Below the pieces are notes generated by a model. That model saw only the letters and a list, made by a program, of their open reading frames with translations, was not told the origin of the DNA and searched no databases. A DNA stretch of 62,243 bases, filler included, from Basidiobolus ranarum (Eukaryota), in NCBI GenBank assembly GCA_040143965.1. It is 27 parts of 27 records of this genome, joined end to end, with 100 filler letters (N's around TTAATTAATTAA, not from the genome) between each part and the next. Parts side by side here need not be neighbours in the genome. Positions count along the whole stretch, not along the records: positions 60,045 to 62,243 come from JASJQH010010519.1; 26 more parts are not named here. One strand, 5' to 3'. The translations under genes were made by a program, and so were the position numbers. Shown one piece after another: positions 1-62,243 of this stretch; position 1 is the stretch's first letter, and each line of letters begins with the position of its first letter.

Positions 1-112
1 AAAAATTCCATCAAAAATGATGAAAATTAGCCAAATATGGCTCAAAATATGTCATTTGAAAGCCTTGAGTTCCCTTATCAATCTATGGTAGGTAGTTTGA
101 TCTATGCTATGT
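1..112 (+). mobile_element. Ty1/copia reverse transcriptase C-terminal remnant
   Basis: Translation FPYQSMVGSLIYAM matches the copia RT motif PY+S.VGSL.YAM; similarity ends after about 112. Confidence 0.7.
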
Positions 113-1229
113 GCTCTTATCACGCCCTCGGCCTATTTTATTATAGCTCATGTACGTTAAAACTCTTTCATGATAGTTCAACCTTATACAGGCCATCAAA
201 ATTGAGAGAGATAGTGAGCATTGTTGTAGCATTAGCTACAGATTCTCTCACTCCGTCCACTCTGAAGAGACCTGTTATGCCAGTGATTGAATTAAGCACA
301 GTCGTTGTATTACTCCAAAAGAAATGAAGGCTTGATTAGTCGTTGTCCTAAGCCATGGACATCAGTGCAGCAATGGCTTGAGATAATGCTTAATCCTGGT
401 ACCAAGCGCCCTGATTGATGTTTAGGATGCAATAACTATGTGACAGTTGTGTAATTAGCATGACTGTTATTATTTACGTGGACATCAAGCGAACGCTCTG
501 ATCCTGATCTCTGTAATCACAGTACAGTCAGTAAATAGATAGTAGGATTACTCAAGTAGTTGTGACCTATACAATGGGGTTATCAACAAAAGAAAGCTTT
601 TCACAAGGGCGCTAAATGTCTGCTTAAATTCAATGGTTAGAGACTCAAGTAGTATAGTGATACAATTATTCTTATAAGTAGACTAGGCCATTGGTAGGCA
701 CGTTAAATACCACGTGGAGTTGATGAAATGTTTCAATATACCCACTTAAGCAACATTATTTATGCAGCAAAATAATGACCGTTTCCAATTTCCTGTATTT
801 CTTAGTATTCATGAAGTATTAGCCAAAACTTTATCTGAGCTATGACTTATAGACATTTAATTCCCTAACCAATTCATAGTGCATCTCTTAAGAAACTAGC
901 AATTTACTGTTCAGAAGTGCGCTGATTTAGCTAGCTAGCAAAATATGAATAGAGCAAAATGCATATTTGTTCAGTTTCTCCAATGCTCTCTTTCCTAAAT
1001 ATTATGGCTTAGGAATAATATAATATCCATCCCTTAGAACAAAATAATTTTTGCTATATTCTAAGATTGCAATGTGATGAGGTTTTCACCTCATAAGCGT
1101 AATCCCAATTTTAGTCAAGTGTTTCTCTATATTTTAACGTTGCTTAAGATTAGCACATGGACTCACATGCCTATTAATATCTATATCAAGAATTGCAGCC
1201 TCTGCAAGCAATTTTGCATATTTTTTTAA

Positions 1230-1370
1230 CAATCTAGAAATATATATAAATAATGGTTGAACATATAATTCAAAACCATTGAAACACTTTTGCAAAGTTT
1301 GTGGAATTAAGCAAGAAGCTACTTCTCCCTTTTCATCTCAGCAAAATCAAGTTGCTTAAAGGGAAAACTA
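1230..1370 (+). mobile_element. Ty1/copia integrase core remnant
   Basis: Degenerate frame GIKQEATSPFSSQQNQVA*REN resembles GI.H+.TAPYTPQQNGVAER.N; cut by an LTR at 1371. Confidence 0.6.
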
Positions 1371-1700
1371 TGTTGAAGTACTTGGGAGCCTGTTGGAAGT
1401 GGTTTGGAGTATTTGAGAAATTGGTGGTTTTCACATGCTGATTTAATGAGTAGAAAACAGACATTTGTGGATTTGTCAGGATGTAGCCAAACTAACATGT
1501 AAAATGTACTAAGGAAGGTCTCAGGAACATGTGTGTAAATATATATATATTACTGAACTTCTGAGTTGGCAAAGATAATCCAAGCAAATTCCAATTGAGC
1601 ATGGTTGGTAGTATCTTAGTGAAATTCAAGATAACTAAATACTAAGCTAAATAAAACTATACAGGTGCTTAGGTAATGCTAATTTCAACACTCTCTCTCA
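1371..1700 (-). mobile_element. Copia LTR family A, 3' LTR (1371-1690) with polypurine tract (1691-1700)
   Basis: The minus strand reads TGAGAGAGAG then TGTTGAAATTAGC...TACTTCAACA. The same repeat recurs about 10 times in the window. Confidence 0.8.
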
Positions 1701-1738
1701 GCTAAATAGTCATTTATGCTGAACCTAAGGAGGTCTAA

Positions 1739-1819
1739 CCCTAACAAAAATACACTAGATTTAATCCAGCTTGGATCCACCCTTCTAAAGCACAACACCA
1801 TCTGAGAGCCATCACAATA
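1739..1819 (-). mobile_element. CMC/EnSpm DNA transposon right-end fragment
   Basis: CCCTAACAAAAATA...TTGGATCCACCC...CCATCACA is the reverse complement of the element ends at 4937 and 41136. Confidence 0.65.
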
Positions 1820-2222
1820 TGTTGAAATTAGCTTTATCTAAACATCTATATGGTCATACATAACTTAGTACTTAGTTATCTTATAGTTCACTAAGATATT
1901 ATCCATTATTCACAATCAGAATTTACTTAGAATATTTTTACCAACTTAGAAATCCTCAGATATATATATTTTTCAAACTTGTGCTAGAAGCCCCACACTT
2001 TGCATACATGTTCCTGGGACCTTCCTCAACATATTCTACATGTGAGTTTGCTTACATCTTGGCAAAACTATAAATGTCAACTTTCTACTTAAAAAATTAA
2101 TAAGTGAAAATCACCAATTCCTCTAATTCTCCAAACCACTTCCAACAGGCTCCCAAATACTTTAACAGGTTATGAGCCCCAAGCTTGCACTCTCTGTAAT
2201 GTCTACTTCTCAAATTTCTGGA
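1820..2222 (+). mobile_element. Copia family A 5' LTR (1820-2167), PBS (2168-2179) and start of gag
   Basis: TGTTGAAATTAGC...TACTTTAACA is followed directly by GGTTATGAGCCC, then MSPKLALSVMSTSQISG, homologous to the gag start near 34540. Confidence 0.85.
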
Positions 2223-2322
2223 NNNNNNNNNNNNNNNNNNNNNNNNNNNNNNNNNNNNNNNNNNNNTTAATTAATTAANNNNNNNNNNNNNNNNNNNNNN
2301 NNNNNNNNNNNNNNNNNNNNNN
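2223..2322. other. Artificial contig spacer (first of 26)
   Basis: N44-TTAATTAATTAA-N44, which gives stops in all six frames. The others start at 4545, 6865, 9184, 11501, 13817, 16132, 18446, 20759, 23071, 25382, 27693, 30002, 32310, 34617, 36923, 39228, 41533, 43836, 46139, 48441, 50743, 53044, 55345, 57645 and 59945. Confidence 0.98.
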
Positions 2323-2324
2323 TG

Positions 2325-2549
2325 CGTGTAGATGGCGACTTCCCACCTAACCAAGGTGTTGCTGTTACAGTCGAGAAACCGATGAATGCCGATGGTGAAG
2401 TTGGTTCGGTTTTAATTGCTAAAGGCTTGGTTAATTATTCAAGTAAGGAATTAAATCGTATCAAGAGAGTTAAAGACGTTGTTCCAGTCCTTGGCTATGG
2501 CGATTCCAATCGCGTTATAGAGAACGAAAACCTTGTTCTGCTTGTATAA
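2325..2549 (+). CDS. PRO1: Glutamate 5-kinase, C-terminal PUA domain (5' part cut by contig edge)
   Basis: Hand translation RVDGDFPPNQGVAV...LIAKGLVNYSSKELNRIKRVKDVVPVLGYGDSNRVIENENLVLLV* matches the ProB/Pro1 C-terminus (A+GLVNY.S.E+.+I...LGY...+I...NL). Absent from the ORF track. Confidence 0.8.
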   Translation, partial: RVDGDFPPNQGVAVTVEKPMNADGEVGSVLIAKGLVNYSSKELNRIKRVKDVVPVLGYGDSNRVIENENLVLLV

Positions 2550-2690
2550 ATTCCCCACCATCTTGTATTCTATTTTGTTATCAGTTTAAATTAAAATAAA
2601 CTATTACACATCCATCATATCATATACACTCGTAACTCTTATGCTGGAGAAATGGACAGTATGAGTGTTGAACACTTCAACAAACAGGTT

Positions 2691-3648
2691 TTAATTATCA
2701 AACTTAAGTTTTTCTTGTGCTAATGAGACAATACGCTCAACTTGCTCATCAAATGTCATATTGGAAGTGTCGACAACGATGGCATCTTTGGCCTTCTTCA
2801 ATGGTGAAATCTTCCTAGTCATATCCGCGTGATCTCTTTCTAGCAGTTCCTTCAAAATTGTATCATACGAGCCCTCAAGGTTTTTGGCTTTCATTTCTTG
2901 ATAACGACGCTCTGCACGTACCTTGGCATCAGCTTGTAAGTAAATTTTGAGCTCAGCATCAGGGAACACTACAGTAGTCACATCTCGTCCATCCATTACA
3001 ATTCCCTTTGTGTTCTGATCACGATGGTTCTCTCCTTGGCCCATAGCTCTTTGTTTTGTCAGCAGTGCAGCACGTACCTCTGGATTTTTAGCGATCCCTC
3101 CAATATTACGTGTAATGTCCGAGGTACGAATAAGTTCGCTAACATCTTCACTATCCATGAATACTCTTGTAATCGGCAGAGCATTCGGAGTTGTACTAGG
3201 AGTTGTCACAAGTTGAAGAGAAATCGACTGAGCCAAAGTCGCAATCTTGCTATCGTTTTCTGATAAAGAAGGATCAAGTCGCTCTCTAAGTGCTTTGAGT
3301 GTGACCTAGGTTAAAGAATTAGAAAGTAGGATTTGGAGTCAGAATAGTTGCGTATCAATACCGAACGATACATTGCCCCTACAGAAGTAGAAATTATATA
3401 AGGTGAATAATTTAGATTTGAAGTTCACCATGAGAAATACTGAACACTCACCGGAGTCAATGTAGTTGAAACCTAATCTCTGTGCGACCATTTTAGCGGT
3501 AGAGCCTGTGATATTTTCAGTAACCGCCTTACAAATGTTTTCAAGTTCTTAAATAAAACTCACTTTTACCACTAGCAGCAGGTCCGTCAATGGCAACACG
3601 AAACAAAGTCTTGGAGGTGGTAGTACCGAATCTTCTTATGTATTCCAT
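2691..3648 (-). CDS. cmk: Bacterial-type cytidylate kinase (Cmk), 4 exons, about 256 aa
   Basis: Exons 3564-3648, 3452-3505, 3362-3378 and 2691-3305. GT-AG introns of 58, 73 and 56 nt preserve the frame. Motifs VAIDGPAASGKSS, LGFNYIDSGAMYR, IVMDGRDVTTVVFPDAELKIYL, RD..D..R.ISPL and VDTS. Confidence 0.92.
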
Positions 3649-4360
3649 TGCCAAGTTGTATAGTTTGTCGGGTTGTTCAATGAACTTAATTAGTGCAAAG
3701 CTTTTACTGGGTTTACTTCGATTTAATGTTGTCCAATTGTGATAATTGACTGGTGGATTTTGAGATGTAGATATATAAAATTAGAAATGAAAAACTTATC
3801 AAAAATCATTCAAGTTTGCTAAGTTAGTCTTCATAGAAAAAGGGTGGTATATGAGTCTTCCATGTATCCCCATTATGAGCATATCCAAATATGCAAACAG
3901 CCTCTCACCTGGATATAGATATACACAAGAAACAGTTTTAATCTTAATAGTCCCATTGCAGCTCTCTCCATAATTCAACCTTTACACTTTGATTGAGTTT
4001 AGGTTTATACCTGACTGTGATAGCAAAATGAAATTATAGTACACTTGGTAGATCCAAGAGGGAAACTGCACTGTGATCTGGCTTAACTAGCAACATCATA
4101 CTTTACAACCTTTAAAGAGTGTATAGTCCTAGTAATTGTCTATCTGTGTGGTGATATGTAAGTGAGTGTTTGGTCAGAACGGTGTGCCTTTGTCGTCATT
4201 ATTGATATGTAGTAGTCATTGAGTATGGACTTTATGAAGTGTATTTGTACATGCTTACCTGTCATTTGAACAATACCGCCTACACTCTATCAGTTTCGCT
4301 CCTAGCTCTAGTCCTAATCTCGTGCTTACTAAGAATCAGCTGGAATACAAGTTATCAGAC

Positions 4361-4544
4361 TGTTGAAATTAGCATTGCCTAAACACCTATATAGTCATAC
4401 ATAGCTTAGTACTTGGTTATCTTATATTTCACTAAGATATTACCCATTATTCTCAATCGGAATTTACTTAGAAGTTCTCAGATATATAGATTTTTCAAAG
4501 AAGCCCCAAACTTTGCACACATGTTCCTGGGACCTTCCTTAACA
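4361..4544 (+). mobile_element. Copia LTR family A, partial
   Basis: Starts TGTTGAAATTAGCATTGCCTAAACACC and runs to the contig end. Confidence 0.8.
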
Positions 4545-4644
4545 NNNNNNNNNNNNNNNNNNNNNNNNNNNNNNNNNNNNNNNNNNNNTTAATTAATTAA
4601 NNNNNNNNNNNNNNNNNNNNNNNNNNNNNNNNNNNNNNNNNNNN

Positions 4645-4937
4645 CCTAAAATATCTAAATAAAGGCATCCATATTAATTCAAATTCCTACAGCAGTAAAC
4701 CCAGTAATTTGCCATCTGAAAATTATATTTTTGCAAAAATTGCCGGATAATGAACAGCACATGCCAAACTTGAGAATCAATACTTTAACATGTATGAATA
4801 CTATTAAGACACCACCATCACACCATCAAAATTTGTGGCAGAATGCAAGCCACTGAAATTGTGATGGTTCTCTGATGGTTTTGCTATATTGGAGGGTGGA
4901 TCCAATTGGGATCAAATTGATTTTATTTTTGTCAGGG
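4645..4937 (+). mobile_element. CMC transposon right end
   Basis: Homologous to 40835-41136; ends TTTTTGTCAGGG. Confidence 0.7.
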
Positions 4938-4944
4938 TATTTTG

Positions 4945-5139
4945 TTGAATCTTGTCCAAATGACCTCAAATTTTCACCCATGCTTAACAGGCATGTTTGT
5001 TATGATCTAGCACATCCAATACCTCTTTTTCACAGTACACTTTAAATAGGACATATTCAATTCAGTAAGACACATGTGCCTAAGTCACAAATCTTAATCT
5101 TGTCCAAATCACTTCCAAATTCCCTAAACACTTTGATCA
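4945..5139 (+). mobile_element. Copia LTR family B, 3' half
   Basis: Matches 52640-52819 (ATGCTTAACAGGCATGTTTGTTATGATCT...CACTTCCAAAT). Confidence 0.7.
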
Positions 5140-5284
5140 GCATTGTGTTGGCCAATGGCCTCATCTTCTTCTCTAGGCTGTTATACTGCTCTGCAGGATA
5201 AGGCACTATGTTTTCCTTGTTGGCTACCTGTTCAATATGTAATCACAAAATCAAAGCTTGCAAGAAATAATGACTATCTAGCTT

Positions 5285-6325
5285 GATGGTGGTTGAGAAC
5301 TTTAGTTGCACTAAAGCACTGAAGATGCTTATGATCACAATAGACTGTACCATATGATTTGCTCCATCCAAGTATTGTTGCCATTGTTCAAATGCAGCAA
5401 TAGTTGCTAACAGTTCCTTGTCATATACATCATAGTTGATTTCTGCTGCAGAGGACTTTCACAAGTAAAAGGCAATAGGGTGCATTATGTTGTCTTCACA
5501 TTACTGTGATCGTACTGCTCCTATAGCAAAGTCAGATATGTCAGTTTCAACAATGAACAATATCTCTGGTTTTGGGTGTACCAAGATTGGGTACAGAGGT
5601 AAAAGCATTCTTTACAGTTACAAACACTTCTTGACAAGATGTGGTCCATTCATATGGGAGTTCATTCTTGGTAAGGTCTGTTAATGGAGCAGATATTTGG
5701 AATAGTTCTCAACAAACCATTGGTAAAAGCTTGCAAACACAAGTAAAGACTGGACATCCTTTGCATTCTTGGGATTCATGATGATACCTGATGAGCTGAT
5801 GTTAAATTCAAGAAATTCAAGTTGAGCTTGATTAAATTCACATTTCTCAAGTTTAGCATAGAGACCAGAGGTTTTCAACTTTTCCAGTACTTGGGAAATA
5901 AGAACATTATATTTTTCTGGAGAGTTTGCAAAGATCAAGATATCATCAAGGTAGATTACTACAAACTGGTCATGATACTGTCAGAAGATATCATTCTTCA
6001 TGTATTGGCAGACTGCAGGAGCATTTGTAAGTCCAAATGACATGATAATATATTCAAAGTATCTCTAGCAAGTTCAAAAGGCAGCCTTACATTGGTCTTC
6101 TGGTTAAATTCTTACAAGATTCTGAAACCTCTTAAATTGATCTTTGTAAATATTTAGGCCATGACAAGCTGATCCAAGAGTGAGTTAATTTATGGCAAAG
6201 GGTACTGGTGTTTGACTGTAAAGCCATTTGGGCCTCAATAATCAACACATAGATGGAGTGATCCATCCTTTTTTTTTGCAAATAAGTTTGGAGAGCCTGC
6301 CAGAGACTTTGAATATTGGTTAAAT
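5285..6325 (-). mobile_element. Ty3/gypsy RT-RNase H remnant (degenerate)
   Basis: SKSLAGSPNLFAKKKDGSLHLCVDY, LYAKLEKCEF, ETD.SDFAIGAV and EINYDVYDKELLA motifs with stops and frameshifts; same family as 46239-48063. Confidence 0.85.
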
Positions 6326-6340
6326 CATGAGCCTTGAGAT

Positions 6341-6864
6341 ACCCGATGAATTTTATGTCTTTATCATATTTGTTGTCACTATCATTATACACCTAACTAT
6401 TTCATATATAATATATAAGTTGGTTACCTTACTTAGTCAAATATCACTTAACTGCAAATTGGAACATATTTTATATATATATATGTGAGCAATGTGAGAA
6501 TTAGCAATTCCGTATTTGAAATTTCAAACTCATCCAAATTGCCCCAAATATAGCTCATTTTACTTCCACAGATGTTCTGAACATAACCCCAGTGTTAGGT
6601 TTCTGTATTTCCACCAAAATGTATAAATGCTTTGTTTCTGGAAAATAAATAACTATCTCACAAAGTTATTCACAACTCCACTTTTCTAAAGTTCCTCCAA
6701 ACAGCCAATATTTTCCCAACTGGTTATGAGCCCCATGTCTAATCTTTGCAGCTTGACAGAAACCACTACTACCACTTTTATTAACTCAAGTGTTGAAAAG
6801 CTTGATGGAGAAAATTACAATTTCTGGAAGTTCAAGATGCAAATCATGCTGGAAGACAGGGAGC
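6341..6864 (+). mobile_element. Copia LTR family C 5' LTR, PBS (6722-6733) and gag start
   Basis: The repeat is shared with 20498-20758. GGTTATGAGCCC is followed by gag motif VEKLDGENYNFWKFKMQIMLEDR. Confidence 0.8.
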
Positions 6865-6964
6865 NNNNNNNNNNNNNNNNNNNNNNNNNNNNNNNNNNNN
6901 NNNNNNNNTTAATTAATTAANNNNNNNNNNNNNNNNNNNNNNNNNNNNNNNNNNNNNNNNNNNN

Positions 6965-7275
6965 CCAAAACTGAGGTGGTAATAAGCTTGTAGGTAGGAG
7001 CTTCCTTCATCAATTTGTCCAAAGTGGCTTGATCGAAGACGACCAAGTTGTTGGCCTTATCCTTGACCTTTCCCTTGGACCACTTCTTCTTGGTCTTCTT
7101 TCCTCCAGAGCTGGGCTTAGCAGGGGCGTCCTTCTTAGCCTAAAAGATGAATAAGAACTTAGTCTGGATGATTTGGAAGAGCAGGTGTTGACTCGAGGAA
7201 AGTCGGAATCATGATAGTATGATCAAATAGGATGTATGGATGGAACCGAAAATAATGGATTGGAGTACGTACCAT
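6965..7275 (-). CDS. RPS25: 40S ribosomal protein S25 (eS25), 3' end cut by contig edge
   Basis: ATG-only exon 7273-7275 and intron 7140-7272 (GTACGT...TTTTAG). Exon 2 encodes [58 protein letters not shown]. Absent from the ORF track. Confidence 0.93.
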
Positions 7276-8949
7276 GATTAAACTTGATTAATGACAGAGA
7301 GAAAGATACAAAATGCCGTTTCAGTGCCTTAAAAAGTACCCAACCTTCGATTTGCCAGAAAATTTCCAAAGTTCTCATCTGGAGATTCTCACTGATGGCA
7401 GGGGCTCCAAATACCCTTGTGTAAGAATCACCATATAATGAGGTAAGCATCATGTACATACAGTATATAGATAGTATTTATCTGAGTAGATCATGACTCA
7501 GGTTCTGATTTATTGACTAACATGAAATAAGAGTTAATCGTGATTAAATTAAACCATTTCTGCGTTGACGCGATAAATTAGTCTTATTTTCTGTCTAACA
7601 GCATGTCTTGGATTAACAGGATTCTTCACTTTTTCTTGTTCACCGAGAACTTTAGGTATTTGTAGCCCCTTGAATTCTTTAGTAACTATTCAGACTCACC
7701 ACGAGATTCTTTTAAATTACTAGAATATACAGAATAAATGAATGGCTTGGAGCATATCCACAACTTGAGCATGTATACTTTTCAGTCAACAGAAATGTGT
7801 TGAACCGCAGTGAGGTCTCAGGAGAAATTTTGATTTAAGTTTCGTAATTGGAATTCTGGTTGACTGTAGATAGAATCGAAGCCAAAACACGATTCACCTT
7901 TTACCAACATTTTTATCGACCTATCGAGCTAAGTGACGATCACTGAGTGTTTGGAATTATTCTTACTCTGTCACGAAACATTCAGAACGCATATTTGCTG
8001 AAGTATTGGCTTGTGTTAAGATACTAGAGACATAGAGATGAATGCTTCGTAGTATATTGTGTTATAATTATAGAGACACAAGCTTGTTGAAATAGGAAGT
8101 TTAGTGCTACAAGAGATTCTATGCATAGATATATTTCTTTAGTTTCAAGAATAAATGCTACATCATATGCTTAATAGCTTCCATGGAATTGTCAATGCTT
8201 GTACTACAGGAAAGACATATTTAACGTTGGAAATATGAAGTCCAACGGTTTCTTGATTTGATTTTCATATATTTTCCAAATGGCGGGCTACTTATTTAAT
8301 GGATTATATTTGACCTGAACCAATTCTAAACACATTCTGGTTGTACTGAATGTGTTCAAGTGCAGCACTGCTTGTAGCTTATCAAAAACTCAATATTTTT
8401 CCTTGAAAGCATACTGTTTCGTAAAATACTACATGAGAGTAAGTATTGATTGCAATTGTCGACGGCTATGTGTGTTTGATCATAGAAAGTGTAAGGTCTG
8501 GAAGTATAGGTAGGTTCACTATTGTAAAGGAGAATGCAATGGATGGGAGAGCATCTCTCAAGGTTTTGCCATGTTTATATATCAGGAGGAACTTGGATGA
8601 TTCAGATTGGAAAACATATATAGATATAGATTTGGAAACAATTGTTCCTAAATCTATTTTATTTATAGCACTCCCAACGGCTTAGTCAATACTTATCACA
8701 TTTTCAAAGGTTGATTATAAAGCAGGTGACTGGATCTTACCACCTAGAAAGAATGGTGGTGCTATTAATAAATCTAAATAGCAGCCTACAGTAAATCTTC
8801 AATATATTGATGGCTATTTATATATAGCAACATCATTTGTACCCTGAATCAAGGAAGGCCCATTTAAGTTTGCTTAATCAATAGTATACAGGTGCTCATG
8901 AGCAGTAATGTACTGATCAGAAAGTAGTGACAGCCATCACTGTACAATA

Positions 8950-9183
8950 TGTTAAAGTATTTGGGAGCCTGTTGGAAGTGGTTTGGAGAGTTTGAGAAAT
9001 TGGTGGTTTTCACTTATTGAGTTATTGAGTAAAAAGGTGACATTTATAGTTTTGTCAAGATGTAAACAAACTAACATGTAGGATATGTTAAGGAAGGCCC
9101 CAGGAACATGTGTGCAAAGTTTGGGGCTTCTAGCACAAGTTTGAAAAAATCTATATATATGAGAACTTCGAAGTTGGTAAAAT
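8950..9183 (-). mobile_element. Copia LTR family A, partial
   Basis: TGTTAAAGTATTTGGGAGCCTGTTGGAAGTGG on the + strand, running to the contig end. Confidence 0.8.
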
Positions 9184-11046
9184 NNNNNNNNNNNNNNNNN
9201 NNNNNNNNNNNNNNNNNNNNNNNNNNNTTAATTAATTAANNNNNNNNNNNNNNNNNNNNNNNNNNNNNNNNNNNNNNNNNNNNCCAAAAAATAATAACTT
9301 GCATTATACTAGCTATATCAAGTTGCGCTATTCTTGTTATGGTAACGTTTACACAATCTGGGTGAGAATGCGACTTGAATGGCCTGGTGGATGGTAACAG
9401 ACAGCAATACAGGTATTCTAAACCATTTACTTTTGGCGATATTACTTGAGCACACTTGCGTACGGTGTTTAAGTTCACTGAAACCTTCTCAAATTAGTCA
9501 ATTCTGGAGTACAATTTAGAGGAGAAAAAATTGGCTAAAGGATATGGGAAATCCGAGGAAGTTTGTAGTTTGTGACAGTCATTTCCAATGTAACTGGTTA
9601 GCTGAGTTGGCCTAGATCTGAAAGAGTTTGGGGCTATATATCTGATAAGCGATGAGAGAAAATGAAAGAAACCGATCAAATATATATTCCAAACTTGACG
9701 CTTTCTTGTTTCTATATTGCTTGCTTATATTCATATCTTGTATTTTGTCACTCCGATAGATCTAGATCTTTAAATTATCTATATATTATCAATATATTAT
9801 GTAATTGCAACCTGGTTATTATTAAGCAAGAAGCATATTTATTTGAAGTATCTCGATTTAACAGATTCCACTAAATAGATCTCAGTCTGGGATGTTCAAG
9901 TTTATTCTGCTCAGTCAAGTATTATATTCCCACCCTAACATCTAATTTTGTCATGTTTGTGGGCTATATATATTCGAGTTCACAGCCAATTCAAACACCA
10001 ATATTGCATACCAAAAATGGGATTTTGTATGTGTGTTGTGTTACGGAGTATGTCATGGGATCAGGCGCAAGTGTATCTAAGTAAAAAAGAGAAAGCGTAC
10101 TTCAGAATGCAACTGACCACAACATTGTCAAAGTAGCTAACAAAAGGTACGCAATCGTGCCAGCAATTGGAATCAGGGTGCATACCATTAGCTCGACAAC
10201 TTTGCTACATTATTGAATGTAACAGTACGTAGAGAAATATTTGTTAAAGAGATGTCTAGTTTGTTCCTAATATTAGATATTTCATGTGCTTAGTATGTTT
10301 TCGATCTCAGTTAAGCTTCTTTCTTGATAGGTGGCAATATAGATTGTTTCTGAATAGGCGGTAATATGATTAGATTCATGTTAATACTTTCATAACAATC
10401 ACTGTAATAGGTTGGATCCATTGTTATTCCTTTATGGTGATTTCTGTTCCAGTGAGCCAGGTTCGATCTTTAGAGGCCAGACGATCTATGCGATCTAGAT
10501 CGATTTCAATGCTATTGTACCAATACAACTGAATTTATTGATGAACTCAATAATATTGTTTGACCATTTCCTCATTGTATTTGGCCATAATCTTTGTAAA
10601 GGGTAATAGCAGCCATGAAATATTCTCAGTAGCACTCATTGAGTAATTCGTAGTAGAATCACGTTTTACTAGTATTTACTTAATGCTAGATGGACAAAAC
10701 TTGGTTAGAGTCCTGAGTTTTTGGCATTTGCTCTACATGACATCTGGTTTGATGTTAGTTTCAACAAAGGATATACATCAACAGTGTGCATCTGGTAAAA
10801 TGAGCCCATTTAATGCTAGTGATGTATGCTTGATCTTAGTGTATTAGGCTTATATAGACTAGTAGTACCCACCTAATGATATACTTCATTGTAGATACTC
10901 TGATCTCTGCAGAAACCGTAATATCCATTAAGATGGTTTTATATGAACAATATGTACCAATAATTCATAGAATTTAGCTTCTTGTTGACTTGAATTTCTT
11001 CAACCAGAGAATGCTTATATTATGACCTGTAAGTTATAGATGTAGT

Positions 11047-11391
11047 TGTTAAAGTATTTGGGAGCCCGTTGGAAGTGGTTTGGAGAATTAGAGAAATTGG
11101 TGGTTTTCACTTATTGATTTATTGAGTATTCAGTTGGCATTTATAGTTTTGTCAAGATGTAAACAAAGTAACATGCAAAATGTGTTAAAGAAGATCCCAG
11201 AAACATGTGTACAAAGTTTGGGGCTTCTAGCACAAGTTTGAAAAATCTATATATCTTCAAACTTCTAAGTTGGTGTCAGTATTCAAAGTAAATTCCTTAT
11301 AAGAATAATGGGTAATATCTTAGTGTAATATAAGATAACTAAGTACTAAGCTATATATGACTATATAGGTGTTTAGGCAATGCTAATTTCA
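11047..11391 (-). mobile_element. Copia LTR family A, near-complete solo copy
   Basis: Collinear with the reverse complement of 1820-2167; one terminus eroded. Confidence 0.8.
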
Positions 11392-11600
11392 CTTTATAAA
11401 TCTAAAACAAATAATTATAACAAATATAAGCAAAATAGAATAACTTTCCTTACACACTACACTGATGAATATTCGCAAACTACAGGTGCTGAATACATCC
11501 NNNNNNNNNNNNNNNNNNNNNNNNNNNNNNNNNNNNNNNNNNNNTTAATTAATTAANNNNNNNNNNNNNNNNNNNNNNNNNNNNNNNNNNNNNNNNNNNN

Positions 11601-11723
11601 AGTTTGTTTACATCTTGACAAAACTATAAATGTCAACTTTCTACTCAATAAATCAATAAGTGAAAACCACCAATTACTCTAATTCTCCAAACCACTTCCA
11701 ACAGGCTCCCAGATACTTTAACA
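11601..11723 (+). mobile_element. Copia LTR family A, 3' part
   Basis: Ends CCAACAGGCTCCCAGATACTTTAACA; no PBS follows. Confidence 0.75.
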
Positions 11724-12120
11724 CTATCATGCTAGAAACTGATACAAGATGACCCTCTTGTTTCTGAATTAGCATTATAACTACATGAAAACAGAACAGC
11801 CCAAAATTGTTGCTATAGACTTTCAGCTAGACCTTTGGAAGCAATATCTTGCCTCCAAGACACCTTTTTTGATCCCCATTATTCCAGGTTTTCGTCCATT
11901 TGGTTTGTACTGAGCATTTTTCTTTCTGCTTGCTACCTGTGCCCCTTAGCACTATATGTATGTCCTCAGAACTGGATTACATTGGCCATCAAGTTAAGTA
12001 TGGATATGATCCAATTTTGTCACAATATCTTAGAAGATTGATGTAATGATTGTAACTTTGTTTAGATTAGTACAAAAGCTAAATAAAGTCCACACCACCT
12101 GGTTCTTTTCATCCCCCTGA

Positions 12121-13016
12121 GCTGTTAAAGAGCTCAACTTTGACAGAATCACCTCAGCTGCTAAACAAGGAGCTGGATTAATCAATGTCTGGGATGCAAT
12201 TTGCACAAATACTTTGGTCTCCCCATCTAAATCTTCTTTGAATGATACCACTCACATTAAAGATGCTCATACATTCACCGTCATTAATAATGGTAAAAAG
12301 TCGATTACTTATGCTGTTAAGCATGTCCCCGCTGTTTCTGTCAATGGATATGATAAGAAAGGCTATCCAATTCTTCGAAATGCATTTGTTTTCTTGGGAT
12401 CTTCAGCGGTTGTCAGGCCTTCCCCATCCACCGTTACTGTTCGTCCAGGTCGAAGCAAACAAGTTAAGGTTGTACTTTCTCCTCCCAAGTTTGATAAGGA
12501 AGTTTTATGGATCTACTCTGGATATGTTTACTTCAAGCCATTGAACTCCGAAGATAATGAAGTAAGCGTCCCATATGCTGGTGTTGCCGGAGATCTTCAC
12601 AGTATCACAGTTTTCGATACCAAGGGAGAGAGACTACCATCTGTAGTTAGTTTGGTTTGAGGAGCACCAAAGAAAGTGTATAGCCTAGTGTGAAATGATG
12701 TTCCTCTTCTCCGGTTTGCAATGATCCATGCTACCAAGTACCTATCCATTACGTTGAGCAATGTGAAAGGAAAGGAGTTGGACTAATTGGTCTAGTAGAA
12801 GGTGGTTTCTCACGTAACTACCCAGGCACGGATATCAAAACTACTCTCGATGGATCCATTACCGTTGTCAAGAATGGACGAGCACAAGAGGTTGAAGTAC
12901 CATCCGGCATTTACACATTGACTGCTAAGGGACTCAAGCCACTTGGTAATCCTAATACACCTGCTGACTTTGATACTTGGACTTCAGCTCCATTTGAAGT
13001 GAAGAGAGCAAATTAA
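12121..13016 (+). pseudogene. Vpr/Pr1C-type subtilisin (S8) C-terminal fragment with Fn3-like domain, disrupted
   Basis: SAAKQGAGLINVWDAI...VSPSK.SLNDT, TY.V.HVPA, IYSGYV, SVPYAG and PLGNP..PADFDTW.S motifs. TGA stops at 12658 and 12691 and a frameshift near 12781; the catalytic N-terminal part is missing. Confidence 0.8.
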
Positions 13017-13916
13017 TCACGAACTCAGAAAATTACATTCAAGTAGAATACTTAATCTGCCAATTGTCTATTTTAATCCTAATAAATAATTATTGATACC
13101 CTCTCAGATTTCGGTGATCATTAAGTAAATAGTGTGTGTAGAAAGCCGTTAACAATTCAAACTTTGATGAGTAAGTTGGGAGTAATAATCCTTGGATATA
13201 CAGATATAAATTGAGTTTCTCATTTACAAAACTATACACACTTAGGGTGGGTTAAACTTTGAAACCCTAAAAAACTGTGATTGACTTCTGAAAACATTAC
13301 AGAGTCCAAGTGTCTATGACATAAGCAATGCAGCTACTACATTAAGAAATAGATAGCAAATACAATACATGTTACTCGATGGATCTTGTGATGAACTTGA
13401 GTGACGAAATAGGTTTTCTTAGTATACATCGTCCTACTTGAGGGACTTGAAGGAAGTGTTTAAGATTTCCGGTTAAAAGTTACTTATGGCGTTCGTGCGC
13501 TACTGAATTAGATATAGCAATGCTATATAAATATCATCAGTATCGTTTTCAGGTTCCCAATTTTCAGATTAGTCTTAGCTTCAATCTACTTTTAAACAGG
13601 ACTAAGGCGAAGTAGACAAAAGAGTCAAAAATGATTCTAGATCGCCGTAAATATCAATAATGGATAGTCCATTCCAAGCTTTATGTAATGTCGGCAGAAA
13701 TCCTGTGTACATGGATGAGCAAATCAAATGTTGTGTTTAATCAGAAATATTGTTGGAAATATTGATTGCGCTTCAACCATTTTTCATGTTTACAGATATA
13801 GCTTGTTGATGTCTACNNNNNNNNNNNNNNNNNNNNNNNNNNNNNNNNNNNNNNNNNNNNTTAATTAATTAANNNNNNNNNNNNNNNNNNNNNNNNNNNN
13901 NNNNNNNNNNNNNNNN

Positions 13917-15340
13917 GAAAGTCCAGATAACTTTGAAGTCATGCTGCTAGATGTTGACCATGGTTAATCCAGTACCGATGGTAGTATATCAGAAGTTCAA
14001 GAAAAAGACAATCCCTAAGTTATGGACTCTTTGTTATTGGCAAGCATTAGTCCACTCATAACATTAACAGTAAAGGAAGCAGCTGTGATTATTGAGGTGT
14101 GGAGAGTTCAATCCAATCTTAGCAACCTGGTGTTTGTTGGTTTTCTTACACTTTTACCACAGTTGATTGGCAACTGTTGCTTGCCACAGACCTGGCACAA
14201 GTGGAAAACACTTGTCACTTGTATGACATATAATCCTTCAGCAATTAAACTACCTTCATGTCCAAATGGTTGTTTGGCTTTCATTGGTGATCTGAAAAAC
14301 CTGAAGTCATGTACTGTTTGCACCCAATTGGCAATCACTGAATCAGGTAAATATTGATCATATTTGGCTTACATACCGTTGATTCCCCATCTTTAAGTTT
14401 TGATGAAATCACCCAAATATAGATCTTTGATCCAATACCAAAGTACTTACTTTAAAGCTGATGGTATTACCAATGTGCTTGATGGATATCACTATCAGAA
14501 TCTGAAAAGTCAAGGTTTCTTTGAGAACATGTATGATCATGCATTTGCATTGGCTCTGGATGGTTTCTTACTAAACAAATTTACTGTTGGAAAGGCTTGC
14601 TGTACAATAATTTTGATCAACTTAAAGCTTCTTCCTTCCTAATGGTATAAGAGTCATAATAATTTGATACTATCCATCATATCTTGACCTAAATCACCAG
14701 TGCTTATAAGTAGATTCTTGGAGCCTTTGACTGCAGAATTTGAATGGTTATCTAATGGGGTTCCAATGGGTGAATATTTTACTAAAGCTAATATCATTGT
14801 ATGTATTGGTGACACTTCTGCCATTGATAAACTTGAAGATTTTTGTGGGCACAATGCACTATCTTGCTCTAGATTATGTCAAATCAATGGAGTCTACTCA
14901 ATTGGGCATTGGCATTACTACTGTCCAAATACAAAACTAAACTCCATGATTTTACTGTCAAGAGCCTGGTCATATTTCAATATGATCACTGATATCAATT
15001 CACTAAAAAGTCAGTCTAACATCAAACTTGTTATTTGCCATATGCCCAAGATTTTATTGCTAAAGGGGATCAGTTGGAGCCAGTACTTCCCATTAGGCAT
15101 GATGCACTTACTATTCAACAACATTCCAATACTACTTACTCTGCTGTATAATGGAAAATTCAACTTGAATGAGCCATTTGAGATAGGATCAAAGTATGAA
15201 TTGATTGGGAAAATACTTGAAAAATCTATTTACTTTCATACTTTTCCAGGACTCCCATAAATACCCATTCATCTCAGGATTTATTTAAATGCAAAGACTG
15301 GAAGTAATGGATTTGTATATATTCAAGTGAAATTTTGAAA
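13917..15340 (+). mobile_element. CMC/EnSpm (Tnp2/Transposase_21-like) transposase, degenerate
   Basis: CPNGCLAF...C..C, VLDGYHY, FALALDGF, IILINL.L.PS, RFLEPL..E...L..GV, IGDTSAIDKL...GHNA and PLGMMHLLFNN motifs, with stops. Confidence 0.8.
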
Positions 15341-15581
15341 AGACAACTGTGCAGAGATTTTGTAATTGGATATGAAAAACTTTATTATAGGCCAACAAAG
15401 GGCTCTTTTCAATGTGCTTATGGGTTTTGACATTATTGGAGCACAACAACAGCAACAAAGCCCAATCTATGGACACAGAGTAAGTACCTCTATAATTTTG
15501 ACCAATTTGTTTATGTGTTAATCTGACAGTATTTTTAAGAAACCTGCCAGACAGGCTTCTTGGTGCAATAGATCAAGATAC

Positions 15582-16131
15582 CCCTAACAGAAATTTGAGG
15601 ATTGTTTTTGTAGGAAAATGGTCACAATTTTAATCCATTTGGGATTGACCGGTTACTTACCATCATAAAATTGTCAAGTTAGATTTGATTTTAATCAATT
15701 TTTTCAGTTTCAAGAGTGAAATTTCAAGATCTTGCAAAATAGTTGTCCATCATTGGCTACAATCTCAGAGCACTATGGATCAACACATGTGCAAAAAATG
15801 TAACTCAAATTTTGCACATTCACCACTTGAACACTAATTTGTCACCTTTGAATTCCCTAGTCTCTTTGATATATTTTCCTGAATGTTTTTATAAAGTTCA
15901 TCATAGCCAAGGTTTAGCTCAAGCCCATCACAAGGTTTTATCAATATCTCCATCAAAGCCCACCATTGTATCAACATTGCTTAATCAACATTCTTCCAGC
16001 TATCAGGCAGATACCCTCCAATATTGTGCCACTCTGAATTATGACCTTCCCAGATATCTGCATGGTCAACATCAAACTGAATGTCAAGTTAAACTTTCTT
16101 CTTCTGAAGCCACTTTCTGCATACTTGCAAT
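15582..16131 (+). mobile_element. CMC transposon left end
   Basis: Starts CCCTAACAGAAATTTGAGGATTG; about 11 copies of this end occur in the window. Confidence 0.8.
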
Positions 16132-18275
16132 NNNNNNNNNNNNNNNNNNNNNNNNNNNNNNNNNNNNNNNNNNNNTTAATTAATTAANNNNNNNNNNNNN
16201 NNNNNNNNNNNNNNNNNNNNNNNNNNNNNNNTTGCATGAGCGCATTATGACCAGCTCATCTAATACTTCATACTTTATGGGGTATCGACGACTTGGATCT
16301 CTCTTGTTCAAAAAAAGTTGAATTTCATGTGTCTTCTGGTTTCCTCGAATATAGTTTCATGATTGACCTAAAGTTGCGATAGATCTTCTCATTGTTTGAC
16401 GCTTGACTATGAATTCCACTCGCACGTTTACCTTAGTGGTGATTATATCCTGCTTTCAGATGGTATGTTTCTCATTAGGGTTCTTTGTATGAACAAGTAA
16501 ATCCCCTTCTGGTGATGAAGCTAACCCCGAAAAAACCTCGAATTGTAGATTCCATTCTAGTAATACAGTAAGTGTATTGACTAAGCCATATTTGAGATAA
16601 CTTTGGGTCTAATTGCAAAGTTTCAATTAGACCACTTATTAGGCCTTGATATCTCTATTTTGATGCACACCATTACAGAAACTTGGGTAAAGTGATAGTC
16701 AGAGGCAGTAACACTCTGTTTTCTTACATTACTTTGATGTATGAATATCGATCGGCAACACATGGTACCTTATAAGCCATAATTCAAAGTCGTTCACGTC
16801 AAACGTATCAGAATCGGCATATTTGGTGAGAAGCACTATCTGAATACGGCTTGATATAGTCATACACTATATAAGAAGAGCACTAACGTGGCCAATTGTA
16901 AATGTAACATCTATCCAGAGGCTACCATATGAGAACTCATCAGAGGTGCAATGCTGAGAGGTGTACGAGTCTGATGAAATACTGCTAGATATACAAGCAT
17001 GAGATGACCTTTAGTATTTAATGTAAATCCTCCTCCCGCCGCTAAAGTACAAATGAATCTACACAGACTCGGATTGCATGCGTATCATGCTGTTCTTGTT
17101 TCGAACTCAAATAATTGTTTTATGATGTCTTACAAAGTCCGTAGTGACTGCCTTGTAGTGAAGTGAAACTCTTGCATGTCCATCTGTTCCAGTATAGAAA
17201 ATAGAATATCACAAATATAGATTTTGGCAGTAACCCTTCTAAAGATCGGTAATTCAAATTCCTGATATATGATGTATAGAAAATATCTCGATGCAAATTT
17301 CGGAGATTTGTTCTTATATATTATCAATTACCATGTATACGGAGCTTTGAGTTAGGCATATATTTTTTTAACTAAGGCTCAGTGTCTTTAGTGTTCTCAG
17401 TAAGTAAATTTGTCATTATAGCTTACACAAAACCTTGTATGCCACTATATCTCTAGAAGACATAAGTGCTAAGTACTTGCTATAGTGAAATTGATGATTG
17501 ACTACCACTACAGTCACTCTGAATACGTGTATCTTATTTTTATGTGCATAGTAAATATGGGACGGAAATCAATCATTATGGTATAGGACAATGCTGATAT
17601 ATACAGAATGAGAGGGTAGTTTTCTTAGCAAGGAACGTCAAAATATGAGGGATAATCTTTTACCAATTGATAATATATCGTCATATTCTATGCCAAGGAA
17701 ATTATTTTAATCGTCTATTAATCTGAGATAATACTCATTTTTCATTCAATATCCCACCTGTTAGTATTGAAAAATATTTTAACTCAATCCTTAGTCATAC
17801 TCCGCAACTCTTTAATGATTGATATTCATTTGCTTAAATGTTTAGACTGTTAGCCATCATACCACTGTCTTAAGATTTTAGATCTAGCAATCTCTTTAAC
17901 TTAATGAAGTATAGCCACTACACATGTTTATCATCGTACTTAGTTCTATTTATTTCACCCGATAGTGCTTTATATACAGAATTCATAGTGAAAGTTAGAG
18001 CTTTGCGAGAGAGCTATTAAGAAATGGAGTTATAAACTCGAGAAATATCTTTTGTATTTCCTTCAAAGGTATGGATACCTCAATTCTGGTTATTGAATAT
18101 GAATATCTCAAACTCACAATAACCCCACTTTTTAGAACTCCTTCCATTCATCTCATATTCTCTCAAGAATTGGAGCAAATACTGAAAATGATTTTTGAAA
18201 TTAGCATAGCCTGAGCACCTATATATAGCTAAGCATCTAGTTATTCCATATTTCGCTAAGATATCACTCACTATT

Positions 18276-18445
18276 TGTTGGAGGATCTTGACATAATGGG
18301 GGTAGACTTTGAGTATTAGAAGCAACTTATGATTGTGTGTTTTAGTTACTTTATTCTTAAGAGTATATGGTGACTTATATAGTAGAAAAGTAAATCAATT
18401 GTTTGAGATATTCAGGAGTTTGTGTATTAAGATATAATAGATAAG
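18276..18445. mobile_element. LTR-like repeat family D, partial
   Basis: TGTTGGAGGATCTTGACATAATG..., nearly identical to 27558-27692; a diverged copy at 41633-41870 ends ...CTCAACA. Confidence 0.65.
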
Positions 18446-18545
18446 NNNNNNNNNNNNNNNNNNNNNNNNNNNNNNNNNNNNNNNNNNNNTTAATTAATTA
18501 ANNNNNNNNNNNNNNNNNNNNNNNNNNNNNNNNNNNNNNNNNNNN

Positions 18546-19000
18546 ACAGAATGGCACAATATTGCAGGGTATCTGCCAGATAGCTGGAAGAATGTTCATT
18601 CAGCAATGTTAAAACAACAGTGGGCTTTGATGGAGATATTGATACAAACTTGTGTTTGGTATGAGCTAAACCTTGGGTATGACAAACTCTACAAAAATAT
18701 TCAGCAGATTATATCAAAGAGACTAGGGATTTTGAAGGTGACAAAATAGCATTCAAGTGATAATTGTGTAAAATTGAGTTACATCTTTTGCACATGTGTT
18801 GAACCATGGTTCTCTGAGATTGTAGCCAATCATGTGCAACCTTTTTGCAAGATCTTGAAATTTCACTCCTGAAACTGAAAAAATTGATTAAAATCAAATC
18901 TAACTTGATGATTTTCTCACAGTAAGTAAACAGTTAACCCCAAATGGATTAAAATGGTGATGGTTTTCCTACAATAACAATCCTCAAATTTCTGTTAGGG
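18546..19000 (-). mobile_element. CMC transposon left end
   Basis: Ends CAATCCTCAAATTTCTGTTAGGG on the + strand. Confidence 0.8.
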
Positions 19001-19200
19001 CACTGAGCTATCAGTCCTTGTATGCTATGCCTATATTGCTAGGGAATATTAACCTAGTCTGTCAATGTATGGTACTTTGGCATTTCTGCTTTACAAGAAA
19101 CTGATTGGCCTTTGACTTTGTGTTCAGATGCAGTCACCATACCCTATATTTTCCTCTTTGGGAATTACTGCTTGTACCACTAGTCACCAGACTTTCAGCA
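19001..19200 (-). mobile_element. tRNA-cassette LTR-like repeat, copy 1 (truncated by a CMC insertion)
   Basis: Aligns with 20898-21097; terminus ...ACTTTCAGCA. Confidence 0.75.
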
Positions 19201-19337
19201 CACTTCTGAAATTGAAAAAATTGATTAAAATCAAATCTAACTGGACAATTTTCTAATGGTAATTCAATGGTCAATCCCAAATGGATTAAAATTGTGAGAG
19301 TTTTTCTAAAATAACAATCCTCAAGTTTCTGTTAAGG
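19201..19337 (-). mobile_element. CMC transposon left-end fragment
   Basis: Ends CAATCCTCAAGTTTCTGTTAAGG. Confidence 0.75.
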
Positions 19338-19344
19338 AAAGTCT

Positions 19345-19990
19345 CACCTTAAAGGGTGAGAGCAAGTCATACCAAGGAGGTAGCTATCAATCTTCCTATC
19401 CATCTAATTATGTGTGGTGTGACTCAACCAAGCATTCAAAGAAGTATTGTCTTAAATTGAATGAACTACTTGACCAAGGAGAGATCCAATTGGACTCAAG
19501 AGGATTTATACTTGACCCTAATGGCAGAAGTGTTGGGCCAAGCTTTGGAAGAGGAGGTATGAAAGCAACTTACCACCCACTTGTTAACAACACCAGAAGA
19601 ATAATTGTAGAAGACCCTGACTAGAACATACAGCACTTTGCTGTTGACCTACACCAAAACCAAACATCAGAATCTGACAATGAAGATGATTTTTCATGCT
19701 TAGCTGATGCCTACACAACCTAGAGAGCTTCTCCACCTGAGGAGCTAAGACCTCCTGGTAACAGAAGGCAAGATTTTTTGAGCCAGAGGTTGTCATTGAG
19801 AACATTCCAAAACAAACACCAAGAATGACAGAGGAAAGATCTTGAAAGCTCAACCATCAGATACAATACAAGATTGGCAAGAAGGCAGCTCTTGGGACAC
19901 CTACCAAAAGGATCTTAGACTCATTTTCACAGGAGTTATTTTCTCAGCCATTCTGTAGTGAGGAACATTGTAAACTTCGCAGAAGAGTTC
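19345..19990 (+). mobile_element. Probable Ty3/gypsy gag zinc-knuckle remnant
   Basis: C-like WCDSTKHSKKYC knuckle followed by G.I.LD..G...SFGRGGMK; stops downstream; CpG-poor. Confidence 0.45.
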
Positions 19991-20497
19991 ACATCTGCTA
20001 ATGAATGCTTGAACCTTAGTTCCATCAAAGAAGAGAGTTCCTGGGGATCCACATGATGGTAGCTTTGAGATTAACATTTTGAATGACTAGTAGTAGCAGT
20101 CTTTCTTGTTGTAATTCTTCGGAGAGATTCAGCTTAACCCCCACATTGGGTGCTTAATGTAGTTGTTTTAGAGTGTAAGCAGCATCTATTACTGTGATAT
20201 ACTAAGGGTTTTGTGAGGTGTTCAAAGGGTGCAGAAACCACAGTTCAATAACTCCTGGAAGTACTGTAATATAGGTCTGTCTCTTGCCTGTTGGGTCTTT
20301 GTGAAAAGGAATCAAGCCTCTAGAAATGTCTAAGGAGCAATGAACTGTAATGCAATGTCCAGCTTTCCATTGAATTATATGCTAGTGCCTGACAAAAGAA
20401 TATACTGGCTTCAAAGACCTTTGAGAATGATCAGATAAAACATGTATATCCAATCAAAAACCACTGTAAACTAAGCCAGAAGGGTCTTGAACAAGGT

Positions 20498-20758
20498 TGC
20501 TGATGAAGTTCATTGCCTTTATCATATTTGTTATAACTTTCTTTATACAGCTAACTATTTCATATATCACATGTAAGTTAGTTAACATTACTTAGTCAAA
20601 TATCACTTAACTGCAAGTTGTAACATATATTATATATATGTGTGAATAATATGAGAATTAGCAATTCCATATTGGAAAATTCAAACTCATCCAAGTTGCC
20701 CCAAAGAGAGCTCATTTTACTCCCACAGATGTTCTGAACACAACCCCAGTGTAAGTTT
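20498..20758 (+). mobile_element. Copia LTR family C, partial
   Basis: Collinear with 6341-6600. Confidence 0.75.
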
Positions 20759-20858
20759 NNNNNNNNNNNNNNNNNNNNNNNNNNNNNNNNNNNNNNNNNN
20801 NNTTAATTAATTAANNNNNNNNNNNNNNNNNNNNNNNNNNNNNNNNNNNNNNNNNNNN

Positions 20859-21097
20859 GAACCTGGGACCTCCTTCACTCTAGCAAGGTGCTCTAACCAC
20901 TGAGCTACCAGTCCTTGTATGCTATGCCTATATTGCTAGGGAACCTTAACCTAGTCTGTCAATGTATGGCACTATGGCATTTCAGCGGTACAAGCAACTG
21001 ATTGGCCTTAAACTTTGTGTTCAGATGCATTCACCATACTACATATATTCCTCTTTGGGAATTACTGCCTGTACCACAAGTCACCAGACTTTCAACA
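20859..21097 (-). mobile_element. tRNA-cassette LTR-like repeat, copy 2
   Basis: Minus strand: TGTTGAAAGTCTGG (183-bp arm) then GGACTGGTAGCTCAGTGGTTAGAGCACCTTGCTAGAGTGAAGGAGGTCCCAGGTTC up to the contig edge. Confidence 0.8.
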
Positions 21098-21275
21098 GTT
21101 AGCAAGCAGAATGATCAGCTATTGGAGCAAGGATATGTTAGACTGAGCAAGTCACCATGGGGAGCACCAGTCTTGTTTGTCAAAAAGAAAGATACAACTC
21201 TCAGAATACGTGTTGACTACAGAGTACTGAATACAGTCACTGTAAGGAGCAAATATCCAATCACCTGGATGGATA
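21098..21275 (+). mobile_element. Ty3/gypsy RT N-terminal remnant
   Basis: [47 protein letters not shown]. Confidence 0.8.
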
Positions 21276-21484
21276 AACCATTCATCATCCAAGGAAGTGA
21301 TGACAACTCTGACATTCACAGTCTTTTGGTTTGCTGGTTTTCCTATTACAATTATACTTTATGTGCCCAAGCAATTTTGAGCTGTTCTGTAAGCTTAATC
21401 GTACAACATATATTGGATTCATTCTCTGTGATAGTGCTGGATTGTGCTGTACATATCATATCCTGACACAATGGAACAAGTCCA

Positions 21485-23070
21485 TTCTGCTCTGCTAGAT
21501 TGTGTTAGTGACATTTATATGTATGTTGTGCAATTGATTGAATACACATATGAGAATGGATAGATGGAGCAGCATATTGCTGTAGCTCAAGTACAGCATT
21601 CTGAAGGTCTTGTATCATTGTTGAGTGACTCTCAAACTGTTGCCTTGGAGCTTCAGAATGCTTTAATAAGTGCAATGTTGCAGTGTAATTGCTTGTTGTG
21701 GCCTGTATAGCAGCTTTGAAGCTTTTACTTGTAATGCATACAAATCATTATGGTGTTCCACTTGCAATTCCCTTGTTGCAATAATTCTATCCAAATTTTC
21801 TATGAAGGGTTGTTCAATAGTTGGCAAAGTAACTATTTTGGAAGTTAATGGTCTTTACAGTGTCTCTGTTGAACTTTGCTCAACTATTGCATTACTATGT
21901 AATTGGGAGATAACAATCTCTTCACTTGCCCTATGGCTGGAATGGAAGACATATAGAAAATTGATCAATGATTCTTCATTGCTTGAGTTAGTTTCCAGCA
22001 TGTTGATACCTTCCAAAGTAGATGGTGATCACTATGGTAATGAATGGCAATTTTAGTTTATTTTAAGCTGCTTCTAAGAAATTTCATTATGCCAAGTTAA
22101 ACATCTGTAAATTTCAATGCTATTCAAAAAGCATTCAAAATCTAAATTATGATTGGCTTTCAAGCCAAAGCCAGCTGGCATGAAAGGAAAAAACCAGCAA
22201 GAACAGAGGACTTAATTGATGAGCAGTCTAGCAATCCACTATCCACTTTGGAAGGCATTAACATGCCAGAAACTAACTCAAGTAATGATAAAGCATTGAT
22301 CAGTTTAACAGATGTGTTCCTTTCCAGCAATAGTGCAAGTGAAGAGATTGTAATCCCCCAATTACATAGTAAAGCAATAGCTGAACAAAGTTCAACAGAA
22401 ACACTGTCAAGACCATCAACTTCCAAAATGACTACTTTGCCAACTATTTAACAACCCTTCAAAGAGAATTTGGATAGAAACATTACAACAGGGAATTGCA
22501 GGCAGAACATGATAATGATTTGAATGCAATCATAAGTAAAAACTACAAAGTTGCTACTCAGGCCATGAAAAGCAATAATTCTGTAATATTGCAATTAATG
22601 CGGCATTCTGAAGCTACTGGTCAACAGTTAGATATTCACTCAACAATGATACAAGATCTTCAGAATGCAGTTCTTGAGCTATAGCAACATGCTGCTCCCT
22701 CCATCTATTCTCATATGGGATTTCAATCAATTGCATACCATACATATCAATATCACCATAACACTCTATCAAAGCAGAATATGTGTTGGACCATTAAGCC
22801 TACACATCAACCCACAATTGCTTTGGCACTTGAAATTCAAAATCTCCTAGCAAAGCTGGCTAACCAAAAGACTCTGAGTTCAACAGCTACTGTCACTTGC
22901 TTGAATGATGAGTGGCTCATCAAGTTGCAAACTGCACAGGCTCTTGCCCAAAATCACCTTGCTTTGAGCCAATTGTGGAAAAACCAAAAACCAGGTATTA
23001 CTCTGAAGTTTCTTGACTTATTTCATGTGGCTTATCATGGGTTTTTGCAAGCAAATGTCAAATGAGCTAG
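21485..23070. mobile_element. Two oppositely oriented copies of the CMC second ORF (minus 21485-22023; plus about 22040-23070)
   Basis: KKPARTEDLIDEQSSNPLSTLEGINM... also occurs at 38531 (+) and about 45500-45860 (-). Confidence 0.7.
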
Positions 23071-23170
23071 NNNNNNNNNNNNNNNNNNNNNNNNNNNNNN
23101 NNNNNNNNNNNNNNTTAATTAATTAANNNNNNNNNNNNNNNNNNNNNNNNNNNNNNNNNNNNNNNNNNNN

Positions 23171-23295
23171 TATATCTGAGAACTTCTAAGTTGGTAAAAA
23201 TATTGCAAGTAAATTCTGATGGAGAACAGAGTGATATCTTAGTTCAATATGGAATAACTAAAACTAAGCTATATATGACTATGTTAATTTCAACA
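23171..23295 (-). mobile_element. Copia LTR family A, partial
   Basis: Ends ...TAATTTCAACA on the + strand. Confidence 0.65.
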
Positions 23296-23951
23296 ATCAC
23301 AACATGACTGTAACACTTATAGAGCAAGATTATAGATCAATAAATTTGACCAGTCTTCAAAATTTAGACTTGCCACTGTTGAATAGATTTGCTCAATGTT
23401 AATGGACCAACAGATACTTGACATACAGATATGGAGAAAGTATCCAAAATTTATGTCCTATCATACAACCCTCTCGAGTATAAGCAGTTTTATTCCATTT
23501 CTCTCCATTATAGTGTGCCAAGGTCTGATAAACCTTGACCAGATGGAACAAGTCATTGTACTTGTGATGAGTTGAAAGCGATCAGATCGGATAGAGAATA
23601 TATATGCATGTATTAAAAAAGTCCCAATATTAATGTAGCAGGTGAAGTAAATAACGATGATGCTAATATTGTTAAACTAGTACTTCCAGATATCGAGCAT
23701 CCAAAATATATAAAGCAAAAAATATGAGAATTAGGAAACAGAATTGCGGTCTTTTAATAATCTTATAAGACATATAGGATATCAAACATTATTTAACAGA
23801 GTATGGATAAAGAATGTAGATGCAATTTGATTTTATTAAAATCCAATGGAAATGTGATTAAGACTTCAAGATACAAAAACAATAGAGTAATTATTGAAGT
23901 CCAAATTAATTAGTGGTTCAAAAGGTAAATATTAAAAGATAAATTTACGAA

Positions 23952-25379
23952 TTAACTTGATCCTAGATCTTGTTGCATAACCAATTCATAATATTGTCCA
24001 CGGAGTGACATTAACTCTTCATGTGTACCACGTTCATTGACAACTCCACCCTTGAATACATAGATGACATCTGCTTTCTGAATAGTGGAAAGACGATGAG
24101 CGACTGCGATGGTGGTTCTACCCTTTGAAGCGTTATCCAGGGCAGTTTGAACGACTTTCTCTGATTCAGCATCCAAAGCGGAAGTAGCCTCATCCAATAG
24201 TAAAATCTTAGGGTTTCTAATCAATGCACGTGCGATAGCAATACGTTGCTTTTGACCACCGGAAAGTTGAGAACCTTTACTACCTAATGGAGTATCATAT
24301 CCTTTTGGAAGTGCAACGATGAAATCATGAATATTGGCATCACGTGCGGCTTGTTCTACCTCACTTTGAGAAGGTACTCGTTCAACGAGTCCGAAGCAGA
24401 TATTCTCCTTGATAGTCATGTCGTAAAGAGTGGGCTCTTGACCGACTAAAGCGACATGCTTACGTAAATCGTTGATGTTAATTTGACGAACATCTTTACC
24501 ATCGATCATGACGTTACCAGAAAGTGCATCGTAGAAACGTTCGGTAAGTCCAATGACTGTACTTTTACCACAACCAGAAGGACCTACAAGGGCGGCATAT
24601 TGACCGGGAAGAATATCGAGATCAAGACCACGAAGGACAGCAACACCAGGACGAGTAGGATAACGGAAATGAACATTCTTATATGTGACGCGACCTTCAA
24701 CTGAACTGATGTTTTCTCCTTCATTAGCAGAGACATCAATCAAAGGCTTACGATCTAACAGATTGATAATATTACTGGCGGCAGAAGTAGCTTTGCTAAT
24801 ATCGGGAACAAATGAGAAGATATTTCCTGCACTTTGGGCTCCAAATACAATTGCCATGAAGATGACAAAGAATTTTTGCATATCATATTCTCCACTGGCC
24901 ATTAACTTTCCACCATACCAGAAGCCAAGAGCATTAACCAAGAATACAATAGCTTGGGATAAAGCAAAGATAAAGGATGAACCAAAAGCGTTTCTTACAC
25001 CAGCTTGGACCGGTCCTTCTAATTCGAGATGATACATTCTACTAACATCATCTTCACGAGTAAGAGAGGCAACGGTACGTACAGCAGAGGCAGCTTCACA
25101 AGCAAGTTGGGCTGAATGTTCATAAGCAATCTTTTGCTGAGCTTGATAACCATTCATCATCTTCATACGAATCACACCAGCACCCATTAACACTGGTACA
25201 CATGCGATTACGACCAATGTGAGCTTCCAACCGTAGCAAAAACCAACCACAAATCCACCAAGAACAGTGACAAGTACTTGAAGTATCGTACCGAGAGTTA
25301 CACCACTGACTCCCTGAACATGAGTAGCATCGGTTGAAAGGGCTGAAACCAGTGCACCAGTATTATTACTATCCCGATC
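23952..25379 (-). CDS. ABCB/MDR (P-glycoprotein-like) ABC transporter, TMD2+NBD2 (5' part cut by contig edge)
   Basis: Open from the contig edge (DRDSNNTGALVSALSTDA...). Walker A GPSGCGKST, signature LSGGQKQRIAIARA, Walker B LLLDEATSALD and AHRLSTI. Confidence 0.95.
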   Translation of the reverse strand, partial: DRDSNNTGALVSALSTDATHVQGVSGVTLGTILQVLVTVLGGFVVGFCYGWKLTLVVIACVPVLMGAGVIRMKMMNGYQAQQKIAYEHSAQLACEAASAVRTVASLTREDDVSRMYHLELEGPVQAGVRNAFGSSFIFALSQAIVFLVNALGFWYGGKLMASGEYDMQKFFVIFMAIVFGAQSAGNIFSFVPDISKATSAASNIINLLDRKPLIDVSANEGENISSVEGRVTYKNVHFRYPTRPGVAVLRGLDLDILPGQYAALVGPSGCGKSTVIGLTERFYDALSGNVMIDGKDVRQININDLRKHVALVGQEPTLYDMTIKENICFGLVERVPSQSEVEQAARDANIHDFIVALPKGYDTPLGSKGSQLSGGQKQRIAIARALIRNPKILLLDEATSALDAESEKVVQTALDNASKGRTTIAVAHRLSTIQKADVIYVFKGGVVNERGTHEELMSLRGQYYELVMQQDLGSS

Positions 25380-27069
25380 AANNNNNNNNNNNNNNNNNNN
25401 NNNNNNNNNNNNNNNNNNNNNNNNNTTAATTAATTAANNNNNNNNNNNNNNNNNNNNNNNNNNNNNNNNNNNNNNNNNNNNGATCGACTTTGTCGGGAAA
25501 GTCAGGCTATTGATATTCGGTGTTGTTAGCACTCAGGGATTACAAAAATGCTATAAAAATTTCCGATTGTGCGGCCGGAGTTAGAGTATAATTATGGTTG
25601 TGTGAGGCTTGACGAAGATACTGAGACAAAGGCAAGTCACTACTCAGCCTTGAACACATTGGCGATTCCATGTAGATGTTCTCACCACTTTAATAATATT
25701 TATATGCTAAACAATAAAGAAATTGTTGATATATGTAGATAAGAGTGTATTTATAAATCGAAACTCTAATAAAGCATGAAAGCTAAGAGGTATCTTTGAG
25801 GTCGAGGTAAGCCAACGTTGTAGAAAAACAAGTTTTGTTAGATGGGTTAAAATTTCTAATTATGTCTTGTGCTTAAAAATATAATAAAACCCAAAGAAAT
25901 AATTGTTGATCGAAACGGTAGATGTAGCGATTAAGCAGGCTTATATAGATTTTATAGTATAAGAGATTCTTTTCTATTGTTATCTATTAAGAAAAAAGGA
26001 TGAATTATATGCAGATGGATAGCGAAAAAAATTGATTGGAATAACGATGATAAAAATACCAAGGAGCCTTAGAAAATTGGAATGTAAAATATTTTTGAGC
26101 AGAGTTGCACCTGTGCAATCATTGTAGCCTGACTAATTAGGTTACAAAGTTACAAATTTTCTTCGCAACTAGCCAATTTTCCCCATGATCATCGCCTCTA
26201 TTCAATATGGAAAGATCTTTTTAGGCGAGCTATCTTCTGATTTCTGCATGCCGAATTTGATGACCAAAACACCGAATAGTTAGTTCATCATTTGGTCATA
26301 GCTCACATGAGTCAACTCATGTTGAGACACATCTGATTGGCACGTCTGCTCTTGACACGATTAGCGTATTCTCCTTCACAGTTGCCACAAGTGCAAGCAC
26401 ATGGATATGTAGCGGTATGTTAGAGTACCAGGTGTCTAAGATTCCAATTGCAAGAAGACACTTTGCAACCAAAGTGGATGCTTTAGTAGGTTTTTTGGGG
26501 CGGAAGCTGGTAACCCCATAGATAGCAACCATAGGGTAAGAATATCCAATCAATTTGCCATTTATCTCAAACATAATAAAGTGGTGTTACCTGAGCTCAA
26601 TGTCGAGATTGAGATTCTTGGTCCAAGTATGTTACAGGATGTGGCGGTACTAGAGGGCAGATACTTGTTGCAAACGTGATTAGCGAAACACTAGCATCCA
26701 GCTCGTTAAGGGAACTGAAACTCAGCTTACGCTTCGTTTTAGTCTATCTACATTGTAAATCGAAACCACATCATTGTCTCAGTATGCGCAGTAAAATTTG
26801 TTAGTCACGATGGGTCCATACATGGTAATATCGTTCTGAAGCTTTCCTTATTCGATTTTAATCCCTGGAATGTTTAATATTCACCCTTTTAGCAAATGAT
26901 GGCTATACAAGGAAGCGCATTGGTCAACGAATCAAACAGCCTTAGCACGTTCTTGCATATTCGATACCGGACAGGGGCCATTGCGCCTTAGGCTAAATGA
27001 AATCATTGTAGTTATATGAAGGAGCAAACTATCCTCTCTACAGGATATTCAAAGGCCTTTCCTACCACT

Positions 27070-27557
27070 TGTTAAAGTATTTGGGAGGCTGTTGGAAGTG
27101 GTTTGGAGAATTAGAGAAATTGGTGATTTTCACTTATTGATTTATTAAGTAGAGAGTTGACATTCATAGTTTTGTCAAGATGTAAACAAACTAACATGTA
27201 GAATATTGAAATTAGCATTGCATAAGCACCTATATAGTTATATATTGCTTAGTACTTAGTTATCTTATATTTCACTAAGATATTACCCATTGTTCTCAAT
27301 TGGAATTTACTTGGAATATTTTTACCAACTTAGAAGTTCACAGATATATAGATTTTTCAAACATGCTAGAAGCCCCAAACTTTGCACAAATATTTCTGGG
27401 ACCTTCCTTAACACATTCTACATGTTAGTTTGTGTACATCTTGACAAAACTATAAATGTCAACTTTCTACTTAATAAATCAATAAGTGAAAATCCCCAAT
27501 TTCTCTAATTCTCCAAATCACTTCCAACAGCCTCCCAAATATTTTAACAGGTTATGA
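27070..27557. mobile_element. Family A LTR fragment (-, 27070-27203) abutting a full family A LTR (+, 27204-27549) and a truncated PBS (27550-27557)
   Basis: Direct sequence match to other family A copies; GGTTATGA follows the LTR end. Confidence 0.8.
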
Positions 27558-27692
27558 TGTTGGAGGATCTTGACATAATGAGGTAGACTTTGAGTATTAG
27601 AAGCAACTTATGATAGTGTGTTTTAGTTAGTTTATTCTTAAGAGTATATGGTGACTTATATAGTAGAAAAGTAAATCAATTGTTTGAGATAT
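27558..27692. mobile_element. LTR-like repeat family D, partial
   Basis: Matches 18276-18410. Confidence 0.7.
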
Positions 27693-27792
27693 NNNNNNNN
27701 NNNNNNNNNNNNNNNNNNNNNNNNNNNNNNNNNNNNTTAATTAATTAANNNNNNNNNNNNNNNNNNNNNNNNNNNNNNNNNNNNNNNNNNNN

Positions 27793-27892
27793 ATGTATCA
27801 TCGGTGAAGCGTAATAAAATCGAAGATTTACCAACGCTTGAGTTACCAATTAAGAGTAATTTTAAAGTAGCAGCAACTTCTCCGTCAGCCAT
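27793..27892 (-). CDS. RAB18: Rab18-like small GTPase, N-terminus (cut by contig edge)
   Basis: MADGEVAATLKLLLIGNSSVGKSSILLRFTDDT. The P-loop plus TLK...GKSS+LLRFTDDT is typical of Rab18. Only 33 codons are visible; absent from the ORF track. Confidence 0.75.
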
Positions 27893-28912
27893 TATATGAT
27901 TATTTCAATGCAATTAGGTTAAGGATGTTCTATAAAATGTGGATGTCACAGAAGCTGGAGAGTAGAGAGAGGTTGTAGGTAGGACTGTTACGTGAACTAA
28001 GCTTTTGAATAATTAAAGTTGAAGGTGGGGGGTTCATAATAATTAAGGATATTAAATTAAAATAAGGGTTAAAGGGGCTAAACCAAAAGAAATAGTGATG
28101 ATTAAAGTCGGTATTTTTATAGAAATACATGATTTATTTTATAAATATTAACAAACAGAGGTAAATCTTACTAGTAACTGAGTGATTGATAAGCAAATGC
28201 CGAAGTTGTGTCATGAAGATATAGTATAAATTTTAATTGGCCACCGTTGGGCTTAAGAGGTAAGTTCGACTATATTTGAAAAAGTTGACTGTAGTCAGTT
28301 ATAGATGGACGATCTAAGCAAGAGATTGTAACCCGAAAAGTTGTAATCGGTGATTTCCTTTCATTGCCTAAATTGTTCTTACTCAAACCCTTTTTAGATA
28401 CCCAAAATGTCCAACATTTCGCACGTTATCTGATGATCAATGTAACGAGGAGCGACAACTCATTACAACACCACAACAGCGCCACTACCGTACCGCTACC
28501 CTTGACCGGAACTCCTAGGAAGTGGCGGTCCCAAATATTCATGATGCGCATACTAAACTCCAGAGCTGGTTTCCTGACTTGATAAAAGATTGGGGGGTTT
28601 TAAAGTGATTTAGAAATCGGGCTCCGAAAAGAGGGGCAGAATAATATAAAAGGAGGTCAGGCTTTTTTTTGCCTAACTTGGCAGCAGCACAAGGCACATA
28701 CGTTGAGGCATCATTATGATCTCATGCTTTTGGTTGGTTCACCAGAATAATTTGGAGTATTTAGAGTGGTGCTAAATTCTGAAACAAGTCAACTATCTCT
28801 CTAAAGTCCTTTTTAACCCAATTTAACTTAACAAACCTTCTTGGTACTCTAATTGAAGATTCGCTTTCATTCCCTCCTTTAACGGCAACCTAAAAAGCCT
28901 TTGAAAACCTAG

Positions 28913-30001
28913 ATGTCCAGTTACGGCTCCGGAAAGTATTCGTACCTTAGTGACCGACGACTACAAGAAAATTTGCAAGTCAATGGTTCTGGCGTTGACA
29001 TCCCACGTAGCAGTCGAGATTCACAGATCTCTGTAGAAGACTTTAATTACGGCAGCTTAGGCGCCTCCATCACTCACGATATATACAAAAACATTGAGCC
29101 TCCTCAGCGACTCACTCGATCGAACAGCTTCTCGGAATCCGTAAATTCTTCTCATCTCATTTCAGATAATGGTAAGAGTGCTGTTGGAATGATGAGAGAG
29201 CCAGGAGGCTTTCGTAGAGATTACATTGTAAATAAAGCCCAGTTACAGGGAAAAGCACCTCCAGCTGCGGCAACCAGGAGTTTCATGGACTACATGTATC
29301 TTTTCGATCACTTTGCTGGTGAAGATTTGGAAAGTGAAGATGAATATGACGAGGAGGAGGAAGAAGAAGAAAGTCCTGGGGCAGTTGAATCTAGCGGTAG
29401 TAGACGACCCTTACTTGGTCGAAGTGGACGTAGAATTTCTAGAGCGGCTTCCCAGATACAAGGAACTGCTTCTTTATCCAAGGCCTTCTTCTTACTGTTT
29501 AAAGCTTTTGTCGGAACTGGAGTCTTATTTTTGCCAAAAGCATTCGCTAATGGCGGAATTGTTTTTTCAAGCGTAGTTTCACTCTTCGTAGCCTTTCTAT
29601 CTGGTCTTTCTATGTTACTACTGGTAAAAGTTCGGGAAACGATCCCTGGGGGTTTTGGTGAAATTGGTGGACAGCTATTCGGAAAAAGAATGAAATACAT
29701 TATTCTTTTTTCAATTGCCCTCTCTCAGGTTATTATGATTCGTTATTATACATATGAATGCGAGCAGTATCTAACTTCTAATATTTGTCTAAATCATTAG
29801 ATTGGATTCTCATGTGCCTACATGATTTTTATTGCCAAGAATTTAAGTGATTTAATATTAGCTATATCCAAATGTCAAGTAGTCGTTTCGGATAGATTCC
29901 TGATCATGATCCAGTTGCTTCTCTATATTCCATTCTCATGGCTCCGCAAGATGAACAGCTTATCCAACGCAGCTTTGGTCGCTAACACGGCCATCTTTTT
30001 T
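28913..30001 (+). CDS. Avt3/Avt4-like vacuolar amino acid transporter (Aa_trans), 3' end cut by contig edge
   Basis: ITHDIYK, PGGFRR, DHFAGEDL plus acidic run, and LLFKAFVGTGVLFLPKAF.NGG. Intron 29729-29800 (GT...CTAAC...TAG) joins SIALSQ to IGFSCAYMIFIAKNL. Confidence 0.92.
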
Positions 30002-30101
30002 NNNNNNNNNNNNNNNNNNNNNNNNNNNNNNNNNNNNNNNNNNNNTTAATTAATTAANNNNNNNNNNNNNNNNNNNNNNNNNNNNNNNNNNNNNNNNNNN
30101 N

Positions 30102-30376
30102 GGATTTCAAAGGTGATAAATTAGCATTCAAGTGGTAATTGTGTAAAATTTGAGTTACATTTTTTGCACATGTGTTGATCCATAGTTCTCTGAGATTTTA
30201 GCCAATCATTTGAAACTATTTTGTGAGATCTTGAAATTTCACTCCTGAAACTGAAAAAATTGATTAAAATCAAATCTAGCTTGACAATTTTATGACGGTA
30301 ATTAAATAGTCAATCCCAAATGGATTAACATTGTGATGGTTTTCCTAAATTAACAATCCTTAAATTTCTGTCAAGG
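30102..30376 (-). mobile_element. CMC transposon left end
   Basis: Ends CAATCCTTAAATTTCTGTCAAGG. Confidence 0.75.
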
Positions 30377-31891
30377 CTTATTACCAATAGTTTTTCTTCT
30401 AGTAGGTAAGTCCACAAGGATCCATATGTTAATCTTGATTACGGAGTGAATTTCATCCTCAGTGGCTTTTCTCTATTCTGTTGCTTCATCAGATTTCAGA
30501 GCCTGTGTAAATATTTCAGGTTCAAAAAAAGCAACATGTGCCAATATATTCCACCCTTTTTCTGAATTGAATATGTTGATTTCATGCTCTGATTTAAGAC
30601 ATCCAAAGTCCTTGGTATAATGGTCAGATGTTTCCCTTACAGGTTGTTTCTGATTTCCACTTGGTAGAATTTCTGAGACCTGATTGTCTGAATTTTGTGA
30701 TTTATTGCATACTTGTTGTGATTGATTCCATACTTCCAATATTTGATTGCATCCAATATCAGCCAAATTGGGAGTTGGAAATTTCTTAGATACAAGATTA
30801 GTCATAAAAGTACTACCTTGTTTCTGAGCCCAACTTCCCAATTCCTGATTGGCTGGAAAAACATCCTTTGTGGAATTACCATATTTTTCATTGGCAGAGA
30901 TAGTATGCTGATTTCCAGAACCTGGTTTCAAATTATTAGTTTCCTCAGAATAACTATCAGATTTTCTGGTATATATTGGTGCATTTTCAGTGTTGCTTAA
31001 TGTTTAACTACTTGTATAGCTGCTTGATTCCAGAATATCACATAATAGTATGTTCTCCTTAGTTTTAGTACTTGTAGTGAAGTTTGAGACAGGATTATTG
31101 CTTGTTAGTTTTCTGCTAAGAATATTCACCACAGGGATTGGTAATGATTTGAAATTTGTTATACATTCATTATTGGCTGGTGTTCTAGGCCTTGTCCCAG
31201 ATGTGATATTTCTAATTTTGAAAAATGTTGATAGATAGTTTCAGATTTTAAATTTGGCCTAATTCCAGTATCTACTCCTATGTATCATTTTCCATGTTGG
31301 TTTCAGTACTTGTTTGCTCAAGATTGGTTTCAGATGTTGTTAACTCAAAAATTGAGTTATTGAGAAATTGATTTTTGCAAAAAGGAAATTCCCTACATTA
31401 GAAGATTTGAGATTTTCTTTGATGAATATAGTCTCTGAAGTTGATGAATTGATTTGTGCCAGCAATTAGGACATGATAGCTTTTGTTTTGATAACCTAAT
31501 AAGATACATTTAATTGCCTTTTTGTTCAATTTCCCATGCTGAGTTTTAAAAATATGAGCATATACTATTAATCCATCTATTCTGATATGATTCAGTTTAA
31601 GCCTGTTTTCAGTCCAGATTTCAATAGGAGTTTTAGAGTCATGGTTACTACATGTTGTACTTCTATTTTGGAGATATACAGCTGTTGAAATAGCTGTTCC
31701 CAATAGGTCTTAGGCAGATCTGAATCAATTATCATTATACGTGCTTTTTCTACCAGAGGTCTATTCATCATTTCTACATCTCCATTTTGTCCTGCACTAT
31801 ATGGAATAGCTACTTGCTACTAAGTTCCCTTTTCATGACAAAAGCTAGTCATGGCTTCATTGCTAAGCTCAGTTCCATTATCATTGCATAG
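30377..31891 (-). mobile_element. Ty1/copia integrase to RT-start remnant
   Basis: DNGTE..., AISTAVYLQNR, KTPIEIW, KAIKCILLGY, then EPEIFTQAL...WILVDLP..RKTIGNK. Confidence 0.8.
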
Positions 31892-32309
31892 TGTCACAAT
31901 AAGGAACTAGACAATGACTGGAAACTACAACAAGAGGCTAGAAGGCTGGAGAATACTTAGGTGTAGACCACAAAAGAAGACAAGACTGCACAGGGAAGAT
32001 ACTTTAGCCAGAATCTTTATTGATAACTGGTGTTAATTGGACTGAGATCTGATCAAGGAATACATAGGGCTTCTATAGATATTGTGGGGTGAGACATAAT
32101 ATACTGGATTGGGAATATACTATGGCAAGCTCAAGTGTTAGAGTGTTGGGGACTACAAGGACCAATACAAAGAGGGACAATGTTAGGATCATGTACGACG
32201 GATCTTGTGACCTGCCATGGTAGGTCTAGGCAGAAATCCACTACGTGTGGGTGGACCTGATTGGTTTGGTGTCATGGAATGATCAAAAGAAGATGACTTC
32301 CATATAAGA
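31892..32309 (-). mobile_element. LTR family E (gypsy-like TGTCA termini), partial
   Basis: Starts TGTCACAATAAGG; reverse-complement similarity to 60795-61279 and similarity to 34717-34922. Confidence 0.6.
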
Positions 32310-32409
32310 NNNNNNNNNNNNNNNNNNNNNNNNNNNNNNNNNNNNNNNNNNNNTTAATTAATTAANNNNNNNNNNNNNNNNNNNNNNNNNNNNNNNNNNN
32401 NNNNNNNNN

Positions 32410-34616
32410 TTGATTTTTTCATCAAACAAAATATCCCAGGACTTGATTAACTTTGAAATTTTGGTATCATAGAGTCTGTAGGCCTTAGTTTGAGTACAAT
32501 AAGCCAGAAATATGCATTTCTTACTTCTTGGGTCAATCTTAGATCAATTTTTGATCATAATTTTGACATATGCAATGCATCTAAAGATCCTCCAATTTTT
32601 TACATCAGGTTTCACGCCAAACCAAGCTTGATATCATGAAGAGTTAGAAAGACTTCTAGTAAGACTCTTATTCTCCAAATAACCAGCTATAGCAACAGAT
32701 TTCACTCTATAGTTATATGATAGATTTTGTGCATTGATCATAGATCTTGCCATTTCTATTATAGTCCTGTTAGCTCTTTTGGCAACTCCATTTTGTTGAG
32801 GTGAAGGGGGGGGCAGTAGTTTGTTGCTGAATTCCATAATCTTTGCAAAAGAGCTTAAATAGTGATGAAGTATATTCTCCACCATTCTCAATATGTATCA
32901 TCTTGATTTTAGTTCCAGTTTAAGTTTCCACAAGTGTTTTAAAATCTCTGAAGATAGAGAGAACTTCTTTTCTTTCCATGAAGTAGACTCAAGTGTATCT
33001 TGTATGATAGTCAATAAATATGATGAAATATCTGTTTCCACCTAAAAAAAAATTTGCATAGGTCCAAGCAAATCTGAATGAATTGGATCCAATTTTTTGA
33101 CAGATTTGATCAAACCAGAGCCTTTGAGTGGTTGCCTGACTTGTTTTCCATATATACAACCCTCACAAACTTTCATTTTGGTTGGGAGGGGAGGTGATTT
33201 GAATTCCAGATATTAGGCAATTTTTGATCATTTTGCTCAAATGATTAAATCCAACATGGTCAAATCACTTATGCCATAATTGAATAGTTTCTTGACTGAA
33301 ATAATGCATATTTACACATAAACCTCTTGAATTATATGTAAGCTTGTATAAGTTCTGATACTTTTCTCCCAAAACTAAATAATTCCCATTTTGATCAGTC
33401 ATGATGCATCCTGATTGATCAAAATTGAATTTTAGCCCTTCTGAGGTGGCCTAGCATATGAATATTGAATTCTTGGCAATAACTGGAACATGTGGTTCAT
33501 CCTTAAAAGTATACACCTTCTCTTCAGGAGCTCTATTAAATTGACCTGAATTGTTCCCATTCTAATGGCATCCAATGTATGGTCATCTTCTATGAAAACC
33601 TTTCTAATTGGGATTTCTTCATAATCCTCAAACCAATGTTTTTCATTTGTGAAATGTTGGGAGGCTTCAGAATCTGTATGCCACATCTGAGAATCCTTGT
33701 TGGTAGTCATGGATAGAGTAGATATAGACAAGTGTTCTTCTGTTATAACCACAATTCCAGATTTAGTACATTTTTCATTGTTTGCAATTCTTTTAAAGCA
33801 ATCTTTACTTGAATGGCCAGTTCTTTAATAGTAATCACAGAATGTGTTACTTTTCTTCTTAAAGTACTTTTGACCTTTATAGGAAGGTTTCCCTTTGCCT
33901 ACTATAGCATTTTCTTCATTCTTTTGGTTGGAGCCTAATTTGCAGAAATCCTGATCCAGAAGTCTGCCAAATACATAGTTTATGGTCAAATTTTCAGTTC
34001 TTGATACTGGGGCCATTACTAGGCTCTGCAACTCATGTGACAGGCTACTCAGGATGGTAACTATGTTATCTTCATCAGCAGTACATACTCCAATGCATTC
34101 CATTTCATCCACAAAAATAGTGACTCTATTAGTTAGTGATTTAATGTCTTCTCCTGGCTTCATCTTTAAGTTCAAGAGTTGTCTTCTTGGAAACATCTTG
34201 TTGGCAGCAGAACTTGTTTGGTAGGTGTCTTCCAAGGCTTTCATATCTTCTTGGCAGTTTTAGCTCTTGTACATTGAATTAGCAATTTGTCTTTAACATT
34301 AAGAGGAAGTGTGTTAAAGATACTTTGTGCTCTTTTAACCTGGAGTAAAACTTTGGATTCAGATAGTTTTGCATTGTTTTCTTCTCCTACAACAGTGTCC
34401 CAAAGTCCTTTTTCTTGCAGCAGCATTTACATTTTAATTTACCAAACTTGAAAATTGGTTCCATCCAATTTTTCAGAAGAGGGAAAAGTTCCATAAATTT
34501 GAGAAATAGACATTACAGAGAGTGCAAGTGCAGGGATCATAACCTGTTAAGGTATTTGGGAGCCTGTTAGAGGTGGTTTGGAGAATTAGAGAAATTGATG
34601 GTTTTCACTTATTGAT
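32410..34616 (-). mobile_element. Ty1/copia family A: LTR (34545-34616), PBS (34533-34544), gag, protease, GAG-pre-integrase and integrase; degenerate
   Basis: KLDGTNFQVW, CCHC-like knuckle, WHTDSEASQH, HSDL.GP and PQQNGVAKRANRTIIEMARSM, in copia domain order. Confidence 0.9.
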
Positions 34617-34716
34617 NNNNNNNNNNNNNNNNNNNNNNNNNNNNNNNNNNNNNNNNNNNNTTAATTAATTAANNNNNNNNNNNNNNNNNNNNNNNNNNNN
34701 NNNNNNNNNNNNNNNN

Positions 34717-34922
34717 TTTGAGGAAATACACTATGTGTAGGATGACATGATTGGTTAGGTTTCATGGAATGTTCCAAAGAACATGACTTCCATATAAGGC
34801 AATCTGGATGAACTAACACCAGATTGCCAAGAAGGGATGGCACCGCAGATATGATGTCATAGTTTAATAATAGAAGAGTTCTATTTGCAGTGGATCAGTA
34901 TGCCAAGATCAGAATCATGACA
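34717..34922 (-). mobile_element. LTR family E, partial
   Basis: Ends GTATGCCAAGATCAGAATCATGACA, the reverse complement of the start at 60795. Confidence 0.65.
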
Positions 34923-35069
34923 GTGTGTTTTTCTTCTTTTGCAAATCTTTTGAAGCATTCTTTGCTTAAGTGGCATGGTAATCATAGAATGTGCTACCTT
35001 TCTTCTTCAAGTGCTTTTGACCTTTCTAGGAAGGGTTCATATAGCCTATTATAACACTTCAATCTTTTT

Positions 35070-35810
35070 CTGTAAGAAAAATAAAATCAATTTGATCCAG
35101 ATTGAATATACCTTTCTGGATTGCAAAACCCTGAGATAACCATCAAAATATTCATGGCTTGCATTCTGCCATGAATTTTTATAGTGAAATGGGGGCTAAT
35201 CAATTGTATTTTGACAGTATTCAGACATGGAAAAATATGATTCCTCACATTTGGTATTTGTTATATCATTGCCAACAATTTTGGTAAAAAACTCATTTTC
35301 AAGTGGCAAATGACTGGACTTACTGCTGCAGGAATTTGAATTAGTGTGCATGCCTTTATTTTTATATTTTAGTCTTTGTATACAAGCAATAATGAGAATC
35401 AAAAAATACATGAATCTTGTTGTGTTCAGTCACTACATATGTGCATATTAAACTGATCAGAAATAGCTCAACAACATCAATATGCCTTACCAGCAAACTA
35501 ATGGTGGAAAAATTGCTAAACGTCTGAAATTTTGAATAGCAGTGATACTTGGCAAATAGCTGATTCTTGTTACCATTCACAATAAGAGTAAGCTCTTGGA
35601 TTTTGGCAAATTTCCATAAAGAACTTGGCCAAAAAATCAGCAACTTGCAGTGAATGAATGAATGTATGGGCAAAAGTAGATGAGTCATTGCTTGAATAGA
35701 TTAACCCATGGCTTAAAAAATAATATTGTATATTTCAATCTATCTCACCAAGAAGTCTGTGTTGCAGCTTTTGTAGAAATACTGACAGATTATCACACAA
35801 ACACATTAGG
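35070..35810 (-). mobile_element. CMC transposon right-end region
   Basis: Reverse-complement homolog of about 40400-41136. Confidence 0.65.
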
Positions 35811-35834
35811 CCAGATTATAGTTTAAAGTGGCAT

Positions 35835-36147
35835 GGAGAATTAGAGAAATTTGTGACATCTGCTTGCTGATTTATAGTGTAGAAAGTTGACATTTATAGG
35901 TTTGCCAAGATGTAAGCCAACTAATGTGTAGAATGTGTCAAGGAAGGTCCTAGTAATATGTGTGTAAAGCTTAGGGCTTCTAGTACAAGTTTGAAAAGAT
36001 CTATAAATCTCAAAATTTCAATGCGCATAATATTTCTTAAGTCTGTTCCAAATGAGAATAGTGTGTAGTATCTTAGTGAAATATAAGATAACTACATACT
36101 AAGCTATATATGGCTGTATCAGTGCTTAAGCACTGCTAGTATCAACA
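35835..36147 (-). mobile_element. Diverged copia LTR family A
   Basis: GGAGAATTAGAGAAATT...TATCTTAGTGAAATATAAGATAACT...TCAACA. Confidence 0.65.
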
Positions 36148-36180
36148 AATGCAACTTTCACATCTGGTAATATTTGAGGG

Positions 36181-36922
36181 CCCTAGCAGAAATTTGAGGA
36201 TTTTGATCATGGGAAAACCATCACAATTTTATCTTTTTGGGTTGACTTGGAACTTTCCATCATAAAATTGTCAAGTTAGATTTGATTTTAATCAATTTAT
36301 TCAGTTCCAGGAGTGAATTTTTAGATCTTGCAAAATAGTGGCACATGATTGACTACAATCTCAGAGAACTATAGATCAACACATGTGCAAAAAAGTGACT
36401 CAAATTTTACACATTTACTACATGAATGCTAATTTGTCACCTTCAAAAATCCCAGTTTCTTTGATATCTATTCTTCTGAATTTTTTATAGAGTTCTTCAA
36501 ACCCAAGGTTTAGCTCATATCCAACACAAGTTTGTACCAATATCTCCATCAAAGCTGACCATTGAGTTAAGATTGCTGAATCAAAATTTTTCCAGTGATC
36601 TGGTGGATATATTGCAATATTGTGCCACTCTGTATTAAGTTCTTCCCAGATACCTGCATGGTAAACACCAGACTAAATGTCAAGTTGAATGTTCTTCTTC
36701 TGCAGCCACTTTCTGCATACTGGCACTGTATTTTTCCCCTAATACTGCTGAAAATACTCCCCAAGCACTTTGACTATTTTGATATGTTCTTATGGCATTA
36801 CCCTACTGAGGGTGCTTTGCAGTTTTTGTGTTGCTTTTTGCTTGCCTCTAACTTTGGGGCTTATTTCAACACTTTGAAAAGAACCAGTTGAGGTTGGAGA
36901 GCCTTGAGTTTTATTTGCTGGT
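36181..36922 (+). mobile_element. CMC transposon left end
   Basis: Starts CCCTAGCAGAAATTTGAGGA. Confidence 0.8.
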
Positions 36923-37022
36923 NNNNNNNNNNNNNNNNNNNNNNNNNNNNNNNNNNNNNNNNNNNNTTAATTAATTAANNNNNNNNNNNNNNNNNNNNNN
37001 NNNNNNNNNNNNNNNNNNNNNN

Positions 37023-39227
37023 GTCTCATACAGGATATCAATCAATCTCACACCATATATATCAATGTCACTCTGACAATCAAGCCAAGCAGAATATGTG
37101 TTTGACCATTGAGCCGTCACAACAACCCAAAATTGCTTGACAAATGAATGTAGTAATCTCATAGGCAAACCAGATATCAAAAACTCTGAATTTCAAAGCT
37201 TCTGTCACTGGCTCTGATGATGAGTGGTTCAACATTTGGAAAGTGTGTGGAATGTTGCCCAATATCACCTTGATTAGAGCCAATTGTAGAAAAACCAGAG
37301 ACCAGGCATTATTCTGAAGATTCTTGACTTATTTCATGTAGCTTATCCTGGGTTTTGATAAGCATATGGCAATTGAGCTTTTACAGGCCTATTAATGAAA
37401 TATCTCAAAAGTGTATGCAATTATTCACTCAGAAATCAAGAAAAGCAGCTAAAAAAGTACTCCAGGACCAGCAGAGTAGTAAACCCAAGGAAAAGCAAAG
37501 GGGCCAGTGAATTTAGAGTCTATTGCATCTCTTGCCATATTCTTCACACCACTACAAAGATGTGTTTTGTGAGAGTCAGATATGTCAGCAGATATACTGG
37601 CAAAAAGGCATAATTTTACCATGCAATCAAGTACACCAGCTGGAAGAGTGCTGTATTTGGAGGATTATCCAATAACTGCACCTCTCCACAAGTAAAAACA
37701 TCAAGAAATAGAACTTACTGCTCTCCAACATCAACTGGTATTTTTCAGAGTGTGGAAACTAAACCCAAAGTTTAATGCAAGCAAAAAGCCACCAAAACAC
37801 TGCAAGCACACTCAGTAGTACCATATTACAAGGATGTAGAAAAATAGTAAAAGTGCTCAAGGAGTATTTTTAAAAATATGAGTGGAAAAATGAGATGAGA
37901 GTATGCAGCTAGTGGCTTCAGAAAAACACTCAACTGGATAATCAGTCTGGAGCTGACCATGCAGATATCTAGGAAGAACTTAATAGAGAGTAGCACAATA
38001 TTGCCAGGTGTCTGCCAGATAGCTGCAAAATGTTGATTCAGCAACAATTATACAATGGTGGGTTTTCATGGAGGTATTGATACAAAATCATGTTGGATAT
38101 GAGCCAAACCTTGGGTATGGAGAACTCTATAAAAATGTCCAGGAGAATATATTCAAGAAACTAGGGATTTTGAAGGAGACATAGTAGTGTTCCAGTGGTA
38201 AATGTATAAAATTTTAGTTATGTTGTTTGCGCATCTGTTGATCCATAGTTCTCTGAGATTGTAGCCAATCATGCTTAACTTTTTTGCAAGATCTTGAAAT
38301 TTCACTCCTGAAACTGCAAAAATTGATTGAAATCAAATCTAACTTGATGATTTTATGATGGTAAGTAAATGGTCAATCCCAAATGGATTAAAATTGTGAC
38401 AGTTTTCCTATGGTAACAATCCTCAAATTTCTGTTAGGTGCAACAATCAGGTAATGGATGGCAATTTTGGCTTATTATAAGCTGTTTCTAAGCAATTTCA
38501 GTACACCAAGTTTACCATCTGAAAACTTCAATGCCATTGAAAATGCATTTAAAATCTAAGTCTATATCAGCTTCCAAGCTAAAGCTTGCTGGCACAGGAG
38601 GAAAAAAACCAGCAAGAACAGAGGACTTCATTGATGAGCAGTCTAGCAATCCACTATCCACTTTGGAAGGCATTAACATGCTGGAAACTAATTCAAGTAA
38701 TAATGAAGCATTGATCAATTTACCAGATATGCTCCTTTCCAGCAATAGTGGAGGTGAAGATATTGTAATCCCCCAATTATGTAGTAAACCAATAGTTGAT
38801 CAAAGCTCAACAGAAACACTGTCAGGACCATCAACTTCCAAAATGGCTGCTTTGCCAACTCTTTAACATCCCTCCAAAAAAACTTGGATAGAACTATCAA
38901 AACAAGGAAATTTCACACAGAAATTGATAATGATTGGTATGCAATCATAAGTAAAAACTAAAATGTTGCTATACAGGACATGACAAGCAATAATGCCACA
39001 ATATTGCATTTAATGCAGTGCTCTGAAGCAATAGGTTAACAGTTAGACAGTCACTTGAAAATAATACAAGACCATCAGAATGCAGTATATGAGCAACAGC
39101 AACATGGTGCTCTCTCTGTCCATACTCATATGGGAATTCAATCAGTCCCACACCAAACATATTAACATCTCCATGACAATCTAGCAGAGCAGAATATGTG
39201 TTGGACCCATAAGCCTACTCATTGACC
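37023..39227. mobile_element. CMC left arm (-, 37023-38438) abutting another ORF2 copy (about 38450-39227)
   Basis: Terminal repeat ...AAATTTCTGTTAGG at 38438; ORF2 peptide MPLKMHLKSKS...KKPARTEDFIDEQ at 38531. Confidence 0.75.
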
Positions 39228-39327
39228 NNNNNNNNNNNNNNNNNNNNNNNNNNNNNNNNNNNNNNNNNNNNTTAATTAATTAANNNNNNNNNNNNNNNNN
39301 NNNNNNNNNNNNNNNNNNNNNNNNNNN

Positions 39328-39498
39328 TGAATCCGCAATAATGCCTGAAAGTACTTTTTGTAAATATACCACATAAGTAAAATAAACTGTTTCCAAAATG
39401 GCAAATAACAACATGCCAGATAGTGCCCAATCATGCCAATTTGTGCTGGCACACTTATTAGCTGGCCTGATCTGGCTCAACAAAATGGAACAAGTCTC
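39328..39498 (-). repeat. Terminus of a second putative DNA transposon (hAT-like)
   Basis: Reverse complement of 48177-48347; both stop sharply at AGACTTGTTCCATTTT. Confidence 0.55.
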
Positions 39499-41136
39499 AT
39501 TATTTTACCATCAACAGCCTGGTCAATATTTAACATGCTTACTGAAATAAATTCACCAAACAGTCAGTCCAGCAGCATACTTGATATTATCCATAAGCCT
39601 AAGATTATATTGCTTGAGAGGATCAGCTGGAGCCAGGGCTTCCCATTAGACAATATGCAATTACTCTTCAACAACATTCCATTATTACTTACACAATTGT
39701 ATAGTGGAAAACTCATTCTGAATGAGCCATACAAGATAAGATCAAAGTTTGAATTGTTTTGGAAAATGCTCAAAAACATCAATGACCATCATATTTTACC
39801 AGAACTCCCATCCATATCCACTCATCTAGGAATTTAGTCAAGTGCAAAGCCTGGAAGTATTGTATTATCTATATATTTGAGTGAAATCTTGAAAGGATCT
39901 CTGCCTCAAAAGGATTGGCAACATTGGGAGTTGTTTGTGGATATTGTTAACATTTTTAAGGCATCAACTCACATTGGCAGATCTCAGGCAGATACAGCAA
40001 CTGTGAAAAGATGTTCTCATTCAATATGATAGCATTATTACAGATTTAACAAAGATGGACTGAATCAATGCTGGTATTCAATACATTTCCTGCTGCATCT
40101 TTCACAATGCTTAGAGATTATAGGCCCTTGCTATACAGTCTGGGAGTTCCCCATGGAGTATATCTGCAATGAAATCATGCTCTGTGTGAAGTTATCATTA
40201 TAATCATATGCTACTCTGATTAATAATGTATCAGCACAATTGGTGATAGATGAAATGTAATGGGTTAGCACAACTCCAGACTATATGGACCTTCCAACAA
40301 AGGGTTCTTCTCACTGTGATCATGGATCTTTGCATTTTTTGATCATAATAGGAGCTACAAAGCGCAATCCATAGACCCAGAGTAAGCACCTCCATAATTT
40401 TGACTTTTATGTTTGTGTGATAATCTGATGGTGTTTCTAGCAAAGCTACAAGACAAACCTCTGGGTGAGATAGATTGAAATATGTGCTATTATTATTTTA
40501 GCTGTGAGGCAAGCTATTCAAGCAATAACACAGCTACTTGTGGCAGGATATTGCTTGACTGCAAGTTGAGGATAATTTGGCTGAAGTCTTTGTGCAAATT
40601 TGCCAAAATCCAAGATCTTCTTCTTATTATGAACAATGACCAAATTTGGCTATTTAACCAGTGTCAGTGCTATTAAAGTATCAGTTGTTTGGCAACTTTT
40701 CACCATAAATTTGCTTGTAAAGCATATTGATGTTGTTGAGTTATTCTTGATTAGTCAATCAGATGAATAGGTAAGGACTGAGCATCATAACATTCTTGAA
40801 TTGTTTGATTCTCATGATGGCTGGGATATGAAGCCTGAAATATCTCAATAAAGGTAAGCACATTAATTCAAATTTCTATAGCAGTAAACCTAGTAATTTA
40901 CCATTTGAAAACTAGTTTTTAAAAAAAATTGTTGAAACTAAAATAATGTATGCCAAATACAAGGATAAATACTCTACCATGTATGAATACTGTCATAATA
41001 CAATCATGAAGCTGCCATCTCACTACCAAAATCCCTGGCATTATGGAAGCCACCAACACTGTGATGGTTCTTTGAGGGTTTACAATCCAGAAGGGTGGAT
41101 TCAAACTGGGTCAAGTTGATGTTATTTTTGTTAGGG
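39499..41136 (+). mobile_element. CMC transposase C-terminal half and right end
   Basis: FPLDNMQLLFNNI and IHFLLHLSQCLEIIGPCYTVWEFPME; ends TTATTTTTGTTAGGG. Confidence 0.8.
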
Positions 41137-42779
41137 TGTCAACAAAGCTTTGAGATAAAGCATAGCCAATGGACCAAGTGGGTAAAACTAAAGTTATTTT
41201 GGTGCAATTATTACCATCAATACATGGACTAATGTTTGCCAATAACAAAGATTTGTTAAAAAGCCATTGTTTTTGTCTTCAACATCTGATATACTACCAT
41301 TGGTACTGGAATAACCAAGGTCAACATCTGGCAGGAAGTCCTCAAAGTTGTCTGGACTTACTGGTTCAACCAAAGTTGAATATCTACATACATCATTCTG
41401 GTCATATAACTGTGATAACTTCATGGCATCTTGACTTTTGGCAATGTTGCTAAAACTTTGAGGCAGAGCTCAGCCAGTGGACTCAGGGGAAAAACTACAG
41501 TTGATTTTGTGCATGGATTACTGTTGATATTCNNNNNNNNNNNNNNNNNNNNNNNNNNNNNNNNNNNNNNNNNNNNTTAATTAATTAANNNNNNNNNNNN
41601 NNNNNNNNNNNNNNNNNNNNNNNNNNNNNNNNAAAGTGATTTATATTGCACAGAAGTAACTCAATTATTTGAGATATTAAGGAATTTGTGCAATAAGATA
41701 TAATAGATAAGTGGGGATAATAAGATATACTGGTTATCTAGATATAGAGATATTCCTAATTTGAATATTGGGGTTATGGATATGTAGTGTTCTTGTTTCT
41801 GATGTATGTATCATAACTAAAGTTAACAAAGATGTTGAATAAAGGTTAACTATCTAACAAAAACTCAACACTTTGACATAGGCCTACCATGTATAATAAT
41901 GAAGAGATAAAAAGTTATTACTAGCATAAACATAATTTTAAAAAAAGTAAACTCAAAAAGGATTTACTGATAGGGCTGAATACAAATGAATGGCATCATA
42001 AATAGCAGTGGAATCACTTTTTTTTTTTAATCAAAGACTACTATTCCATCATTGAGTCATCAATGTGACAAATATCAAGTTGCATCATGAAGCAAATATA
42101 AAATAGTGTCATTTGAAAATTGTATGCAGACAAAGTGATTTGGTTATGAGCGCTAGTGTATTTGTTAGTGGAGCAACTTGTAAAGCCAGGAAACAACATC
42201 ATGGAGATTCTGTCTAGGTAAATGAGGTATCCTTGTATATGTAGTACAAAACATACAGTGTAATTGAATAAACTCTTCATCAGAAGGAATCAATAAACTA
42301 ATTAATTCAAGCAGTTTTGCCAATAGTTGTTTCTAAGTGCCAACAACATAACAGCTTAATTTGTAGGTACTGAATATTGTACCGGGTAGATTAGCAACAT
42401 ACCAGTCCATTCATCCTGCATAATACTTTAATAGCCCGATTCTTAATATATATGTTTAACTATATCTAAATCTATTTACAGAAGCCAATCTATTAGCTCG
42501 CATTCATACTAGTAACAAATGCTTAGTAGCCATTATCACACATTGAGGAAGTGAACAACGCATCATTGGAAATACTTTGCTGCAATAGGAATAATTTGAA
42601 CCATACCAAATTTGCTACCCCGCCAAGGAGGGATACTCATTTCAAAAACAACTGAAAGTCACCAATATAGGAATAAGGAGTATGTGCTCCATAGTTTATT
42701 GCGTAAATAAGCGTCTATCTAATTAGTATTCAAGACAGAAGCTGTCACCATAATGCAAGACAGTACTAGCTGAAGAAAA

Positions 42780-43409
42780 TTATTCAGACTTGGTCTTAGG
42801 ACCCTTAGTCTTAGCAGTACCGCGGAGCTTCTTGAGACGGTTCTTACGTTCTTTACGTTGTTTACGGGAAGTGATACCGTTCTCGGCAAGTCCGTGGCGA
42901 ACAAGACGGTACTTGGGCTCGAACTTCTTGGCGGAATCCAAGGAATCGTAAATCAAAGCGAAGCCAGTAGATTTACCACCACCGAAAGCGTTACGGAATC
43001 CGAAGCAGAATACGTTCTCCTTCTCGGATTTGTACATCTTGGCAAGTTTCTCGCGGAGTTCATCCTTGCTGATGTTGGCCTTTCCAGGGTGGAGGATGTC
43101 AACAACGAACTGCTTGCGTTGCAAGAGTCGGTTGGTCAAGAATTTGCGAGTACGAATGGTAACTGTAGCGTCGGCCTAAGGAAGTAAAGAAGTTAATGAA
43201 TGCCTAAAGTGGTCTAGGATGTGTGTTCAATAATAATGGTAGCAAATATTGGCTTTGATTGAAGATATCAGGGAGTAGAATCCAACCCACATACACAACG
43301 CATCCATCAAATTCGAGCAAATGGTGACCATGCGTTTACGTTGAAAATTGGCTGGCTCTAGCTAAGGTATAACAATAATATGACTATGAAAGCGAATATT
43401 ACTAACCAT
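42780..43409 (-). CDS. RPS24: 40S ribosomal protein S24 (eS24)
   Basis: ATG-only exon 43407-43409, intron 43176-43406 (GTTAGT...TTAG) and exon 42780-43175. Protein [32 protein letters not shown]...[14 protein letters not shown]...FEPKYRLVR. Confidence 0.96.
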
Positions 43410-44128
43410 TTTCAAGTTTTAATCCTTTAACCTCGCGGGGATATGGAAGTAGGGAAAAGAGAGAGCTGCTTTTGTTTGTTCATGTACTTTATTCTCCAAT
43501 CGATCCTCGAAAAGTCTTGATTTATTTCCCTTCACTGGGTGAATGCGATGGCTCGGGTCCTCTGTCCGATGATAGGGAGGTCAAATTCCAAATTCAACAG
43601 TGATAATACAAATTAGGACTTCAATCAACCTGTGATATTGCTAAGGAAATACAATATTCAAACTTTCATGTTACTTTGTCAACCTGTTTAAGATCATGAC
43701 TATGATACACTTAGACTTAGGGAGAGAGGCTGAAACACAACGGACATTCTACGACTCGCAGATCTGATTGAGTGCAAGCCAGTCGCCCTTATGGCCCATC
43801 GAAAACCCACAATTGCTGGCCTGGTGAGGGGAAGGNNNNNNNNNNNNNNNNNNNNNNNNNNNNNNNNNNNNNNNNNNNNTTAATTAATTAANNNNNNNNN
43901 NNNNNNNNNNNNNNNNNNNNNNNNNNNNNNNNNNNTAAGCATTGTGGAAGATGCAGCAGGGATTATATTGAATACTGGCATAGATTCAGTCTATCTCATC
44001 TAAGCCTAAAATAAAGTTTTTCATGTCCAATCACAAAATCTTGGCACAGTTGCTGTATCTGCCTGAGATCTGCCAATGTGAGTTGAAATCACAAGAGTAT
44101 ATTAACAATATCTGCAAAAAACTTCCAA

Positions 44129-46138
44129 CCCCAAGAGAAATATGAGGATTGTTATTTTTTGAAAAACCATCCCAATTTTAATCCATTTTGGATTGACCAT
44201 TTATTTAATGTCATGAAATTGTCAAATTTGATTTGATTTTAATCAATTTTTTCAGTTTCAGGAGTGAAATTTCAAGATCTTGCAAGATAGTTGCACATGA
44301 TTGGCTACAAACTCAGAGAACTTTGGATAACCCATGTGCAAAAAATGTAACTCAAATTTTGCACCTTTACCACTTAAATGCTAATTGGCCACATTTGAAA
44401 TCCCTAGTTTCTTGGATATATTCTCCTGAATATTTTTACAAAGTTCTCTATACCAAAGGTTTAACTCATATCCAACACAAGTTCCTATCAATATATCTAT
44501 CAAAGACCACCATTGTATTAACATTGCTGAATCAAAATTCTTCCAGGTATTGGGCAGATACCCTGTGATATTATGCCACTCTGTATTAAGTACTTCCCAG
44601 ATATCTGCATAGTCAACACCAGACTGAACATCAAGTTGAATTTTCTTCTTCTGAAGCCACTTTCTGCATACTTGCACTGCATTCTTCCCTTCATACTTTT
44701 GAAAATACTACTCAAGCACTTGTACTATTTTTTTACATCCTGGTAGTGTGACACTACTGAGGGTGCCTAGTGGTGTTTGAGCAGCTTTTTGCTTGCCTTT
44801 AAGTTTGGGGCTAAATTCAACACTTTGAAAAGTACCAGTTGAGGTTGGAGAGCCATGAGCTTTATTTGCTGGAGTTTTGGGTTGTAGAGGAGCACCAGAT
44901 GTTGGATAAACTTCTGAATTCAGCACTCATGCAACTGGTGTACCTGGTTCCATGGTGAAATTAAGCTATTTTGCCAGTATATCTGACTCTAAAAATACAG
45001 ATCTTTGTAATGGCATGAGGAATTTAGTAAGTGGGATAGTAGAGCCTAAGCTCACTGCCTCCTTTGCTTTTCCCTTGGGTTTACTAACTTCCTGCTCCTT
45101 GAGTACTTCTTTAGCTGCTTTTCTTTCTTTTCCAAGTCAATAATTGTGTACATTTTTGAGATCTTTCATGAATAGGCCCATACTAGCACAATTGTCATTT
45201 CCTTGCACAAACCCAGGATAAGCCACATGAAATCAGTCAAGAAACCTTCAGTGTAACACCTGGTTTTTGGTTTTTCCACAATTGGCTCAAATCCAGGTAA
45301 TTGTGGAAAAGATTCCGCACAGATTCCAAAATGTTAAACCACTCATCATCAGAGCAAGTGACAGCAGCTCTGACATTCAGAGTCTTTTGGTTTGCTGGTT
45401 CTCCTATGAGATTTCTAGTTTTTACCTATGATTGCATAAACATCATTGCAGTGTTCCGCCTGCTATTCCCTTGTTATCTAATTCTACCCAAATTTTCTAC
45501 AAAGGGTTGTTGAATAATGGGCAAAGTAGCCATTTTGGAAGTTGATGGTCTTGATGGTGTTTTGATTGAACTTTGCTCAACTATTGATTTACTATGTAAT
45601 TGAGGGACTACAATCTCTTCACTTGCACTATTGCTGGAAAGGAACACCTCAGGTAAATTGATTAATGCTTCATCATTACTTCAGTTTGTTTCCAACAAGT
45701 TAATGCGTTCCAATGTGGACAGTGGATTGCTAGACTGCTCAACAATTAAGTCCTCTATTCCTCTGGGTTTTTTTCTTTTTCTATCAGCAGGCTTTGGTTT
45801 GGAAGCCGATTTTGATTTATATTTTGAATGCTTTTTGAGTGGCATTGAAATTTTCAGATGGTAAACTTGGTGTAATGAACTTGCTTAGAAACAGCCTCTA
45901 ATAAACAAAATTGCCATCCATTTCCAGAAGTATCTTGTAAATCCCATGATGACTCATCTGTGACACCATCTCAGAATCAGCTGATGATGTTGATGGGCTA
46001 TACCTAAAATACCACCATTACATAGGAGGTGTTCTTTTGTCTACAATATCCTTCTCATGCCACGACTCAAACATTTAAAGAAGCCCTGCTATTAATGTCA
46101 CAAATTCTGGTGCTAAGAAAGCTGGAGGCTTCATAGAA
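44129..46138 (+). mobile_element. CMC left arm: terminus, ORF2 (minus strand) and the region leading to the transposase
   Basis: Starts CCCCAAGAGAAATATGAGG; 45935-46138 matches 58692-58895, which leads into the transposase. Confidence 0.75.
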
Positions 46139-46238
46139 NNNNNNNNNNNNNNNNNNNNNNNNNNNNNNNNNNNNNNNNNNNNTTAATTAATTAANNNNNN
46201 NNNNNNNNNNNNNNNNNNNNNNNNNNNNNNNNNNNNNN

Positions 46239-48063
46239 ATCAGAAAACTTCAACACCCAGCTGCAATAATGGGCATGCAGTTGGGCTAACCATCTTCAAA
46301 AATGTTTCTTCACCATACATAGCAATCTCTGCAGTCATACCAATTATTAAAGCTGCCCATTACACTCCTGCAACCAAATTCCAAGTTAATCAAAACAACT
46401 ACACTTCTTGATTCAGGAGCTTCCTTCTGCTTTATTGACTCAGCCTTTGTCAAATCCCACTCTATTCCAACAGTCAAGAAATCTAGTCCAGTCATGGTAG
46501 AAGTAGTTGCTGGAAGGCTGTATCATCAGGTGCTGTAACACATGAGAAAACCTTTATGACACTCATGTCTAGTGCTTATCGAGAAGAAATAGCATTCAAT
46601 ATCATTTCTTTACCTCACCACCCTGTCACCCTTGGTATCTCATGGCTCATGCAGCATAACCCAGTATTCAGCTAGAAGTAGAAGTTTATCACATTCAAGC
46701 AAGTTCCACCTCCTAGTCCATATTTGCCAACCTGCAATGGATCCAACTCACCATCAGCCCAAAATCCTCAAAGCATCTACAAAGCCAATATCCATTGACA
46801 GTGTTGCTGAAGAGCTGAAACCAACAAAACCTATGGTTCCTAAACTCTCACCCAAATACTTAGCCTTTACTGACATCTTCGATAAGAAAAAATCTGACAT
46901 ATTCCCAGCTCACCACCCATATGATTGCCCTATAGATCTAAAAAAAGGAAAACAACCACCATTTGGGCCTATCTATGGGCTGACCCAGCCAGAGCTCAAC
47001 ATTCTAAAAGAGTATATTGCAGAAAATCTAGAGAAAGAATTTATCCAACATTCAAAGTCTCCAGCAGGCTCTCCATTCCTATTTGGTAAGAAAAAGGATG
47101 GATCCCTCCATCTCTGTGTTGATTATAAAGGCTTAAGTAGCATTACAGTCAAAAATTGGTACCCTTTGCCATTAATCAACTCACACTTGCATTAGCTTGA
47201 TGCAGCCAAGGTATTTGCAAAGGTTGATTTAAGGGGTGCTTACAATCTCATAAGAATCAAACCAGGAGCCCATTAGAAAACTGCCTTTTGAACTTGTTAT
47301 GGACACTTTGAATACAATATCATGCCATTTGGACTTGCCAATGCCCCTGCAGTCTTTCAACACATGATGAATGATATCTTTGGAGAGTATCTTTACCAGT
47401 TTGTGGTAATATACCTTAACAATCTCTTGGTCTTCTCAAACTCTCAGGAAAAACATAATATTCCTGTTTCCCAAGTCCTAAAAAAGTTGAAAAACTCTGG
47501 GCTTTTCCCCAAAGTTGAGAAATGTGAACTCAACCAAGCTCAAGTTGATTTCCTTGGATATAACACCAGCCCATTAGTCATCTGCATGGACTCTAAGAAT
47601 ATTGAATCTGTTCTGTCTTGGGATACTCCAAAGAATATGAAAGATGTACCATCTTTCCTTGGATTTGCAAATTGTTACCAACTGTTTGTCAAGAACTACT
47701 CCAAAATATCTGCTCCATTAAAAAACCTTACCAAGAATGAACTCCCATTTGACTGGAACCCATATTACCAACAAGCATTTGTGACTTTAAAGAATGCTTA
47801 TACCTCAGCACCATTCCTGGCTCACCCTAAGCTAGGCAAGCCACTGATTATTGAAACCAATGCATCTGACTTTGCTCTAGGAGCAGTACTATCACAGTAT
47901 GGTGATGCAAACTTATTGCACCCTGTAGGCTTTTACTCAAGAAAGTTCTTTACAGGAGAAATCAACTATGATGTCTATGACAAGGATTTGTTAGCAATTA
48001 TTGCTGCATTTGAACAATGGTGACAATACTTGTATGGAGCAAATCACACAATCACAGTCTCTT
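46239..48063 (+). mobile_element. Ty3/gypsy pol remnant (protease-RT-RNase H), Tf2/chromovirus-like
   Basis: LLDSGAS, PPFGPIY, SKSPAGSP.LF.KKKDGSLHLCVDY, MPFGLANAPAVFQ, YLNN (decayed YLDD), ETNASDFALGAVL and NYDVYDK.LLAI; in-frame stops. Confidence 0.92.
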
Positions 48064-48440
48064 CCCTAACAGAAAATTGAGCATCAATATTGTGGGAAAA
48101 CAGTCACAATTTTAATCCATTTGGGATTGACCATTTTCTTACCATCATAAAATCATCAAGTTAAATTTGATTTTAATAGACTTGTTCCATTTTATTGAGC
48201 CAGATCAGGCCAGCTAAAAAGTGTGCCAGCACAAATTGGCATGATTGGGCACTATCTGGCACAATGTAATTTACCGTTTTGGAAACAGTTTATTTTACTT
48301 ATGTGGTATATTTAAGAAAAGTACTTTTAGACATTATTGCACATTCAAAAGATGATGAAAACTTTATTCATAGTGTCTTTAGTCTAGAGCTCTCAATGGA
48401 TATCTTTGAGTATGGATGTATTGAGAATTAATCCAGATTT
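48064..48440 (+). mobile_element. CMC left-end fragment (48064-48176) interrupted by the hAT-like terminus (48177 onward)
   Basis: CCCTAACAGAAAATTGAG..., then TAGACTTGTTCCATTTT. Confidence 0.65.
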
Positions 48441-48860
48441 NNNNNNNNNNNNNNNNNNNNNNNNNNNNNNNNNNNNNNNNNNNNTTAATTAATTAANNNN
48501 NNNNNNNNNNNNNNNNNNNNNNNNNNNNNNNNNNNNNNNNTTGGCTTAAATCATATTCAGGGCGTACTTCAATTTGGAGTGCTGGAGCTGGAGCAATGGA
48601 TTGAAAGGTATTTCTGGAATGTGGCTCCAGGAGAGACACATGGAATACATAGTGAACTTTGAAATGGTATGGGAGTCAAGGTGGAAGCCTATAGAATTTA
48701 CTTGCTTCATAATCTTGATATACCCTAGTCTTTTACAACCAAGTTTGTTACAAGGTCTAGTGGTATTGATATTTTAACTGATTAGCCATACATAATCTCC
48801 TGGCCAGAGATCTGGGGTTGGCTCTCTTTCCTTATGAGCAAAGTTCTTGTATTGGGACTG

Positions 48861-50742
48861 TGCTAAAGATGTTCAGAGAATTGGAAGTGTTGTGAACAAG
48901 ATTGTTAATTAGACACTTGAGCTTTATTGAATTGAATATGTTCTATTTGTAGTTTACTATAAACAAGGGACTATTGTGTGTGCTTGGATTGCACCAAATA
49001 TGCGGGTTAAGCATGGGTGAAAATATAGTGTGATATGGAGAGGTTTTGAGAATATAGTGAAAGTTGGTAACAGTGATCTAATTGATATTTCTAGCAATTA
49101 GAGCAATAAACACACATTTTTGAATGGCAGAATTGAGTGCTAAATAATCAGTATATGAATAAACTAACTGATAAATAATGAGTTATATTTACCTAATTTT
49201 AATATTCCCACTCTACAAATTATTTTGTAGTCTGCTTACACCAAACTTACATCTTGATAATTCAGATTGTGCTTTAGCTAGAGGTTTGATGAAGAAGTCA
49301 GCAATCATTTCTTCAGTAAGGCAATAGACAAGCTCCATTATGGCATTCACTATTGCTTCTCTATCAAAATGCTTCCTAATAGCTATACATTGTAATGTGG
49401 GGTAGGGGTGTTGACTTAAATAATCAGTAATCAAGCTTAATCCCACTACAAATATCCAGCAAAGCCAAATTTTTATACTGGAAGCATAAAAATATCAATA
49501 GGAGATAGATTCTTCACTTTAGCTTTAAAGGGTAAACACACACTATAGTACGTCAATAGCTTGAAAACTTTTGGAGAAAAGATTAGGTCTGATAATAGAA
49601 CTATCAAGAATTTTCAATAATACCAGGGTAGATAAAACTCAGGTGGTTTCTCTAACTTGAAGTCTGATGAAAAAGATATAGTTCTTTTGAGATTAGCAAA
49701 GACTTTGATTAAGAGCTGGATATATTCTATGGCTGTAAAAGTGAAGATAACTATGAAAGAATCTGAACAGTTGCTTATATAAAGAAATAGCTAATAACAA
49801 ATGCTATGAATTGGTGGCTGAGTATAACTGCTATGAATGGGTTGCTTAGCATTTAAGTGCCAGTAAGATCACTAATATAGCAGTTGTTACTTTGAAACTT
49901 TGAACACATCAGCATCAAGTACTGTTGCAGCTCTGTGCAAAATATGAAGAGAATCCATTAGCTAGTTCCAAAGCTAGCACTAATTCCATGAACATCTTGA
50001 GGTCCTAAATTCCTGCATTCTGAATATATGCTAATGTTGATTTTTGTGCTGGAGAATTAGAAGTGGCTATAGGTCCACCAATAATTGTTCAAATGTTATT
50101 ATTCTTACATGGTGGCAAAGCTCTAATTCAGGAGTCTCTGAATGCAGTTAAAGTTACTGTAATCAGCTAAGTATTGATGCAACTATGAGTGATTGAATAT
50201 TGCTTTTCTTCTTCTTGATCTATAAAAATATTATAAGATAGCAATAGATATTATTCTTCCTACATATTGTGTGCAAGATATGTTTGGAATATTTCCAGCA
50301 CTACAACATTTTGTCCTAGTATGAAATATAGGGTTTTTAGCTAATGAAATACAACTTTTATTAAATTCAAATACAATAATAGCAAGTTTTTGCTTGTATC
50401 CTAAGTCTGTAAATAACTTCCTTAACCACTTAGCTTCTTGTGCAGTAACAGAGGCAGCCATATACTCTGCTTCTGCAGTGGAAAGTGCTACAGTTGGTTG
50501 CTCTTATTATTCCAAGTTGTAGTGCCATCACCACCGAGAATAGTATATCCAGTTGTAGATTTTCTATCACCAAGGTTTCTTTGCCAGTCTGCATCACTGT
50601 AGCCTTCAGAATTTGGTGCATCAGGAGTGGCAAAGTGTTCCAGAACTAGATCTACAGTTCCTCTCAAATACCTGAATATTTGTTTTACTGCATTTTTGTG
50701 CGCAGATCCTGGAATTTTGGGATATTCTCTGACAGCTTCCAT
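48861..50742 (-). mobile_element. Copia family B 3' end: RT/RNase H, PPT and 3' LTR (48861-49204), split by an insertion
   Basis: GYSDADW...DRKSTTGY, EAKWLRKL, HTRTK, ADFFIKPL; GAGTGGGAA precedes the LTR. Confidence 0.85.
49391..50305. mobile_element. 915-bp solo LTR-like insertion with a 4-bp target duplication (ACAT)
   Basis: Termini TGTAATG...CACTACA. Removing it and one ACAT restores RNase H RTKCIAIRKHF. Confidence 0.75.
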
Positions 50743-50842
50743 NNNNNNNNNNNNNNNNNNNNNNNNNNNNNNNNNNNNNNNNNNNNTTAATTAATTAANN
50801 NNNNNNNNNNNNNNNNNNNNNNNNNNNNNNNNNNNNNNNNNN

Positions 50843-51134
50843 GACACTGAAGTCTTGTTGAATTGATTATGTCCTATTTGTAGTTTGCTATCAAATAGAG
50901 CTATTGGTTATGGCCTGATTGTAACAAACATGACTGTTATACATGGGCAAAAAATCAAGATGATTTGCACAAGATTTGAGACAATGGTGACAATTTGCAA
51001 AAGTGATCTAATTGATAGAGTAATAAATGAAAGCAATAAATGCATATTTTGAAAGGCAGAATTGAGTGCTAAATAATCCAAATATGAGTAAACCAACTAC
51101 TAAATAATGAGTTGCTATTTACCTTATTTCAAGA
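50843..51134 (-). mobile_element. Copia LTR family B, partial
   Basis: Reverse complement of 52468-52760. Confidence 0.7.
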
Positions 51135-51920
51135 TGAGCTAGAAGCACACAATCAGAAAAAATTAACTCATCAAGCCTATTCCAGAGGACTGATATGGGT
51201 GAGCTAAATATTTTCTGGGGAATCCTTATCAAGAGAGATAAACTGAATATGAAGCTCATGCTAAAGCAGTCAGGATACATCCTAGACGTCCTAAAACACT
51301 GCAACAAGGAAAGTAGCAAGTCTGTATCAACCCAATGAATCCCAATGGGAAATTAATCAAAATTTTACTGGATTGTGCACACATTGACTGAAATCAAACC
51401 AGGAGTTCCCCATTGGTCCTTAGTAGGTTGTTTATTGTATCATTGGTTGGAACAAGCCCAGATGTTGCTGTAACAGTGAGAACTGTCAGCCAATACTTAA
51501 AGATATCAGGATCTGGGTGCAAAACAGTGATAATACAAATATTCAGGTATTTGAGAGGAATATACATCCATTATAGGAATATTCTGACACTCATTATGCT
51601 TCAATTCTCTAAGGCTACAGTGATGCAGACTGAGCAAGAAACATTTATGCTAGAAGATCAACAACTGGATATACTATTTTCCATGGTAATGGAGCCATTA
51701 CTTGAAATAATAAGAAGCAACCAACCATAGCACTTTCCACTACAAAGCAGGGTATATGTCTGCCTCTGTTACTACATAAGAAGCTTTGCGATAGAGAAAT
51801 TATTTACAAGCTTAGGATACATGTAAAAGTGTGCCACTACTCAATTTGACAATAAAAAGCTTATATGCCATTTGCTACAAACCCTACACTACATGCTAAA
51901 ACAAAACAAATAGATATTAG
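51135..51920 (+). mobile_element. Copia RT/RNase H remnant
   Basis: TDMGEL.IFLGI, GTSPDVA..V..VSQY, IFRYLRG, GYSDAD and HAKTKQIDIR. Confidence 0.8.
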
Positions 51921-52467
51921 AATTGTCCCATTAGACCAGGTCAGATTGTGCCACTTGATCCAGCCTGCTATCACACCATCTGGTGCAATCTGTCAATTGC
52001 CATGGCTAGATCCAACAGCAATTGATTGGACACTATTAGGACCATTTAAGCACTCTCCTAACACAGTTGGACATGATGATTTTTTTGGTGACATAGCGCC
52101 AGCCCATACCAAGTAGTCCAATATAGTATTGCCAAATTAAGATTTTTGGTAACTGACCCAGCAAGTTTATGCCCTGGTTTGTAAATCACCAATTACTGAA
52201 TGTGTAATAATAAACAATTTATACAGTAATTTTCCCAATCAAGTATATAACTAAGACATTCACATTTTTTTGGGCCAATTATTTGTCTCTTACCTGCACA
52301 AAGTCCTGATCTTTAATTGGGCCCAATAGCTCTGGCACTTGGAATCACCAGTAGTTTTGGCACACTGGTGACAAATTACAGCACTCAATGAGAGATCAAT
52401 CTGCAGTATGATAGTAATGATTAGGAATACTTGATTAAACATTTTTAGATCAGCAAATTATTCATTC

Positions 52468-53043
52468 TGTTGAAATTATATAAATAGCAACTCATTATTA
52501 AGTAGTTAGTTTATTCATATTCTGATTATTTAGTACTCAATTCTGTCATTCAAAAGTGTGTTTTTATTGCTCTAATTGATAGAAATATCAATTAGATCAC
52601 TTTTACCAATTTTCACTATTTTCTCAAAACTTCTCCTAATCACCTCAAATCTTTACAAATGCTTAACAGGCATGTTTGTTATGATCTAAGCACATCCAAT
52701 AGTCCTACTTCATAGTAAACTATAAATAGGCCATATTCAATTCAATAAAACTTAAGTGTCTAATTCACAAATCCAAATCTTGTCCTAAACACTTCCAAAT
52801 CCCCTAAACACTTTTATCAGGTTATGAGCCCCAAGCTAGCTGTTAAAGGAATCTCTACCAGTACTCTTACCAATGTTTTTGCATCCGCAGAGAAGTTTGA
52901 TGGTGAGGACTTTCACCTTTGGAGATTCAAGATACAGATGGTGCTACAAGACAAGGTCCTTTGGGGATTTATTACAGGAGAAGAAATAGAGCCAAAGGGA
53001 CCACCAGAAGCTATCCTTGCCTTTCACAAGAAGCAGAGGAAAG
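52468..53043 (+). mobile_element. Copia family B 5' LTR (52468-52819), PBS (52820-52831) and gag start
   Basis: TGTTGAAATT...TTTTATCA, then GGTTATGAGCCC, then MSPK...EKFDGEDFHLWRFKIQMVLQDKVLWG. Confidence 0.88.
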
Positions 53044-53143
53044 NNNNNNNNNNNNNNNNNNNNNNNNNNNNNNNNNNNNNNNNNNNNTTAATTAATTAAN
53101 NNNNNNNNNNNNNNNNNNNNNNNNNNNNNNNNNNNNNNNNNNN

Positions 53144-53266
53144 TGTTTGTTTATATCTTGACAAAACTATAAATGTCAACTTTCTACTAAATAAATCAAT
53201 AAGTGAAAACCACCAATTCCTCTAATTCTCCAAACCACTTCCAACAGGCTGCCAAATACTTTAACA
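53144..53266 (+). mobile_element. Copia LTR family A, 3' part
   Basis: Ends CCAAATACTTTAACA. Confidence 0.75.
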
Positions 53267-54680
53267 GTGGAGACAGATTCAGCCAAATATTGGGATTCTA
53301 ATTTTTGATCATGTAGCATTGATCTTCCCCTCTCTACCAAAGTCCTATTGGCATGTTCTGCATCCTCTTCCGCTGTGGTGTATAACGTATAGTAGTTTGT
53401 TGCTCAATTTCATGCTAATAACAAAAAGTAGCAAAGTCTCTAGAGCCATAGTACAAACCATTAATACTTCTTTGTACTCTTTTTTTTGTGCTGATTCATT
53501 CTCAGCCATTATTTTGTAGTGCCTGAACATAGCTAGGGCTTCAGGTTTTGTTTTGAGACAGAATACTCAAGAATATCTTGATTTGTCATCAATAATTGTC
53601 AAAGAGTACCTTTTGCTACCTAGTGAGACATTTTTCATGGGACCATATAGGCCAGACTGCATCAGTGCAAGATTCTAAGTCTATTTTTTCTCTCCAGAGC
53701 TTGAAAATGGCTGTCTGTGATATTTCCCATATATGCAACCTTCACAAAGCTTCATTTTGGTGATATTTTCATTTTCTGAGCCAGAAACAACCTGATTTTT
53801 GATCATATGGGTCAGTTTTTGTTCCTCAAAGTGGCTAATTTTCCATGCCACATTTGACAGCTTATTTCCCTGGTTTGGAGCAAGTATGCATGCTCAGAAT
53901 GCAATTTGTTGATTTCAGCCTTGAATAGGTTAGGAGTTTTGATCCCAGTAGCTAATTTGATATTATTATGATCTGCAATAGTGCATGTAGCATTGCTGAA
54001 CTCATGGTTTAGTCCTGAGTGGTTGCTTGGTTTACTGCAAGTAGATTCTTGGCTTTATTTGGTACATAGAGTATATTGTCTGATTTTGCTGATGGTATAG
54101 CTGAATTTTGACTGAAATTTATAGTGCATAGTCATCACCTAATTAGACTTTCCATGTTTGGATTGGTTTTAAGTTGGAAAACCACTCTTTCTTGTTTGAC
54201 CTATGCTGGGAAGCTCCTGAATCTATGTACTAGATATCTGAGTGTCCCTTAGTGGTTACTGATAGGGCACTCTCATATAGATGATCCCTATTAGTGCTTG
54301 CTTGATTTGCTTGTTCCATTTTTGGCTTTTGCCAAGAATCCTTTTTCTCTAATCTTTGATTAAATGGCCTGGTTTCCTGCAATACTTGCAGATAATTGAT
54401 TTCCTGTGAGGGGCACCATTATTGAAGCCTGTTAGACATTTTACAGCTCCAAAAAATTCCTGATCTGCAATATTTTGCTGAGTATTAGATCTCCTTCATT
54501 CCTCATTCACAAGCCTAGCACCAACATTTTCCACTGTTAATGGAGCCAGTCTCTATTCTATGGCAATTAAAAGGTTCCCAAACTTGTCTTGCTGGCTTCT
54601 AAGCAGTGTCATTACTAAGTCATCTTCATTCAGAGGAACTCCAATGGATGAGAGCTGCTCTGCTACAGTCTTTTTGCCCA
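53267..54680 (-). mobile_element. Copia gag-protease-integrase remnant
   Basis: CKYCRKPGH knuckle, YIDSGASQH, LCEGCIYGK, TIIDDKSRY and YTPQR. Confidence 0.75.
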
Positions 54681-55273
54681 TTTATATGATTAAATGTAGA
54701 ATTTTCAGAATTAAGGATGTGTGTGGTATAACTAGATAGATTGGTTGATACAGAGCAATTTCATATAGCAAGTAAACTGCAAAGATTACTACAGGGATTG
54801 AGGCAAGCACTAACTTGTCAGTGACCCAGTTGAATTAATGATTGCTGACAATTTAGCTCAATATTTTGCATATTCATTACTAAATTTGTCAAAACATGAG
54901 TTTAATTGCATAGTTATACAGAATAATTTATTGAGTGGCATTGTTGAAACTAGGTTAGTAAAACTGCATTATTTGGTGTTTATATACTAATATTATGGTT
55001 GCTTAGCACTCAATCAGAACATTTCAATGCATATGCTTGTTGTCCTCATTGTTAGAAATGTCTATTAATTCACTTTGGTAGGAATATATTTAGTTGGTGG
55101 ATTAGTTGGCTATTTTAGTTATGATTCTTGCTTACTGTAACTGATTAGCATGAGCATATATTACCAAGATGCAGTTGCAATCAGTAGGCATCTTGATTAG
55201 GATATTTATCAGCGCTATATTTGGCAGGATGAGAGTGTGCTTCTTGACAAATGATAAGTCACTGTATTATATT

Positions 55274-55344
55274 CCCTAACAGAAATTTGAGGATTGTTAT
55301 CGTAGGAAAACCATCACAATTTTAATCCATTTGGGATTGACCGT
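55274..55344 (+). mobile_element. CMC transposon left terminus
   Basis: CCCTAACAGAAATTTGAGGATTGTTATCGTAGG. Confidence 0.8.
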
Positions 55345-55444
55345 NNNNNNNNNNNNNNNNNNNNNNNNNNNNNNNNNNNNNNNNNNNNTTAATTAATTAA
55401 NNNNNNNNNNNNNNNNNNNNNNNNNNNNNNNNNNNNNNNNNNNN

Positions 55445-56443
55445 AGATTGCATTAAAAGAATTGCAAAAACATACACACTGAATTTGAAAATGTGATTAC
55501 AACACAAGATAGCTTGTTCATATCTGCTTAATCTACAACCACCAACAAGGATTCTCAGATATGGTAAGCTAATCGTTGAGTCTCACAACATTTCACAAAC
55601 AAAAAACATTGGTTTGTGGACTACATAGAAATCCCAATTAGAATAGCTTTTATGGGAGATAACTGCAAGTCACATTCAATGGGATTTGGAACAATTCAAG
55701 TCCATTTAACTGAACTTCTGAGGACAAATTGTATACTTTTAAGGATATATTACATGTTGACAATACTACCTAGAATTAAATGTCACAATACAAGGGCTTC
55801 TTGAAAGGTCTAAAATTCAATTTCAATAAGTCAGGATGCATTGTCACTGATCAAAATGGGAATAATTAAGCTTAGTGAGAAAAGGATCAGAATTTGAGCA
55901 AACTTACATGTAATCCAACAAGTTTAAGTGTGAATATAAGTAATTCCAGTCAAGAAACTGATCAATCATTTGCATAAGAGATTTGGCCATCACAGACTTA
56001 TGAACAAAATTGTCAAAAATCATCTGATTAAAAACAACCTCTCAACCAAAATGGAAATTTGTGAAGGTAGTATTTATGCAAAACAAGCCTGGCAACCATT
56101 TGAGATTATACTAATTCATTCAGATTTGTGTGGGCCTATACTGAATTTATCTTTGGGCTAAAAAAGGTATTTAATCACATTGATTGATGATTATACAAGA
56201 TACACTTAGGTCTACTCTATGGAAAGAGAGCACAAGGTTCTCTAGCTTCAGAGATTTTAAAACCCTTGTGCAGACTGAAACTGGAACTAAAATTAAAAAT
56301 ATATACTGATAATAGTGGAGAATATATATCAATGCTATTTAGTTGCTTTTGTAAAGTTCATGGAATCAAGCAAGAATCTATTGCCCCTTATTTGCCTCAA
56401 CAAAATGGAGTTGTTGAAAGAGCAAGCTGGACTATAATAGAAA
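55445..56443 (+). mobile_element. Copia protease-integrase remnant (family A internal region)
   Basis: HKRFGH, IHSDLCGP, TDNSGEY and PQQNGVVERA; homologous to 32700-33800. Confidence 0.85.
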
Positions 56444-57644
56444 TGAAAAAAGTTTTAGGGGATTTGGAACTGTCTTGGACAAGATTTGTAATTGTGTATT
56501 GGACACTTAAGTTTTATTGAATTGAATATGTCAATTTATACTTTACTATGAAACAGAACTGTTGGACATACTTAGATCATGACAAGCATGCCTGTTAAGC
56601 ATGGGTAAAAATTTGATGTGATTTGCAGAAGATTTGAGAAAATAGTGAAAATTGTTGAACAGTGATCTAATTGCTATTCTGATCAATTAAAGAAGTAAAC
56701 ACATGCTTTTGAATGGCAGAATTGAGTGCTAAATGACCTGAATATTAATAAACTAACTACTCAATAATGAGTTGCTATTTACATAATTTTAATATTCCCA
56801 CCAAACTAATTATTTTGTGTTTCTCTTAAACCTAACATATTACTTAACAATTAGAATTGTCCTTTAGCTAAAGGCTGGGTTAAGATGTCAGCAATCATTT
56901 CTTTAGTAGGGCAATAGACAAGTTCAAATATAGCATTCTCTATTGTTTCTGTAACAAAATTGACCGTAATATGTACATGTTTTGCTCTAGCATGAAATGT
57001 ACGATGTTTAACTGATGAAATACAACTATAATTATGTTCAAATACAGTGATAGCACAATTTTGTATATATCCCAAGTTGGTGAATAATTTCCTCAACCAC
57101 ACATCTTTTGGCTTAGTAGCAGAGGCAGCCATATACTCTGCTTTTGTAGTGGAAAGTGCTATGGTTGGTTGCTTTGTACTATTCTAAGTTAACGCTCCAT
57201 TACCATAGAGAAAAGTGTACCCAGATATTGATCTTCTAGCATCAAGGTTTCTTCCACAGTCTGCTTCACTGTGGCCTTCAAAATTGCTTGCAACCGGTGA
57301 AGCAGAGTATGTCAGAATTGGATATAAGGTTACTCTCAAATACCTGAATAATTGTGTTACTGCAGTTTTGTGCTCAGATCCTGGATGTTTGAGATATTGG
57401 CTGATAGTTCCCATTGCCACAGCAATATCCCAATGTTTTCCAATCATTGCCGGCATTAAACTACTTACCATGAATTGATAAGGAACTGCTGACTTTCATT
57501 TGAGTTATTTGGGGCCAAATTGAATGAAATTTTGATTAATATCACATTGGGATCCATTGGTACTTCAACAGTTTGCTATTCTTGTGTTGAAGAATTTAGG
57601 TTTTGTAGGATGTATCTAGACTCATTCAACATGTTTTCTGATTG
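56444..57644 (-). mobile_element. Copia family B 3' end: RT/RNase H, PPT and 3' LTR (56444-56794)
   Basis: GHSEADC...RRSISGY, FHARAKHV and MIADILTQPL; GGTGGGAA precedes the LTR. Confidence 0.85.
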
Positions 57645-57744
57645 NNNNNNNNNNNNNNNNNNNNNNNNNNNNNNNNNNNNNNNNNNNNTTAATTAATTAA
57701 NNNNNNNNNNNNNNNNNNNNNNNNNNNNNNNNNNNNNNNNNNNN

Positions 57745-59944
57745 CTCCAATGATGAGTGGTTCAAAGTCTTAGAACCTGTGTGAAATTTAGCCCAAAACC
57801 CTCTTGATTTGAGCCAATTGTGGAAAAACCAAAAACCAGGTGCTACTCTGAAGGTTCTGGACTTATTTCTTGTGGCTTATCCAGGGCTTTTGAAAGCATG
57901 TGAAAATTGGGCTAGTGTAGGCCTACTCTTCAAACGTCTCAAAAATGTATGCAATTGCCAACTTGGAACAGAAAGAAAAGCAGCTAAAGAAGTACTCAAG
58001 GAGCACAAAGTTATGAAACCCAAGGGAAAAGCAAAGTAGCTAGTGAGTCTAGGCTCTACTGTCCCACTTACCAAATTCTTCACACCATTACAAAGACTTG
58101 TATTTCCAGAGTTAGATAATGGAAAAAAGCTTAATTTCACCATGGAACCAGGGACACCAGTTGAAACAGTGTTAAATTCAGAAGCTTATTCAACACCTGG
58201 CACCTCTCTACAGGCCAAAACACCAGCAAATAAAACAATATTGCAGGGTATATGCCAGATAGCTGGAAGATTGTTGATTCAGCATCCTTGATACAATAGT
58301 AGGCTTTGATGGAGATATTGATACAAACTTGCGTTGGATATGAGCTAAACCTTGGGTATCAACAACCCCATAAAATATTCAGGAGAATATTTCAAAGAAA
58401 CTAAGGATTTCAAAAGTGACAAATCAGCATTCAAGTGGCAAAAGTGTAAAATTTGAGTTACGTTTTTTGCACTTCTGTTGATCTCTAGTTCTCTGAGACT
58501 GTGGCCAATCATGTGCAACTATTTTGCAAGCTCTTGAAATTTTACTCCTAAAATTGCAAATTTGATTAAAATCAAATCTTACTTGATGATTTTATGATGG
58601 TAAGTAAACGGTCAATCCAAAATGGATTAAATTGTGCTAGTTTTCCTACCATAACAATCTGCAAATTCCTGGCAACTTTACTGGAAATATCAAGTAAATC
58701 CCCTGCTGACTCATCTGTGATACCATCTCAGAATCAGCTGATGATATTGATGGGATATACCCCAAATAGCACCCTTTTGTAACAGGTGTTCTGTTTCTAC
58801 CACATCCTTCTCAGGCTAGAAAACAAATGTTTAAAGCAGCCTTGCAACTACTGTCACAAAATATTCTGCTATGAAAGCTAGTGGCTTCATAGAAAAGATA
58901 ATCACAAGCATGGTCACTGTGCAAAGCTACCAGCTGCACAAAGCCTGGTGAGCTTCAATAATAATACATTAACAAAATCCATTTTAGTTTTGCCCACTGT
59001 ATCAATTGGCTCTGCTTTACCTCAAAGTTTTGGTAACACTGCTGAAAGTCAAGACATTATGGAGTTAACACAGTATATGGCCAGAGTGATATAGGTAGAT
59101 ATGCAACTTTGATCAAGCCAGTGAGTCCAGCCAACTTTGAGTTCATGCTGCCAGATGTTGACTTTGGTTATTAGAGTACTTATGGTAGTATATCAGAAGT
59201 TGGAGAAGAAGACTACAGTTAGATTACAGACTCTTTGTTCTTGGCAAGCATTGGTTCACTCATAACACTTTCAGTTCAGGAAGCAGCTTTAATTATTGAG
59301 GAGTGGAGAGTTTAATCCAATCTTAGCAACCAGGTGTCTGTTGGTTTTCTTACATTTTTACCACAGCTGATTGGCCATTGCTGCTTGCCACAGACCCAGT
59401 ACATGTGGAAAACACTTGTCAATTATATGACTTATAAACCTCCAGGAATCAAACTACCTTCATATCCAAATGGTTGTTTGGCTTTCACTGGTGATCTAAA
59501 AAATCTGGAGTCATACACCATTTGCACACAATTGGCAAACATTGAGTCAGGTAAATGTTGCTCATATCTGACTTACAAACCATTGATTCCCCATCTTAAA
59601 ATTTGGATGAAATACCCAAATATATATGGTTGATCCATTATCAAAGTGCTTACCATAAAGCTGATGGTATTACAAATATGCTGTATATTTGTTAAAACAA
59701 TGGAGTTTACTCTGCCAGATATATACATTACTACTATCCAAACACAATACTAAACTCAATGTTTTTTGCATCAGATTTCAGCATGCTCCCGGATATCAAC
59801 TTACAATATAGTCAGTCTAACATCAAACTTGGGATTAGCCGTAAGCCTAAGATTATATTGCTAAAGAGGATCAGCTGGAGCCAGAGCTTCCCATTAGGCA
59901 CCATGCACTTACTATTCAACAACATTCCAATACTACTTACTCAG
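57745..59944. mobile_element. CMC left arm (-, 57745 to about 58670) and transposase 5' region (+, about 58690-59944)
   Basis: Homologous to 44129-45360 and to 13917-15140. Confidence 0.78.
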
Positions 59945-60044
59945 NNNNNNNNNNNNNNNNNNNNNNNNNNNNNNNNNNNNNNNNNNNNTTAATTAATTAA
60001 NNNNNNNNNNNNNNNNNNNNNNNNNNNNNNNNNNNNNNNNNNNN

Positions 60045-60663
60045 ACACTACAAGGATGTACAAAAATAGTCAAAGTGCTTGAGGAGTATTTTCAAAAGTA
60101 TGAAGGGAAAAACACAGTGCAAGTATGCAGAAAGTGGCTTCAGAAGAAGAACATTTAACTTGACATTCAGTCTGGCATTGACTGTGCAGATATCTGGGAA
60201 GAACTTAATACAGAGTGGCACATTATTGCAGGGTATCTGCCAGTTAGCTGGAAGAATGTTGATTCAGCAACATTAATACAATGGTGGGCTTTGCTGGAGA
60301 TATTGATGCAAACTTGTGTTTGATATGAGTTAAACTTTGGGTATGAAGAAATCCATAAAATCTTCAGGAGAATATTTCAAAGAAACTAGGGATTTCAAAG
60401 GTGACAAATTAGCATTCAAGTGGTAAATATATAAAATTTGAGTTATGTTTTTTGCACATGTGTTGATCCAAAGTTCCATAAAATTTTAGCTAAGCAGGTG
60501 CAATTATTTTCAAGTTCTCAAAGTTTCACTCTTGACACTGAAAAAATGAGTTAAAATCAAATATAACTTGACAATTTTACAATGGTAAGTAAATGGTCAA
60601 TCCAAAATGTATCAAATTTGTGATGGTTTTCTTGTAATAGCAATCCTCAAATTTCTGTCAGGG
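60045..60663 (-). mobile_element. CMC transposon left end
   Basis: Ends CAATCCTCAAATTTCTGTCAGGG. Confidence 0.8.
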
Positions 60664-60794
60664 CTAGTGCTATACAATCTTATGCTATGAAAACTTAAGA
60701 CTTCATAGAAAGAACATTCACAAGCATGTACTCTGTTTGGAGCCACCAGTTACACAAAGCTTGTCAAGTATCAGTATCTCAAGACTGAAGATAT

Positions 60795-61279
60795 TGTCAT
60801 GATTCTGATCTTGGCATACTTATCCACTGAAAATGAAATTCTTTTAATTTTAGTTTATGATGCCATATTGGCTGTGCCATCCTTTGTTGGCAATCTTATG
60901 CTAGTGCCTCTGGGTTACCTTATATAGAAGTCACATTCTCTAAAATATTCAATGAAGCCTGGCCAATAGTATCATCCCAAGATAGTATATTTCTGCCAAG
61001 ACCTTCCATGGAAAATCACCTACTCATCTGTACATGATCCTCTTTGTATTGGTTCTTGTACTACTCAACATCCCAACACTTGAACTTGCTATATATTGAT
61101 TTTCACCCTGCAATATCTATGTAAGCTCACAGTTTTCCTTGATCAGACCTCAGTATGATCAATCCCAGTTATTGATCAGGATTCTTGTCATATATCTACA
61201 TGGTCTAGTCTTGTCTTGTCTTGTCTTGTCTTGCTGATGGTCCACACTCAAGCACCCTCCTGCTTTCTAACCTCTTGTC
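60795..61279 (+). mobile_element. LTR family E, near complete, containing (GTCTT)5
   Basis: Starts TGTCATGATTCTGATCTTGGCATAC; the microsatellite lies at about 61208-61233. Confidence 0.65.
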
Positions 61280-61317
61280 CTCTAGCAAAAATAAATCAAT
61301 CTGATTTGGATTGGATC

Positions 61318-61427
61318 TATTGAAATTATTTAAGGAGAAATATTGGTCTGGCCAGGATTTGAACCTGGGACCTTCTTCACTCTAGCAAGGTGCTCTAACC
61401 ACTGAGCTACCGATCCTTCTATGCTAT
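61318..61427 (-). mobile_element. tRNA-cassette LTR-like repeat, copy 3 (supplies the other terminus)
   Basis: The + strand starts TATTGAAATT (like TGTTGAAATT), contains the whole tRNA-like cassette, and shares the flank CCTT.TATGCTAT with copies 1 and 2. Confidence 0.75.
61344..61416 (-). tRNA. tRNA-like sequence (73 nt), probably not a functional tRNA; part of a repeat
   Basis: GGATCGG TA GCTC AGTGGTTA GAGC A CCTTG CTAGAGT GAAGA AGGTC CCAGG TTCAAAT CCTGG CCAGACC A. Canonical spacing and perfect D and T stems, but mismatched acceptor and anticodon stems, and an AGA anticodon without the long Ser variable arm. Confidence 0.6.
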
Positions 61428-62243
61428 TGTTACAAAATTGGATTATCAGAGAAAAGCGATGGCAATTTTGGAGACAACATAATGTCTCAATCAACACAAT
61501 TTTTGTACACATAAAGCGCATAAGCAAACCTTGCCTGTCACCCAGTCTCATATCTACACCATTCCTACACGTCTCACAATCACCAAAACAAGCAAAGAAA
61601 TGCAAATATCTCCAGAACTACCAGACAAATCATTACTAAACTCTACAGATATTATTCCCTGTTATTATTCTACTTGAGGTATAAATTTCAAAACAAACCG
61701 ACCGCGGAGACAAAAGTTACAAGACATTGGAAATGGACCATCAGTGTTATATACATGTTTTGAAATTAGCACACTCCCAAATCCGGCAGGAATGCCACCT
61801 GATTTCCCCCAATCAACCCTATAAAAATAGCACCATCAAAATAAAATTAATCAGTCAATTTATCAGTGAATCAAGTCCCAAAATTGCACTCACCTCAGGA
61901 ACCAGCCTCAATATATGGTAGCAGCAATTTATTAAGAAAGATCCTCCATAGAAGAAAGCACAAAGAATATAAAGAAGTACAAGCAAAAGACAAGAAAGAA
62001 TGTCAGGGAACCAAGGAAACACAGAAATGCCAGATACATGGATGACTACAGTAACTGATATACTTGTGGAACTAAATGAACAAGCGGCAGGACAAGGGGC
62101 CAGGATCCCAGTGAAGATAGCCATGTAACATAGCAGACCAAATGAGAATGTAGTAGCATGGTTAATACAGACAGAACAGGCCTTTAATACAAAATCAATC
62201 AGTGAAGACAAGAAGGTGGCAGCAATAGGAAGCTATCTCCAAG
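61428..62243 (+). mobile_element. Ty3/gypsy 5' LTR (starts TGTTAC) and gag remnant
   Basis: NENVVAWLIQTEQAFNTKSISEDKKVAAIGSYLQ resembles the retrotransposon gag pattern +..WL..+E..F......KV; the LTR right boundary is uncertain. Confidence 0.6.

Follow-up and report, generated by a model that had tools for sequence, protein, structure and literature searches.

A tRNA-like cassette in a dispersed repeat of Basidiobolus ranarum, tentatively read as part of a Helenus-like LTR

Three copies of a repeat with a tRNA-like core

The window, i.e., the whole stretch of DNA of 62,243 bases that was analyzed, consists of 27 separate contigs (2222–2199 bp) of Basidiobolus ranarum, arranged by descending length and joined by spacers of the form N44-TTAATTAATTAA-N44 (e.g., 20759–20858). 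Because the window is a concatenation of contigs, any adjacency across the spacers is an artefact. An earlier note had placed three related stretches on the minus strand at 19001–19200, 20859–21097, and 61318–61427, and a direct reading of the sequence confirmed them there. These stretches, referred to here as copies A, B, and C, were the three copies available for comparison, within 60 kb, and they belong to three different contigs (18546–20758, 20859–23070, and 60045–62243, respectively). Copy B lies at the very start of its contig. Copies A and B are on the same strand, and their apparent spacing of 1.66 kb is an effect of the concatenation, because the two are on different contigs. The features are listed in Table 1.

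Table 1. Positions in the window of the parts of the three copies, of the sequences that adjoin them, and of the resident copia LTR.
Feature	Position	Strand	Basis or remark
Copy C, cassette, 73 nt, the sole complete one	61344–61416	-	ARAGORN; Rfam tRNA
Leader of 11 nt common to A, B, and C (ATAGCATAGAA vs. ATAGCATACAA)	61417–61427	-	Alignment; the similarity to A/B stops here
Copy C, trailer of 26 nt 3' of the cassette, end TTTCAATA, in copy C only	61318–61343	-	Direct reading; proposed 3' terminus
H-like stretch, 38–40 nt	61280–61317	-	Local alignments vs. four H copies; nhmmer
Copy B, first 56 nt of the cassette, broken off inside the T arm at the contig end	20859–20914	-	Reading; Rfam 21.3 bits
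Copy B, arm, 183 nt, start TGTTGAAAG	20915–21097	-	Alignment, blastn
Copy A, cassette truncated after its first 17 nt (GGACTGATAGCTCAGTG)	19001–19017	-	Alignment; E junction
Copy A, arm, 183 nt, start TGCTGAAAG	19018–19200	-	90.5% to B over 200 bp
Repeat E copy, common terminus ...TTTCTGTTAGGG, which adjoins and truncates the copy A cassette	18546–19000	+	blastn; 11 E junctions
Short copy (137 bp) of the same E end, directly outside the 5' edge of the arm of copy A	19201–19337	+	blastn
Ty3/gypsy RT fragment, N-terminally truncated, flanking the copy B arm	21098–21466	+	tblastn/blastp
Ty1/copia LTR G (TGTTGAAATTAGC...ACTTTAACA, about 348 bp), then directly GGTTATGAGCCCC	1820–2180	+	Candidate autonomous partner

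ARAGORN called the cassette of copy C as tRNA-Ser(aga), and the Rfam tRNA model matched it with 48.3 bits (E = 2.8e-07), the gathering score being 29. Box A (TAGCTCAGTGG) and box B (GGTTCAAATCC) are both present and intact. According to cmscan, there are two non-standard pairs in the acceptor stem and two in the anticodon stem, and none in the D stem or the T stem, and the AGA anticodon is combined with a short class-I variable loop, not with a Ser-type arm. The earlier note had claimed precisely this, namely intact boxes and D and T stems, mismatched acceptor and anticodon stems, and an AGA anticodon lacking the Ser variable arm, and these points were borne out. The partial cassette of copy B gave a sub-threshold match to the Rfam tRNA model and retains box A together with the beginning of box B. 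In the stems, copy B reads GGACTGG where copy C reads GGATCGG, the 27–43 pair is kept in B and gone in C, and the 5' strand of B would pair better with the 3' strand of C than the 5' strand of C itself does. The ancestor of the cassette was probably closer to a proper cloverleaf. The cassette is thus a decayed tRNA derivative in which box A and box B are intact, and the comparison of its promoter parts with its decoding parts is one between one full and one partial copy. The first run of five Ts 3' of the cassette is at 61287–61291, inside the H-like stretch.

Several of the stem defects are compatible with CpG decay. The observed/expected ratio of CpG was 0.02–0.12 in the contigs with transposons, versus 0.47–0.82 in the gene-bearing contigs (e.g., 18546–20758 vs. 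27793–30001), which suggests a methylation-driven C-to-T decay of the repeats. Since the ratio is this low in the transposon contigs, the loss of stem pairs needs no argument from selection.

Other contigs of the window carry coding sequence. A subtilase fragment (12121–12660) has 87% identity to a protein of Basidiobolus ranarum, followed by proteins of other Basidiobolus and of Mortierellaceae, and its contig has the LTR family G in common with the transposon contigs. There is also a cytidylate kinase ORF of bacterial type (PF02224; 2691–3305, minus strand) and an ABC transporter ORF (23952–25379, minus strand). Pieces of LTR G are present on the contig of the kinase (2323–4544; contig positions 2039–2222) and on that of the transporter (23171–25381; contig positions 1–118). 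Because these contigs also bear pieces of the copia LTR G, the two ORFs probably belong to the fungal genome and are not contamination.

Pairwise comparison with blastn gave 90.5% identity between copies A and B over 200 bp, which correspond to the 183-nt arm and the first 17 nt of the cassette, and 94% identity between copies B and C over 67 bp (61361–61427); copies A and C have 28 bp in common. In the alignment, the resemblance of copy C to A and B begins 11 nt ahead of the cloverleaf. The cassette of copy A is broken after GCTCAGTG by the terminus of repeat E. The unit of 285 bp that the earlier note had assembled is stitched together on paper from three contigs through the overlaps of 28 and 67 bp. 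Its parts were found at the lengths proposed (arm 183, cassette 73, and trailer 26), but no copy has both ends, and the two termini do not occur together in any of the three copies in the window. A pattern search and low-stringency blastn detected no further copy of the arm or the cassette in the window, and metagenome scans with a cassette 22-mer and an arm 20-mer gave 0 matches each.

The contig of copy C contains no match to a profile of the arm at E ≤ 50. The upstream flank of copy C was also considered as a diverged arm, which was rejected (p = 0.33 and 0.07 in a transition-tolerant alignment; no match with nhmmer), and a homology of A and B beyond the E fragment was not accepted (local alignment, p = 0.08). 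A reading of the arm as pol coding sequence was rejected. The ORF at 21002–21466 enters the arm by 32 codons, 8 of the 32 residues are not the same in A and B, and the residues have no positionally consistent similarity to 82 gypsy polyproteins. A search of the arm against Rfam (E ≤ 10) yielded no credible small-RNA module, including any 5S-like part. The fold of the 148-nt unit of copy C had a z score of -1.61, which is uninformative.

Edges of the repeat and the resident Ty1/copia LTRs

The 5' edge of the arm falls on the identical base in two unrelated contexts, next to the 137-bp fragment of repeat E in copy A and next to the antisense gypsy RT in copy B. Because the two contexts differ, this edge is a true repeat boundary. 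The start of the unit given in the earlier note is that of copy B (TGTTGAAAG); copy A reads TGCTGAAAG instead. The arm therefore begins TG(T/C)TGAAA, with TGTTGAAA in B and TGCTGAAA in A. The octamer TGTTGAAA occurs 16 times over both strands of the window, i.e., 1.3e-4 per position, so its placement exactly at the arm edge by chance is unlikely.

The same octamer opens the resident Ty1/copia LTRs. Both LTR G and a second LTR at 52468–52819 (element at 52468–52831, plus strand) start with TGTTGAAA, and both are directly followed by the PBS GGTTATGAGCCC. Three copies of LTR G continue directly into GGTTATGAGCCCC or a close variant of it. In the contig 32410–34616, LTR G and the PBS are followed by a copia gag (PF14223, 4.9e-16) and Pol_BBD (Pol beta-barrel domain), the element being located at 34537–34616 together with 33435–34259 (both on the minus strand). 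We take GGTTATGAGCCC to be antisense to the anticodon stem-loop of the initiator tRNA, and the PBS of the resident copia elements would accordingly be of the initiator-tRNA anticodon-loop type. This 12-mer forms part of an oligonucleotide listed in the part of a yeast initiator-tRNA paper that was available. The earlier note had described the resident copia elements as half-tRNA-primed, and the order of LTR, GGTTATGAGCCC, and copia gag bears out that description.

Past the octamer, the arm has nothing in common with the resident LTRs by blastn, searches at low stringency included. That the arm is LTR sequence would be the simplest reading. Two of the three copies (A and B) bear the arm at the identical junction with the cassette, and the form consisting of arm plus cassette has therefore been copied at least once.

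The 3' side is seen in copy C. Its sequence TTTCAATA, located 26 nt past the cassette and ending at 61318, matches the reverse complement of the 5' octamer except for one transition. By expectation, 65 nt would contain the pattern TTTCAA[CT]A 0.014 times, and the octamer with any single mismatch 0.09 times (164 matches, both strands). The variant seen in copy C ends in TA, not CA, so that the terminal CA is destroyed; the 3' ends of the resident LTRs are TTTAACA, TTTTATCA, or CCCAACT. The trailer of copy C was not matched, at E ≤ 100, by a profile built from the final 50 nt of nine copies of LTR G, and its identification with the U5 end of that LTR was not accepted (pairwise p = 0.004–0.15). 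A 3' terminus at 61318, present in one copy, is at most weakly suggested. Of the earlier claim that both termini of the unit match the ends of the copia LTRs, the 5' half stands through the octamer TGTTGAAA, and the 3' half is weak, given the expectation and the profile result above. The 3' end TTTCAA(C/T)A of that note does read TTTCAATA at the place proposed, in this single copy.

The earlier note had reported no two-LTR copy, PBS, PPT, or TSD in the window, and we likewise found none. Past 61318 in copy C, there is no PBS, and the sequence reads GATCCAATCC... and is H-like; copy C, possibly a solo or 3' LTR, is the sole one to show this position. Matches to CAGGTTATGAGCCC at ≤ 3 mismatches numbered seven in the window, all of them elsewhere. 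No PPT is evident 5' of the arm, where the E fragment (copy A) and the antisense RT (copy B) are located, and both copies could be 5' or solo LTRs. No second LTR or TSD was found for the copies in the window.

The 38–40 nt that follow the trailer resemble the 3' end of repeat family H (...ATTGATTTTATTTTTGTTAGGG), the resemblance extending to the final base of H. When this stretch was aligned locally with four H copies, the score was equaled in 0/300, 1/300, and 0/300 shuffles for three of them, and p was 0.03 for the fourth. The H profile also reaches its last position here (nhmmer, E = 0.0073 and 0.0016), but in a search of the whole window the value for the tail (0.0073) is at the level of noise, as a probable chance match had E = 0.0028. 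An unrelated repeat, K, starts at 61278, right past the H-like stretch. The heptamer ATCCAAT occurs at 61437–61443 and 61310–61316 and so brackets a 120-bp piece of copy C; a shared 7-mer in this geometry was obtained in 3337/20000 shuffles and at 809/7837 control positions (10–17%), and is not significant. The possibility that copy C was inserted into a copy of H, with a TSD, was also considered. The upstream flank of copy C resembles H only weakly (p = 0.009, 0.052, 0.39, and 0.62 against the four H copies in a restricted test and 0.26–0.87 in a wider one), and it had no match to the 261-position H profile.

The repeats that surround the copies have features of their own. Repeat E, the commonest one, is present in 10 of the 27 contigs (e.g., 18546–19000 and 19201–19337, both on the plus strand, 60210–60664, and 15582–16131). 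One of its ends (...TTTCTGTTAGGG) is fixed, and the flanks at 11 junctions are unrelated. Repeat H was found at 4678–4937 and 40877–41136 on the plus strand and at 35070–35329 and 1739–1806 on the minus strand, with the end ...ATTGATTTTATTTTTGTTAGGG. Short copies of E and H that keep the end are 137, 114, and about 68 bp long, those of E itself being the copies of 137 and 114 bp. The two repeats have the end TTT(C/T)TGTTAGGG in common, and a single telomere-like TTAGGG unit is present in each of their ends. The start of E (CCCTAACAGAAAT) forms a near-perfect inverted repeat with the end of H, an arrangement that would be compatible with a DNA transposon. Searches of E and H for RT, endonuclease, or transposase domains found none, and their ORFs have no Pfam match. 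For the E ORF (about 125 aa), a profile search of 1.84 billion proteins gave six matches, of which three are hypothetical proteins of Basidiobolus ranarum; a bacterial Ig-repeat protein among the six was taken as spurious, and the few relatives of this ORF are thus mostly from B. ranarum. Another repeat, F, lies directly past the E terminus in two contigs and ahead of E in another (37023–39227, 57745–59944, and 43936–46138), and in one B. ranarum protein (P0139), an F-type ORF is joined to an E-type ORF. F and E thus seem to be components of a single larger unit, with a head-to-tail arrangement in some cases.

Readings of the family

We tentatively favor the reading that the family is a Helenus-like LTR bearing a tRNA-derived Pol III cassette, a candidate TRIMp3 element, although we give this somewhat less than an even chance of being right. 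The three pieces would represent one dispersed repeat family with the tRNA-derived cassette as its core. This cassette would have lost its decoding ability and retained an internal Pol III promoter in the form of box A and box B, and in copies A and B it would be situated, in the sense orientation, 183 nt inside the 5' part of a Ty1/copia-type LTR. Transcription by Pol III would presumably start at the cassette. The element, which may be small, would be copied and integrated in trans by the resident copia elements, with priming from the anticodon loop of the initiator tRNA. Copy C would be the 3' part of such an LTR, having lost its arm and lying at a distance of 40 nt from where an H-family repeat ends; just as well, another insertion may have broken the LTR in copy C, as has demonstrably happened in copy A. 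The presumed length of the LTR, about 285–290 bp, is inside the range of 120–323 bp given for Helenus in the available text of a published account (PMC10886601). The points in favor of an LTR are the copia octamer at the arm edge and the identical junction of arm and cassette in copies A and B, and those in favor of a SINE are that copy C has no arm and has an H-like tail.

In the second reading, which we regard as possible but unlikely, the family is a tRNA-SINE of ~110–150 bp, composed of a leader (11 nt), a tRNA-like head, a body (26 nt), and a tail (38–40 nt) that it has in common with the 3' terminus of the retroposon-like repeat H. Copy C would then be whole, and copies A and B would descend from one SINE that sat in a copia-type LTR and was later duplicated. 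The start of the similarity 11 nt ahead of the cloverleaf in copy C, with nothing arm-like upstream, is consistent with this, but in copies A and B, 183 nt of arm precede the head. The tail argues for a SINE in that it matches the H terminus (by the shuffles, for three of the four H copies), extends to the end of the profile, and is directly followed by the unrelated repeat K, and the first run of five Ts is near the end of the H-like stretch; against this, its nhmmer score does not rise above noise when the whole window is searched, there is no tail of the A-rich or simple-repeat type, and the flanking ATCCAAT is not significant. The short copies of E and H keep their common end, as is typical of 3'-end-primed retroposition, but an RT or endonuclease was found in neither repeat, and the E ORF has no Pfam match. 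TRIMs of the Helenus type can arise through the insertion of a SINE into an LTR, a route that Kojima proposes for the birth of Helenus in the text available to us (PMC10886601).

A third reading, which we consider improbable, treats the cassette as a passenger, that is, as a tRNA pseudogene or SINE remnant within larger repeats, duplicated segments, or a misassembly, with the apparent termini being breakpoints of nested insertions. All three copies are indeed nested in other repeats, two of them being broken by repeats or contig ends, and the contigs are fragments of about 2.2 kb from a repeat-rich assembly. Nevertheless, the arm has the same edge in both of its contexts, with the copia LTR octamer at that edge, and three copies in three surroundings argue for the dispersal of a defined unit. 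The low CpG ratio (0.02–0.12) would account for the loss of stem pairs without selection, and one full and one partial copy are too few to establish that the promoter was kept and decoding lost.

It is very improbable that copy C is an ordinary working tRNA gene, because, in spite of a score above the Rfam gathering threshold and intact A and B boxes, it combines an AGA (Ser) anticodon with a short variable loop, has two non-standard pairs in each of the acceptor and anticodon stems, shares the 11-nt 5' flank with copies embedded in a repeat, and is located in a CpG-depleted transposon contig.

If the reading as a Helenus-like LTR is true, tRNA-bearing TRIMs extend from Basidiomycota to a zygomycete lineage, and their proposed origin would be on view here as a SINE captured by a copia LTR, beside a copia partner primed by the initiator tRNA. 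The more specific proposal that a Helenus-type LTR element of the Basidiobolus lineage has been caught together with the free tRNA-SINE that seeded it (copy C) is a doubtful one; if true, it would show directly how a SINE promoter enters a copia LTR, and would place Helenus in an early-diverging fungus, outside the Basidiomycota, to which its known fungal members are confined. If the family is a SINE, it would be a small SINE of the ordinary kind in a fungus that has been little studied. Under either reading, the finding adds modestly to known classes and does not introduce a new mechanism. Cassettes of this type also inflate the counts of tRNA genes in fungal annotations; the one described here was called as tRNA-Ser(AGA).

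Comparison with Helenus, SINE2, and Cassandra elements

The comparison with Helenus is one by description, based on the text of Kojima (2024, PMC10886601) that was available. [quoted passage not shown] Helenus elements of rust fungi account for many of the predicted genes for tRNA-Ser-AGA and tRNA-Thr-AGT (PMC10886601). The sequence in Basidiobolus ranarum resembles them in that a tRNA-like sequence is placed in the sense orientation inside LTR-like sequence, and its box A (TAGCT...TGG) and box B (GGTTC) fit the patterns TRGCY...YGG and GGTTC. A tRNA finder calls it with an isotype mismatch, and Ser-AGA is also among the calls in the Helenus elements of rusts. Moreover, the PBS of the host copia elements fits the initiator-tRNA anticodon loop, which is the type of partner proposed for fungal Helenus. 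It differs from Helenus in that the window has no two-LTR copy, PBS, PPT, or 5-bp TSD, copy C has no arm, and the 3' end of the LTR is weak. The host differs as well. The fungal hosts named in the available text are Pucciniales, two Agaricales, and Amylostereum (PMC10886601), in contrast to the zygomycete Basidiobolus lineage here. Keyword searches of the open-access literature, which were not exhaustive, found no report of Helenus or SINEs in Basidiobolus.

SINE2 elements, as represented by the families of Aspergillus fumigatus in the part of PMC5063351 that was available, are similar to the present sequence in their small size, tRNA-related head, and internal Pol III promoter, and copy C in particular resembles them because the repeat starts near the head and its 3' part is like the end of another interspersed family. 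The differences are the 183 nt upstream of the head in two of the three copies and the lack of a LINE partner, a demonstrable TSD, and an A-rich tail. The plant TRIM Cassandra, as described in the same available part of PMC10886601, is similar in having a small-RNA Pol III promoter within the LTR; however, that promoter is derived from 5S rRNA and the lineage is that of plants, whereas the arm described here has no 5S-like part detectable with Rfam. Both of the leading readings thus stay inside known classes (Helenus/TRIMp3 or SINE2), and the possible new points are the host lineage and the occurrence of a free and an LTR-embedded cassette together, beside a matching copia partner.
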